Shown: piece after piece, positions 1 through 64,000 of the stretch
Numbering within the stretch: the first letter of the stretch is position 1
Layout: each line of letters begins with the position of its first letter
Origin: Sphagnum compactum
Taxonomy: Eukaryota
Length of the DNA stretch: 64,000 nucleotides
Assembly (NCBI GenBank): GCA_965153455.1
Contig: OZ234494.1
Coordinates: 4,464,001-4,528,000, forward strand
Reading direction: 5' to 3'
Notes under the pieces: generated by a model
What the model was told of the DNA's origin: nothing
What the model saw: the letters and a program-made list of their open reading frames with translations, nothing else
The model's database searches: none
Program-made: the position numbers and the translations under genes

Positions 1-443
1 ACCACCTTACACATACGTTGCGTCGTCTGGTATCCTCTCGAACAAGTAAGTGACTTGTCACACACATAATGGCGCTCAAGGATGATAATTATTCAACATA
101 CTAAATTGAAAACACATGGACGTCAGCAATGGAGAAGCTCAAGTGAATTAGTCCCCTTCTTCTACCAGAAAAATTGTTTCTATGGACTTCACATGACCCT
201 AAAATGTAGGGTTACCAAACCTTTTAGTTTACACTTTACGTGCTTTTGGCGTAAGCCTTGCGTGCATTTGAAGCTTGGCGGGTTTTGTGAGTAAAGAGGG
301 ATGTTAAAGAACTGCGATCCAAGCTTTAGTTGAATGTGGAACATATCGGCTGCATCGGGTTCGGAATTCTCGGTATAATTTTGGTCTTTCATTCAGGTTT
401 TGTCTCCCAGGATTGAGAGACAGAGACACACCTACACACAGAG

Positions 444-3400
444 ATGTCACAGTTGCCAGCTTCAGTCGTCTGCTTCCTGATTTTGTGGCTATGGCTACCT
501 CGCATAATTTTTTTGCATGCCAAAGAGTGTACCAACATTCCAACAGAATACTTCTCTCATTCCCTACGTGCACGTAGCATTCCACAGCAGCAGCTTCATT
601 ACGCTTCTGCGAGTTTGGATAACCTAGGAAAAACAGATGTGGTCACATCAGTGGAGTCATCTCTCCACGAGGCGGCTCTTTCAAGTTTTCAAGAACTGGA
701 GCAGAGCAGTGCGGAGAAACTTTTGCCGCAACTGAGAAGATCATTTTCGGAGAATTCTCTCCAAGGGGATTTCTCGGTAGGACAAAATCAGGACGTGAAG
801 TTTGGCAGATCTAGATCGCAGATTGGAGCGGTTAAGGGAATTTTGAAAGAAGTTTCATTGCACAATGTGAGACTCACACCGGGTTCGCCACAGGCAGTAG
901 CTCAGGAAACAAACCTTCAGTACTTGTTAATGCTAGATGTGGACCGCATGGTATGGAATTTTCGCAAGACTGCGGAACTGGAAGCTCCTGGTACGCCTTA
1001 TGGAGGTTGGGAATCCCCTACATCCGAGCTTCGTGGCCACTTCGTAGGTCAATCTTCAACCCTAACCCCAACATAGCTCCTAGCTTCACATCCGTTCACA
1101 GTGACTGTTATCTGCCTTTTATCGTTTGTTGAAGTGTCTGTGTAAGGAATTCCTTTTTGCACATTGTGATTTCCTTGTTCCTGTGATGGAAAAGAATCAT
1201 ATTCGTTCACAGTGGCTCTTCTCTGCCTTTTATTGATTGTTTGAGTCTCTGCGTGAGGAATTCCCTTGTGCACAATTGTGATGTTCCTTGATCCTGTGAT
1301 GGAAAAGAATCATATTCGTTCCCAGTGGCTATTCTCTGCCTTTTATTGATTGCTTGAGTGCTAGCCAACATCACGTCTGAGTCTTCCCATTGCTTCCGGA
1401 AAGGCAACAGAAACTCAGGACGCAGATTGTGTATAATGGTTTGCCCAAGTTTTTTGGGAAGATTATTATATGCTTATCTACACCCACTGTTGGGAGCTGA
1501 TGAACTCAGTGGGTAGTCATGGCAGCTCGTCACTGCCGTTCGTGATGAAGGTGATGGTCTGTCACTTCGTGAGCGACTCTCATGAGGTTATGACTGCACT
1601 CATTGTCGTGTTACCTTTAATTGTTGTTGTGGAGATTTCTCTGCAACTTCATCGATCTCTTCATTGTTTGAGGCTCAGTGTGAGGAATTCCCTTGTGCAC
1701 AATTGTGATGTTCCTTGTTCCTGTGATGGAAAAGAATCATGCCAAGTGAGTGAATGCCTCTTTACCGCTGAGGCTAGAGAGCATTTCTTTACCTGGGGCC
1801 TACAGTCATCCTACTCACAGTAACATTGGTAACAATGCTCCCAGCGCTTCCCATGATACCCTGGAAAGATAATACACTCTATGTTCCTGCAATCTGGATA
1901 ATTGTTTGAACCAGTGAACCATCGTAGTTGAGATAGTCAATGGCTAATTTCTAGGATGTGCCATTTGGTGCAAACATCCTGCTCATTTGGCTACATGCTG
2001 TCATGATGATGAGTTTTTGAATGCTGCTATGTATACAATCCATAAATTGCTGGTCAATGTAAGAAAAGCTTAAACCCTAAACTAGTGTAGAGCACAAGGG
2101 GTTTTTTGATGTGTCTGGAATGTTAAGCTACCATTGGGTTTGAATCCAGTAGACTTAATGGTGCACATTGGAACAAATGCACTTACTCTATTTTCTTGAA
2201 ATTTGGTTTTGTTCTTCCATCAAACTTCAGGGCATTATCTCAGTGCAGCAGCATTGATGTGGGCTAGTACGCATAACATGGCGCTTCTAGCAAAGTTGAA
2301 CATCCTGGTGAAAGCTTTGGAAGAATGCCAGACAAAATTGGGGACAGGCTATTTGTCAGCATTTCCATCTGAGTTTTTTGATCGCTTTGAATCAATTCGA
2401 CCTGTGTGGGCCCCTTACTACACCATCCACAAGGTCTTGTCTTGCCCAATATGCATGTTTTGGATGTTGTTTGCTCCCCTTCCATACTATGTTAATCAAC
2501 ATTGGCTGAGACCTATTAGTGAAACTGAGAGTGATTGACCAGTAGCAGTGTCTCCTGGCTTGAAAGATCATGGCAGGGTTATTAGATCAGTATACACTCA
2601 TAGGGAATGTGCATGCACTGGATATGGTAATGGCCATGACAAAATATTTCAACAAAAGAGTGGAGGCTGTCATCGATCAGTTTACAATAGAGAGGCACTG
2701 GAGATCTCTAAATGAAGAAACTGGGGGCATGAATGATGTTCTCTACCGCCTTTATCGTATCACGGTAAGCCCCCATACTTGTCCTCTACTTTTTCTTCAG
2801 CGAAAAACTTTGAAGCTTCTGTTTGCAAAGTGTCTCAGAGTCAAGGAGTGTTGAAAAGAACCATCAAATTTCAAGGCCTGGTAGTCTGGCTTGAAGAACT
2901 TTTTTCCAAGTTTCAGTCATCAGAGCCTTCTATACTTCTACATGCATTCACAGAAATTCAAAGTAGTGGTGGATTCATATGTCTAATGAGCTGCAGAGAC
3001 CATGTCACATTTTTATAGTATCACCTTATATTAAGCTGCATATGGCACTACTGATTAGTTGTAGCTGCCTTGTGATAGGTAACAGGTCCTGGAGTTGCAC
3101 AAAGGGTTGTTTACCTTATTTGTTGTAGACTTCAGACATCAAGTTCTTGAGGATGCTTGTCTATCTAACAGTGAAAACCAGTTAACACTGCAGTTTGGAG
3201 ATTGAATTCCTGTTTCTGTTTGGAAAACAACCATGTCCAAAGATGTGTCATTTTTTTACTTGGATGTGTCTGAGACTATAAAGCAAGCTATTCTTATGAA
3301 CGATCCAAGGTCACAAATTGTCTGTGCGAGTTCTGGCTCTCAATTCGGAACCACCTTACTCTGTATGCAGGGGGACAAAGAGCATTTGAAGCTGGCTCAT

Positions 3401-6400
3401 CTTTTTGACAAACCATGCTTCCTTGGGCCACTAGCTCTTCAGGTATTCCATTAGCACCTTTTCCTGTAAGGAAGTTTGAGTTTCAAAAGCCAAAATCAGC
3501 TGTCAAAATTCAGAATTCAACACTGATATTCCACTTGTGTTCAGGTCTGCTATGAGGGTTTTGGAGAGAGTCGTCAGACATGGTTTAGTCTTTTGAATTA
3601 TGGTGGATAAAAGGTTGATTCGAGAATACACTAGGCTTCAAGGGTTCCATGTAATTTCACCAGTGATTTCTTAAGCAAGTTCTGTTGCAGATGGTGGGGA
3701 GACTGCACAGGGATCATAAGTTTTGTAGCCTCCAGGGTCCTGCTGCATGTGTATTTGTATTGTCACAATTGTTATTAAACAGAAACCTATTCCTTAGAGG
3801 ATCTAATTGGCCTCTTCATTTAATTTTCCATTCATGGGATGTAATTGCCAGACCTCAGATTCTGCTGCACTCTAGTTAAATTGCCTTGATGTCAAAAAGT
3901 TTATCAGATTAAGAAGCATGAAAATTCTTTAAGTAGAAGATACTAGCAGAATTTCTTTTAGTTAACTGGAGCCAGTAGCACTTGGCAGTTAAGATAAGTC
4001 TTCCTAATCCATGGAGGCCTAGGCTTTCTTCCCCCATGAAGTCCTTATAATCTACTGCAGATCAAAATGATTGTTTATGTTGTTTACTCTTGCAGGTATG
4101 TGTACTCCTTGTGGTGCACTGGCAAAACTTTACTGCTTGCAATACCCTTAGATCAATTCTAAGCAACTAGTGAATGCCTTCCATTTGAAAGCTGTAGTTG
4201 GTTGATTAGGAGCAAATTAAACTGTGCATATTGATGGGTGCAGACAGACAATCTTTCAGGATTCCACTCAAATACTCATATTCCTGTTGTTGTTGGTGCT
4301 CAAATGCGCTATGAAGTGACAGGCGACGAGCTTTACAAGGTACCAATACATTACAATGTATATTGGTCTTCCGATATTTGTTCCTCTATTTACACAGAAT
4401 TCTGCTTGCAAACTCTGGAGATGTTACAGTGCACCCAAATTGTGTGCAATAATTTGGTTAAAAAGTCAATTAACATGGTGTTTTTGGCAGACTATAGCAG
4501 AGTACTTTTTGAAATTTGTCAATTCCTCGCACAGCTATGTTACTGGGGGCACATCTGTAAGCGAATTTTGGTGGGTTCCGATTTGGTTCTTGAAATTGAA
4601 GGCCTCAGATAGAGCATGGATGCTTCAGTTTTACATTGTACTTCTCAAATTTTAAGGATGTTTTTTGGATATCTGCCATTACTAACTCTCACTCTCTTGC
4701 TTCTTCTTTTGTATATGGCCTGTATAGAGTTCCTGACATCTCTTCATCAGGTTCCCCTGTTTGGACTAAGGAAGGAGGTCTCATATATATCAGTTTTTGG
4801 TGACTACCAAAATCAGGGGAATAATAAAAATTCAAGAGATGTTTGAAGAGGTGTTTGGTGCAGTGTGTAGAAATTAAAAACAAGTCGGGACTGGGGAAGT
4901 GAGCAGGATAGATCCAATGAGGCAGGGTGATACTTTACGCACAGAAAATCAGGAATTCTGTACCACCTACAATATGCTCAAGGTAATTCTATTCTTGTCT
5001 TCCTTTTGGTCATACAGAGTTGGTAGACACCCATGCAGAAACCTTGGATATCATGTACCAGGATCCTCTTTGAGTACCGCCATTGATCAATTTGTTGCTT
5101 TTTGGACAGATAAAAGAATTCTTGAGGTTTTCAATGTGCCATGAATGGTTGGATGCAGATTACCAGAAATTTGTTCCGATGGACGAAAGCAGTGCCATAT
5201 GCAGACTATTATGAGAGGATGGTATTGAATGGAGTTATGGGGCTGCAGCGCGGTCAACAGGCAGGAGTGATGATATACATGCTTCCATTGGGCCCAGGAA
5301 CATCAAAGGCAAAAAGTTTCCATGGATGGGGTACCAAATTTGACTCATTCTGGTGCTGTTATGGATCAGGTGACACTTCAATTTCTTCTGTATTCTCACT
5401 TTTCTTGCCTGTTAAGTTTTGTGCTCCTGCAATTTCAACCATTGAATATATGAAATGGGTCACTCTAGAATTGACATCTGTGGACCTTTAGACATTGTCT
5501 GCAATTCAACTCTCTAGAGATGTCTGTAGTAACATTTCTGAAGTTTATCTGTTTCTGGCTAAAGGCTACCCTGTAAAGGCTCTATTAAATCGAACCAGAG
5601 GTTTGCTGAATGAAGAGAAAATTCTTTTTGGAATTTCAATTTCTTGAGATTTCTGAATGATTATGTATGGAGTCTTGTAAGTCGAGAGCTTTTTAAGGCC
5701 CACTTGGTATTTGTTCATCTTCTCTCTTTTGTCTGCTTTGTTCTGTTGTTTCTTCCTCATGCGCCTCTTTTTATTTCCCTTTTCTCTCTGTATTTTCCCT
5801 TCTTTGGCTGTGTATGTTTCTGGACTTGTGACACAAGCTCAGTATACAGGCCAGTAGTTATGCTGGCCTGTACTCACTGTAGGTAGCTGATGAATTCAGT
5901 GCATAAGTTGTGACAGAAAAGTACATGTTACTGTTGATTGTCCATGAACAAGTGAGAGACTCTCACTGCTATTCATATTGCTAGTTTTATAGTTAATTTG
6001 AACTAGATCTTCCCCTTAGATATCTTGATACTCATGAGTGTTATTTATCTGTTTTTAGTTGGTATTCAGGGATTGAATCCTTTGCAAAACTGGGCGACTC
6101 CATCTACTTTGAAGAAGACAACATGCTGGCACTTTATGTGACTCAATTTGTGAGCAGTGAGTTTTCCTGGGATGAGGCAGGGATCTTACTTGCACAGTCA
6201 GTTGGACCCATCAGATCAGAAGACCCTAGTATTCATGTCAAGTTTGAAATTTTGGCTCATGAAGCTACCAGCAAGGAAGCAGTGGTACATATACGAATTC
6301 CTTCATGGACAACTGCACATGGGAGTGCATCACTCAATGGCAAGCAGTTGCAAATTCCACCTCCAGGTAAATACCTCTGATTCTTAAAAGTGTAACATAT

Positions 6401-8091
6401 TTGGCACATATTTTGCAATATGGTGACTTCCAAATTGATCAATGGGTTTCAGTTGTCATGTCTAGAGCATAGAAATTTATGGATTAAGCCACATTTTACA
6501 AAATGATGATTGTCATAAGCATTTGCTTTGAGGAACCAAGCACTAAGCAATAGCCACCATCTTCCATGCCTAAGAATCTCAAGTTAGCAGCTGTAACTGT
6601 TATGTTCTCTATATTTGGTTCTTTTGAAGGGAGCTTTCTGACTGTTGTGCGAAAGTGGGCCCCGGGTGACATAATTTTGTTGGTGCTTCCTATGACGTTG
6701 ATGTTGGAGAGGATTCAAGGTATTTTTCTTGTAAACATGAGACATACTACTATCTATTGCAAAGCTCAAGATGTATTCCACTTGATTTGTAGAAATCAGT
6801 CTGTGAGGTGTAGAAAAACCTGCATGGTCTGTGAATTTGAGCAAGGCACATGTGTAGCATATTGGGTCTTCTGTGGGTTGGGAACTACATTCTGTAAACC
6901 TCAACATTTTAATTTCAAACTTTAGACCCATACCCTGCACCCTGTGCTCTTGATCCCATACTTATTGAGGGGGTTCTATAGTTCTCACCTGTATTCCCAT
7001 GGTTGTCCAAAGTGGTTGCAGTGTCAAGGAAATAATTGCAGTTTTCTTTAGTGATGATATGCCTGAATGGTGGGATAGATCTTCCTTGGTTACTTCAGAA
7101 CCCACCACAGGATCAGATTTCAATCTGCCCTCACTGGCCCTCTTAGATGAGTCATGGGGATCCCTAGTGTCATGCATGGACAATTTGAATGATTTTCCCC
7201 TTGTGTGTACATACAGACAATCGGGATAAATACTCGACTTTACATGCCATACTTTTTGGTCCCTTTGTGATGGCTGGATTGAGCAGTGGTGATTTGAGGC
7301 TGGGGCCAGTTGACGATATTGTTATGTTGTCAAAGTGGATTACACCCATTCCGTCAGAATATCACACACAACTGTACTCTTTCAGGCAAACCCATGTAAG
7401 TGGACAAGAGAGCTCCCTGCTTTGCATTTGTAACATGAATGGGTCTGCAATCATGGGTCCTGTTCCTTTGGAGGGGACGGATGAAGCAGGGTTCTCCACA
7501 TTCCGGTTGGCAACTCCACTGGTCAATGACAGACTACAAGAATCATCAAATTTCAGATCTAAAGATAACAGCTCCTTCCAAATTGACAAGAAGGTTGTTT
7601 CTTTTGAGCTTTTTAATGAGCCTGGTCGATATCTGGCTCACAATGGAGAAAACAGCATTGTGACGGTGGTCAACCAGTTAAGTCATGCTCTGACACCAGA
7701 CCAAAGATTCACATCTGGAGTTCATACATCTCAGCCTGAGACAGTTGACAAAGGGATGTCAGACTTCCAAGCTGCCGATGCTGTATTTGTTGTGTGTCCA
7801 GGGCTCACAGAGGAAAAAGAGACGGTTTCATTTGAGGCTGTGAGTAAACCCGGCTGCTTCCTTTCATCAAGGAATGATGGAGAATCAGAAGGCATTCATG
7901 TGATTCTAAGATGCAAACTAACAGAAAATGATGCCGGGTTTGACACTATGAGCACATTCACTATTGAGGAAGGGTTTGCATCCTATCATCCAGTAAGCTT
8001 TGTGGCAAGGGGTGGATCACGCAATTTTCTTCTGGCACCCCTTAGTGCATACCAAGATGAAAGGTATACAACATACTTCGAAATCTATTAG
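444..8091 (+). CDS. Secreted GH127/GH146 (DUF1680) beta-L-arabinofuranosidase-like protein with C-terminal alpha-L-arabinofuranosidase B (AbfB/CBM42)-like domain; 11 exons, 933 aa
   Basis: Exons deduced from GT-AG junctions that preserve frame: 444-1047, 2231-2433, 2567-2764, 3371-3442, 4244-4339, 4491-4570, 4907-4982, 5159-5369, 6070-6366, 6630-6719, 7217-8091 (2802 nt = 934 codons including stop). Hydrophobic N-terminus followed by KECTN. Family motifs: ELRGHFVGHYLSA, WAPYYTIHK, LNEETGGMNDVL, GFHSNTHIP, GGTSVSEFW, EFCTTYNMLK, FWCCYGSGIESFAKLGDSIYF, and C-terminal YHPVSFVARG...DERYTTYF. Confidence 0.95.
1094..1740. repeat. Triplicated ~80-120 bp segment in intron 1
   Basis: 'aggaattcc(c/t)ttgtgcac...tgtgat(g)ttccttg.tcctgtgatggaaaagaatcat' recurs at ~1145, ~1256 and ~1683. 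Confidence 0.85.
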
Positions 8092-9724
8092 GCAGGCTGG
8101 ATATTCTCTGAATCTCACTACAAACTTTAATTGCTGACTTAACTGGAGCCCCTTCAAGACTACAACCTGAATCCCAATATCTAATAAACAAAATCACTTG
8201 TTGATTGGCAATAGTATGAGGTTATTTCTTTACAGGTTGATGAGCCCATCAAGCCTGTTCATCTTGTAGGTGCTGCTGCTGTGGGCAATTGTTGAGACAA
8301 TTTTAGAGGTATTCCTGTAAAAGTTTAACATTTTACTTCTCACCAAAAGTCTTCGGTGACTTTTAGTGGTCAGCCTGAGAACTGATCAGAGTCAGAGTCA
8401 GCCAGATGTCTTCGGTTTGTGAACTTGTTTGTAATTTAAATAGGATTTGCACATGAAGGGAGATGATTCTACACCAAACTTTACTGGCCAGGACTGCCTG
8501 CCTGGAGCTCTATTTCCTATACTGTGTTGATATCATCCTGCAGCCTCATGAGGTAGCTTACATTGCTATGACCTGTTTTGGCAAGCAGGGGTGGTATGTG
8601 CCAAACCCACAAACTATGAAGTTCTCCTGTTACTGTAAGAGCTGTTTCTGTGCTAGGAACTTCACTGTTTCCTGATGGGGTGTATGCTCCTCCCACTTGC
8701 ACTATGACTGATAAGATGGCTTCCGTTATGTGTGACATTCTGTCCCAAAGCTCAGCCCTCCCTTATCAACCTATGTACATACAGAGTCCCAGGCTGTAAC
8801 AAAAAACAGGAAGAGACCTGTGGCCGTTAACAGTGCTGTTTTTATGGTTCATAACTGGGATTATCAAAAATTCAAAGAATTGGTGCTACAATTTAAGCAG
8901 AGCTCTCAAAAAATCTGAAAAGAAAATTTGAAATAATCAGTTTTGTAAGTACCCATTCTGTACTGGCTCTTTCTTGAAAACTGCCAGTTCCTTGGGTGTT
9001 TGAAATAGTCAGATTCTGGAGGTTCTTTTCATTTTATTTTTCTTTCCAAAGAGCTGGTGGTTCTCTCAGTCTGAAATATTAAAAGAACCAGAGCTGGTGG
9101 TCTTTAACAAAATCAAAAACTTACTTGAAAGATTATAGCAATTGTCATACCAACTTGAACATCCTTTATTTGCCTGCCTTCATCCCACATTGTCAGGCCC
9201 AACTTCATTCCCCAGCATAAAATGATTGCCAGGTTTTGATGGCAGGCGCCTACCGGGTGCCTACATTAGTACCTTTTTGAAGTCAGGGGCATCCTGCCCA
9301 AGAGTGAAAGTGTGTGCATGTGAGTGAAAACAGGGTAATTGTTAATAAAATCATTTTTTGCCTAGCAGTAAATATTCCAGCAAGTACTGATAATTTTTTT
9401 TTACTTTGTTCTATATCAAAAATGGCAATGTATCAATGCATCATATTCCATCATGCATTATGTCATCATGCATCATGTTACATCATCAACATAAATCCTA
9501 CATATGTGTAAGGAAGGGTGGGGAAAATTTCAAAATGACTACATGCATAGAAACTTTATAGATGAACATCTAAATGTTTGTTTATTATACTATAATCGTT
9601 AATGTATCAAGAAATATTAGTACATTAAATTTTGAAAAATACATGGATAAGATATTATCATATTTCCAAGTTTTTGGGTAAGCTAAAGTAATTGTAGTTT
9701 AGTACCAAACCACCAATTTATTGG

Positions 9725-11160
9725 TGACACATGTGTGAACAATACATTGAATGTATTACTAATATTTCACACTTGAGAAATAAATGGTTACATATGAAAA
9801 CTTGACACCTAGCATATTTTAACAATTCTTTTTTATCATAACTAACTATAATTTACCATATTTTTTGATACACCAAGGATTTATTGATACATTAAGGATT
9901 TTTCAACCCATCTAAACATAGAAAGAGCAGAATTTTTTTCAGAATAAATGGACAAGAGGTGGCCACATTTCCCAGTTTATAGGTTAGGTAAAACAACTAT
10001 TAATTTAGTAAAAAACCCATAATTTACTATCAAGATGTGATGTGAGCAAGACATTGAATGTATTATAAACATATTTTCACACTTGAAAAATAAACCTTAC
10101 ATATGAAAATTTGACATGTAAAATACATTTACTCATTTTTCAGTAATAACTAATTATTATTAACCATATGTCATTAATACACTAAAACTTTTTTGATACA
10201 TTAGTGATGTGTCGATACACTAAGACTTTTCAACCCCTCTAAACATAAAAAGAGTGAAAAATTTTAAAAATAAATGGACAAAAGGTTGCCACATTTCCAA
10301 GTTTATAAATAAGGTAAAATAATTGTTAATTTTGTTAAAAACCATTAATCTACTATCAACATGTGATGTGAACAATACATTGAGTGTATCATAAACATAT
10401 GTTCACACTTGAAAAATAAACTTTACATATGAAAATTTGACACCTAATATACATTTACAATCCATTTTTTATTATAATTAATTAATGTTAACCATATGTC
10501 ATTGATACACTAAAGATTTGTTAATATATTAATGATCTATTGATACACTAAAGACATTATGATACATTAAAGATTTTCCAACCAGTCTAAACATAAAAAA
10601 AGTAGGAATTTTTTCAAAATAAATGGACAAGAGGTTGCCACATTTCAAAGTGTATGGGTAAAGTCAAAAATAATTAATTCAATCGAAATGCACCACTATG
10701 ATGCTAATTAATAAGATGTGGTGTGAACAATACATTGAATGCATTATAAACATATTTTCATGCACTTGAGAAATAAACTTTACATATGAAAATTTGACAC
10801 CTAATATACATTTACAATCTATTTTTATATTATAATTAACTATTATTAACCATGTGCTTTTAATACACCAAAGATTTGTTGATACCTTAATGATCTATTG
10901 ATACAAATAAATACCCTTTGATACACTAAAAATTTTATAGTCTATCTAAACATAGAAAGAATGAATTTTTTTTCAAAATAAATGGACAAAAGGTTGCCAC
11001 ATTTAAAGTGTATGGGTAAAGTAAAAAAGTAATTAATTTAACCAAAATGCACCACTATGTTACTAACACATGGTGTGAGTAATACATTGAATGTATTACT
11101 AGTATTTGACACTTGAAAAAAAAATATCTACATATGGGAAAATTTGACACGTGTTACACA
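9725..11160. repeat. Degenerate tandem array, ~4.5 units of ~310-360 bp
   Basis: 'tgtgaacaatacattgaatgtatt' at ~9733, 10040, 10367, 10722 and 11074; 'aaatggacaa.aggttgccacattt' once in each full unit. Confidence 0.85.
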
Positions 11161-12023
11161 TTTTCCACGACTTTTTGACTTTAAATAATTGATATTTGCA
11201 TTTGCTTGTTTATTATAAATATATGTTGAACTTCCAATGAAGATTTATTTTGCAGATTAGGGTTTGGGGTCGCATTTTTCAAGCTTTTGCATATCAAATT
11301 TGACATGAATTTCCTTTTCACATGATCTTCTTGTGTTATTCCAAGGGTGTTTTGGAGCACACTTTTGACATTTTTACAATTTTTTCACATATCATTGTGA
11401 CTTAATTCTATGTAAGTCAAAGATTTACCATTTTTAATTGTATGTTGATTATCACAATTTGAATGTAAGGTGCGTAGAAATTAATATCTTTTACAATTGT
11501 TCTTGCAAGCATGGAAGGGAAGTTGCCCTTGTATGAACATGGCCATCAAGTTGAAATGCAAGCATTAGAAAATGTAGTTCAAACACCACCAAATGGGCCT
11601 TTTGATCATGAAGATTAGTTGTGGGATGTTGTCATTCGACACATTGGGATGCAACAAGGCCCTTGCCTTGTTGAAGTTGCATTCATCCCCACAACTCGAA
11701 TGCTGATTCATAACTGGTGATAGAGGTAAAGATGGTGGACAATGACGCTTTCTTTGCAAAAAACACATCATCCACCTTGACAATGATTTTGCAACAACCG
11801 CAAATAGATAGTGCTTCTGAGTTTTCAAAGTTCAAATCTAAACTTTTATTACATTTTTGCACCAACATTTGCATACATATTATACATGTTTAGATGTGAT
11901 CTTCACCATCTGATGAATTAATTTTACTATTCTGTAAACATGAAATATGTGACTAATTGTTTGTTTTGTAATGCAATGTATGTTCATAAGTAGCACAAAA
12001 TTGGTTGGCCAGTTGTTTGTAGG

Positions 12024-14462
12024 TACCAATGTCAATATGGTCCCAATGATCTCACAAATGTTGTGAAGGATATTACACAAAACCACAATGCAGCTCCAAA
12101 AAAATTGGACATCAATGGAAAAGTAATCCCATCAGGGATAGGCCACAAGGGTACAAGAGATTTTAGGAAGAAATGGGGTGGTTCTATAAAAAGAGGATGT
12201 AGAGTTGAATTCACCATTAAGACATTGTATTTGTTCAAACATGTATCAGAGTTATGTTTCATTCAACAAAATCATGTTATCAAGATGGTCTACATGTCCA
12301 TGGGGATTTAAAGATGGGTGATAGCTCTGCATTTGCTGCCCATTTATCAGACCAAATCAAGGATTTTGTGATGGAACAACTAAGGCTTGGACTCATAATG
12401 TCTCAAATTATGGCAAAACATAGGTAGCATGTGAAGAACATCATTTTAGGGACATGTGAGTTAAATAGAAACATGTTCTTGACTAAGCAAGATGTCAAGG
12501 TGTTGTCTGGGAAATTGGCTCAAGAAACATACCAACTACATAAGAACGATGCAAAAAATGTGCATATGTGGGTTCAACAAAACACCAATTCAATGTTTTA
12601 TTATCAAGAAATTGGGGTAGAAGTGAATGGCGGTTTCATTGGGCAAAACATGCCTTTCACTCTAGGTATCCAAACACCATGGCAAAGGGAGATGATGATT
12701 GAACATGGGCACCAAGGAGGTGTTGTAGTTGATGCAACCTTTGGGACAAATGAAAAATAGGTGATACATTATGTCCGATACATAATACATGCACATGTGA
12801 TCTAATACACTAGTATATATGTAATCTAATGTCATTGAAACGTTAATAGGACAAATCAACAGACATAAAAAAAATACATGTAGAAATTTGAAATTGTTAA
12901 TAGATCATTCATTACATCTTTTGTCAATGTTTAACTGACATGTCTCTATTGTGAATTGTGGCAGTTCCCCCTTTATACCATGATGGTGTTTGACCAATGG
13001 CACAATGGCATTCCTGTAGCATATTGCATCACATCACAATGTCAATAAAAGGATTTGACACTATGGATGCACGCTTTGAATGAAAGCATTCACAATACTC
13101 ACCCATCATGGCATCCCAATGCTTTCATGGTTGATTATGCCCAAGGGGAAATCAACTGCATCAAGTACAATCCTTATCCCTTCCCCCTTTGTATCCAACA
13201 AATTGCCAACTATTTATTATACATGTCACTTACCCCAATGGATGTAACATGCATCAACATTGATTGTATTTAATTCCACCAAGTTTTGTATAAAATGCAT
13301 TTTCTTTCTTGCAGGACAATATGGCCAGACACTGCCATTTTCTTATGTTTGTGGCATGTGAAAAGAGCATGACAAAAACAAGCATGTATCAAAATGAAAG
13401 ACCAAGCATTACATAGTAATGTATTACAAGAACTAAGGAACATCATGTATGACAAGGATGGTCCATCTGGAGCAAGTGCTGAAATGTGGACAATGAATAT
13501 GCTACAATATATCATTAGCAAATACCCTGCAGCTAATGTCTTTTGGAAATACATGGAGGAAAATTGGTGACATAAAACTCACATGTGGGTGGTTGGATTT
13601 CGAAATCTACCATATGTTGGGCAAAACACCAATGCTACAATTGAAAGTTACCATGGGACATTGAAGGCCTAATTGAAGTTAGGGAAAAGTAGATTGGTTG
13701 GTCGTCATGTGGATTGGTGCATCCATGAGTTAGTCGAAGATGTCCTCACTCAATACTGGTATAAAGTCTACGAAGAATTTTGGGTTCATGAACAACAAAC
13801 ACCAACAATTGTTTGTGGTTGGGGCCTTGTTGGGGGCACGGTTGATTCTTGACACAAATGTGACATTGCCTTCCTATGATGGTGGCCTAGCACATGTCAT
13901 GTCATAAAAAAAAGCCCCATATGCGATACACCATCCACAACCCAACATCAAAGTGGGCATGTTGTAACTATGTCAGTGCACAACATGGAAACATTTGCAA
14001 GCATCAACTCAAGGTTTGAATGCTTCTTCATCCTGACCTTGCAGAAGGCACAATCGCTTGGTTTTGTGGATCATTGAAAGGGACTTCTTAAGGTGGGTTG
14101 AAAAACTTACTTAGTCCACAAGTGGGTACACCCCCCCCCCCCACATGATGACAACTCCACCTACATTAATTTGTAAGTTGACCACCCCAATACAAGTCAA
14201 TTTAGAGGAATAGTTTTGAAGCATGGCATTGGATATGGTGGATGCAGCTAGCAGGAATCAAGTTCTCCTTGAACATTTGATGGCACATTTTCACCATGCA
14301 CAAGGCAATCAAGCAAAGGTTGTGGTGGAGTTACAAAGTGGGTTACATAACCCCATAGCCCCAAACCTTGTCCTTCTACCAATTGAAGATGGACAAAGGT
14401 TTAGCCTCAAACAACACTTGAACTTTTTGGCTCATGGGCACAAGCCAATTGCAAAAAAATGA
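12024..14462 (+). pseudogene. Mutator-like (MULE) DDE transposase with SWIM zinc finger, degraded, intron-containing
   Basis: Motifs read across stops and frameshifts: KRGCRVEF, VVVDATFGTNEK, FPLYTMMVFDQWHNGIPVAY, FMVDYAQGEINCIK, LCLWHVKRA*QK, NTNATIESYHGTLK, and SWIM-like C-N-Y...GNICKHQLKV. GT-AG intron 12761-12964. Several premature stops. Confidence 0.85.
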
Positions 14463-15922
14463 CTATCATTAGCACCACCTCATAGGCAAAACATTAAAAC
14501 GTTGGTACATTAATACACTAATGTTCAATGACATGCTATGGATTGATGCTTCAAGTACATAGTTCAATGATATTAAAACAATTTGTAGCTACTATTTCAA
14601 TTTTAACCTCCCCAATTTTACAGTGTCTAACATTAATCATATTTATCAATTTTCATAACCTTATCACAAGTTTTGTTTAAATGAATTTTATTCCAAAGGT
14701 GATGAACTTGGATATTCTCACATGGATTAAAGCTAACAATATTTTTTAAAAGCTTGAATCCTTTTGAGAAATTTGTTTGCATCCAACAAAGTTTAAAATA
14801 TTGAATCATTTAAGGAATTAATTTGCTAATACATTAGAACAACAAATAGATACATTCTTATAATGATACATTCACACATTAGATGATTAACACATTAATA
14901 CATAAACACATTAGCACATTGATACACTAATACATATACAATCATACAATCATGCATTCATATAATAACAGAGTCATAGACAAACACACCTCCATATCCA
15001 CTAACACACTAAAATAATGACACACTAGCACAATTATACATTATTATTATAATACATTCATATATTAACTTAATGAAAGACAAACACATTATTACATTGA
15101 CAAATTAATCTAATGACACATTAATACAATGATCCATTGTTACATTCATACATTAACATGGACTAACACATTGACACACACTCAATAACCTAGTGATAAA
15201 CAAACACTATTACATTTACACACTAATACACTATCACACTAATACACTATCACACTAATACATTGACAAATTGATTCATGACTACAAACTTTGATTAAAA
15301 TGAAACACCATTCTTCATAACATTACAATACAATGGACTAATAATTCACAAAAATCATATACATGCACTTTACCACCCAACCATGAGCACTAAAATGGGG
15401 TTTAGTAGAAGTCTTTAGTTCATAAAAACTCCAAAAGTTATCTAATCTATCTTATATCCCCATTTGGGCTCCTCCCGTGCACAAAAGTTGGCCTCCCTAC
15501 TACTTATTTATGATACACCCAATCTTCTTGCCATTTGGAGGCCACCTCACATACATTATGAGGGCCTTGTGAATTCTGCACACCTATAGTCACATCCAAC
15601 AAAGTACAATCATTATCGGGGTTTGTATGTGTGGCAACCCATGCTCTATATGGTGGCAAATAGCCACGACTTGTGTCCTTAACTTCAAGCTCCTCCATAA
15701 GCTTCATGATGGTCTATTTTTGATACTCTGAAGGATCAAATGGTGCACTCCAAGACTCGCTCAAGATCTGCACCAACACATAAGGTGATAAATTATACAT
15801 CCAATGGTATAATGTTACATTGTTTTTTGAAACACATTACATTGACTATTAATATATATTGACATTTTAATTATTATGTTTTGAATGTATTACAAAATTA
15901 ACATTAATGTTTAAAACATTCC

Positions 15923-16146
15923 AAATTCACATGAAATTAGTTGTTTCATGGGTTCATGTTTTTTGCACATGGATTCTGTGCCTCTAAAACACGTATGATG
16001 CATGTATAAATAGGCTAGAATATTTTCATGTGGATGAAAATATTTCATTATGTTTATATGTGCATCACATGTGTTTTAAAAGCATGAAATCCATGTGCAG
16101 AAAACACGAACTCATGAAATAACTAATTTCACACAATTTCCATTAT
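15923..16146. mobile_element. Palindromic (fold-back) MITE-like element in an intron of the Ulp1-like gene
   Basis: Arms 'tgaaattagttgtttcatgggttcatgttttttgcacatggatt' and 'aatccatgtgcagaaaacacgaactcatgaaataactaatttca' are near reverse complements, centred at ~16031. It ends in 'atttccatta', like the element at 54417. Confidence 0.75.
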
Positions 16147-18632
16147 CAAATCATGAGAAGGTATGTTTGTGATGTTGGCAAAAGTTATGTGAAGTAACAT
16201 ATCCACACTCTCAACTCCCAACCTGTGTAAAGATGGGGACATTCAACACTGGCTTTTCAACCAGTTCATTAAATGTAAGATCACTAAGATGTACACCTCG
16301 TAACAACAATAAGGCCCCACGGATCCACCAAATAAAAATGTCATGTGTTGAATAGTCATGTACTTCAATCTTGAAGTCAAAATGAAAGGTGTGGGAAGGT
16401 TTCAACACAAGCAAACTCCAATGTGCTTCACCATGATAAGGTATTACCACAATGTCATATATAGTCTCACCTCCACCCAATGATAGGTGAGACTTGGCCC
16501 ATCTTATGATGCCCTTGAACTCTATAACTCTAGTACCACCCCCGTACCAAAACATAATTTCTTCAAAGATGGGGTGATCAAAACATTTGCCACAAATATT
16601 GCCTTTCAAATGTTTCGAAGGCTACTGAAATAGTGGCTAAAATTCAGGAAATCCATCGTGGAACCCCCTAACCAAGCTTGAAGTTTTCAAAACTTGGCAA
16701 ATTCTAAATTTGCAATGCTTAGCTCAAAATGTGGTTGTCTTCTAAGAAAAACAACATTGGGATTTGTTGCCAGTCTCTGACGAACATCTAAAGCATAAAA
16801 TATCAACATAAAACCATTGTTGATACATTAATACACATGATTAAAGTCAAAATGCACATGAAAAGAAAATATTGAATGTGTTTTGAGGGAAGAAATTGTA
16901 CTTGATGGATTGAATCATTTTCGATATTCTGCATTTTCCAAGGAAAATAAAATTAATAATAACTAAAGATGATACATTCACATGCCTCATAGATATTATC
17001 TAATACATTAACTCACTCAACATATCATCTGATACACTGAGGTTGAAACATTAAGAAGACAATATGATTGAAAAGTAATTTATGCTTATGAAAAATGGCA
17101 AAGGTCAATAAGTCACTGGGATCAAATTCCTTTGCTAGGTTCCATGATTGTAAGTCAATCAAAGGTGTTTGATCTTGGCCCAACTATGTACCACTTTTTC
17201 TATGCTTAGAAATTAGCAGGTTTGACCCTAGGTGAACAACCATAGTACTATCATCCGAAGGCATTGGAATTTGAAACCCAAATGCTTTCTCAAATGCATT
17301 ATGTCGTTCTTTCTCGTCTTTAATATCCACCCTAAATCACATTTCTTCAATAGCTCCAAGGATGTTATTATGCAACATCTCAACATCTGGAAAATGGTTG
17401 GGCGACCTATAAAATCACAAACCATTGTTAATATTTTTGAAGACCATAAATGGAGTGTATCAAACAATTTTCTTTACATATGCACATTGGAAAAGACTCA
17501 CCAATAGCTAGGGGGACCCATTGGATGTCCAACACTTCACAACGATGTAAGAACTGATAAAAGGCATTGTCCTTGTGTTCCTCCCATCTATCAATGGCTT
17601 GAGTCTGCTATAAACCATAGAAAATATTCAGATCAAACAAGGCCACATCCTTCAAGGCATGCACTTGATAGGTTAATAACCAACTATAAATCTCATTCTT
17701 TATGTCTTCTCCTTTCCCATTCACAAGATCAGATAATTGTGTTGTAGGTGATGGATATTTTGATTGATAATGGATTGCCCAAAAACATATCAACCTTCCT
17801 TTTGAAAGGCATCTAAGGTAATTTTTAATCGTCATGGATGCATGGACAAACAATTCTAATACATCAATACATCGCCACATTAACATATTACAACATTAAT
17901 CCATTGTAACACTACAACATTCACACAATGCAACACTAAAACATTGACACACTATAACATTAAAACATTAACATAGTAAAACATTGTTACATTGAAACAT
18001 TAACTACCTAATACACTAATACATTGACACAATGATACACTTAAGCATTGACACAATGATACATTTAAATATTGTCACATTGAAATAATAACTACTTGAT
18101 ACATGGAAACATTAAAACATTAATTACCTTATACATTTAAACATTAACCAACTGATACATTGAAACATTGATAACATCAATTACTTGATAATTGATCATT
18201 GACACGGTGATACACTGAAACATTGACACAATGATACATTGATAGTAAAAGGTGTAACATCTAGTTACCTGCACGGGGCGGAGATTACATCCATTTTTGT
18301 AGATTTTCCTCCTTCAAACCACCAAAGGGGCAGGAGACTTTTTCCCCTCCCACAATGAAAAAAAATATAGAACTTCAATAATTGCATAAGCATAGGTGGT
18401 GGGATTTTTGGAGTTTGAAGCCCAACCAGTAATTGTTATACGATTAGTGCCTCCGCAACTACACAAGCAAGATAACATGGTTAGTATTAGGGGATGGAAT
18501 TAATATTTAACCAAACTTATGCAAACATAAATAATTTACTTACAGTCATGGCACCAAGGGAGCTCTAGCATCTTCTTCAATATGTGTTGATTAAATGCAA
18601 GTATTTGCCATATTGGAGTCCAGTCCCTAGAT

Positions 18633-21600
18633 CACTAGTAGAAATCAGCCAAAATGTAACCATTCCATTTACGACTACATGCGACTTGTAATCGTTTGCG
18701 ACTAGATTTGGGAATACTTGCAACTATAAGACCAAATTTCAACTATTTTGGTCATTCTCACAATTTTGATGCAACTATTAGAAATTTCATCCTATTGGTT
18801 GGATTGATATTTCCCATTAGTCGCAATAGTCATCAAATTAGTTATCTCCTAAAAGTATTCTTTAATGACATAGGGGTGTATTTTAGTGTATGTACTAAAA
18901 TTATATATAAATCTAAAATATGCATACATATGTATATTGTTCATATAATGAATCTCAAAATTAATATTTGAACTTTGAATTTTTTATTCAAATCTGAAAA
19001 TTATTATTTCAGTTGTTTAAAACATTATTTGAATTTCAAATTTTAGATTTTAATATGATATATTCAATTTAAATTCAAAAAAGGCCTATTTGATTTAAAA
19101 GTTGATATTTGAAATTTAAATTAATATTTTGGAATCCAAAAATTAGTATTTTAGATCAAAAAATTATTAATTGATTATAAAATGGAAATTTTAATTTTGA
19201 ATACTTTTATATGAATATGAAAATGTATATTTCAACTCTAAAAAATTTTCATTTAAATTTTAAATAATCATTTGATTTGAACCTGAAATTTCAATTTAGA
19301 ATTATTATTTTGGATTCTCAAAATTAGTACTTCCACTCTAAAAATTATTAATTCAGTCTAAAAATGGACATTTCAATTTTGAATATTTTTATTTGAATCT
19401 GAAAATCGACATTTCAATTCTGGAAATTGTTATTTAAATTCAAAAAAGTTATTTAATCTTAAAATTGATATTTGAATTCTAAATTATTATTTTCAAATCT
19501 AAAATAGTATTTCACTTCAAAAAACATTATTGAGTCTAAAAGTCGACATTTTGATTTTAAATTTTTTAAATTTGAACTTGCAATTTGATACTTGAATTCT
19601 GAAGTTTTAAATTTAAATTTTAAGAAATTATTTGACACTAAAGTCAAAATTTGAATTCCAAATTATTATTTTTGATTCTCGAAATTAATATTTCAATTCA
19701 GAAAATTATTAATTAAGTCTGAAAATTGACATTTCAATTCTGAAATTTGTTATTTAACTTCAAAATTTTATTTGATCTAAAAATTGATATTCGAATTCTG
19801 AATTACTATTTTGGAATCGTAAATTTATATTTTAATTCAAAAATTTATTGATTCATTTTAAGGGTTTTTTTTACTAGTGTTATCCATAATAGATTATTTT
19901 TATAAATAATTATGTCTATTAAATCTAAGTTACACTAAATAATTATTGTTATAACATAAATTTGCATATTATCTGAATTATATTCTTATATTAGAAAAAA
20001 TTTAATTAATGTAATTAATGTGACATTACTTTAAATTCATTGCAATTACTTTAGATAAGAATTAATTAGTATGTGCATAATTATGTTCTAATTAAACATA
20101 ATTATTCTCACATTGGATTTTATAACTTCAAACCTGAATCAAAAATTTGGAAAAATTATAGTGTAGTTAAAATAATTATTTTACTGATTTTAATTTCACA
20201 AATTATTATATAATAATCATATTATTAAAAATTCTGTGATTAATCATCTATGATAAATATTTTATAGTAATTTTACAGTAATTATTAAAATTAATGTTAT
20301 GTTTAACAAAATATTGTATTTATAGTTAATAATTACCAAGAATTTTTTTTTTGACCTATAATAATTTTACAACAATAAATGTAATTATATAATAATTTTA
20401 GTTGGATAATAATTTTAAAAAAAATCGTGTAAGAATTTACTTTCTAATAGCAATTATTAATTCATTATCCATAATTTTAACATAAATATTTAAAATAGTT
20501 AATTTTTAAATTATTTTATTAAATTAGTTTTACATTAATTATATTATATATAATTTGATCTGATTCTAAAAAATAATAGAATATTTTAAAATAAATTAGT
20601 TATCTAATTATTTATGAGTTATGTATTAACTTGTGAGTAACTAGATAGCTAGTTTGTTAAATATTAAGAAGTTATTGCTTATTTAAATAATTGATAACGA
20701 ATATTGAATATTTGTGGTGTATAATTTATAACTTAAATATATGTAAATTTAATTATTATTAATTAAATGATTATCTAATTATCTAGTACTTGAATTGTTT
20801 AGAAATCCAAAAAGTAAAAAAGTAAAGCATGAAGAAAGTTCTGGAATTAGAACCTAGTTTGTGAGGAAGTTGCAACTTCAAAACTTATCCCATATTGTTT
20901 GTTCTTCATTCCTATTTTGAACACTATATAAACAAGGGGGTATGGTCATCCAATTTCACATTAAGAAATTTGTGCACATGGGATGAGCTAATCAAAAGGC
21001 TCAACCCAAAATAAAAAAACAAATTATGCACATTTCTAAAGTACTTATCTACCTAGTTAGGTAGGTACCTAGTTTGACCTACCCACCTAGGTCGACCTAT
21101 GTACCTACCTACCTAAGTACTTACCTATATGAGTAGGTATTTAACCTAGGAAGGTAGAACCTACCTACCTATTTTTTTACCTAAGTAGGTAGGTTGGTAT
21201 GTAGCCTAGGTTTGTAGGCACCTATTTATGTACCTACCTAGGTACCTACCAACCTAATATTATTATTTTAATGCCACGTGGCATACTTACATTGGGCCAC
21301 GTGTCATAATATAATATCATCCAAGTATTATTTCATAATAGTTATAATAATAATAATAATAATTTATATAATCAAATATTAAGACACGTGGCAACACATC
21401 ATTTGCCCTCAATTGTGACCAAAATAGTTGCATCTTAGTCGCATGTGACAATACGTATACAATGGAGTCAAAGGATGAAATGTATTTGTTGACTTTTTCT
21501 TTTATACAATACCCTTCGTCATTTGTGACTAATTTATCACATGCAACTTGTCTTAGGCGACTAAAGGGATTTTAGTTGCAAAATGTCTCTTGCGACTAAA

Positions 21601-21646
21601 ATTTAGTCGCAAAGACTAGTAAAAAATACATGTTTTTCTTTTAATG
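18633..21646. mobile_element. Non-autonomous CACTA (En/Spm)-like element
   Basis: Left end CACTAGTAGAAA; degenerate right end TTTTCTTTTAATG; 3-bp flanking duplication GAT/GAT. Sub-terminal GCGACT/AGTCGC repeats at both ends. The interior is AT-rich and non-coding with a (TAGG/CCTA)n tract. It splits a coding-like block of the Ulp1-bearing gene. Confidence 0.75.
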
Positions 21647-24600
21647 GATGCCTCCTCGATGAGTTGACCATTTTTTTTTCCCCATCAAATTATTGTGATA
21701 TGCAAAGTTTCAAAGTGCATTAGAACCACCTCCATATCCCACCTTGAATGTTGTCAATGCACGTCAATATGAAACATAAGACATCAACATCTTGACTTTG
21801 GCAAATTGGGTTGCATCTCGTTGATCTCAAGCTAAGTTGTGTAAAACATTATTGATAAGGCCACGCACAAATTCAGAAGAATTTTAGAATTATCCCACAA
21901 CATCCACATTGCAAGGAAAAACACACAAATAAATCAAAAAATACTTCACAATTCATGATACACATTGTGGGGCTCATACAATAATACATACAATGTACAT
22001 AATTCACTAATACATATAACTATCTTGATACCTTAATACATACATGTAACCTGATATACTAATATCAACATTTAACATAATACATTGATATAATATATTA
22101 ATGTATGATATAAATAAAGTTACAAGTAATAAAACATTAAAATGAAGTTATTCATACCACCCCAATGCAATATCAATGGCCAACTGTAGCTTGAAAGGTT
22201 GTTGTGAATGTATCAGTGGCTACAAAATGTTGATAGGTGTTAGCAAATTCGGATGGATTTTGGATTTTCCATTCCCAATTGACAAGCCCCATCCCACCTT
22301 CTAAGACATATTATAAGCCAGGTGTAGGATGTGCTTGTGGTTTGATTGGTCTTGGCATATTTTTCTCAAGTTCAGTAGCTTTGATTATGGCTATGTGGAG
22401 CACATCCTATCATTCTTCAACCAGCTTTAACTTCCTTTTGTCCTTGTCTAGAACCTTCTTTGCATTTGATGGAATTCCCTTGGGCAAACTCTTTTTTTTT
22501 TTGTTGGCAAGGGTTGTGCAAGTTGGGGCCAATGAAAAAGGCCACAATCTATCCCACCTATTGGCTGAAGGGAAGCCATGAGAGGTGTGGGTGTTGATAA
22601 TGAAAGAAGGAGAACTACATCTTTTGCAAATGTGACAAATTTTGTTTGCATTCCAATCACAATTGGAGGTGGGGGAGGTGGAATAGGGTTTGAAGATGCA
22701 GGAGGAGGTGGAATAGGAGCTAAACATGGAGGAGGAAATGCGGATGGGGGAGGAGGTGGGGAAGGAGGAGGTGAAGATGGAGGGGGGAAAGACATGAAGA
22801 TGGGATGGTTCAAATGACCCTTCCCTCCAGCTTTAGAACATGTGAAGATACAAGGGGCACCATAGGGTGTGCTTCATACCCTTGGGTTTTTCAATTGAAG
22901 CATCAGATTTGGCACCCTCCACAATGTAGAAAAATTGAATTGTTTTTTATTATCAATAAAAGAATGGTTTGAAATACATTTTACTTAATACATTACATAG
23001 ATTCTAAAACATTGATACATTGAAAGTTACATTAGTTTGATACATTCATACGTAGTTTTATGCAACTAAAACAATATAATGATATGTAGTGAACATTTCA
23101 CACCTTTGAAAATTTTAAAAACTTTTGCAAGTTTTTTTTTTTTGTAAACTTCACACTATTGTCATCCAAGTCTATCTCTTCTTCAATTGATGGTTCCTGT
23201 ATTGATACATACAATTTGATGCATAGTTACATATCAATTGATGTGTCCCACCTAATGCATAAAATTGTATACATTGATATACATGTCTATTACATTGATA
23301 CATATATAATTTATAATATTTAAAACTATGATAGTACAAAGTGAGGTTGATTTCACACCTTTGTAGGTTTTGTGTGCTTTTTCATAATTCTTTGTTTTGT
23401 GACTTGCACCTTAAAGTTTGTCTCCTTTTCACTTGTTGACTCCTACATTGATAAACATGTAGTTTGTTATAGTTGAAACAATAATAAAACAAAGTAAGGG
23501 AGATCTCACACCTTTTCTTTACTTGATGATTCATGTAATTTCTTTGCCAAGCTCCTATGGTTTTGAGCTCTCTTGGATCCTTTCTTTTTCCAAAGGCTTC
23601 TTTAAACATGAAATGTTTTTAGCTACAACCTGCAGCTTTTTTTTTCCTTGGCTAGACTCAAACATAGGACAAGGTTTCAATGCAAGCTTGTTACCTTGTT
23701 CATCCAAGGCCTAATTGTAGCCTTGGATAGCTCAATGATGATTGAGCTAGATCTTGTTGGAAAACAATGCATGGCGATAACAACACTCAAAAATGTTTCT
23801 TGTAGCGTTAGGTAGTTTTTTCTTATTGGCATTACATTCTTATATCAATTGCTGGACTTATGTCCAACCTTCATATGTAACCTCAATTGCCTTCCCATCA
23901 ATCTTAATTGAAAGGGTGATTGATTCAATATTTGACATCTTTGTAAAACCCGAAAAAAGATCAACAAAAGTTATCAAATCTCTACATTGTCAAATTGTTA
24001 CATAATGCACTAATACACTATTACATTGTGTATAACATTAATACACTAATAGATTATGTATATTGATACATTGATACACTAATACAATATGTAACACAAC
24101 CAAATATTAGACATCTAAGCACTAAGGTGATACATTGAAACACATAAATTTGATAACAACATTATGGAAATAGAAACCAACTTGTGTACAACATATAAGT
24201 GGATGTAGATGAAATATTATGTAAACACAACAAATGACACTAGAAAAACTTACAATTAAAGTAGTAACACATTGCACAAATCATGCCTTCAAACAAAAAT
24301 ATAATTAACATTGATAGATGATGAAAATATAATGAAAGATGACGCCAAAGTGATCTTCTATAAAATGTTCCTTTCAAGGAACCACGGTTCACTACAATAT
24401 GATTGAATGGGCAATTCAAATATCAAATGCCTTATATGAAGGTACAACAGTGTGAGCATGTGTTGCCACATCAAATTTACAAAGTTACATTATGGCATCA
24501 ATCATAGTGCACTAAAAAGTCTAAACACGTACCTCCTCCTTAGCAAAGATGCACTTGGGGATAAATTTCAAGGTGCTTTGGATCAATGATCAATTCTACG

Positions 24601-24715
24601 AAAAATATTCTAGCTTCAGTGTCCTTTAGCATTCCCTTCAAAACGAAAAATACAACATAAACCTTATTTCAATTGTATGATGATTTCAATGCCAAACCGA
24701 AATGAACACAAGAAG

Positions 24716-25448
24716 TGACGCGTTTCGAAGCTCCTTGATAGACTCAAACGTGAGTCTGGTTTGAAACAGCGAAAGAATAGGGAGTTGGAGCACGTTCCCT
24801 GACTCGCAGCACTTTTGGGGGGGGGGGGGCGTGCTGGAGCTCCGGGATGGGACTAGAGAGAATGACAATCAATCATTCACACGGACCTGCACAAACTAAA
24901 CACAAGTTGGTTAGTGCAAAATTGGAGCACTTTTGGACTCCCGCAATTTTAGGGACCCATAACTTTGCGTTCAGACCTCCGATTGAGATGAGGTCTGAAG
25001 TAAAGTTGTAGCCCTCGTTGAGAGATTTCCAACGATATGTTGCACACTACCTGCATGCAAGGAATCCGGGTCGATTCCCAACTTTCAGTGGTCAGAAGTC
25101 AAATTGGCAATTTGACTCCTGACCCTTCTTTTGACCATAACTTGTGTTAGAAGTGTCCAAATGGGTCATGCGAGCCCATTTTAGACATCTACATTCCAAG
25201 AACTTTCCAATGATATAAGGAGCTCCTTAATCCATTGGGTTTTGACCCCTGCAATTGATCTTTGAAGATTTGAGAGTCCACCGGGACTCCAACTTCCAAA
25301 GTGGGAGTTCCCTTGGGAGTGAGAGGGGTCATTCCCTTACACTTTCCTACACTCTCGGGAGTACAAGATGTGACTCTTGGGCCTCCTCTTGGCCCGCACC
25401 CTTGCAAGCCTTCGCTTTGGCCGCGAGCCCAAGGCTAGGGTTGCGACA
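24716..25448. mobile_element. Solo LTR (TG...CA), internally deleted copy, 733 bp
   Basis: Starts TGACGCG, ends GGGTTGCGACA, perfect 5-bp TSD AGAAG; homologous to 48953-49824. Confidence 0.85.
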
Positions 25449-28149
25449 AGAAGAATGTGCATTGACATAACAAAATAACATAATTGTCATCTTCATCACA
25501 AATAGTAAAGATTAGAATCAATCCAAAAAACTAACAAAACTTACTTCAGAACATGGTCTCAAATATTGCACTAGACAATATCCCAATCTACCATTAGTCC
25601 ATGTTTCAATCACAACCATATCTCAATTTAACAAGAAGTTTCTAGTCAAAGGTTCACAAAGGGGTGAAGTTGCACATGTCGACCTATCACATAAGTTCTG
25701 CATAAACAAGGAGGGTGTAAGAACTTTCATATTTGTGAATGTAATTGATGGAACCATCAATGGAGTCAAGTCCATATTGCAACATAGACCCTATCTCTGA
25801 TTAGTCATATCTTCCTTAGGATACAATGCAAGTTACAATATGCCCAAGCATAAAATGATCACCACTTAATATAATGTCAATGTAATTTTTTAACGTAAAA
25901 TTTATCCAAAAAAATGATTATGAATTCTTTGTGTGATTTTCTCTTTCTCAAAGAAAAAACCAATGGTTTAAGGTTAGGTATATGAACCTTTGATTGATGG
26001 TTTTCAAAAATCAAAGAATTGAGTCTAACCCTTGACCAATGGTTTAAAAAATCAAAGAACTAGTAAATTAACTTTTAATTGCATTCCCTAAAAATAAATT
26101 AGTCAAATAAACTACCCTAAGTAATCAATTTTCAAATTTCAAGATACTGATCCAATTTGACAGGCTTTTGATTTAACTTTTGGCAGATCCTAGGTACCCA
26201 ACACTGGTAGTACTATGATCCCACTAGTGTAGATAATCTAATATCTACACTAGGAAACCACTAGAAAATAACCTAGACCACAACTTGTGTACATGATTAT
26301 GTGTTTCACTAGTCATATTACCCAAATTGGACTAACAACAAAGTCCACGCAATGGGATACAATAGCTGCCTACTTTCTTCTTGAGAAAAAAATACATCAT
26401 AATAATTAAAATTACCTTTACCAGTGCTATTCTCAGCTTTTTTTTGCAAGCTTTCAACACAAGTAATAGTCGCATTACAATTTGCCAGTGTTGCATCCTC
26501 CTCTATTACATTGTCCTGAATAGCTTGGTATGATCTTGTAATTTTTTCCAACATACCTCTTTCAAATACCTTGCCATAAGAACACGACACAAAGAGATGA
26601 TCAACATCAACAAGGATATGTGAGATGTTCAACACTGCAATTCCTTCAACTTCTGACTTGCTACATAATGCTTGACTATCTAGCACCACCTCTATCAACC
26701 TGTATTTTCATCATGACAAGGAATTTTTCAATTATTCCTATCTAGATTGTTTTCATCACCTTTGTTATTGATTGGTTGTGTTGTGTGAACCATGTGTGAG
26801 GTGCAAGCTAAAGGCGTTGACTTGCTTGTGTTGCATGAGGTAAAAATTCTATCATTACCTTGCCTTTTGGATTCGAATTATCTTCATCATTGTTGTCTTT
26901 GGCTTGTTTTTGAGTTATGTGAAGCATCGACTTGCTACAAGGTTTCATGTGTTGTTTGTGAAGTTGAAACTCCATCGCTGCCTTGCCTTTCTAAGTCCAA
27001 ATCATATTCATCAACTTTGTTATTAAGTTGTTCTTATGTTATGTGAACCGTGTGTGAGGTGCAAGTTGAACATCAACTTTTTGTTGTGATATGGGAGTTG
27101 TGTGTGAAATGGGAGCTCTATCATCACACCTTTTGAATTGGAATTGCTTCATTATTTTTGCCACCATGAACTTGTTCCTCGGTTTTGGTATGGTCGGGTG
27201 GACCAAAACCCAACAAAAAAAAACTTGGCCCAAAGTCCATTTTGTAAGCTTTGTACTGTGCACAATGTTGACATAGGATGATGATAGGATGATATTTTTC
27301 CATTCCTAACAAAAAAATTTCATATGTGATTTGTGCATTGTAGAGGCTAGTGATGCATATAAGCCTACAAAATTTAAACTCAAAACACATTTGTTTTTAT
27401 GTTATGGACTTTTTAAAATAGAGTGTGTTTTTTCAACATTCAAAACGCCATAGTGTAATACCTTCAATTCATATGATGCAAAACTATTTTGCATTGTTTT
27501 TATTATACATTTCCACCTTGAAACCAATTCCCTAAAAAAGTTCTAGATCCATCATTGAAGCAAATTAAAGTCCAAATCCTAATTACAGTTGGCATTACAC
27601 CCTAATTTTTCAAAAGTCCATAACTCTTGGGATTTTATGTTCTTTGCATTACAAAAAATTGCACCATGTAAATATTAAAGTCTATTATTTGAAAATGAGT
27701 CCTTACTAACCAAACCCAACATATGTAATAAGACATAATACTTACAATCACACCCAATGCAAAACAAAGTACCCCCATGACACCAAAATTGGTCCACCTT
27801 ACCATGCCAACACCCGCTTATGTTGCATGTGCCATCTATGAGGTGCAAACTTTGTTGTTTCCCCTCTACAATCACAACATCTTGATCACCTTTGTCATTG
27901 GTACATCTATGAGCTACATCTTGCCCTTTTCAACCCCAGATGTATTTTTTCTTTGAAGTTGTTTTAAATTTGCTACACCTATCTTTAATGGACAACTCAT
28001 AGCTTATAAATGTTGTTATAGTGATCATGTCTTTCATTTTCATAATCAAGCTCCTTTAGGAGATATTCCTTCAAGATATATTCATTAAAAAAAGTAGTTG
28101 TGTTTTTTTTTAAGAGGGTTCCCTAAGAAACTTCTAAAGCATATGTTTT

Positions 28150-29232
28150 AGTTCTTGGAGCTTTGCATCAACATTGCATGACAAGTGTTTTAAATAGCTT
28201 GATGATTGACCTAGGGTATTGGGGGAAACCAAGATTTATTTCTTGGTTTTTGAAAATTCTATTAACTAAATATGAGGATGATTGTTGGGTGAAAATTTTT
28301 AAATGATGCAAGCAACTTTGTTTGACATTGTTGATCGGATCAAACCTTTTGTGAAAAGCAAAACACAAACTATCGAAGCTCAATTCTAGTGGAGATTTGA
28401 ATGGCATGTGCCATTTATAAATCGGCACATGCTGCCAATTTTTTTTATCTATTTAGAGTTGTTTGTTGTGGGCAAATCCACAATTTATCTTATTCTTTGT
28501 GAAGTTGTTTATGCCATCAACAAGGTATTCAAGAGCTTGATTTCTTGGCCAAATGGAAATGAAATGCAAATTATCATGGCATATTTCAAGACTTGATGTG
28601 GCTTACCTTTTGTGCAAGGTGCCATTGATGGCACACACATTTCCATAGCCAAGCCTTTAGGGCCTTTTGCTAAAGACTACTACTTCCACAAGACAAGTGG
28701 GTATAACATGGTTGCCCAAGCTATTGTTGATTGCAAAAAAAGATTCACTGATTATTTGTTGACCTTCCTAGTAGTGTCAATGATTCTAAAGTTTTGAAGA
28801 GGTCTACTGGCTTGCTCAATATCATGGTCTTTTTCATTATGACAAAACTAATGTAAGTGAATTCCCCCCATACTTCTTTATGGACAAATGATATTCATTA
28901 ATATTTTGGATTATGACACCCTATAAAGGGAAAAGGGCAACATAGAAACTAAAGTTGTTGTACAACAAAAAAACACAAGCGTGGTAGTTCTGTTGTCGAA
29001 AACACATTTAGCATATTGAAAAAAACATTTTGAAAACTAATTGGGAAGTCTGATTTGCATGTCACATTTTTGCCAGGTGTTTTCACATGTTTTTTACTTG
29101 CTTCATAACTTGCTACATAATCAAGACCTAGAAATTGAAACATTGATGCACATTCGTGAAGAGGAAATAGATGATGTGCAACAAACACCAAGTTTTGAAA
29201 ATCCTATAATTTCCCATATTGTTGAGGGTTGA
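28150..29232 (+). pseudogene. PIF/Harbinger (HARBI1-like, DDE_Tnp_4) transposase, degraded
   Basis: GKSTIYLIL.EVV.AI, ISWP, CGLPFVQGAIDGTHI.I.KP, DYYFHKTSGYNMVAQAIVD, SVNDSKVL, WIMTPYKG, YNKKH.RGSSVVENTFSILKK, LHNLL; multiple stops and frameshifts. Confidence 0.9.
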
Positions 29233-29249
29233 GAAAGGTCCAAAGATGG

Positions 29250-30680
29250 TCTGAAAAGAAAACTATCCTACTATTTGGCTCATGCACTGGAGGACTAATG
29301 TGGTCATGATTTTGAGGTATAGCTAAATATACAGCTTTTGGCACTTGAGGACTAATGTGGTCATGATTTGGTAGCGGTGTTAAATTTACAACTGCTAGCA
29401 CTTAAGGATTAATGTGGTTAGTGGTGGGTGTAGTTGAATCTATTGCAATTATTAACACTTGAAGATTGATGCAATCATGTGCTACTCAAAATTTGTTGAT
29501 TCTTGTTTCATTGTCTATAATGAATGTTGAACTCAAGACATTAATCAAGCTAATAATTACTTTCACAATATCTATCTATGTGGCATGGGTCAACTTGTTC
29601 ATGTTTTTAGATATTCAAATTGTTTGACAATCACTTCCAAGTTGGTGGAACTCATTTGATCCATTGATTGTACTAGCATTTGGCCACCTTTCTTTTTGTT
29701 TTTCCATGCTCTTGTGAGTTGAGGAGTAATTGCATTTCACTACAGTATTTCCAATTGATTGCACTCTTGAATTGTTAGTTGTTTTGTTTGCCAAATTTGT
29801 AGTTTGAGATTTCTTCATTCTTGCTAAATGTGGTGTTCTAGGATTATGTGCATTGTAAATACTGACTTGGGTGTTTGAGGATTCTACGAAAGGGTGAGTA
29901 TTGGGTAATGTTGAAAGGTGGTGGCTATTGGATTTTGTGGAACAAAGGGAGTTCCTATTGGTATTTAATTGAACACTATCTAAATGAATGGCACAATGGT
30001 AGTTGTTGGGCTTTATGGGATTGTTAGGATTCATATGGGTACATGATTATGTGGGATTATGGCAATCGAATGTGCATAGGTGCCTATAAATTTGCTAGCA
30101 ATTTGATGGGCACACGGCTCTGGAGGACTATGGACAGTTTAACATGTATAAGGTTATGTGAAACTAGCAACAAACAACCAGATCCAAGGCTATCGCATGT
30201 AATGGGCAATGGAGTAAAAGAATCAAATAAGAGGACGATACTTCATGAAGGTGTGTTTTGAACATTTGTTGTAGTTGAAGTATTGATGTTTAAAACCAAG
30301 TCTCATCATAACATCCCACATTACAAATGTTGTGATGTCCTTTGCTATTTTCAACCACAGGGTCGTCATTCAAATGTATTGCATCTTCAATAGTGTATCC
30401 ATCTTATTAATATATGTCATCTCCAATGTCCATGAGATCTCGATCATGTGGTGGTTGGAAGATAGGTCTATTCCCACTTTTGAAATTCTCTTCCATTTTG
30501 TGACAAATGTTTCAAACTTGTCTTTAAGATCCACCTAGTCCAACCCCGTGACATGGGTGTAGTCAAAATTGTAAACATTTTTACATATGTCCACATGGTG
30601 CCATTCAAATGTAATCATAATAATGGGAAATTGTGTTTAATGACAAATATAGATGTTGAGAAACTCAAATTGAATTGCCA
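29250..30680 (-). pseudogene. Probable Myb/SANT-like partner gene of the Harbinger element, degraded
   Basis: Coding-like minus-strand sequence convergent on the transposase. VDLKDKFETFVTKWKRISKVG near 30480-30540 is followed by a low-complexity N/S/T region and ~57-bp repeats at 29280-29420. The domain call rests mainly on position. Confidence 0.45.
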
Positions 30681-33569
30681 TTTATTCCAAATTTCAATTT
30701 TGTTATGAACATAGGACCTTTGAGTTGAGCTTGTATTATGTCAAATAATTTCCAATTTTTCAAGGGGCCTTTTATTTGCAGAATATTAATTTTTTTACAT
30801 CTAATTTTTTGAGTGATTGGAAACTAATAATCACACTAAAAAGACACTCAATACTGAAAAAGTATGTAAGTTGAATTTTATTGAAATTTAGAGTTGTTTT
30901 GAAATTCAAGAGTCCTTTACAACATCTAAATGGGGATTAATGTATATGGTGTATGAAGTAAAGTTGTAGTTTAAAATATAAAAAACTAAATCATGAAGTC
31001 ATCAATGCAATTTTGTATGGTTTGACATGTTTTCAAATGCACCACAATTGTAGGCACAATTAAAATAAAAAAAATTGGTCCAGTATTGATGTCACTTAAC
31101 TAATGAATTACTTGTATCTAATGCCTAGCCTAGTTGAGGCCAATTTGCAAAAAACCCCATGCAAAGATTCCATCTAGGGTACACACACACATTGATCGAC
31201 TAGAAAAAGGTCCGTTTACACATTATACAAAAAAATTCAACAGTTTTCATCTCAAAAATAATGGATGTGTTATAGATGTATAGCAAATTTTCATTCATGG
31301 CCAAAACCCTAAATGGTTGCATCTTCACCGCTCCTCATGATCCAATGATCCAAGATTTTCCATTTGAACACGTTTGTTTCCCCTGCAATCATTGCCCAAT
31401 GCAATTGTTAGAGAAAAATGTTCTATCAAGAATGAGCATGTGTGCTGAAGTTTTCCTTAGCACTCACATGTCCTTTTGTTTCACATGATTGAAAGGGATA
31501 CTTGCAGGAATGAGTGTGTGCATTAAAACTTCAAACATTCCTATTGTTATTATATGCACAGGATTCCACTGAGACAAACGTTGGTAGGGAGTGAACATGT
31601 GTATATGACATATTTTGCACCCACCATTAATATGTTCCATGCAACTAGGAGGGACATTATTTTCCTATAGGTAGCTTTTCCACTAAAGTTGTAAGAATAT
31701 AGTTTGAAAGTTTTGGTTTGGATCCAATCTCCTTTGTTCAAAAAGTTGGAGCTCATGTCTATGTGTATATTAGTCATACAAGTACCCAAACAGTCAGCAC
31801 TTGGGGCTTTTCCAATGACCAATCGAAGGTGGGAAGAATGCTTAGCACACTCAAACGCAATGATGAAGCAGATCCCATCATGAGTTGGACCCAAAATCTA
31901 CATTTTGAAAGGCGTGCCTTCTATGAAAATGACCTTCATTTTGCTAGCGCATGATGCAAACCTCTTCTTTATCTTTTAGGATGGCTAACTTGGTGTTGGA
32001 ATAGTCTGATCTATACTAGTTGTATTTTGGTCTGCAATTTTTGAAATTTTCTATGATCTAGCTTGGATTAACCTTGATTAATGTAGTTTTGTAAGTTATA
32101 ATAATGTCATTGTTGGTTCTTTCAAATTTTGTAGATCCAGTTCCAATACCTCAAATGCGGTAGTTTTAAAAAACTTAGACACAATGTAAGGTCGATACCA
32201 AAAGATGAACTTTATGTGCAAAGGTTGGCGCAGGATCATAGTTGGTTCAAGATTTCAAAATCTGCAATTCCACTTCCAGTGCCTCAAATGCAACACTTTT
32301 TGAAAACTTGGACACCATGTAAGGTTCATACTAGAAGATGAACTTTCTGAAAAACTTGGTTGGTGTAGGACTTCATAGTTGTATATCTAGTTCTAGAATT
32401 TCAAATGTGACAATTTTTGAAAACTTGGACACGATGTAAAGTTAATACCACAAAATGGCTTTCTATGCAAAGGTTGGCAAACTTGGTTTCAAAACCAACT
32501 AATCATTCAAGGGTATGTGATTGGAAACATTTGATGTTCTTGCTAGTAGTGGAGATTTTAGTGAACACTTAGGCCTTATCCTATATTCAAAGGTTTGATA
32601 TTTTTGTACATTTGAATTTTGATGACAAGTTTTGCATGGAATTTTTGTAGCTTGTAGGCTCAGAAGGAAGCATTTTGGAATGGTTTGATTTAAAAAAAAA
32701 GTGGAACCCTTATCAACATGTGTGAATTTTATGATTATGCATGTTTTAATGGATGGACCAATCCTCCTAGGATATGTCAAAATTGATTTCAGGTATGTTG
32801 TTATAGGTCTATTCCATTTCTTGTTTTGAAGTATCTGCACAAGTTCCATGTACAAATTCAAATGTGTAAATGTACACCAAAATGGGATACGTCTAATGTT
32901 ATATCATGAACTTGGGAAATTAACTGGCTTAGCCTTTTTTTGCTTTAAATGGGTTATTGTTGCTACTTGTAGGTGGACTATCCATGTTTTTGGACACTTT
33001 TCAATATAAGCTATTATGCTTGTTGCAACATCAATCTTCTGGACTTAATATGAACTCCCCATGGAGTAAGAAAATATCATTCAACTGATTTCATGAGCAT
33101 CAATTCACATTCATCTTCCATAAATGCAATTAGCAACCATGTTTCATCACTCAATTTTTTTCTAATTTTATCGAATTTTTTAAGCATCGTTATCTCTAAT
33201 TTTTTGAATTTAACCTCTTGAAGTGTGAGCAATTTGCTATCTTGCAAGTTCTCCATTTCAAGTGTTGAAAGTTCCAATGGTAGTTCAATATGTTTATTAA
33301 ACTATGATTTAAAAAAGATTAGTTATTGTTCAAGCACTAGAAATCTTAGTTCAACAACACAAAAAGGTGCTTACTAACTTAACCTACACCTTAAAGTTCT
33401 AAATAGTAAGCCATTGTCCAATTAAAAGTATTTGAGTCCTTCTCTTGGCACCTTCTACTATGGATTTAAGGTTGTGAATCTTCAGCTTAACTTTGAATTC
33501 CTTAGGTTAGTAGTATAATTCAATCTATAATCATTTGAACTCCTTGGTTCAACACTTAAATACTTTTTT

Positions 33570-34560
33570 TCTTAGTACCCAAAGTCATTGACTCACCATT
33601 GTGGTTCACTTAAACACCTCATCTCAATCCATTAATATTGTCTAGTACTCATTATGTTTATTAAAAACATTTTTAGCACGTAAGGTCATTGAATTAGCAC
33701 TGTGGTTGTTTTTAAAGACCTATTTTCATATCATAATATTGTCCATTTCTTTCATATAGTACTCATTGTGCTTCCTTAAAGCACTCCTACATTCATAGTC
33801 ATTGAATAAACACCATGGTTGGTTTTCAACACCTACTGTCATTCAATTAACATTGTCCACTTATTTTACAATATTCATTGTGCTTCTTAAAAGCACTCCT
33901 AGCAACCATAGTCATTAATGAAGCATTGTGGCTAATTTCCAAGGACTTCTTCTCATGCCATTAAGACTATCCACTTTTTTTATAACACTCATTGTGCTTC
34001 CTATAAGCACTCCTAGCAACCATAGTCATTAATGAAACATTGTGGCTAATTTCTAAAGACTTTTTCTCATGCCATTAGGATTGTCCATTTTTTTTATAGC
34101 AATCATTGTGCTTCCTAGAAGCACTCATAGCAACCATAGTCATCGATGAAACATTGTGGCTAATTTCTAAGGACTTATTTTCATGCCGTTAGGATTGTCA
34201 AAAAAATTCATACTACTCACTATGCTTCCTAGAAGCATTCCTAGCACTCATGGTCATTGAATCGGCACTACATGGTCGGTTTTTCAGCACCTATTGTCAT
34301 TCCATTAACATTATCCACTTCTTTTATTCTATTCATTATGTTTCCTAAAAGCATTTCCAACCCTTTAAGTCATTGATGAGGCATTGTGGCTAATCTTCAA
34401 GCAACTATTTTATTCCATTGGACTATCCACTTCTTTTTTAACATCCATTTGTTTCCTAGATACATTCATAGCACCCATAGTCATAGAAGTAGCACTAATG
34501 TGACTTATTTATAAACACCTACTTCTATTCCAAGAGAATTTTCCACTTCTTAAATGAAAT
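33570..34560. repeat. Tandem array, ~8 units of ~114 bp
   Basis: 'actcattgtgcttcct..aagcactcctagca.ccatagtcatt.atgaa.cattgtggctaattt' recurs at ~33760, 33873, 33986, 34100, 34215 and 34330, with degenerate flanking units. Confidence 0.9.
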
Positions 34561-36840
34561 ACATAGTGATTAAATGTGGAAGTTGTTGTTTGAGTGGTAG
34601 TACCATGATACTAGTTCTGTTTTTTTGTTGTGGCAAACTTGTCTCATGTGTATAATTTGTTATTCTGCTATGGTAGACTTATTTCATGTATTGTCCAAAT
34701 TTGATTGCCAACATCATAATTTGATATTGCTTACACTAGTGATTATTCTTTCTTGGATGAAATGTGTTTAGATTGCAACTCAAGTAATTAGTTTTTTTAT
34801 GCTAAAGTGTAAGCTCAAGCTTTGGACATATTGTGATAAAATTGCAACAAGTGTTAACAATGGGGCCATGCCATCAATTGATGATAATTGGAATTTTATC
34901 AAAAATTGTTGGTTGTTCAAGTGATGAAAGCTGAAAGACTAGAAATAGAATTCAAGAGGAAAAGAAATCAAAATTACAAACGGGCATCTTGAGCACGAAA
35001 TGTTGTTACAAATGAGGAAGCTCAAAGTCGCCTTGTACTTTCAAGGCGAAGAACAAATGGTGATGAGTACATGTTCACTTACATTACCAAGGTGGCGAAA
35101 CTGTCAATTGCATTGGTGGCCATAAATTATGTTATACAACTAGTGAATGACTTATTGGGGTATGATGTGGAATTTCAACAGAAGGTGATTGAAAAGATAT
35201 TCCAACATGAGTCGATGAAGCCACTCATTCCCTCTTTTCTGGCCAATGTAGTAGAGACAAAAAATAATCACCTTATTGTTGAGAGCATCAAAAGTGGAGT
35301 GTCTATTCACATAGCACTAGACGCACTACTAAACATGTTGCTGCAAAAAAACTTTTAGGCACTTTGCCTTCATGTAAGCATGCAAGTGGAGGAAGGTTGT
35401 TAAGCACCTTGGGCTTGATAGGAGGTGCATATATCAAAGCCTGCAACAGGTTGTAAATTCTTTATGGTGTACCAAAATTTAATCACAACATCACCCTTTT
35501 CTGTCTTTTTTGCCTAGTCTTTTTTTACCATGTAAAAACACATTTATGGATGATTATGATGGAATCTAGAATTGTAATGGTTTAAAATATAGTCCTTTTG
35601 AAATATTTGACAACTTTTTACTCTTTTTCTTTTATGGGGATCAAGATATAGGGTGAAAAAGGACTACAGAAAGGATTAGGCCCTTTTCATCCTATGTGGT
35701 ACACCTTGAAGGATTTTCGCCCAACAACGTCTACTTATTGATGATGGCATCTTGGATTTGGTCTAGGACAAAAAAATAAATACGATATGATGCACTTTCA
35801 ACAAAAACAAAAACGCTTGTTGTGGAATGGTGTACCATGGAAACTACTATCTCTCTTGATCACAAAAGAAAAGAATTGGGGTTAAACAAACTATGGAACA
35901 TCCCACCCACTTTTTGCAAGTTTCACAGGTTAGCATATTCAACAACTTTATATGCTCATGTAGTCTTTTACAAATTTTCCAACTCTGATGCAAATAATCT
36001 GACACAAGTCTTTTGTGGGCTTTGTTTTTTTCCCTTCTGTTTCAATTATAGGTTATGTACTTCACACTTATCTTTTCATAATTTTTATTAAACTTGTCAT
36101 TCACAAGGAACTTTTTTTTGTATGTATAATATGTGCATTGTGCATTATAGCTGGAATTATTCACAACATTCAAAGAGAAACACCCCAATGTACAGATTGA
36201 ACTCACAAGTTTTTCGTGCCTAAAACCCTAGTTTGTGAGGCAAATGAAAGACTAGAGTATTTGCTATTGCCGTTACCACACTGAACTCTTAGAATTGAAG
36301 ATTGGCCTTAACAACATGCGGTCCAAAACAGGAGGTGTTCATGCTAATTGTGGTTGTAGGAGTGCTGATATTTGTTTTCCATTAGGTGCTCTGGACATGG
36401 GTGAATGCTACACAAATCTAGTGTCATTTTCTAAGCTAACTAACTCGTGGAGTTGCATTTTATGTCCCAAACCAGATGGGAGTGAATGGCATGAATGGGG
36501 GTGTCTTATGGGTAATTGCACCTTGTGTGGAATTCAAACTTTGAAAGTCTTACCCTATGTGAGGCAACTTTCTATCCATCTACTCCCGGTTCTACAAGGC
36601 GACTGTGCTTGGAAGCACAAAAGCTATTGGTGAAGGAAAGATGCAAGTATGATTCTACATGTTAAATTGCGTTTGTAGTTGAAATTAAGTTCTCCTATGC
36701 ATCATTCACGATTAGGATTGATAGATATATTTTTTCCAAGCTCACACGCTACACATTCTAGGACTTTATATCAAATTGTCATTCATTTAAACCAATGTTT
36801 AAAGACTCAACACCATGTCCAACATAGCTGCAAACCATCA

Positions 36841-37375
36841 GTCACTTAAAACATCATTTCTAACACATACATTATTCAAATCCATCTTGCCTTAGCTCAT
36901 TGGAAAGCTAACTACAAGGCGCACCTTCCTACCAAAACTCAAGATCTGCAGCTAAACTAGTGAAGAGTTATACCACCAAACCCGAGAGGGTTTTGCGAAG
37001 GCAGTTGTTCAACTTGACTGTAGACCTCTAGTCACTCAGAATATTGTTTCTAACACATATGGTATCCAAATCTGGCTTGCCTTAGCTCATTAGAAAGCTA
37101 ACTACAAGGCGCACCTTCCTACCAAATCTCAAGATCTGCAATTAAACCAGTGAGGAGTTATATCATCAAACCCGAGAGGGTTTTACGAAGGCAGTTGTTC
37201 AACTTGACTACAGACCTCTAGTCACTCAGATTATTGTTTCTAACACATACGGTATCCAAATCCGGCTTGCCTTAGCTCATTGGAAAGCTAATTACAAGGC
37301 GCACCTTCTTACTAAATCTCAAGATCTGCAGCTGAACCAGCAAGAAGTTATGCTATGCAACTCGAGGGGGTTTAT
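36841..37375. repeat. ~2.8 tandem copies of a 190-bp unit inside the TG...CA element
   Basis: 'gtcact' unit starts at 36841, 37031 and 37221; the units share near-identical 'cttgccttagctcattggaaagctaactacaaggcgcaccttcctacc'. Confidence 0.95.
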
Positions 37376-37625
37376 GAGCTTTCTCTAAAGTTCCAATCTT
37401 CCAACACTATCACTACCTACCCCCATTCCTTCAAAACTATTACAAGATTTTCGTTCTACTTCCCTTTCCCTCCCCTCTCCTAAGACTAATCATTCTTTTC
37501 CTCTTCATGAAGGTTTTGGAAACAAGTATTCAAGATTGAATGAAAATTATCTACGAGGCAAAGAGAGAGACCCCAATCATCCGAGTCCGCTTTTTGAAGA
37601 AAAAGAGAAGGGAGGTGAAGGTAGA

Positions 37626-37855
37626 TTCCAAGCTTGGTGGCCAATGGAAAGTTCCATGCTTGGTGGCCAATGGAAGGTTCCAAGCTTGGTGGCCAATGGA
37701 AGGTGAAGGAGAAACACCTTTTCACCTCTTCCATTTTCCCCCCAACAAACTTTACTTAAACCTTCAATTTTTTTTCCTTTGACCTCACGGTTTTACTTTA
37801 CCATGGTTTTAAGCCGTTACTCGCGCCTTCCTTTCCTTTTCTTCGATCTATAAAT
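37626..37855 (+). promoter_or_regulatory. Putative Pol II promoter: three 26-bp CCAAT-containing repeats plus TATA box
   Basis: 'ttccaagcttggtggccaatggaa.g' x3 with CCAAT at 37641, 37667 and 37693; TATAAAT at 37849-37855, ~100 bp upstream of the ATG at 37949. Confidence 0.5.
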
Positions 37856-37948
37856 TGCGACTATGCACCTCAATGTAACAAGTCCTTCGCACCTTCATTG
37901 TCGATTTGATTTGGTTGAAGATCTGACCTTTTTCCTCTCCTTGAAATT

Positions 37949-38371
37949 ATGGCGTTGCACACGGGCACATCATACGGGCCGTAAGCCGCACAAGCGAATG
38001 AAGAACCACCTCTGGATTCATCTCTAGATCTTACCTTGACACAGCATCCTCGTGACGAAGAACCCGAAGCTCGAGAAGTGCGTGCTCGTCTTGAAGTTGA
38101 ACCCCCTCGAGCCTGATATTATCGTATCTCTCCGAACTCTCGCACCTTGGTGATCTAGCTACAAGTCGACCCCGCTTCTGGTGACGAACCCGAGACCGTT
38201 TGTGAAGGTTGTTACGAAACTGAAGATATTTCTATCTTCGCATGGTCTTCGGTTCCAGGTGTTGGACACTATTGTTGGTTGCGCGGTCCGATTCGTCGCC
38301 TGTCTCCTAATAGCAAGGTGGACTACCTAGTTCGCACCATCCGACGCATCCTAGATTTCTTGCAGCTGTGA
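37949..38371 (+). pseudogene. Cryptic 140-codon ORF of unknown function inside the TG...CA element (three in-frame stops)
   Basis: MALHTGTSYGP*AAQANEEPPLDSSLDLTLTQHPRDEEPEAREVRARLEVEPPRA*YYRISPNSRTLVI*LQVDPASGDEPETVCEGCYETEDISIFAWSSVPGVGHYCWLRGPIRRLSPNSKVDYLVRTIRRILDFLQL*. Stops at 37982 (TAA), 38114 (TGA) and 38156 (TAG). The GC/CpG-rich stretch coincides with the frame; AATAAA at 38442. Confidence 0.6.
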
Positions 38372-39829
38372 ACTATTAGTATGGCATAGCCCAAAATTTT
38401 AAATGTACTTGCAGCTCCTTGCTGAGCTTAACCTTATTCTAAATAAATGTTTCAGTTATCATTAGATTCTTGTTGCCATTGGCACACTATCATACTATCT
38501 GTTTAATCGTTGAATTGCCTCGAATTAACCTTATGTTCAACGGCTTGAAGATTGTTCTATCTCTATTAGACCTTTCATTAACACCCCCTTCAATTGTTTC
38601 AAGAATTTTTAACATGCTTGCTACTCCCTAAATACCATAACCAAACTAATGTTGTGTTGAACACCGCTAGTTTTGGTGTCTTCTTCTACCCCCAACCCTC
38701 TAGAGATTTCTCACCCCTAATTACGCAACAAAGTTTTTAAAACTATGGTTATAAGCCTTCGTTGAAGAAAAGAAGTAATCCAACTTCTTATTCACCAATA
38801 ACGCATTTCAGAAAAGAAAACAAACCCCCCATGCACCCAGGGCATTCATCACTCCCAATGAAGTCGCTAAAAGCCCTTAATAACCTTACCCCACTCAAAT
38901 AACCCTGATGTAATTCTAAAAAAATTGAGATTACCGCACATGGTTATGTCGGTATGGCTCACACCCTATTGAAGAGATTGAGACTTTAAAGACAATGCAA
39001 TGGTGTTGATATGGAAAGGTGGTGGTTGGTCAGAAAGACAATGCTGATGATCGAAAGGTAACATAATTACAATATATGGATACTTCCACACGAGAATTGT
39101 TGGACTACCTACGCCCTAGATTGGTGGATTTTGTAATCCACAAATTTGTAGCCCAATGGCAAGATAAGGTATGAAAATGTAGTCCAACATGTGTATTTTG
39201 ATCTTACATGTATTTGAGTTAGAATTGTTGGCAAACAACTTCAAGCTTCTAGAATCATGCAAAGCTTACTATTTGTGGCTTGTCTTCATAGGAATTCAAG
39301 GCCTTTCTAGCAAACATCCCTGAAGATACAAACCTCTCATGCATTGATGTTTTTGAGAATTATGCCTTCAAGATGCAAAATGAAGTGCAGGACATGCATT
39401 GGTACAACTTTCAAATCACCATATTGGTGCATATCATTTATCGAGTCAACCCAACTTTTGATTCAACACTTGCTCAAAGAACTCACGAATTTTGAAGGTC
39501 CATTACTATATTAGTGATGACAAGACCCATGATTCACTCTTTGTGCAGCATGTGTCAAGCCTACACTATGACTACTTGAAAGCAAAGGGGTGTTATCCAA
39601 AACACCATGTGGTTTGGTTGGATGGGTGTTTAGCCCAGTTCAAGTGTGCACAAGCATGGTATTTTATTGCTCGGTATCCACAACTAACCATTTGTGATGA
39701 GAAGTTGGAAGGGGTCAAAATGTGTTGGAATTACTTTCCATTTATACATGGGAAGGGGGAGGTTGACGGTGTAGGTGCATTTCTAAAATGCAAGATTCGG
39801 AAATAACAAATCAAGCCACAATAAGGTTC

Positions 39830-41800
39830 AAATTTCAACACATTGACCAATGCCTTCAAGTATGTAATTTCTTGTGCTCCCTTTCAACTACCTCCCCCAT
39901 TTCTAGGATCTTGTGTTGACCATGCAATGTGAAAGGTAGTTTAGTATGCTATTGATGTTGCCAAAGTTTGTTAGGGTGTTTAAAGAGTTAATTTGAAGGT
40001 TGTTTAAACATCATTGCAAAAATCTACTCCTTAGACTAAAAAATTAGGGATGGGGAGATAGGAATGGAAAAATGTTATTATCATTGTAGGGCTACCAATG
40101 AAGATGCTCAAAACTCCAATGAAGAAAATTTTGTCTCAAAAGTTATTTGTTTTCAAGAAACTCTTGAATACCAAAATCCAATTTCCATATGTTATGGATA
40201 GCAATAGGCTTTACACTTGTTTTCTAAAGTGCCAATGAATCAAACTTGCACTATGGCTCAAATAATTGCCAATACATTGTTTCCTATTGTCAAGCAATGT
40301 GTTTTAACCCAAACCCAAAGGTATTGGTTATATTGTGACATGCTCTTAATTATGTTTTAACTTTGTGCATTGCTATGGAAGTTGGTGTGGCTAACATTGA
40401 AGCTTTAAATCAACCTCTCATTTGTGGTGATTTTGATTCAAAATTGGAACATTTAAAATGAAGGATGATGGTGCACTTTGTGGGGATATTGATGCCATTC
40501 TTAGCCTTTCAATGGTTTACAGTCATTTTAAGGCCCACAAATGTTAGTGATCATGTTTGACCCTTTTTACAAGAACATGAAATGTATCCAAGACTTTGTG
40601 GGCAATTCAATTATTGTTGAAATTGTTGTAGAATACAATGTTAAGATCATGTGTCCTCTTTTATTGCAGCTATATAATCACTTAAATCATGTTAATGAAC
40701 TAGTAGAGCTAATGACAATTGAAGACAATGATTGTTTCTTTGGGCAAGTTGTGTTTACTAATGATGTAAATTGTAATCATTTCAACTTTGAAAAATGGAA
40801 TACATGAAATGATTACTTGTGCAATTACTAGATCATGAGAACCCTTGGTTTGGTGGGCATAATATGTGGTGTAATTTTTGCATGTTTCTTGGCTCATTAG
40901 GTGCTTGGGTGGGTGCAAGATGAGGTTGACCACTTTTTGTTTCACATTGCAAGTTTTTGTAAAGTGTCATGCATTAACACACCATAAAATCATCATTATG
41001 CCAAATTTTCCATTGAATTAAGATTTTCAACTTGAAGAAAAAGACCTATACATTAAAAATTATAATATATATATATATTATCCAAATATAGATAATTGGA
41101 TTTTTGAAGTTGAAAAATATGGATTGATATATTGTTTGGGGCTTGATACGAATATATTTTTGTTTATTAATTCTTTTTGGGTTATCTTATAGGGATTCAA
41201 TATATGACATATTAAAGCAAAGTTAACATAGATGCAAAAAATAATTAAAAAAAAGATATGGATTTTTAAATGTTTTAAATGGACCTTATTTTCAAAAGTC
41301 CATATCATATTCAGTTTTTAATGATCTTAATGTTTTTTTCTTTTAATATGCATTTTAAAAAGTTATTTAGTTGGGTTTTAATTCACATAATTTTTATTAT
41401 ATCATTAGCCACATTGAATCCCCCAATGAAACAATGATACCATAATAGATTACAATTTTAACATTACTGAATGGACTTTTTTACTGTTGGAATTGGTCCA
41501 CCTTCCCTTGCAACCACCCCTTGGCATTGTGGGGTCACAAATTGAAATAAAGCAAATCTTTATCATTGTTGGTGCCATCACAAATACTTAGTAATCACAA
41601 TTGGGGATTAAAAATTTGGATTCCTTATTTTGGTGATAAAAATTTGGATTATTGATGTTCATGTTGATTGTGATGGGGCCAAAAAGCTTGTGAATATGAT
41701 TGATTTTCGTACCTTGGAGTCTATTATAATTGAAGAAAATAATAAACTCATTAAAGAGCAAGGTCCTTATGAAAAAGACCTTGATTTAGACTTTTGATTT
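39830..41800 (+). pseudogene. hAT-family transposase relic, heavily degraded
   Basis: FLGSCVDHAM, MLKTPMK, MFDPFYK (MLDPRFK-like), ENPLVWWA, and GIKNLDSLILVIKIW (C-terminal dimerisation-like region). It begins immediately where the Sola2-like frame breaks off. Confidence 0.6.
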
Positions 41801-44800
41801 TCTATAAGCATTCTAATTCAATTTGATTTTTTCCCCTTGCTTAATTATTTCATGTGCATACTTTTTGTATAAAATTGTTATGATGTTGGGTTTGTGTTTG
41901 TAATTAGGGTAGAGGTGCATGTGAATTGTTGGCAATGCACATTCAACATTCAACCCCAAGTTAATTGCATTAGAAGACATTTGTTTGCTTTAAGTAATAA
42001 TCCAATGATGAAATGGGCATGATTATGAAGAACCTTGATTCTTTAGACATGGTTGAAAAACGCGGGGTAAATTTTCTTGTGTTATGTTTTTTGCCATCTG
42101 TTTTCTATTGAGGTCAATGTGTAGGTTATTTGATGACATGATTTTGTTGCTTCTGATTTTGTCATGTGTGGACCATTGAATGGGACTTATGTATATTTCC
42201 TTGTTGCTTATCATGTGCACATTTATGGTACATTTTATTCTTCCATTGTTGTTATTGTATTTTGTGGGATTTTTGTACATTTGGCCTTTTTTGGTTGGTG
42301 GCTGATTTGCTTTTCCTAGTTGGTTGGTTGATTTTTCCTTTCTTAATTGGTTGGTTGCTTTTGCCTTTCACAGTTGGTCTTTTTTATTCTACCACTTTTG
42401 GTAGGTATTTTGTTTACATGGCAATTGTCTATTATGTTTATTATGGGTTAGTTCAAATTTTTATTTTTTGTTTTGAATTTTTGTGCTTTTTGTGAGTCTT
42501 GAGGTTGTGTTTTGAGTCTTTGTTGTTTTTATGAGTCTTGAGTTTGTGTCTTGGGTCTTTGTTGATTTTTTGGGTTTGGAGTATTTGTTTTATGTTTTAT
42601 TTTTGTTTTTATGAGTTTTGAGTTTTTGTCTTATGTCTTGGTTGCTTATATGAGTTTGTTCTTTGTTCATGGTCCATTTGCCCAAAAGCCATTTATGAGA
42701 AAATATTTTGCAAAGGCAAAAATGATGGATTCAACTACAACTTTGAAAAAAGGTCATCTCCATGACCATAGGAAGCTAATACTTTGAGCTTATAGATCAC
42801 AAATTTTATAACATGTTTTGATAAAAAACATATTATGCCTTTTTTTGTTGTCTTTCTATAAGTTTTGGAACAATATGATGTATAAAAAAGCTAGATGATG
42901 AAATCCACGTCAATTTGAATTTAAATAGCACTTTAAAATCATAACCCTAAATCCTGACCTTACCCGAAATCGCATTCACATCAACAACTTTAAACCCTGT
43001 ACCTTGTAACTGCATGAGTTAAGGAAAGTAAATTGAAACCTAACTCGAGGTTTTTGAACATTTTTAAAATTTTCAAAACCGTGCCTGGAAAGTTAATCAA
43101 AATTTATAAAAAATACAATAACCGAGAGACTGCATATTCTCTTTAAAACCAATACCCGCACAACACTGGTCCTTACCGATCAAAGCGGCGAATACGTGCC
43201 CAACACTGGTCCCGATGTCCAGGCCTCCACCAAGGGTAGTTAGGAGAAAAAAACCTTGCAAAAGTACAGGAATTGACTCTGGAATCCATCCATCCAGACA
43301 AACATTGGAATTTAGGAGCTTGGTTGATGGCAGCCTAGCATCATATTGATGACTACAGGGATGATGTCTGTTAGGCCCCCCTGGGTGGTGGTGGATGCAT
43401 GCACTGCTGGGTTCATATTTTTGCCCGATTCATCCCCCCTTACCCTTCCCCTCCTTCCTTCCTTCCTCCCCTCCCCCCCCCCCCCCCCCCCTCCTCCGCC
43501 CTCAAATGCATTTCTACCTCCATTTGGTCAATTCTAACTCATTGGGCGTGCTCCAGGCATGTGCCAATCTCTCTGAAGAAATTTGCACAGAAATTCTGAG
43601 CAGCGGACAGCAGATGATATAGCTAGGCAGCTTCTTAAGAAATTTGTTCACAGTTTTGATATTGAGCAGTGAGCACATTCCACCAATTCTTTATTGTTGT
43701 GCTTCCTATTATGATGAAACCCTGCTGATCATAAATAAACCAAAGCACCCAAACAAGGGGGGAAACAAACAAGGAAAAAAATGAAAGAACCCCCATTGAT
43801 GAAGACAAAAGAACCACCCGAGAGGGCAAACCACAAGGGGAACGTCCTGAACCCCCTCTTGTCACGAGAAGCATATCAAATAAGGAAAGGGGAGGACCTC
43901 CTGAAAGGACGCCTTTAACTTAATAAAGTTTGTCAGGTTTACATCAATTGTTTGCAACTATTAGGTTCGCCCACAGTTTTACTGTCAATTTTCCAGAAGG
44001 AGTCATTTGATTGGCCCCATCACCAATATTTTTTGGAACATGGGGCACTCCCTCACATAGAAGCCTAAATATGCCTTCCCTTGGCCACTCCCTTACAAGT
44101 TATGTACATGGAAGTTGAACTATGGCCTAACAATATGGCATAAAAAATGATGTGCTATTGGGAACATCTTACAGAACACATTGCAAACAGAAAAAATAAA
44201 TCCCCCATGACCTAAAAGAAGAAAACTAAGGCCCCTTGGGCCTTCTCATTCATGAAATTTTTATTTCCAAAACGGTTTGTCACCATTTTCAATATCGACT
44301 AATATCCCCGGGAGGTACTTATTAGCAATCATCCCAAAAGGGATTTAGCATTAATTGACAACATGCTTGCAAAAAAAAGTGTCCAAGCTTTAGAAAATTG
44401 GTGAAATATTGCCCCAAAACTAAAACCTATGTCCAAATGTGAGGGAATTTCTTCAAAAATAAAATTTTGTCACGAGTTTCAGAAATCTTAGAAAATATGC
44501 AATTTGTGACAGAATATTCCTTTTTTGATTTTTTAGATTAAAATTTTGAGGAAATTAGCCTCAAAGATTGTGTAGGTTTCTCTCAGGAGCGTGGAAAAGC
44601 ACATAGCCATGTGGAGGGTACTGCAACAGAATCACTTCTGAATGTCACATGGGGAATAGGCTACTTTGGCCTATGTTGTTTGGATCATAGACGAAACCAG
44701 AATTCCCTCCCACCTATAACTTAACCAAAGTCCTTTTGAAGTTGGGAATACCCCAAGAAACAGTTTCTGGTGGTTAAAAAATACATATTTGTGATATCAG

Positions 44801-46914
44801 CCAGAATTTTTTTTTCAAATTCTTTTGCACTTGGTGACAAGAAAAATAATCCAGTGTGAGTCATGCAAAGGATATTTGTGAAAAAAAATGAGCCAAAGTT
44901 GCCAGACTTTGAGGATTTTAATATATTTTTGTTGAAATCATCATGTTTAGACAATATGTTCAATCAAGTCGCCAAAATATAGCTAAATTCTTTAAGATTT
45001 CCTACTTTTCTCTTGTGGATGATTGACAGTGTGATTACATGGAAAAATTGAAGGGAAAAGCCCTGATACCAGAATAACATATTTCCTCTGGGTGGTTTCC
45101 ATAAGTTCCTAATCCATATGAACAATGGTATGCCAATGCTTGTATTGGTCAAATTTGAACCTGGATCTTGGTATGAGTGTTGTGAATTTTGATTGTAGTT
45201 GTGTACGTTTCTTTCTTCAAATATAACAAAGTTATTAAGCAGAATTACAAGCAACAAACAATCATACACTCAACATCACAGACATGCATTAATTATCAAA
45301 TTTGAAGAAATACAAAAACCCATTCTACCATATATTATACCACCTATTAACACTTCACACCTCCAATCGATACATGGTTTGTTTATATTCCTTGAGGATG
45401 TTAGAGTTATAGGTAAAGTAACCGTGTCTTCACCTTGTCTTTGAGCCTCCTTTCACCCCCTATCCCTTCTTTCAGTGGTATCTCCAAAGTAAAGACATTT
45501 TATTAAATCTCAGTATGAAATGCTGAAACTCAGCATTTCATGCACGAGATTCGAGACTAATTATAATAATTGTACAGTTAAGAGCAGTGAAAATATATGT
45601 AGCAGGAGTGGAGGTGCGCAGGAAAAAGGAAGGACAGGATGAAACTCAGTTTACCACCAAAATTGATGGTTTTCGGAGTTTCATCCCCCATTGAATGCTA
45701 ATGTACTTTTTTGCAGGTTTTTAAAAAATCTCACCCTGTTTATGACCAAACTCAGGGTTTTGGTACTGTGTTTTTCTTACTTTACGGATAACTCCTGTTG
45801 TGTGCACTGGTCTAGAACTATCAAAGAGCTGTAAATACAGTCCCAACCTCTTTCAAATATACAAACGGGCTCTAAAACTCCAGTATGGTATGCTGAGTGT
45901 GTGAAGAAAATAAAAGCTTGTGTTTGAAACAATTGAACATTTGAATGTCTGTTTTGGTGTGTTCATTACAGACATTATTTTCATAATGTTTGGGTTGAGA
46001 AGATTAATGGTCATAACTTTCACATATGGAAGATCAAGATGGGGTTTGCCCTGTGTAGAAACCTTTTCATGAGAGTATTCCAACAAAGCTTATTGCAATT
46101 ATGGTGGAAGTTCAAAAAGGAAACACTTGTTCATAAAGGAGAAAAAATGTTTTGGCATGAAGCTTATACAAAAGACGGACAAATTGGTTTGTGGCACAAG
46201 CCAAGATTAGCAAGAATGTGTGCATTGGAACAATTTGGGTGCCAATTTGTGCGATGAAACAAGTAATAATTTTTTGCATTTGGTAGATGAGTTCTAGAAC
46301 GTTAACCTGACAAGAAAGGGGATTTGTTCAAATTCATGTTAATGGAGTTCATCAACTATCCAATATTGATCACCATCCATTCATGAATGTAAACCAAATA
46401 GCCAATAATATTGTGACATTTCAAAAGAGTGCATCTCTAGACATTAGGATATGATGAAAGGGCTTACACATCATGTTTGCACATGCATAAGATGATTAAT
46501 AACAAGGTATTATGTGTTAAAATAGAGTTCCATGGAATAATCACATTTTATACAAGGTTCCATGTTGCGCTCAAAGCTTTATTGTGAATTCTAGATTCAT
46601 GTTTCACACATCAACTTGTCTTGTAGGGTCCGAAAAAAAGAAGTATTAAATTATCTATCTTTCCATGTGTTGCTTTTGGATTTTCAAATTTCATGATGTT
46701 ATAGGTGACACACACATTATACACATACATTATACATGTATTTTCCTTGGTTTTAATTGAGATTATGTATTAATGACAATTTTATGAAGGACTACCACAA
46801 TGGAACCAATTGTATTTTCAACATAATGTTGTTAGGTGGTAGTTGGTTCAATTGTGAACATGTTAGAAAAAATGAAATGGACCACCATTGATTTGGTAAT
46901 TACCTCACCTCGAT

Positions 46915-47155
46915 ACAATGATTCAAATTTCAAATTCATGCCTTCAAACACGAAACACATTTACACTTGCATATGGATTAAACGAATATGATTCCTTCAT
47001 ATCCTCACTTAAACATAATGAATCAAATTTTTGTATTCAAACGCAAATTGCATTTTACTCATGCATATGGATGGAAGGAATCAATTGGACCATATCCTCA
47101 CATAAATACAATAGTTCAAATTCATGCATTCAAACCTAAAGCACATTTTACACTT
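46915..47155. repeat. ~95-bp tandem repeat array, first segment (continues at 50340-50560 and 53250-53430)
   Basis: The unit 'acaatgattcaaatt..tgcattcaaa....aaacacattttacacttgcatatggatggaa' occurs in all three segments. Confidence 0.75.
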
Positions 47156-50120
47156 CACTAGAATAAATCTTGTCCATAGTAGCATGATGTTTGTGATTAG
47201 TGTGCAACTAGACTTGTCTAAATCAACTCATTTTGCAATTACGTCTATAACAATCCTACGTAGTTGCAATAGTTACAATTATTTGTAGTCACATCTATGA
47301 TTACATTATGATGCATTTAAATCTGAGTTGTACATGCAACTACAATTTGTGACTATCATAGATTTAGATGTAAAGATTGACTAAAAGTACGCATATGTCA
47401 TCCATTATAGTGGCATTCATTGATGGTTAACAACTAAGTTGCAAAAGCAATTGTAGTTGTAACCATACATAAAGGATTAAATGACACATGATATCTTATT
47501 TCAATTCAAAATGTACAAAGTTCATTTATTATTTAATAGGTAGACTAGAAAAGGTTATTATTACCATGTGGGTGAAAGAATGGTTGAAGGAGGCAAAGTA
47601 TTCTCCCAAATGGTTTTTTTCATTTGTCCTTAACAAAGTACTCAACACTAAGATGATGTAAGAACCAATGGAATTTGAATGATGGAATCACAATATACAT
47701 GAAACCAATGACCAAATTCTAAAAGGGTTTTAAAATTCAATATGACCACATTGTACTTTGGTTGTAGTAATGAATGTCCTAATCAAGAACTTAACACAAC
47801 ACATGATTTTAACTAATACTATCAAACTTTGGTGTTTTCAAGAAATGAAAAATTGCCACCATCTAAGACAATCATCTATATTCGAGCATTTTAAAATTAT
47901 GTTCACACAATTTCATAATCAGTTGGGATAATGCATTGAAAATCAAGTTGTTAAAAAATTGGCCATTGAAAGGAGTATATAAAAAATTTATGGTTTCAAT
48001 GAAATATTTGGTGCTAAATTGTTCTTACAACTATCCTTGAAAAGATCATGTTGTTGGATTTTTTAAAACTTCAAATGGCCTAATATCTTCAAAAAAATTG
48101 TGTCTTGACACTCACACCAAAGTAGCCCAATTTTTTGCATGCATTAAATCATGATCTTAAAAATTCATGTATAGAATTTTATTCTAAATTTATTCAAAAA
48201 ATAGGCATAAGTGTTATGGACAATTTAACAACTTGAAAAACTTCAAAATGAAATTAGGTGAAAGTTTGAAATTGAATGCACTTCTAAATAAATCAATGCA
48301 CATTTCATTGTAATTCCACATCAATATGGTCATAATAACCTTAAATGATACCACATACTTTTAACATCCTACCGTTTAATTTGAAAACAAAGTCACATTT
48401 GTATTGGGCCTTTATTAGTATTGCAAATACATCCAAAATTGTAACACCCAACCATGTTTTCAACCTAGTAGGTTGGTTAGGCTAGGTTAACCTAAGGTAA
48501 ACACATGTTACCAACCTATTTTTTTCCTAATTAGATGCATAAGTAGGCCATCCACTCACCTATTTACATATTACCTACCTTCTTAATTACCTACATAATT
48601 AGTGTATGTATTAAAATGTGAAATAAATAAACTTTGACAAAATTTATCACCTTATAAAATTGTGATGCAATGCTTAAAGGCTTGGTTTATACTTGTGCAT
48701 GTGAAGGGTTCAAGTCTTCATACTTGCACCTTAAGTGCTAGCGTAAAATAGGCTAGGCTAATCTAGGTAGGCCTAACTTAGGTTAGGTAAGTACCCATTA
48801 TTATACTTAAGTAGCTAGGTAAATAGGTACCTAGTTTAGTATGTTAGGGTAAACACTTATTACCTACCTACCTACATTATTATCTTATTTAGGTAGGTAG
48901 GTAGGTAGGTTACTAGGTTATTAGGTTAGGTTATGCTACATTCCATTAAGTATGACGCGCTCCCAAGCTCCCTGATAGACTCAGGATGAGTCTAAAGTAA
49001 GAAAACAACGAAAAGGTTAGGAGCTCAGGGCACGTTCCCTAGCTCTTAGCACTTTAAAGAGGTAGAGGGGCGTGCTAGAGCTACGGGATGGGACTACGGA
49101 GAGTGACAAACAATCTATTTACTCACTCGAATCTACATCAAACCAACCAACACGCTGGTTAGTACAATGTTCGGGCACCTTTGGTGCTAGGACGAGTCAT
49201 GGGCGACCTCGGATTCACAAGACTCACCACGGCCCGGACTCGGAGGAAGCCACCACCTTCCCCCATATAGTATACTATGCACCTCTCCATGAGGCCTACA
49301 TCCAAATGACTTTTTGTCCCGAGACTCCCAAAATTGGCAAGGTTGGAATTCTTGCAACTTTGTGAGGCTATAACTTCGTGCTCAGACTTCAGATTGGGAC
49401 GAGGTCTGAAGCAAAGTTGTAGCTCTCATCGAAAGCTTTCCAATGGTGTGTCGCACGTCACCTGCACGCACAAAAATCGGGTCGATTCTTGACTTTTCGT
49501 GGTCGGGAGTGAAATTGCCAGTTTGACTTTTGGCCTTTCTTTTCGCCATAACTTGTGTTGCAAATGTCCAAATGGGTCATGCGAGCCCATTTTAGACATT
49601 TACACTTGAATATCTTTCCAATGATATAAAGAACTTCCCAATGCGAAATGTTTTGACCTTTGCAATTGCTCTATGAAGGTTCAGGAGTCCACCGGGACTC
49701 CAACTCCCAAAATGGGAGCTCATTTGGGAGTGTGAGTCTTCATTCTCACACATTCTCACTCCTCTGGCCCACGCCCTTGTAACACTTTTTGCCTTGGTCG
49801 CGGCCCAAGGCTAGGGTTACGACAAAGTAATGAGGACACTTGGCATTATACAAATACACATGTTGACCTAGTTGCAAATGTAGTCACAAAGTCAAATTCC
49901 ATATAAGCTAAACAAGGTCCATGTCATATTCATGTTCCTTCATGGTAATGGATTAAAAATTGGATTCAATTTGCAAGGTTTTGTAACAATTATGTAACTT
50001 TAATGCCATGTGGTGTTTTCTGTGACTAGTTGTTTGATGGCACTTGTTTTTTTATGATTAGATCATTTGCAATCACAAATGTCTATTATAACTAAAATCT
50101 AGTCCCTAGGGAGATTATTT
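47156..50120. mobile_element. Non-autonomous CACTA-like element (right end degenerate) containing a solo LTR
   Basis: Left end CACTAGAATAAATCTTGTCC; sub-terminal GCAACT/AGTTGC/GTGACT repeats at 47200-47460 and 49860-50100; internal (TAGG)n tract. The right TIR is not clearly resolved. Confidence 0.55.
48953..49824. mobile_element. Solo LTR (TG...CA), 872 bp
   Basis: Starts TGACGCGC, ends AGGGTTACGACA, perfect 5-bp TSD AAGTA; same family as 24716-25448. Confidence 0.85.
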
Positions 50121-50570
50121 CCATTTATTCCGAACAACATGCAAAAATATATAAGGTGCAGCTTATAAAAAAAATATGTAATTTTTTTTAATTTGTAAAT
50201 TAGGTGCCTATAATTCATTATCATAATATAATTTAAATATATCCAAAACCTTTTTATCTCTAACAGTTCTTAAAACATACAAATAATGATTTACTTGGGA
50301 TCTAATCATAAATCGAATCATTATTTCTTAAAAAAGAAATTTGTGCTTGCACATTGATAGGAGTTATGAATTCCATTGGATTGTTTCATTTAAACACAAT
50401 GATTCAAATTCTTGCATTCGAATAGAAAATAGAGTTTACATTTGCATACAAATGGAAGAAATTGATGACACCATTAATTCACCTAAATGTAATGATTCAA
50501 ATTTTTATTTTAAAGTTTTGCATATGTATGGTTTAAGGAATCAATTACACCATAGCCCATTAAAAACCTT

Positions 50571-53243
50571 CACAAGAAGAAATCTTGTCCTTTTCCACCC
50601 CACACATTGCGACTACTGTTTGATTTGATTACCTTTCAACTACATTTGTCCATTTTAAGTTTATAAATGGCTTGTTGCACTAATTAATGGTCAATATTAT
50701 TCATAGTTGCTACATTCACTATGTTGTCACTTATGAGTATAATTTGGACACTTTCTTATACTTTAATAATTTTAAATTGTTGATGTGAAAATTAAGGTAA
50801 CTTTAATTTTATTTATAAAATGCATTATAATGGTTTAGTGAATGTTTTGACAATCTCTTCAACAATCAACATGGTACATGAATTGAACCATCAACTTTTA
50901 ACATGTTGAAACCATAACTCATGAATTGCATCTTACACTTATCATAATTTATTAAACTACGCATATAATAATTAAAACTCCACATGTGTATTGGAACAAA
51001 TTAGTGATTTTTTTCACATATCTTCAATTATCAACATGTGTACATGAGTTAAACCATTCAATTTTAAAATTTAAAGCCATTATTCACAAGTTGCATTTAT
51101 ATTTGAATGGGTTCGTGATTAAGTCAAATGTTCATGCATGCCAAGTCTAACATGCATCTAAACCTCTAAATTATAAATTTTTCATATATTAAATTCTTGT
51201 AAATTATAACGTATTATTTTTAGGCATCATGGACAAGTTTTTCATTACGAATTTTCATGATGCCACATAAAAAACCCCTAGAAATAATCCTTAAATTTTC
51301 CCATTTTTTCTCTTAGTGTATGAAAAAAAATCCATGTTTTAAAAACAAATTAAAGTATTTAAATTTTTAATTTCTTAAAATATATTATTTTTTATTAGGA
51401 TATAAAATAATAATAATAATAATAATAATAATTTGATAAAATAATAGTAATAATAATAATTTTTTGATTTTTAACTAAAAAATCATTTGTTGATGTTGAT
51501 GGCCCTTTTTTATCTTTGCAAAATGGTGAAAATTGACCCCCTTAAAAAAAAATTAGATACATCATTAATATTTATTTTAATGTTTTCAAAAAAAATTGAT
51601 AAGGTTTATAGTGATTTCAAAGATTGAGCTTAAAAAGTTTCACATACATTTGATGTTGGAATTGTTTATGTGTTAAAGGTTGAAATTATAAGAATTAACT
51701 TTAAATTTTTATTCATTAGGCTTAACCTTTTTTCTTTCAAATTTGTGACTTCAATGTTTTGGCAATTTGTTTGTTGTTTACATTTTTCCTTGAATTTACA
51801 CAATTTTAACCATTTTTTCCCCAAGAACAACTGCCAACTTAGGAAATTTTGAAATTAAAAAACATGTTGGTTAGGGAGGGGGTATTTAATCCAAGTTTTT
51901 AATGCCATTTGAACAAATTATGTTTCTTTTATTTTTACAAAACAAAGGTAAAATATATTTTTACATCATTATATATATGGATTTTTTTCAAGTCATGTAG
52001 TTAATTAATGTGTATGATTCATGATGCCAAACAAATATGGTTTTGATAATTAAATGGCTATATTGATTACTTAATTTATTTTTCTTTTTGTGGCCATTTT
52101 TGCCAACTTAAAGGGGGAACAACATCAACAGAAAAAGAAAATTTAAAGAGAAAATAACAAGTTTTAAAATTTAAAATATATATTGTCACGTTTTTACAAT
52201 AAATTATAGTAGGTAGCCATAATATTGAAGGACTTAAACAAGTTTTCAATTGCATAACTTGTCTATAACCAAATGTGGTTAAATTTTCTTATGGATGATT
52301 CTCATTTTAGCAACATCGCAAAAATAAATAAATTTTTTTTTACCCAACCATAATGAGGAAAATAAAAACTTATAATTTTTCAAAAAAATGGACATATTTT
52401 GCATAATGAAAATGACATTGTTAAAGAATTAATGAATGCATTTTTGAATTCACATTGAATTCAAAAAGATTATAGGTCAATTTAAACAAAATGATATTTG
52501 TAAATTTATTCATGACATGTTATTTTAAGTTTTTAAACCTTTAACATTTAATATTTTAAAATTATATATATATATATATATATGAATGCATTATTGAATA
52601 TGCTTCAAGATGATGTTTTCATTTGTAGCCTTTGTATCAATTTTGAAAAAAAAAGTATATTAAAGTTTGAATTTCCTAAACAATTCCATGGCAAATGTAA
52701 TAAATTTAAACTTTTTTGTGTTAATAAAGTTTTGAAATGGGTTGATTGTTAAGACCTTGATATGCCTCCATGAGTCTTGGGTTCAAACTTTGATAAATGC
52801 ATGCATCAATGTATTTTGTATAAATGTAATGTATGGATATGTACATCATGGTTAATGATGTCGAAATGTTTATTTGACAAAATAAAAAAATAAAAAAATT
52901 CGTAGCATGTAATTTTGTCACATTGTGTTGTGAAAAAAATACACTCTATGACTCCATGATCCATAAAAAAAACTGAAATTTTTGAAAAAATGTCGTATGA
53001 CGACGTGGCATTTTATTCCATGTCATAATAATTTGGGACTTTAGATATCCATGTCATAATTTTAATTATGTAATGCAACATGTGACTATCTAAAATAATT
53101 AAAACACATTTCACTAAAAATGTTTTAATCAACTAGTCTTTTTTTACCAAAACCATACAAGGTGCATACTAGTCAATTTTGTCCCATTTCACTAAAAATC
53201 TAATGAATTTGAAATGTGCAAAGGGACAAGATTTTTTGTTGTG
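50571..53243. mobile_element. Non-autonomous CACTA-like element with CACAA termini
   Basis: Left CACAAGAAGAAATCTTGTCC versus reverse complement of the right end CACAACAAAAAATCTTGTCC (18/20 match); flanks CTT/TTT (imperfect 3-bp TSD); AT-rich non-coding interior. Confidence 0.8.
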
Positions 53244-54416
53244 TTTGGATGTAATCGATCTTCAAATTATGACTTTTAAACACAAAACACATTTTACACT
53301 TGTATATGGATGGAAAAAATCAATTATAACATTGCCTCACTCATAGACAATGATTCAAATTCATGCATTCAAATAGAAAACACGTTTTAGCTTGCATATG
53401 GATGGAAAAAATCAATTGTAACAATTTTCTACATCATCAAATTCTACTACCTACCACCATATGTTTGCAAACATAAATTACAAACATACAAAAAAAACAT
53501 AGATATTAGCACACCTCTAGGTTTTGAAAACAAATACACACAAAAAAGCTTGAAGGTAAAACATGAACCTTTATCTTTTTATTTTTTTAAAACTTTCTTG
53601 TCTTCAATACATGTTAATAATGTTGCAGGCATATTCTTTGCATTTTGATAAGTGACAAAAATTGAGGGACTAGGGGTATGTAGTTTTTGCTCTTCACTTC
53701 TCAACACAAATGCATAGTAAATTCACACCATAAGGTTGATGAACATCACATGTAAACTATAAACAACATTACCTTAGATCTTACTATAGTTACATGCCGC
53801 TAAAAAATAAATTGTGATCCATTACAACTAAATATTTTTTTAATTGTACATAATTCCTAAAATATGTAACAAAACCATGGATAAGATCTCTCAATGTTCC
53901 CTTGTGGGTTCATCTTTCCTCTCCATTCAATCCCAACTTCCAACCTCACTTTCAAATAGAACACACAAATCCTTGCAGTAATATCCCTAGTTATATAGTC
54001 TCATTTTGATCATAAATCTTTCAACTCTACGACACCAACTAGTGCACCATGGTTTTGAAACCATTGGCAAATCTTTATTCCTAAATCCCCACAACAATGC
54101 CAAATACAATTGTTCAATCAAAGTCCTAGGAATTTCTTTTATTTTTTCCAACATACACCACACTTAACCAAATTTAAACTCACATTCCCCAAGTCCCTCC
54201 CTACCCTTCCCCAAAAACATTATCCTATTTAAATCTACTTAGTAACAACCCACATTCTTTCAATAGATTTGGTTTTGTAGACCTAAGACTTTGGACATTG
54301 TTACATTCACAAATCCATTAGACACAATGAACTTTCAATTACCTCCAAATTTCTCTTTGATCATCTTACTAAGCCCTAACCACTGCAAATTACAAATTTA
54401 GCATGCGACAAATTAA

Positions 54417-54668
54417 TAATGAAAATCATGTGAAGTTCATTCATTCATAGGTTCATACATTTTACACAAATTTTATACACTGAAAACACATTTGACACAC
54501 GAATAAATGTGTTAATGGATGAACTACAAACCAATGAATGAATGAACAAATGTCACTCAAATTTCGCATCTTTCTATAAATTTGTGTGTCAAATGTGTTT
54601 TCAATGCATTATATCAGTGCGTGAAACGTACAAATTGTGAATGAACAAATTTTGCAAGATTTCCATTA
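54417..54668. mobile_element. Fold-back MITE-like element
   Basis: Ends TAATGAAAAT / ATTTCCATTA; internal inverted 'tgaaaacacatttgacacac' / 'gtgtgtcaaatgtgttttca'. Confidence 0.65.
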
Positions 54669-55907
54669 CGAAATCATAAAATCCTAAGTTTGTGATAAGT
54701 TGAGTTCATCATTTCCATGTTATTTTCTATTGCTTTATTAACTTATTAGTTGTACATACATGTGCCATTGTAGCTCACAAAAGGCTTATACAATCAAATA
54801 ACAAGAGTTTTTTTTTCATAACTACAATCTATAATACATGTTTAAAAAACACCAAAAACATGAAAATAAAGGAAATTCTCCCTAGAGGTCCCACTATCCT
54901 TGAAAGCTTTATAGTTAACCTTTTATTTGAAAAACTTATCATTACGTAATCCATAACCACACACATGCAAATTGGATGTAGAAGAACCTCCTTAATTTTA
55001 TAGCTACTTTATGTGCATTACACTTCCTTTGTACTAAAATTCCATAAGCAAAAGCATGCACATTACAAAACCTCACATGTTTTTTACAAAAAAAAAAAAC
55101 CAAGACCATAAAAAAATAAAGGTAAAAAATATTCACCTCCTTGGGCATTTTTCCATGTTTGGTTTAACGTGTGGAATCTTATGCCTCATCACACATGGCC
55201 TTTCCTCTATTTGAAAAATTGATAACTTGCAAGCATAAACAATGGATGCCACAAGCAATATTACATACAAACTCCATAGCTTCACAATCTTGCAAAATAA
55301 ACAAAAGCAAAGAAGAGTTGTTTTGGGCAATTTTTCCTTCTTTGTTTTTTCTTTTAGCAAGATAATGCTTTTGAAAATTAAAAATTTTGAATGTCTTAAA
55401 CTTCATTTCCAAAAACCCCATATAACATTTTCTAAATTACATGTTTTCACAAAACCTATGGTATACTTTAAGGCTCCCATTTTATTTTATTTTGATTTGG
55501 ACATTGTTTTAATTTACTTGCACCTACTTTCATTCACAATAATCTTACTTAACTCTTGATTAAATATATTTTATCATACATAAAATCAAAAACCATATTA
55601 ACTTCAATTTTTCTACCCAACCAAATTACATGTTTGATAATTTCATGATATGTTTTAAGGTACTTATAATTCAACTTAGAAAAGTACACGAACTAGTTTA
55701 CTTGATTGTGCTTTCACCCCATTATAAAAAATATTAGTTTTTTTTTAAACTAGAAAAATCAATCAAAATGACCCCTCCCCCCCCCTCCTCGTAGTGTTTT
55801 GGTTCATTTATCCAATTTAACCAAAATGCCAATTTAGATAAGTTGATTTTGACATGTTGTAAATAGACCTTTTTTCAGGCCTTGGTAATTATATCCAAAA
55901 TGACATA

Positions 55908-56539
55908 GGGTGAAAACACAATCAAAAGAGTTAAGGGCATTAAAGTAAAAGTCATTTTTTAAAGATTGCACATGACACGTGTCATTTTTGTGTTAGTTTA
56001 TAATTTTAAAATTGTATTTCGAGTGCCCCCTTTAACATTTCATATTAGATATAAATAACATTTGATTAAAAATTGATTTTATATCATGTATATTACGGAT
56101 TCATGCCCTTTATCACATAGAAATGAACAACTTTTTCTTAAAGACACATTTTCAAAATCCATAATTTTTAAGGTAAAAAACACTTTTGAGCCAAATGTGC
56201 TCAAACGTGTTATAAAAACAATTTTCATTAGTTCAAATCCTTTTGCCCTTCTAACCATCAGTGTTAAAATCCTCTCCAATTTTTAAAGGAAATGGTGCAC
56301 ATTTGATTTTTTAAAAATATGTTTGAAAAAAAAGACATGTCCACTCTTGAGGATTGAGTGCTTTGAACATGCAAAAACATTAAATTGATTTGTGTTTAGC
56401 TTTGAGCATGTAAAATTTTCAAAAACAATTATGACAATCCCAACTATTATGTTTCCCTTATGATCTTTCAAACATACAAAAATGTAGTTTTAAGGAATGT
56501 CCATTCACTTGGGTGGCTCCTTTGACTATGTTTTTACTC
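55908..56539. mobile_element. MITE copy 1 (~23-bp TIR GRGTRAAAACAYARTCAAARGAG)
   Basis: Left 'gggtgaaaacacaatcaaaagag', right 'ctcctttgactatgtttttactc'; the body is homologous in inverted orientation to 61736-62920. Confidence 0.7.
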
Positions 56540-59500
56540 GGTAATACTGGGGAAGGTAAGTTCATTAGCTTTTAAACGCCTAATTCACCTCCTTACTTAC
56601 TTCACTACAACTATCCACATAATAATAACAAAACTCTATATGAAATAGATAATATTCATCCATTTTATAGTACTTTATTTTATCACCACTAGTTTTACCC
56701 CCTAGTAATATATAATGAAATACAACATTATAGTTAGAAAAACAATGTGACAACACCAAAAATTAGAAGGTATGGTAGTGACATGATGATAACTTTGCCG
56801 TATAACATAATTACCACCATAGGGCAACAAAGCATACCTTGCTTCCAAGAGGGTTAAAAACCTTAAAACCTAGTACCTTAGTTTTATTATACTCCCCTTA
56901 GATTTTCCCTACCATCTGCACCATGCTCCTAACATCCTAACAAAGTTGAAGAACATAAAACAAATTACACTAAAACGTTCCAAAAGACATGCAACTTTTT
57001 TATTGCCACAATAGAGGGACAAACTACCATGTTCTCCCCCCTATTCTCCATCAACATGTGGGAGTAAAATAATTAAAAAATAAAATTAAGTGGACTAGGG
57101 AAGGGAAGAAGAGGAAAAGAAGGAGAAAGAAAAAAAAAGGTGGGTAGACCAGAATGTCTGCCACCTTGGGAAAGTAAGAGTAGTCCCCAAAAGAGTGTAA
57201 GATCAAAAAGAAGAAAAAGGGATGAAAGAAAGAAAAAAACAAAGACATGGAAGGTCATGGAAAGAAAGAGAGGAGAGAGGATGAAGAGAGGAAAAAGACA
57301 ATTCGAACCTTCTTTTGACCATAAAGAAAGAACACCCAAGAAGATTCCCCACAAGAGAGTAGGGGTTGTCTTGTTCCCCTCCACCAAAGGTCACTTAACC
57401 ATTAACTAGCAATCCTTCAAAGGTCATCGAAAAAAGTCTCCCATTAATTTAGTTAGGGTAGATACTTCCTAAAATTACTCCTACTTTCTAAGTAGATGAT
57501 TTACCAACCCCCACCTTCTAGAAGGTGTGGATTGATATTTCTACCTACCAACCTAAATTCTAGCTAACTAGTAGGCGTCACCTCCCAAGGGAGATAATAA
57601 TAAAACTTACTACCGATAAAAGCTTTTATTAGGTTGCCCTTCTAATTAGACTAACACCTAGGCTAAGGCAAAAACTAACCCTAGGTTAACACACATGTCC
57701 ATTTTGACTAATGTCTTTTTGACCACCATTTTGATAGTAGTCAATATGTCCAAATTTTTTGTCAATTTCCACTAGTGATTTTTCGGCAATTAAAAACTTT
57801 GCTAGCCCATACAAAATTTATTATATTTTAATTAGTGTTACATAGGTAAATAGATAATAAGTAGATAGATAGGTTGAAAATATGTTATTTAATACCCTAT
57901 GTATCTACCTACATATTTACAATAGCCTACTTTAGATTCTTAATTTATTGGGTCGTTTATTTAGTATAGGTTAAACATATGAATAGGTTGCAAGTATGAA
58001 GAATTGAACCCTCCACACAAAAAACCAAGTCCTTAACTAATGGACCACCAACCATTATATGGTAATGAATTTTGTCAATTTATTCATCTAATGTGTTTTT
58101 CCAAATGTTGATATATCACTAGGTATGAAAGTAGGTAATAGGTAACTAGGTTTGAGGTAGGTGGGTAGGTAAGTTATATGTAGGTATATTGACTATCAAG
58201 TTACCTACCATACCTACCTACTTACTTAGCCCAAGCCTAGCCTACCCATTTACCTACCTATTTAGTAATGTCATACTAGTGTCAAAAAAACAAAAGGCCA
58301 CCATCAAATGAAAAATTTAAGATTAAAATGCATTGAAACTTTCCTAGTACAAGGAATTTTCATTTAATTTTTAAAAATGTTTGGATTTTAGTCATTTTTT
58401 TGCATTGAAATATCCAAGCTTTCACATGGATTTTTGGACCAATCACATGTTTAGGGATATCAACAAGGTGGCCTACCAATATTTGTGGTTAAAACAATAA
58501 GGGTTCATTATAGGATTTACAATTTGATAATTATTATAATTGCAAAAATTTGTAGTATAAGATGTGGAATTTTCAGAATGTCAAAGGTGAGCCACCTAAG
58601 AATGCTTTTACCCTTATTTAGCCTACTTGTTAGGCTTAAACTATCTATTTATCTTAATATAAATAACTTGGGTGCAAATACAAGCAAAGGGTGGTTACAA
58701 GTGAAGGTGGCTCATTTTTGGCAAATACAACATTTAACAAAGTCCATGTTTTAATAATAAAATGGAAAAAAACTTTGAAAACCAATGTTAAGTGGGGATT
58801 ATGCATAGTGATTAATGAAGGAACGAAGTTTAGATGAACAAAAACCCAATTAGATAGTGTTTTGACATATATGTTTAGAAAAGTAAAGTCAATCCAACAA
58901 AAAATGATTGAAATAAAGAATTTTCAAAATAAAATCTAAATTTTAAAAGTTCGTAACTATTTGTGGGTTCAAATTAAATTTTAATTTATTGAAATTCATG
59001 TTTTTTTTTCTAACATGTATCACATATTGAATCCTTATGAGGAATTTTGAAATGAAATTATATTGAAAATTTGAATCCTCAAGTAGATTCAAAACCACAA
59101 TCCATGATTCCAATTCAAAAGTCCGTAATTTTATGTTTGGTGTACATTTATTAAAATTTATCATTATGTACATATTCTTATTCAAGTTGGCACTTTTAAT
59201 CCAAATAATGTTTAGTCACATTGATGGTTTTAGAATATGTTTGTGGCAATTGAATAAATCACACTTTGCAAATAGTTCAATGTTACACAAAAAGTGAATT
59301 GCCCTACCTTGCAACTACTTGAAATGAGCCACTTTTAGTGTAACTAGTGGTTACATGACATATTTACAATTCTAGTATATTAAATTGATGCTAAAAATTT
59401 ATGTTGTATTTATCTATTTAACACTTGGGTAAGTTTGAAATAATCTAATAAATAAAAAATGTTTTTTAGCATGTTTAAAATTTGTAACCAATTTTTTTTG

Positions 59501-60739
59501 TGCTTTAAAAAAATTGTGTGAAACAATGTAATTTTTCTTGGTAAGTGTTATCTAATAAACACTATCATTCAAAACTTAATCATGATTATTCAAGAACAAC
59601 CTAAATGTTGCTAATAACTCCTTTTAAATTGTTTAGATGTCCTAACATATTAGTTATGTTAAGTTAGGTATGGAGTCTAGACTTAGCAAGTAAAAGCGTT
59701 AGCACTGCTAGGTAGGTAACATAGGCCTAGGCTTAGAGCCAATAGGTTATATAGGCTATGTAAACTAGGCTACCTAAAACCTCCCCTCTAGCCTATTAAT
59801 TAAGCTAACAAAAAACTTCCCAAGTTGTCATTTATTGTCAATTCAAACTAAAGCTAAAACTTTCCTTATTGGATTTAGAATTTCTTATGACAATGCATGT
59901 ACTTTTATGGAACATCACATTCATCATATGCACACATGTAGTGTTCTAGGTGTCATTCACACAATAAGTCAAGTTGGAGTTAAAAAGTTATGCTTTAGAT
60001 GTAAAAAAATAGTCTCTTTCTTATAGGTAGAACCAAATTAGCAAGGTCAATTTGATTAAACCCTAGTCATTTTGATGTACATTTTTATTGTGGCCCTTTT
60101 TTACTAGATGTCTAAATTGACTCATGGTAAAAAATGTCATTTTAATCAATTTATGCACAAGTAAAAAAAAAATGTCTTTCATGTCCTAGGCCTTTATTCA
60201 AAGTGAATATCCCCTTTGGTCAATGTGGGTATTTGAATCAAGTTGAACATTTTGAAAAAAAATGATTTCTTGTGGTGTGGAATCCAAACCATCATCACAC
60301 ATGAACTTTCTTTTGTGGCAAAAAATGCTTGCAATTTGCAAACATAAAGAACACATGCCACAAGCAATAACATACATATTTGCAAGTCCACAACCTCACA
60401 TTTTTGCAAAACAATAATCATAATGGATAGAGGTCAAGATGAACCATTTCAAACATTAAATTACATTTTTTTCTTTAATTTGGCTTTTGAGTTATACATC
60501 TTCAATGTTCATGACTCAAAGCCCTTCCATTGCACAATAAATGGTAGCAAACATATATAACATATGAATAGGAAGACCTCATAGTTCTACCATCACACTA
60601 CAAATTACAATGTGTGCAACCATGAGAAAAAAAAACATGACTCTAGAAGGGACAAAAATTTATATATGAACAAAAAGTCACATCAAAAATTGTGGCACAA
60701 CACCAATTCCTTAACTAATTTCCACCCCATTTTTCATTT

Positions 60740-61480
60740 TGCAAAATGCAACACCCCAAGGAGTCTTGTTGTCATTTATGGATATGCACAATTGACCTTT
60801 GTCTTGCCACAAGGCAATCTTGGTTATAACGAATACTTTGCAAAGTAATTTTACAAGCTATTTTTCATGAAAGTGATGATGTTCAATGATGTTTCATCTT
60901 TAATAGAACCCAAAACTTGGAAGACATCAATTGTAGTTACCTTGATATATTTCGAAAATTTATGGTTAAAAATGGCAAATGTAAAAACTTAATGTAAAAA
61001 TGGCAAATGTAACCATATGAATGAGTTCACAAAAAAATCTAGCAACATTAATTATGCACCATGGTCAACTTGACAAAATAAGACTACAGATCAAAGATGT
61101 GAATAGAAAGCAATGTAGGTACAAATTGGCCAGATTCACCCACCTTATAGGGAAGGATACAAAAGGTGGCTTTCGACACATTCATGTGGGTTTGAATATT
61201 CTAGTATGTGCATTTTTCATATTCCTAGGCTAAAATTGGGGGTACGCCACACTCAAAGATGTCATAATTTCATGTTCTTGGAAATGGCATTCAAGTTTTG
61301 TGACAAGGCTTTTAGCAACTCCTTCATAATATTTTGTTACTTTTGTCATTGACTACTTGAAGTCATCCTTGGTGAGATGTTGAGGGCGTCATACACCATC
61401 ATTTAACAATGAAAACACATTAGGATGAACAAAATGGGCAATTGAAAGTCCATTCCAATAGTCCATATCTAGTGTATATT
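60740..61480 (-). pseudogene. hAT (ZNF862-like) transposase C-terminal relic
   Basis: Minus strand reads LVTKLECHFQEHEIMTSLSVAYPQF, FDL*SYFVKLTMVHN and KFSKYIKVTTIDVFQVLGSIKDETSLNIITFMKNSL*N (GSVEDER-type dimerisation motif). Confidence 0.6.
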
Positions 61481-61735
61481 TAAAGCCAAGTAAACTAAGA
61501 TTAAAAAAATAATTTAAATGATGTCAAAATTAATTAATTTTTTTCCATTTCCAAGTTTATAAGTGGTATGAACTTGGAAATGGAATTTTAAAACACATTT
61601 GTTAAATATTGGTATCAAAAGAATCAATTTAAATATCAAAATGGATTTCACAAAACTTTGTGAATATTGGGTTTTGATTTTAAATTTAAGAAAAATAGAG
61701 GAACTTTTTTTACTTGATTTTTTCATCTTATATGT

Positions 61736-62920
61736 GGGTTGAAAACATAATCAAAGGAGCCACCTAAATGAGTGGACATTGCTTAAAGTTGTATTTTTGT
61801 ATTTTTGAAAAATCACAAGGGGAACACAATATTTTTTGGAATAAGCTCCATTACTTGCAAAGTTTGAATGTTCAAAATTTGATGCAAATCAAGAATATTT
61901 TTGCATGTTTAAAATAACCAAACTTTTATAGTGGAAAATATTTTATTTTTTTAAACACCTTTTTGGGTCAAATGTGCACCATTCATTTTCAAAATTGGAG
62001 AGCATCTTAACATTGATGATAGGGTGCAATCATGTTAAAGTAGGTCAATTTCTAATTCTTATTTTTTTGGTGAAAGTAACCATAAAATAAATCGTAATAT
62101 AGAATTATTTGAAATATTTTTTGACTTTATTATAATGATAATATGTTTTATGTTCTTAATATGCATTTAAATGGATTATTTAAAATGCAAGTAGATGTTT
62201 CAAATTAGTTTCAAGTAAATGAAATTAGGATTTTAATTAAAGTTTTGGTAACTTCAAGTTGATGGCACAATGAAATGTATTACTCATTTAAATTTTTTGC
62301 ATAAGAGAAGCCATATTTTGTCAAATCTATAACTTAAAAGTAAGGTTTAACACATTTGATTTGGCTAGTTTAAAACCTATTTACTACATTTTTTTTACAT
62401 TAAAGTTTTGAAACTTCGTATGCAATTTACTATAAATTTAATGAAGTACATGATGGTTTCATAATGATACTTGAAGAGGTTTTGAATTTTCTTTACTACG
62501 TTTATATCAAAAGTAAAATATCACAATGTCAAGGGATTTTGTTTTTGCCTACTTTTGCATGTGTGTTCCTAATTAATTGAATAAAAGGGATTGAAATTAG
62601 TGAAATTCGTTTTTACAACACATTTGAGGACATTTGGTTCAAATGTGTTTTTGGCACCGAAAATTATGAATTTTGAATATATGGGTTTAACAAAATTTAT
62701 TCAATTTTATGTGGTAAAGCTCATGGATGCAAAATAATGTACATGATATAGACAAAATATAATAAAAAATATTTATATCTGACACACAATGGTAATTTGG
62801 ATATGAAAAAATTTAGTTTTAAAGATTATAAACCAACACATGAATGCCACATGTCACTTGCAACCCTTGGAAAAGAACTTTCACCTTGGTGCCCCCACCT
62901 CCTTTGACTATGTTTGCATC
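61736..62920. mobile_element. MITE copy 2 (inverted relative to copy 1) with a nested ~550-bp TIR element at ~62020-62570
   Basis: Ends 'gaaaacataatcaaaggag' / 'ctcctttgactatgttt'; the nested insert is bounded by 'tagggtgcaatcatgttaaagtaggtcaa' / 'ttgcctacttttgcatgtgtgttccta'. Confidence 0.65.
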
Positions 62921-64000
62921 TTGTGTTATGATACTTTAATGTGTGGTGGTAGGGAATAAGCACAATAAATTGTGAATACAAATTACTTTGTCAAAACTAA
63001 ATGAAAATAAATGTAAAATAACATTAAAACCCATGAAAAAAATGGTTGTACATTGAATGTTTTTAATTGAATTATTTAAAAAAAATTCATTGATTTGCAT
63101 TCATTTTCAAATTTCAAATAATTTCAATTAGTTTTCTTTGCTTACGTGTTCAAAATGTAAGTAGTTTCAAAGTCTATATTTTTTTGTAGTGAGGGACATA
63201 TTTTATTTCTTGTAAAGTATGTGATAAGTAGGATTTTAAAAATATATATTTCACTTTTGATTAGAACCACACTTCAAAATATAATATATTTACATCTTAG
63301 AAAGTAAAGGACCAAATACATTTAAAAAGTAGACCAAAGGTGTCCCCATTTACAAATTTATCACCCACCAAATGGGGATATTCTTGGTCTACTTTAAAAA
63401 AAAATCTCTTTTTTCTTGGGAAATCAATTCTTATAGTAATAATAGTGTCTAGGTGCAGGAGGGTTTTCAATTATATTTTCACCCATTTTTATCTCTGTGT
63501 TTGGGTTTATATGCATGATACATGGTAAAGCTAAAGACTTTTTGTGTTCACCATGCTTTACAAAATTTTAGGCATGTTTTCCAATTCCATCGAAACCAAA
63601 AAGTCCATAACCATAATTTTTTGGACTATGACCTTGAATGTATCTTAGGTTGCAAAGTTCACCTTTAATTGAATATTGATGTTTTTAATGTAATTTCTTT
63701 AGAGTTGGAAGGGTTGAAATATAAATATAATTTTTAAAAATGCATTTGAATTTGTATACAACAAGACTTGATTAACTTTGAAAAAACTACAATTGTGGTT
63801 TCCATAAAAGTCCACTATAGAATGTTTTTACCTTTAGGGTATGGTAAACAAGGTGCTTGTGTCCAACAAATGAAAATATAAGGCACTCAACATCCTCTCC
63901 ACCATGTGGGTCAAAAATTAGTTTATAGGTAGCATGGTAGCATGGCATCAACAATGGTTTCGATAACATTGATTTCATCCTTAGATTTAGCATCATAATT

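Follow-up and report, generated by a model that had tools for sequence, protein, structure and literature searches.

A 2406-bp LTR-like insertion

The window analysed here, a 64-kb stretch of DNA from the moss Sphagnum compactum, carries an LTR-like insertion of 2406 bp on the forward strand (36558..38963). Direct reading and a script check place it between two perfect copies of the 5-bp target-site duplication CCCTA (36553..36557 on the left and 38964..38968 on the right). The termini of the element, TGTGAG (36558-36563) and CTCACA (38958-38963), are exact reverse complements and form a 6-bp inverted repeat; in coordinates and sequence the insertion is as first reported in a preliminary description of the locus. 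Two hallmarks of a solo LTR are present, namely TG...CA ends that form a short inverted repeat and a direct target-site duplication of 4-6 bp; another, high copy number, is seen through proteins only (1495 clusters match an ORF of the element at E≤0.01).

The element contains no terminal direct repeats, and no second copy of it lies within the 64-kb window. A scan of prokaryotic genome contigs returned 0 loci with further occurrences of its sequence. When 10 stop-to-stop ORFs within the element were searched against Pfam, including the 140-codon frame described below read with X at its stops, no meaningful match was obtained (best E=0.17), in keeping with the earlier remark that neither gag/pol nor a transposase is visible. 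Likewise, a scan of 106 ORFs elsewhere in the window found no reverse transcriptase (RT), integrase or gag domain. By these hallmarks, the insertion is most likely the solo LTR of a high-copy LTR retrotransposon.

A decayed 140-codon reading frame

Within the element, on the + strand, lies an ATG-initiated frame of 140 codons plus stop (37949..38371), with A at -3 and G at +4 around the start codon; 1391 bp of the element precede the frame and 592 bp follow it. The frame of 423 nt shows no frameshifts relative to intact relatives and is interrupted by the three stops already listed in the preliminary description, TAA at codon 12 (37982-37984), TGA at codon 56 (38114-38116) and TAG at codon 70 (38156-38158). 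Because it carries these stops and 10 other replacements in 140 codons, the window copy of the ORF is dead. The frame also coincides with a sharp GC/CpG island, as had been noticed before: its GC content is 0.515, and its 32 CpG dinucleotides give an observed/expected ratio of 1.15, compared with 0.46-0.54 elsewhere in the element and 0.28 for the whole window.

Two details of the preliminary description need correction. It had restored the interrupted codons as Gln, Arg and Gln and attributed all three stops to methyl-C deamination; in at least 90% of 120 copies the residues at these positions are Gln, Trp and Leu. Each stop is indeed one C-to-T step from CAA, CGA or CAG, but this is uninformative, since the genetic code makes it true of every TAA, TGA and TAG, and one of the three is not a deamination product because it requires a transversion from the Gln/Trp/Leu state. 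The reported CEGC...HYC cluster is present in the window copy, although its third Cys is Arg in the majority of the family and the cluster is thus partly an artefact of decay.

Taken by itself, the frame is not beyond chance. Within the stretch, 5.2% of all 141-codon windows have three stops or fewer, and there are 10 comparable non-overlapping ATG-to-stop frames with at most three stops.

The frame belongs to a large protein family

Matches to the ORF in the protein database numbered 1495 at E≤0.01 among 1520 candidates, each match being a cluster at 90% identity in which a single cluster represents up to 182 member sequences. The best 120 of these 1495 matches are 81-91% identical to the ORF; 58 of the 120 are intact and exactly 140 aa long, and 97 share the same six C-terminal residues. 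The stops of the window copy are not retained in other copies, an outcome that leaves the original idea of a gene standing, though the database lists open frames only and the count of intact copies is therefore no measure of selection.

More distant relatives were found as well. Among representatives clustered at 50%, 243 match at E≤1e-3, including full-length relatives of 136-151 aa with 31-44% identity, and a search of 4834 candidates with a profile of these representatives added 1367 proteins at E≤1e-3, most often 137, 140, 142 or 143 aa long. Full-length relatives with 27-48% identity keep the length, the start, the position of the stop and the core GHYRWLxGP...RRILxFL. Seven columns (H107, L111, G113, P114, I134, F137 and L138) are invariant across 10 sequences of distant subfamilies, and in every subfamily the stop codon follows the same ...FLxx end.

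Only two species, both mosses, contribute named relatives: Physcomitrium patens and Sphagnum tenellum. Six Physcomitrium homologues of 133-178 aa, each entered as 'Predicted protein' (A9U3L7, A9U4D8, A9U2D2, A9U4A2, A9U4P7 and A9U550), and a Sphagnum tenellum homologue of 132 aa share 45-47% identity with an intact protein from the window's own family. They are mostly of equal length, with the core GHYRWLRGP...RRILDFL and the same end point, but belong to other subfamilies and are uncharacterised by their source names. The six Physcomitrium paralogs are 80-89% identical to the query member of their own subfamily. Two further proteins, P0217 (299 aa) and P0243 (231 aa), contain two copies of the domain in tandem with a different N-terminal sequence.

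Conservation between subfamilies is mirrored by constraint within the near family. At non-CpG sites, per-site variability was 0.026 for the 20 sites conserved between subfamilies and 0.109 for the 39 non-conserved sites, an approximately fourfold reduction (Mann-Whitney p=5e-5). Over 97 non-CpG codons, between-subfamily conservation and within-family variability were negatively correlated (Spearman rho -0.43, p=1.3e-5). The evidence of constraint from both comparisons is somewhat inflated by the censoring of Trp-to-stop mutations among open frames. By this measure, the sites conserved between subfamilies are under constraint within the near family. Taken together, these comparisons indicate that the ORF family is real, large and constrained, and that it is one not described before.

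Predicted structure and relation to gag

An AlphaFold2 model built from 133 sequences (mean pLDDT 65.9) shows a protein with a predicted disordered N-terminal tail followed by a folded beta-sheet-plus-helix domain. Residues 1-46 are disordered in the model; the tail is acidic/basic, with a conserved SQ-x-P-R-[DE]-E-E-P followed by Arg-rich stretches. The conserved domain (residues ~55-140, 38111..38368 on the + strand), which alignments also delimit, is modelled with pLDDT of 67-94 across its blocks as five strands (56-59, 66-74, 83-91, 95-99 and 116-118) and a C-terminal helix (123-137).

Searches with the protein support the initial impression that it resembles nothing recognisable. There was no Pfam match to the ORF at E≤1 nor to 9 relatives (136-180 aa) at E≤0.1; the best match of a family profile to the PDB had E=0.81; Foldseek gave 0 matches at E≤1e-3 to the PDB and BFVD; NCBIfam gave no significant match and the ESM Atlas no usable one. 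Across Pfam, NCBIfam, PDB and Foldseek, no sequence or structure relative hinting at an activity was found.

A weak link to retroelements comes from the Physcomitrium-type subfamily, in which single reading frames join the domain to weakly retroelement-like sequence. This assignment draws on our own reading and on Pfam matches below threshold (DUF4100 at 22.9 bits, with a cutoff of 27.9; Retrotrans_gag at E=0.23 in P0271), and searches of the fusion proteins against the PDB and NCBIfam found nothing. Comparison of P0198, P0234, P0236 and P0271 places the domain a few hundred bases upstream of the gag-like part on the same strand.

The possibility that the ORF is itself a gag fragment of an internally deleted element found no support: in the Pfam searches above, neither the ORF nor the 9 relatives matched a gag, capsid or zinc-knuckle family, and in P0271 the weakly gag-like part is a separate region adjoining the domain.

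Repeats and putative transcription signals

Upstream of the ORF, a 190-bp unit occurs as three tandem copies (36816..37385, + strand), the second and third being 84% and 74% identical to the first; TRF calls the array at 36857-37351 as 2.6 copies with 89% matches, close to the ~2.8 copies reported initially. We infer that these may be enhancer-type repeats of a U3 region. They are followed by a 26-bp unit present in 3.0 copies (37620..37704, + strand; 37626-37704 in the repeat call), each containing, as previously described, a CCAAT motif: every unit carries a 10-bp palindrome, CCAAGCTTGG (in one unit CCATGCTTGG), and then GGCCAATGG, a CCAAT box.

A putative TATA box, TATAAAT (37849..37855), lies 94 nt 5' of the ORF start, and a putative polyadenylation signal, AATAAA (38442..38447), 71 nt 3' of its stop codon. 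Both short motifs were read at the positions first proposed, on the + strand and in the order promoter then polyadenylation signal. TATA and AATAAA are short strings that are frequent by chance in AT-rich DNA.

This non-coding context is common to other copies. When family proteins were compared with the window by tblastn, each of the 411 HSPs lay within 36558-38963, and translated copies align, in various frames, to 37593-38666. The CCAAT-repeat region is spanned by the alignment of one other copy (P0189), the TATAAAT by translations of six and the AATAAA by translations of two (P0134 and P0135). The shared CCAAT/TATA/AATAAA context, the intact 140-aa copies, which number in the hundreds, and the 27-48% relatives with the same length, stop and core together give good support to the original proposal of a real gene hidden in the LTR-like unit.

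A proposed accessory gene expressed from the LTR, and the alternatives

The reading we favour, and consider more probable than not as a whole, is that the insertion is the solo LTR of a high-copy retrotransposon and contains, in decayed form, a genuine accessory gene for a protein of ~140 residues, which intact LTRs could express as a short mRNA of their own. The 190-bp repeats, the CCAAT/palindrome repeats and TATAAAT would together form the LTR promoter, with transcription beginning ~30 nt past the TATA box. The first start codon open to ribosomes would then be the ATG of the ORF, which sits in a favourable context. The AATAAA would then end a short mRNA of ~0.6 kb from each LTR; full elements and solo LTRs alike could be sources of it, and a genomic RNA produced by read-through would have the ORF as its first cistron. 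As for function, our guess is that the protein acts in trans in the nucleus to the benefit of the element family, in the control of LTR transcription or silencing or in the handling of element RNA. A difficulty is that translation of gag from a genomic RNA starting at the TATA box would be hampered by 140 well-initiated codons ahead of it.

Alternatively, there may be no separate short mRNA: the genomic RNA would carry the ORF as its first cistron or leader ORF, placed by chance before the LTR boundary in this family, and solo LTRs would be silent for it. The order of domain and gag-like part in the four Physcomitrium-type proteins would suit such an arrangement, and 5' additional ORFs are known from plant chromoviruses (PMC11728184). 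We nevertheless think it unlikely, given the AATAAA so soon after the stop, spanned by two other copies, and a unit in the window that has its own TATA box without gag.

A decidedly unlikely variant is a self-standing gene nested in U3, like MMTV sag, with genomic RNA starting farther downstream, perhaps past the TTATAAG near 38750. In that case genomic RNA would contain the ORF at its 3' end only, and expression would depend on an internal promoter of the ORF's own. This would leave no long upstream ORF ahead of gag, and the 592 bp of LTR after the ORF, long for a U5, do contain TATA-like and AATAA-like strings; these, however, are short motifs read by eye, and it is the upstream TATA region that is conserved in six alignments, a conservation compatible with both models.

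It is improbable that the unit is a non-autonomous cargo element or another transposon carrying a gene, even though one copy is visible, gag-pol is absent nearby and the 106 scanned ORFs outside it lack RT and integrase domains. A lone LTR-like unit lacking a PBS, a PPT and a second R cannot replicate alone, while solo LTRs are routine products of recombination. No plant DNA transposon superfamily known to us has 6-bp inverted ends together with a duplication of 5 bp, and a target-site duplication of 4 or 5 bp with TG/CA ends is the signature of an LTR-element integrase (PMC6317226).

It is equally improbable that the LTR picked up part of a host gene by transduction and that the family's true home is a cellular gene. 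The tandem proteins P0217 and P0243 could be cellular genes, but every subfamily seen has many copies that differ slightly in the manner of TEs (1495 and 1367 clusters, besides the six Physcomitrium paralogs), several members are fused to retroelement-like sequence and no named cellular family was matched in Pfam or NCBIfam. Finally, it is very improbable that the frame arose by chance in a master copy, passed without function to its young descendants and was then reported by ORF callers: the frame alone is within chance and a database of open frames would show many intact copies of any young high-copy repeat, yet neutral DNA would not remain open and alignable at 27-48% identity, with length, start, stop and invariant core kept in at least two moss genera and several further lineages and with site-specific constraint within the family.

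Comparison with known systems

The preliminary description had set the ORF beside those of Ogre and Retand, a comparison that is probably inapplicable, since every named relative is a moss protein. Like the additional ORFs of plant elements (aORFs or eORFs: Ogre ORF1, the antisense ORFs of Retand, Grande and RIRE2, and the Tekay 5' aORFs), which the relevant passages of PMC7264820, PMC6317226 and PMC11728184 describe as conserved family-wide, without assigned function and mostly without known domains, it is an extra ORF conserved in family copies, here among open copies. The Tekay 5' aORF proteins, described as largely disordered, Pro-rich and predicted to be nuclear (PMC11728184), share with the moss protein its extensive disorder. 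The known ORFs are, however, internal, upstream of gag or downstream of pol, whereas this one is part of an LTR-like unit that has flanking duplications but no gag-pol, and not of the internal region between LTRs where aORFs are located. The Pfam domains typical of them (PMD, Transposase_28 and ATHILA ORF-1) have no match in the ORFs of the element or in 9 relatives. As far as their survey descriptions go, PMC6317226 and PMC11728184 sought extra genes only between LTRs, at sizes of at least 250 codons and with a minimum ORF length of 300, respectively, compared with 140 codons here.

The literature searched yielded no plant or moss example of a gene inside an LTR. Such genes are known from mammalian retroviruses, where MMTV sag lies in U3 and nef overlaps the HIV 3' LTR, both expressed from spliced or U3-initiated RNAs. 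As proposed for the moss element, the coding frame lies within a terminal repeat and is hence duplicated at both ends of the provirus, but the PDB profile search and Foldseek showed no sequence or fold relation of the moss ORF to either. Another parallel is VANC, the anti-silencing proteins of VANDAL. Both systems would pair a small transposon-encoded accessory protein with short tandem repeats in non-coding parts, a functional model in line with the anti-silencing role suggested in the preliminary description; VANDAL, however, is a DNA transposon. VANC proteins are mentioned in PMC11728184.

Implications

Extended to its full scope, the favoured reading of an LTR-borne accessory gene would make the LTR of this moss retrotransposon lineage a complete gene: a conserved nuclear protein of ~140 residues would be encoded between a promoter and a poly(A) signal that both belong to the LTR, an arrangement older than the divergence of Sphagnum and Physcomitrium. 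All LTRs, thousands of solo LTRs included, could then supply a trans factor for transcription or silencing of the family, perhaps through the palindrome/CCAAT repeats ahead of the TATA box. We regard this wider picture as unlikely. LTRs are conventionally treated as non-coding, and a conserved protein gene inside one would depart from that. If true, solo LTRs would stay genetically active as sources of protein, moss genomes would hold a large unnamed and unannotated family of thousands of copies with no known fold, and models of host silencing, and of gag translation in the face of a long upstream ORF, would gain a new player. Homologues, transcript atlases and gene targeting all exist in Physcomitrium, making the hypothesis directly testable there.

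Anatomy of the inserted unit

The 2406-bp unit at 36558-38963 on the plus strand begins with TGTGAG, ends with CTCACA and is flanked on both sides by CCCTA, a 5-bp duplication. On the plus strand it carries three 190-bp repeats (36816-37385, from repeat analysis), three 26-bp units that each hold a CCAAT box and a 10-bp palindrome (37620-37704), a putative TATA box, TATAAAT (37849-37855), a 140-codon frame that opens with ATG and is interrupted by stops at codons 12, 56 and 70 (37949-38371) and a putative polyadenylation signal, AATAAA (38442-38447). The palindrome of the CCAAT units is perfect over its 10 bp, CCAAGCTTGG, and in one unit reads CCATGCTTGG; it would be the kind of site used by a dimeric DNA-binding protein. 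This anatomy is as given in the preliminary description, which had also placed the frame in a CpG-rich stretch: the frame is a GC/CpG island with a GC content of 0.515 and a CpG observed/expected ratio of 1.15, whereas the ratio elsewhere in the unit is 0.46-0.54 and that of the window 0.28. That account had noticed no gag, pol or transposase gene in the unit, and likewise Pfam gave no match of weight for its ten ORFs (62-140 aa). Rfam and tRNA scans of the whole window were without a match, and no second copy of the unit occurs in the 64 kb.

Three stops or fewer are found in 5.2% of all 141-codon windows of this stretch, and ten ATG-to-stop frames of the same kind are present in it. By itself, without homologues, the frame proves nothing.

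The frame belongs to a large protein family

Homologues were sought with the frame translated with X at its three stops, and 1495 of 1520 candidate proteins matched it at E≤0.01. The best 120 of these 1495 (the near family) share 81-91% identity with the frame; exactly 140 aa is the length of 58 of the 120, and the last six residues are identical in 97. Exhaustive searching of 1.84 billion representatives with HMMER returned 243 matches at E≤1e-3. Fragments and frame-shifted copies of the window's family account for many of them, and several are full-length relatives of nearly equal length at 31-44% identity, namely the database proteins P0152 (137 aa), P0158 (140 aa), P0173 (136 aa), P0174 (138 aa), P0232 (140 aa) and P0245 (151 aa). 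With a profile built from relatives, 1367 of 4834 candidates were detected as additional proteins at E≤1e-3.

Clustering of 127 proteins at 60% identity resolved groups of 96, 17 and 6, the near family, a two-domain pair and four singletons. Named entries in the group of 17 are six UniRef records, each of them a Physcomitrium patens 'Predicted protein', and the group of 96 includes an unnamed Sphagnum tenellum protein; with all relatives of stated origin being moss proteins, the host is probably a moss as well. Identity of an intact near-family member with the Sphagnum and Physcomitrium groups is 45-47%; with the remaining groups it is 32-42%. The suggestion that a real gene lies behind the frame is thus borne out, both by the 1495 matches and by distant full-length relatives with near-equal length and a shared core. 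One cluster of the Sphagnum group, P0299, is an ordinary 142-aa member, yet is listed by JGI as 'transposase InsO family protein'. In two other proteins, P0217 with 299 aa and P0243 with 231 aa, the domain occurs twice in tandem, with GHHRWL cores and an unrelated N-terminal sequence; they may represent a form of the family that is cellular or has been domesticated.

When all 385 retrieved proteins were compared with the window by tblastn, all 411 HSPs fell within 36558-38963. Translations of other copies, in different frames or with frameshifts, align over 37593-38666, with six alignments across the TATA box, one across the CCAAT repeats and two across AATAAA. The repeat family thus comprises more than the ORF: at least 1.07 kb around it is shared.

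The encoded protein is constrained

Across all groups the N-terminal ~50 residues are variable and the C-terminal ~85 align readily. Alignments read by eye indicate that the N-terminal part keeps the motif SQ-x-P-R-[DE]-E-E-P and, after it, Arg-rich stretches; an EAR-type LxLxL motif in this tail was rejected as a family feature, being seen by eye only in some subfamilies. The core reads GHYRWLxGP ... RRILxFL, with the stop codon two residues further on in every group, and seven alignment columns are invariant among ten sequences of distant subfamilies. Because neutral DNA at such distance would be neither open nor alignable, we take these comparisons to show purifying selection on the protein.

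As a proxy for constraint, used instead of dN/dS, per-site variability in the 120 near-family proteins was compared with conservation between subfamilies. The two are inversely correlated (Spearman rho -0.43, p=1.3e-5, n=97 non-CpG codons). Among non-CpG codons, the 20 deeply conserved sites are variable in 2.6% of copies and the 39 non-conserved sites in 10.9% (Mann-Whitney p=5e-5), a result slightly favoured by the database, which holds open frames only, so that Trp-to-stop changes are censored. Taken together, these results make it very highly probable that the gene is real and constrained.

Decay of the window copy

At 13 of its 140 positions the window copy departs from the near-family majority. 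Parsimony applied to the codons assigns about ten of these changes to C>T or G>A, and several fall at CpG sites. The preliminary description had attributed the three stops to methylcytosine deamination and predicted Gln, Arg and Gln in intact copies; Gln, Trp and Leu are present in at least 90% of the best 120 copies, and the argument that a single C>T change separates each stop from a sense codon is true of any stop codon. The stop at codon 70 requires a transversion, so that deamination does not explain all three, although the prevalence of C>T and G>A makes it a fair general description of how this copy decayed. The CEGC...HYC cluster proposed for the restored protein needs correction at its last cysteine, which is arginine in the near-family majority.

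Identity of the unit

Termini of TG...CA with a short inverted repeat, together with a 5-bp duplication, form the integrase signature of LTR elements. A solo LTR, left behind when the two LTRs of an element recombine after its insertion, would be the ordinary explanation. Every testable hallmark fits, and the unit is probably such a solo LTR. Duplications of 4 or 5 bp are given for LTR elements, and TG/CA serves as a search criterion, in the available part of one survey (PMC6317226). No reverse transcriptase, integrase or gag domain was detected in the 106 window ORFs of at least 75 aa scanned outside the unit, and a scan of prokaryotic genomes returned no locus related to it. A mini-element of the TRIM or LARD type was rejected, as no terminal direct repeats were found within 36558-38963. 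The reading of the ORF as a gag fragment was likewise rejected, as Pfam gave no match at E≤1 for the ORF or at E≤0.1 for nine relatives of 136-180 aa.

Within the Physcomitrium-type subfamily, single reading frames combine the domain with DUF4100-like sequence (22.9 bits, below the cutoff of 27.9) and with a sub-threshold Retrotrans_gag match (E=0.23); the sequence, read by eye, also includes the apparent start and end of an aspartic protease. PDB and NCBIfam searches with these fusion proteins (a 693-aa one in the case of PDB) gave no match, so the retroelement link of this subfamily is weak, and the fusions may lend weak, indirect support to an LTR-element origin. DUF4100 was not mentioned in the full-text literature searched. 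A search for longer homologues yielded two fused forms only, P0271 and P0235. These and P0246, P0236, P0198, P0234 and P0256 combine the domain with varied gag-like or protease-like pieces in differing orders, and may represent rearranged elements, nested insertions or assembly chimeras.

Sequence surrounding the insertion

Cys-rich ORF pieces flank the unit on the plus strand at 36256-36557 (...CPKPDGSEWHEWGCLMGNCTLCG...) and 38964-39806 (...WLDGCLAQFKCAQAWYF...HGKGEVDGVGA...). They have no Pfam match, no reading frame crosses the empty insertion site when read by eye, and they may be the remains of another mobile-element gene. Direct copies of ~0.6 kb, 73-79% identical and 24 kb apart (24716-25346 and 48953-49755), bracket this region; they may represent the aged LTRs of a large element that has since decayed, or merely a dispersed repeat. 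Tandem repeats whose units have diverged (shifted copies are 69-77% identical) form three more arrays, at 9627-11196, 18950-19849 and 33569-34551, the second in a very AT-rich stretch (GC 0.24-0.26). Overlapping frames of 140-141 aa with Pro/Ser runs (PPPSPPPPPS...) on the minus strand at 22413-22873 have no Pfam match and are probably low-complexity DNA. The sole recognisable cellular gene is a multi-exon GH127 beta-L-arabinofuranosidase-like gene with a C-terminal AbfB domain (417-8088, plus strand); PF07944 or PF20736 is matched by six of its ORF pieces, PF05270 by one.

Predicted structure of the protein

An AlphaFold2 model made with 133 sequences reached a mean pLDDT of 65.9 and a pTM of 0.47; an earlier model from 31 sequences (pLDDT 51.6) was unusable. 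The N-terminal 46 residues are predicted to be disordered, followed by strands at 56-59, 66-74, 83-91, 95-99 and 116-118 and a helix at 123-137 with a pLDDT of ~90. Foldseek comparison of the model with PDB and BFVD gave no neighbour at E≤1e-3; COMM domains and PUR/Whirly-type proteins, which headed the insignificant rows, were discounted as evidence. A sequence search with the family profile found no relative in PDB, Pfam and NCBIfam likewise gave none for the family, and the ESM Atlas held no usable match for the family proteins P0010 or P0294. Homodimer prediction for residues 50-140 scored 0.01, which counts neither for nor against a dimer.

A possible mode of expression and function

Two ATGs, at 37863 and 37873, lie no more than 25 nt from the TATA box and are thus probably upstream of the transcription start. 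If so, the ATG of the ORF (37949), which has A at -3 and G at +4, would be the first of the transcript, and AATAAA follows the ORF's stop by 71 nt. On the simplest reading of these signals, TATA box to poly(A) site would form a ~0.6-kb transcription unit within the LTR, formally an R region, that could be expressed from full elements and solo LTRs alike. In two variants of this hypothetical reading, the ORF might be translated solely as the first cistron of genomic RNA, or the whole mini-gene might lie within U3, with genomic RNA beginning further downstream.

Any function of the product is likewise hypothetical. A nuclear adaptor-type protein is suggested by the disordered tail, with its Arg-rich stretches and its acidic motif that is conserved; the palindromic repeats upstream of the protein's own promoter would be an obvious candidate target.

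Comparison with known systems

ORFs inside LTRs occur in retroviruses, as with sag of MMTV and the overlap of nef in HIV. In plant LTR retrotransposons extra ORFs are well documented in the internal region (PMC7264820, PMC6317226, PMC11728184, as far as the available parts extend), whereas the 140-codon ORF described here lies inside an LTR-like unit. The large surveys, in the same parts, cover only extra ORFs of at least 250 codons (PMC6317226) or with a length of 300 as the minimum (PMC11728184), and the moss chromoviruses of the Tcn1 and Phygy clades are described there without extra ORFs (PMC6317226). No description of an ORF inside a plant or moss LTR was found in the full-text literature searched, a scope that takes in few subscription journals.

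In Physcomitrium, according to the portion available of one study, assemblies below 1 kb made up 72% of 696 TE transcript assemblies and matched LTR-retrotransposon fragments, e.g. LTRs; LTR-retrotransposon assemblies of that size were discarded (PMC7466625). Transcripts of an LTR mini-gene would have fallen among them. What would be new here is a large, unnamed protein family of no known fold, and a retrotransposon accessory gene placed inside the LTR.
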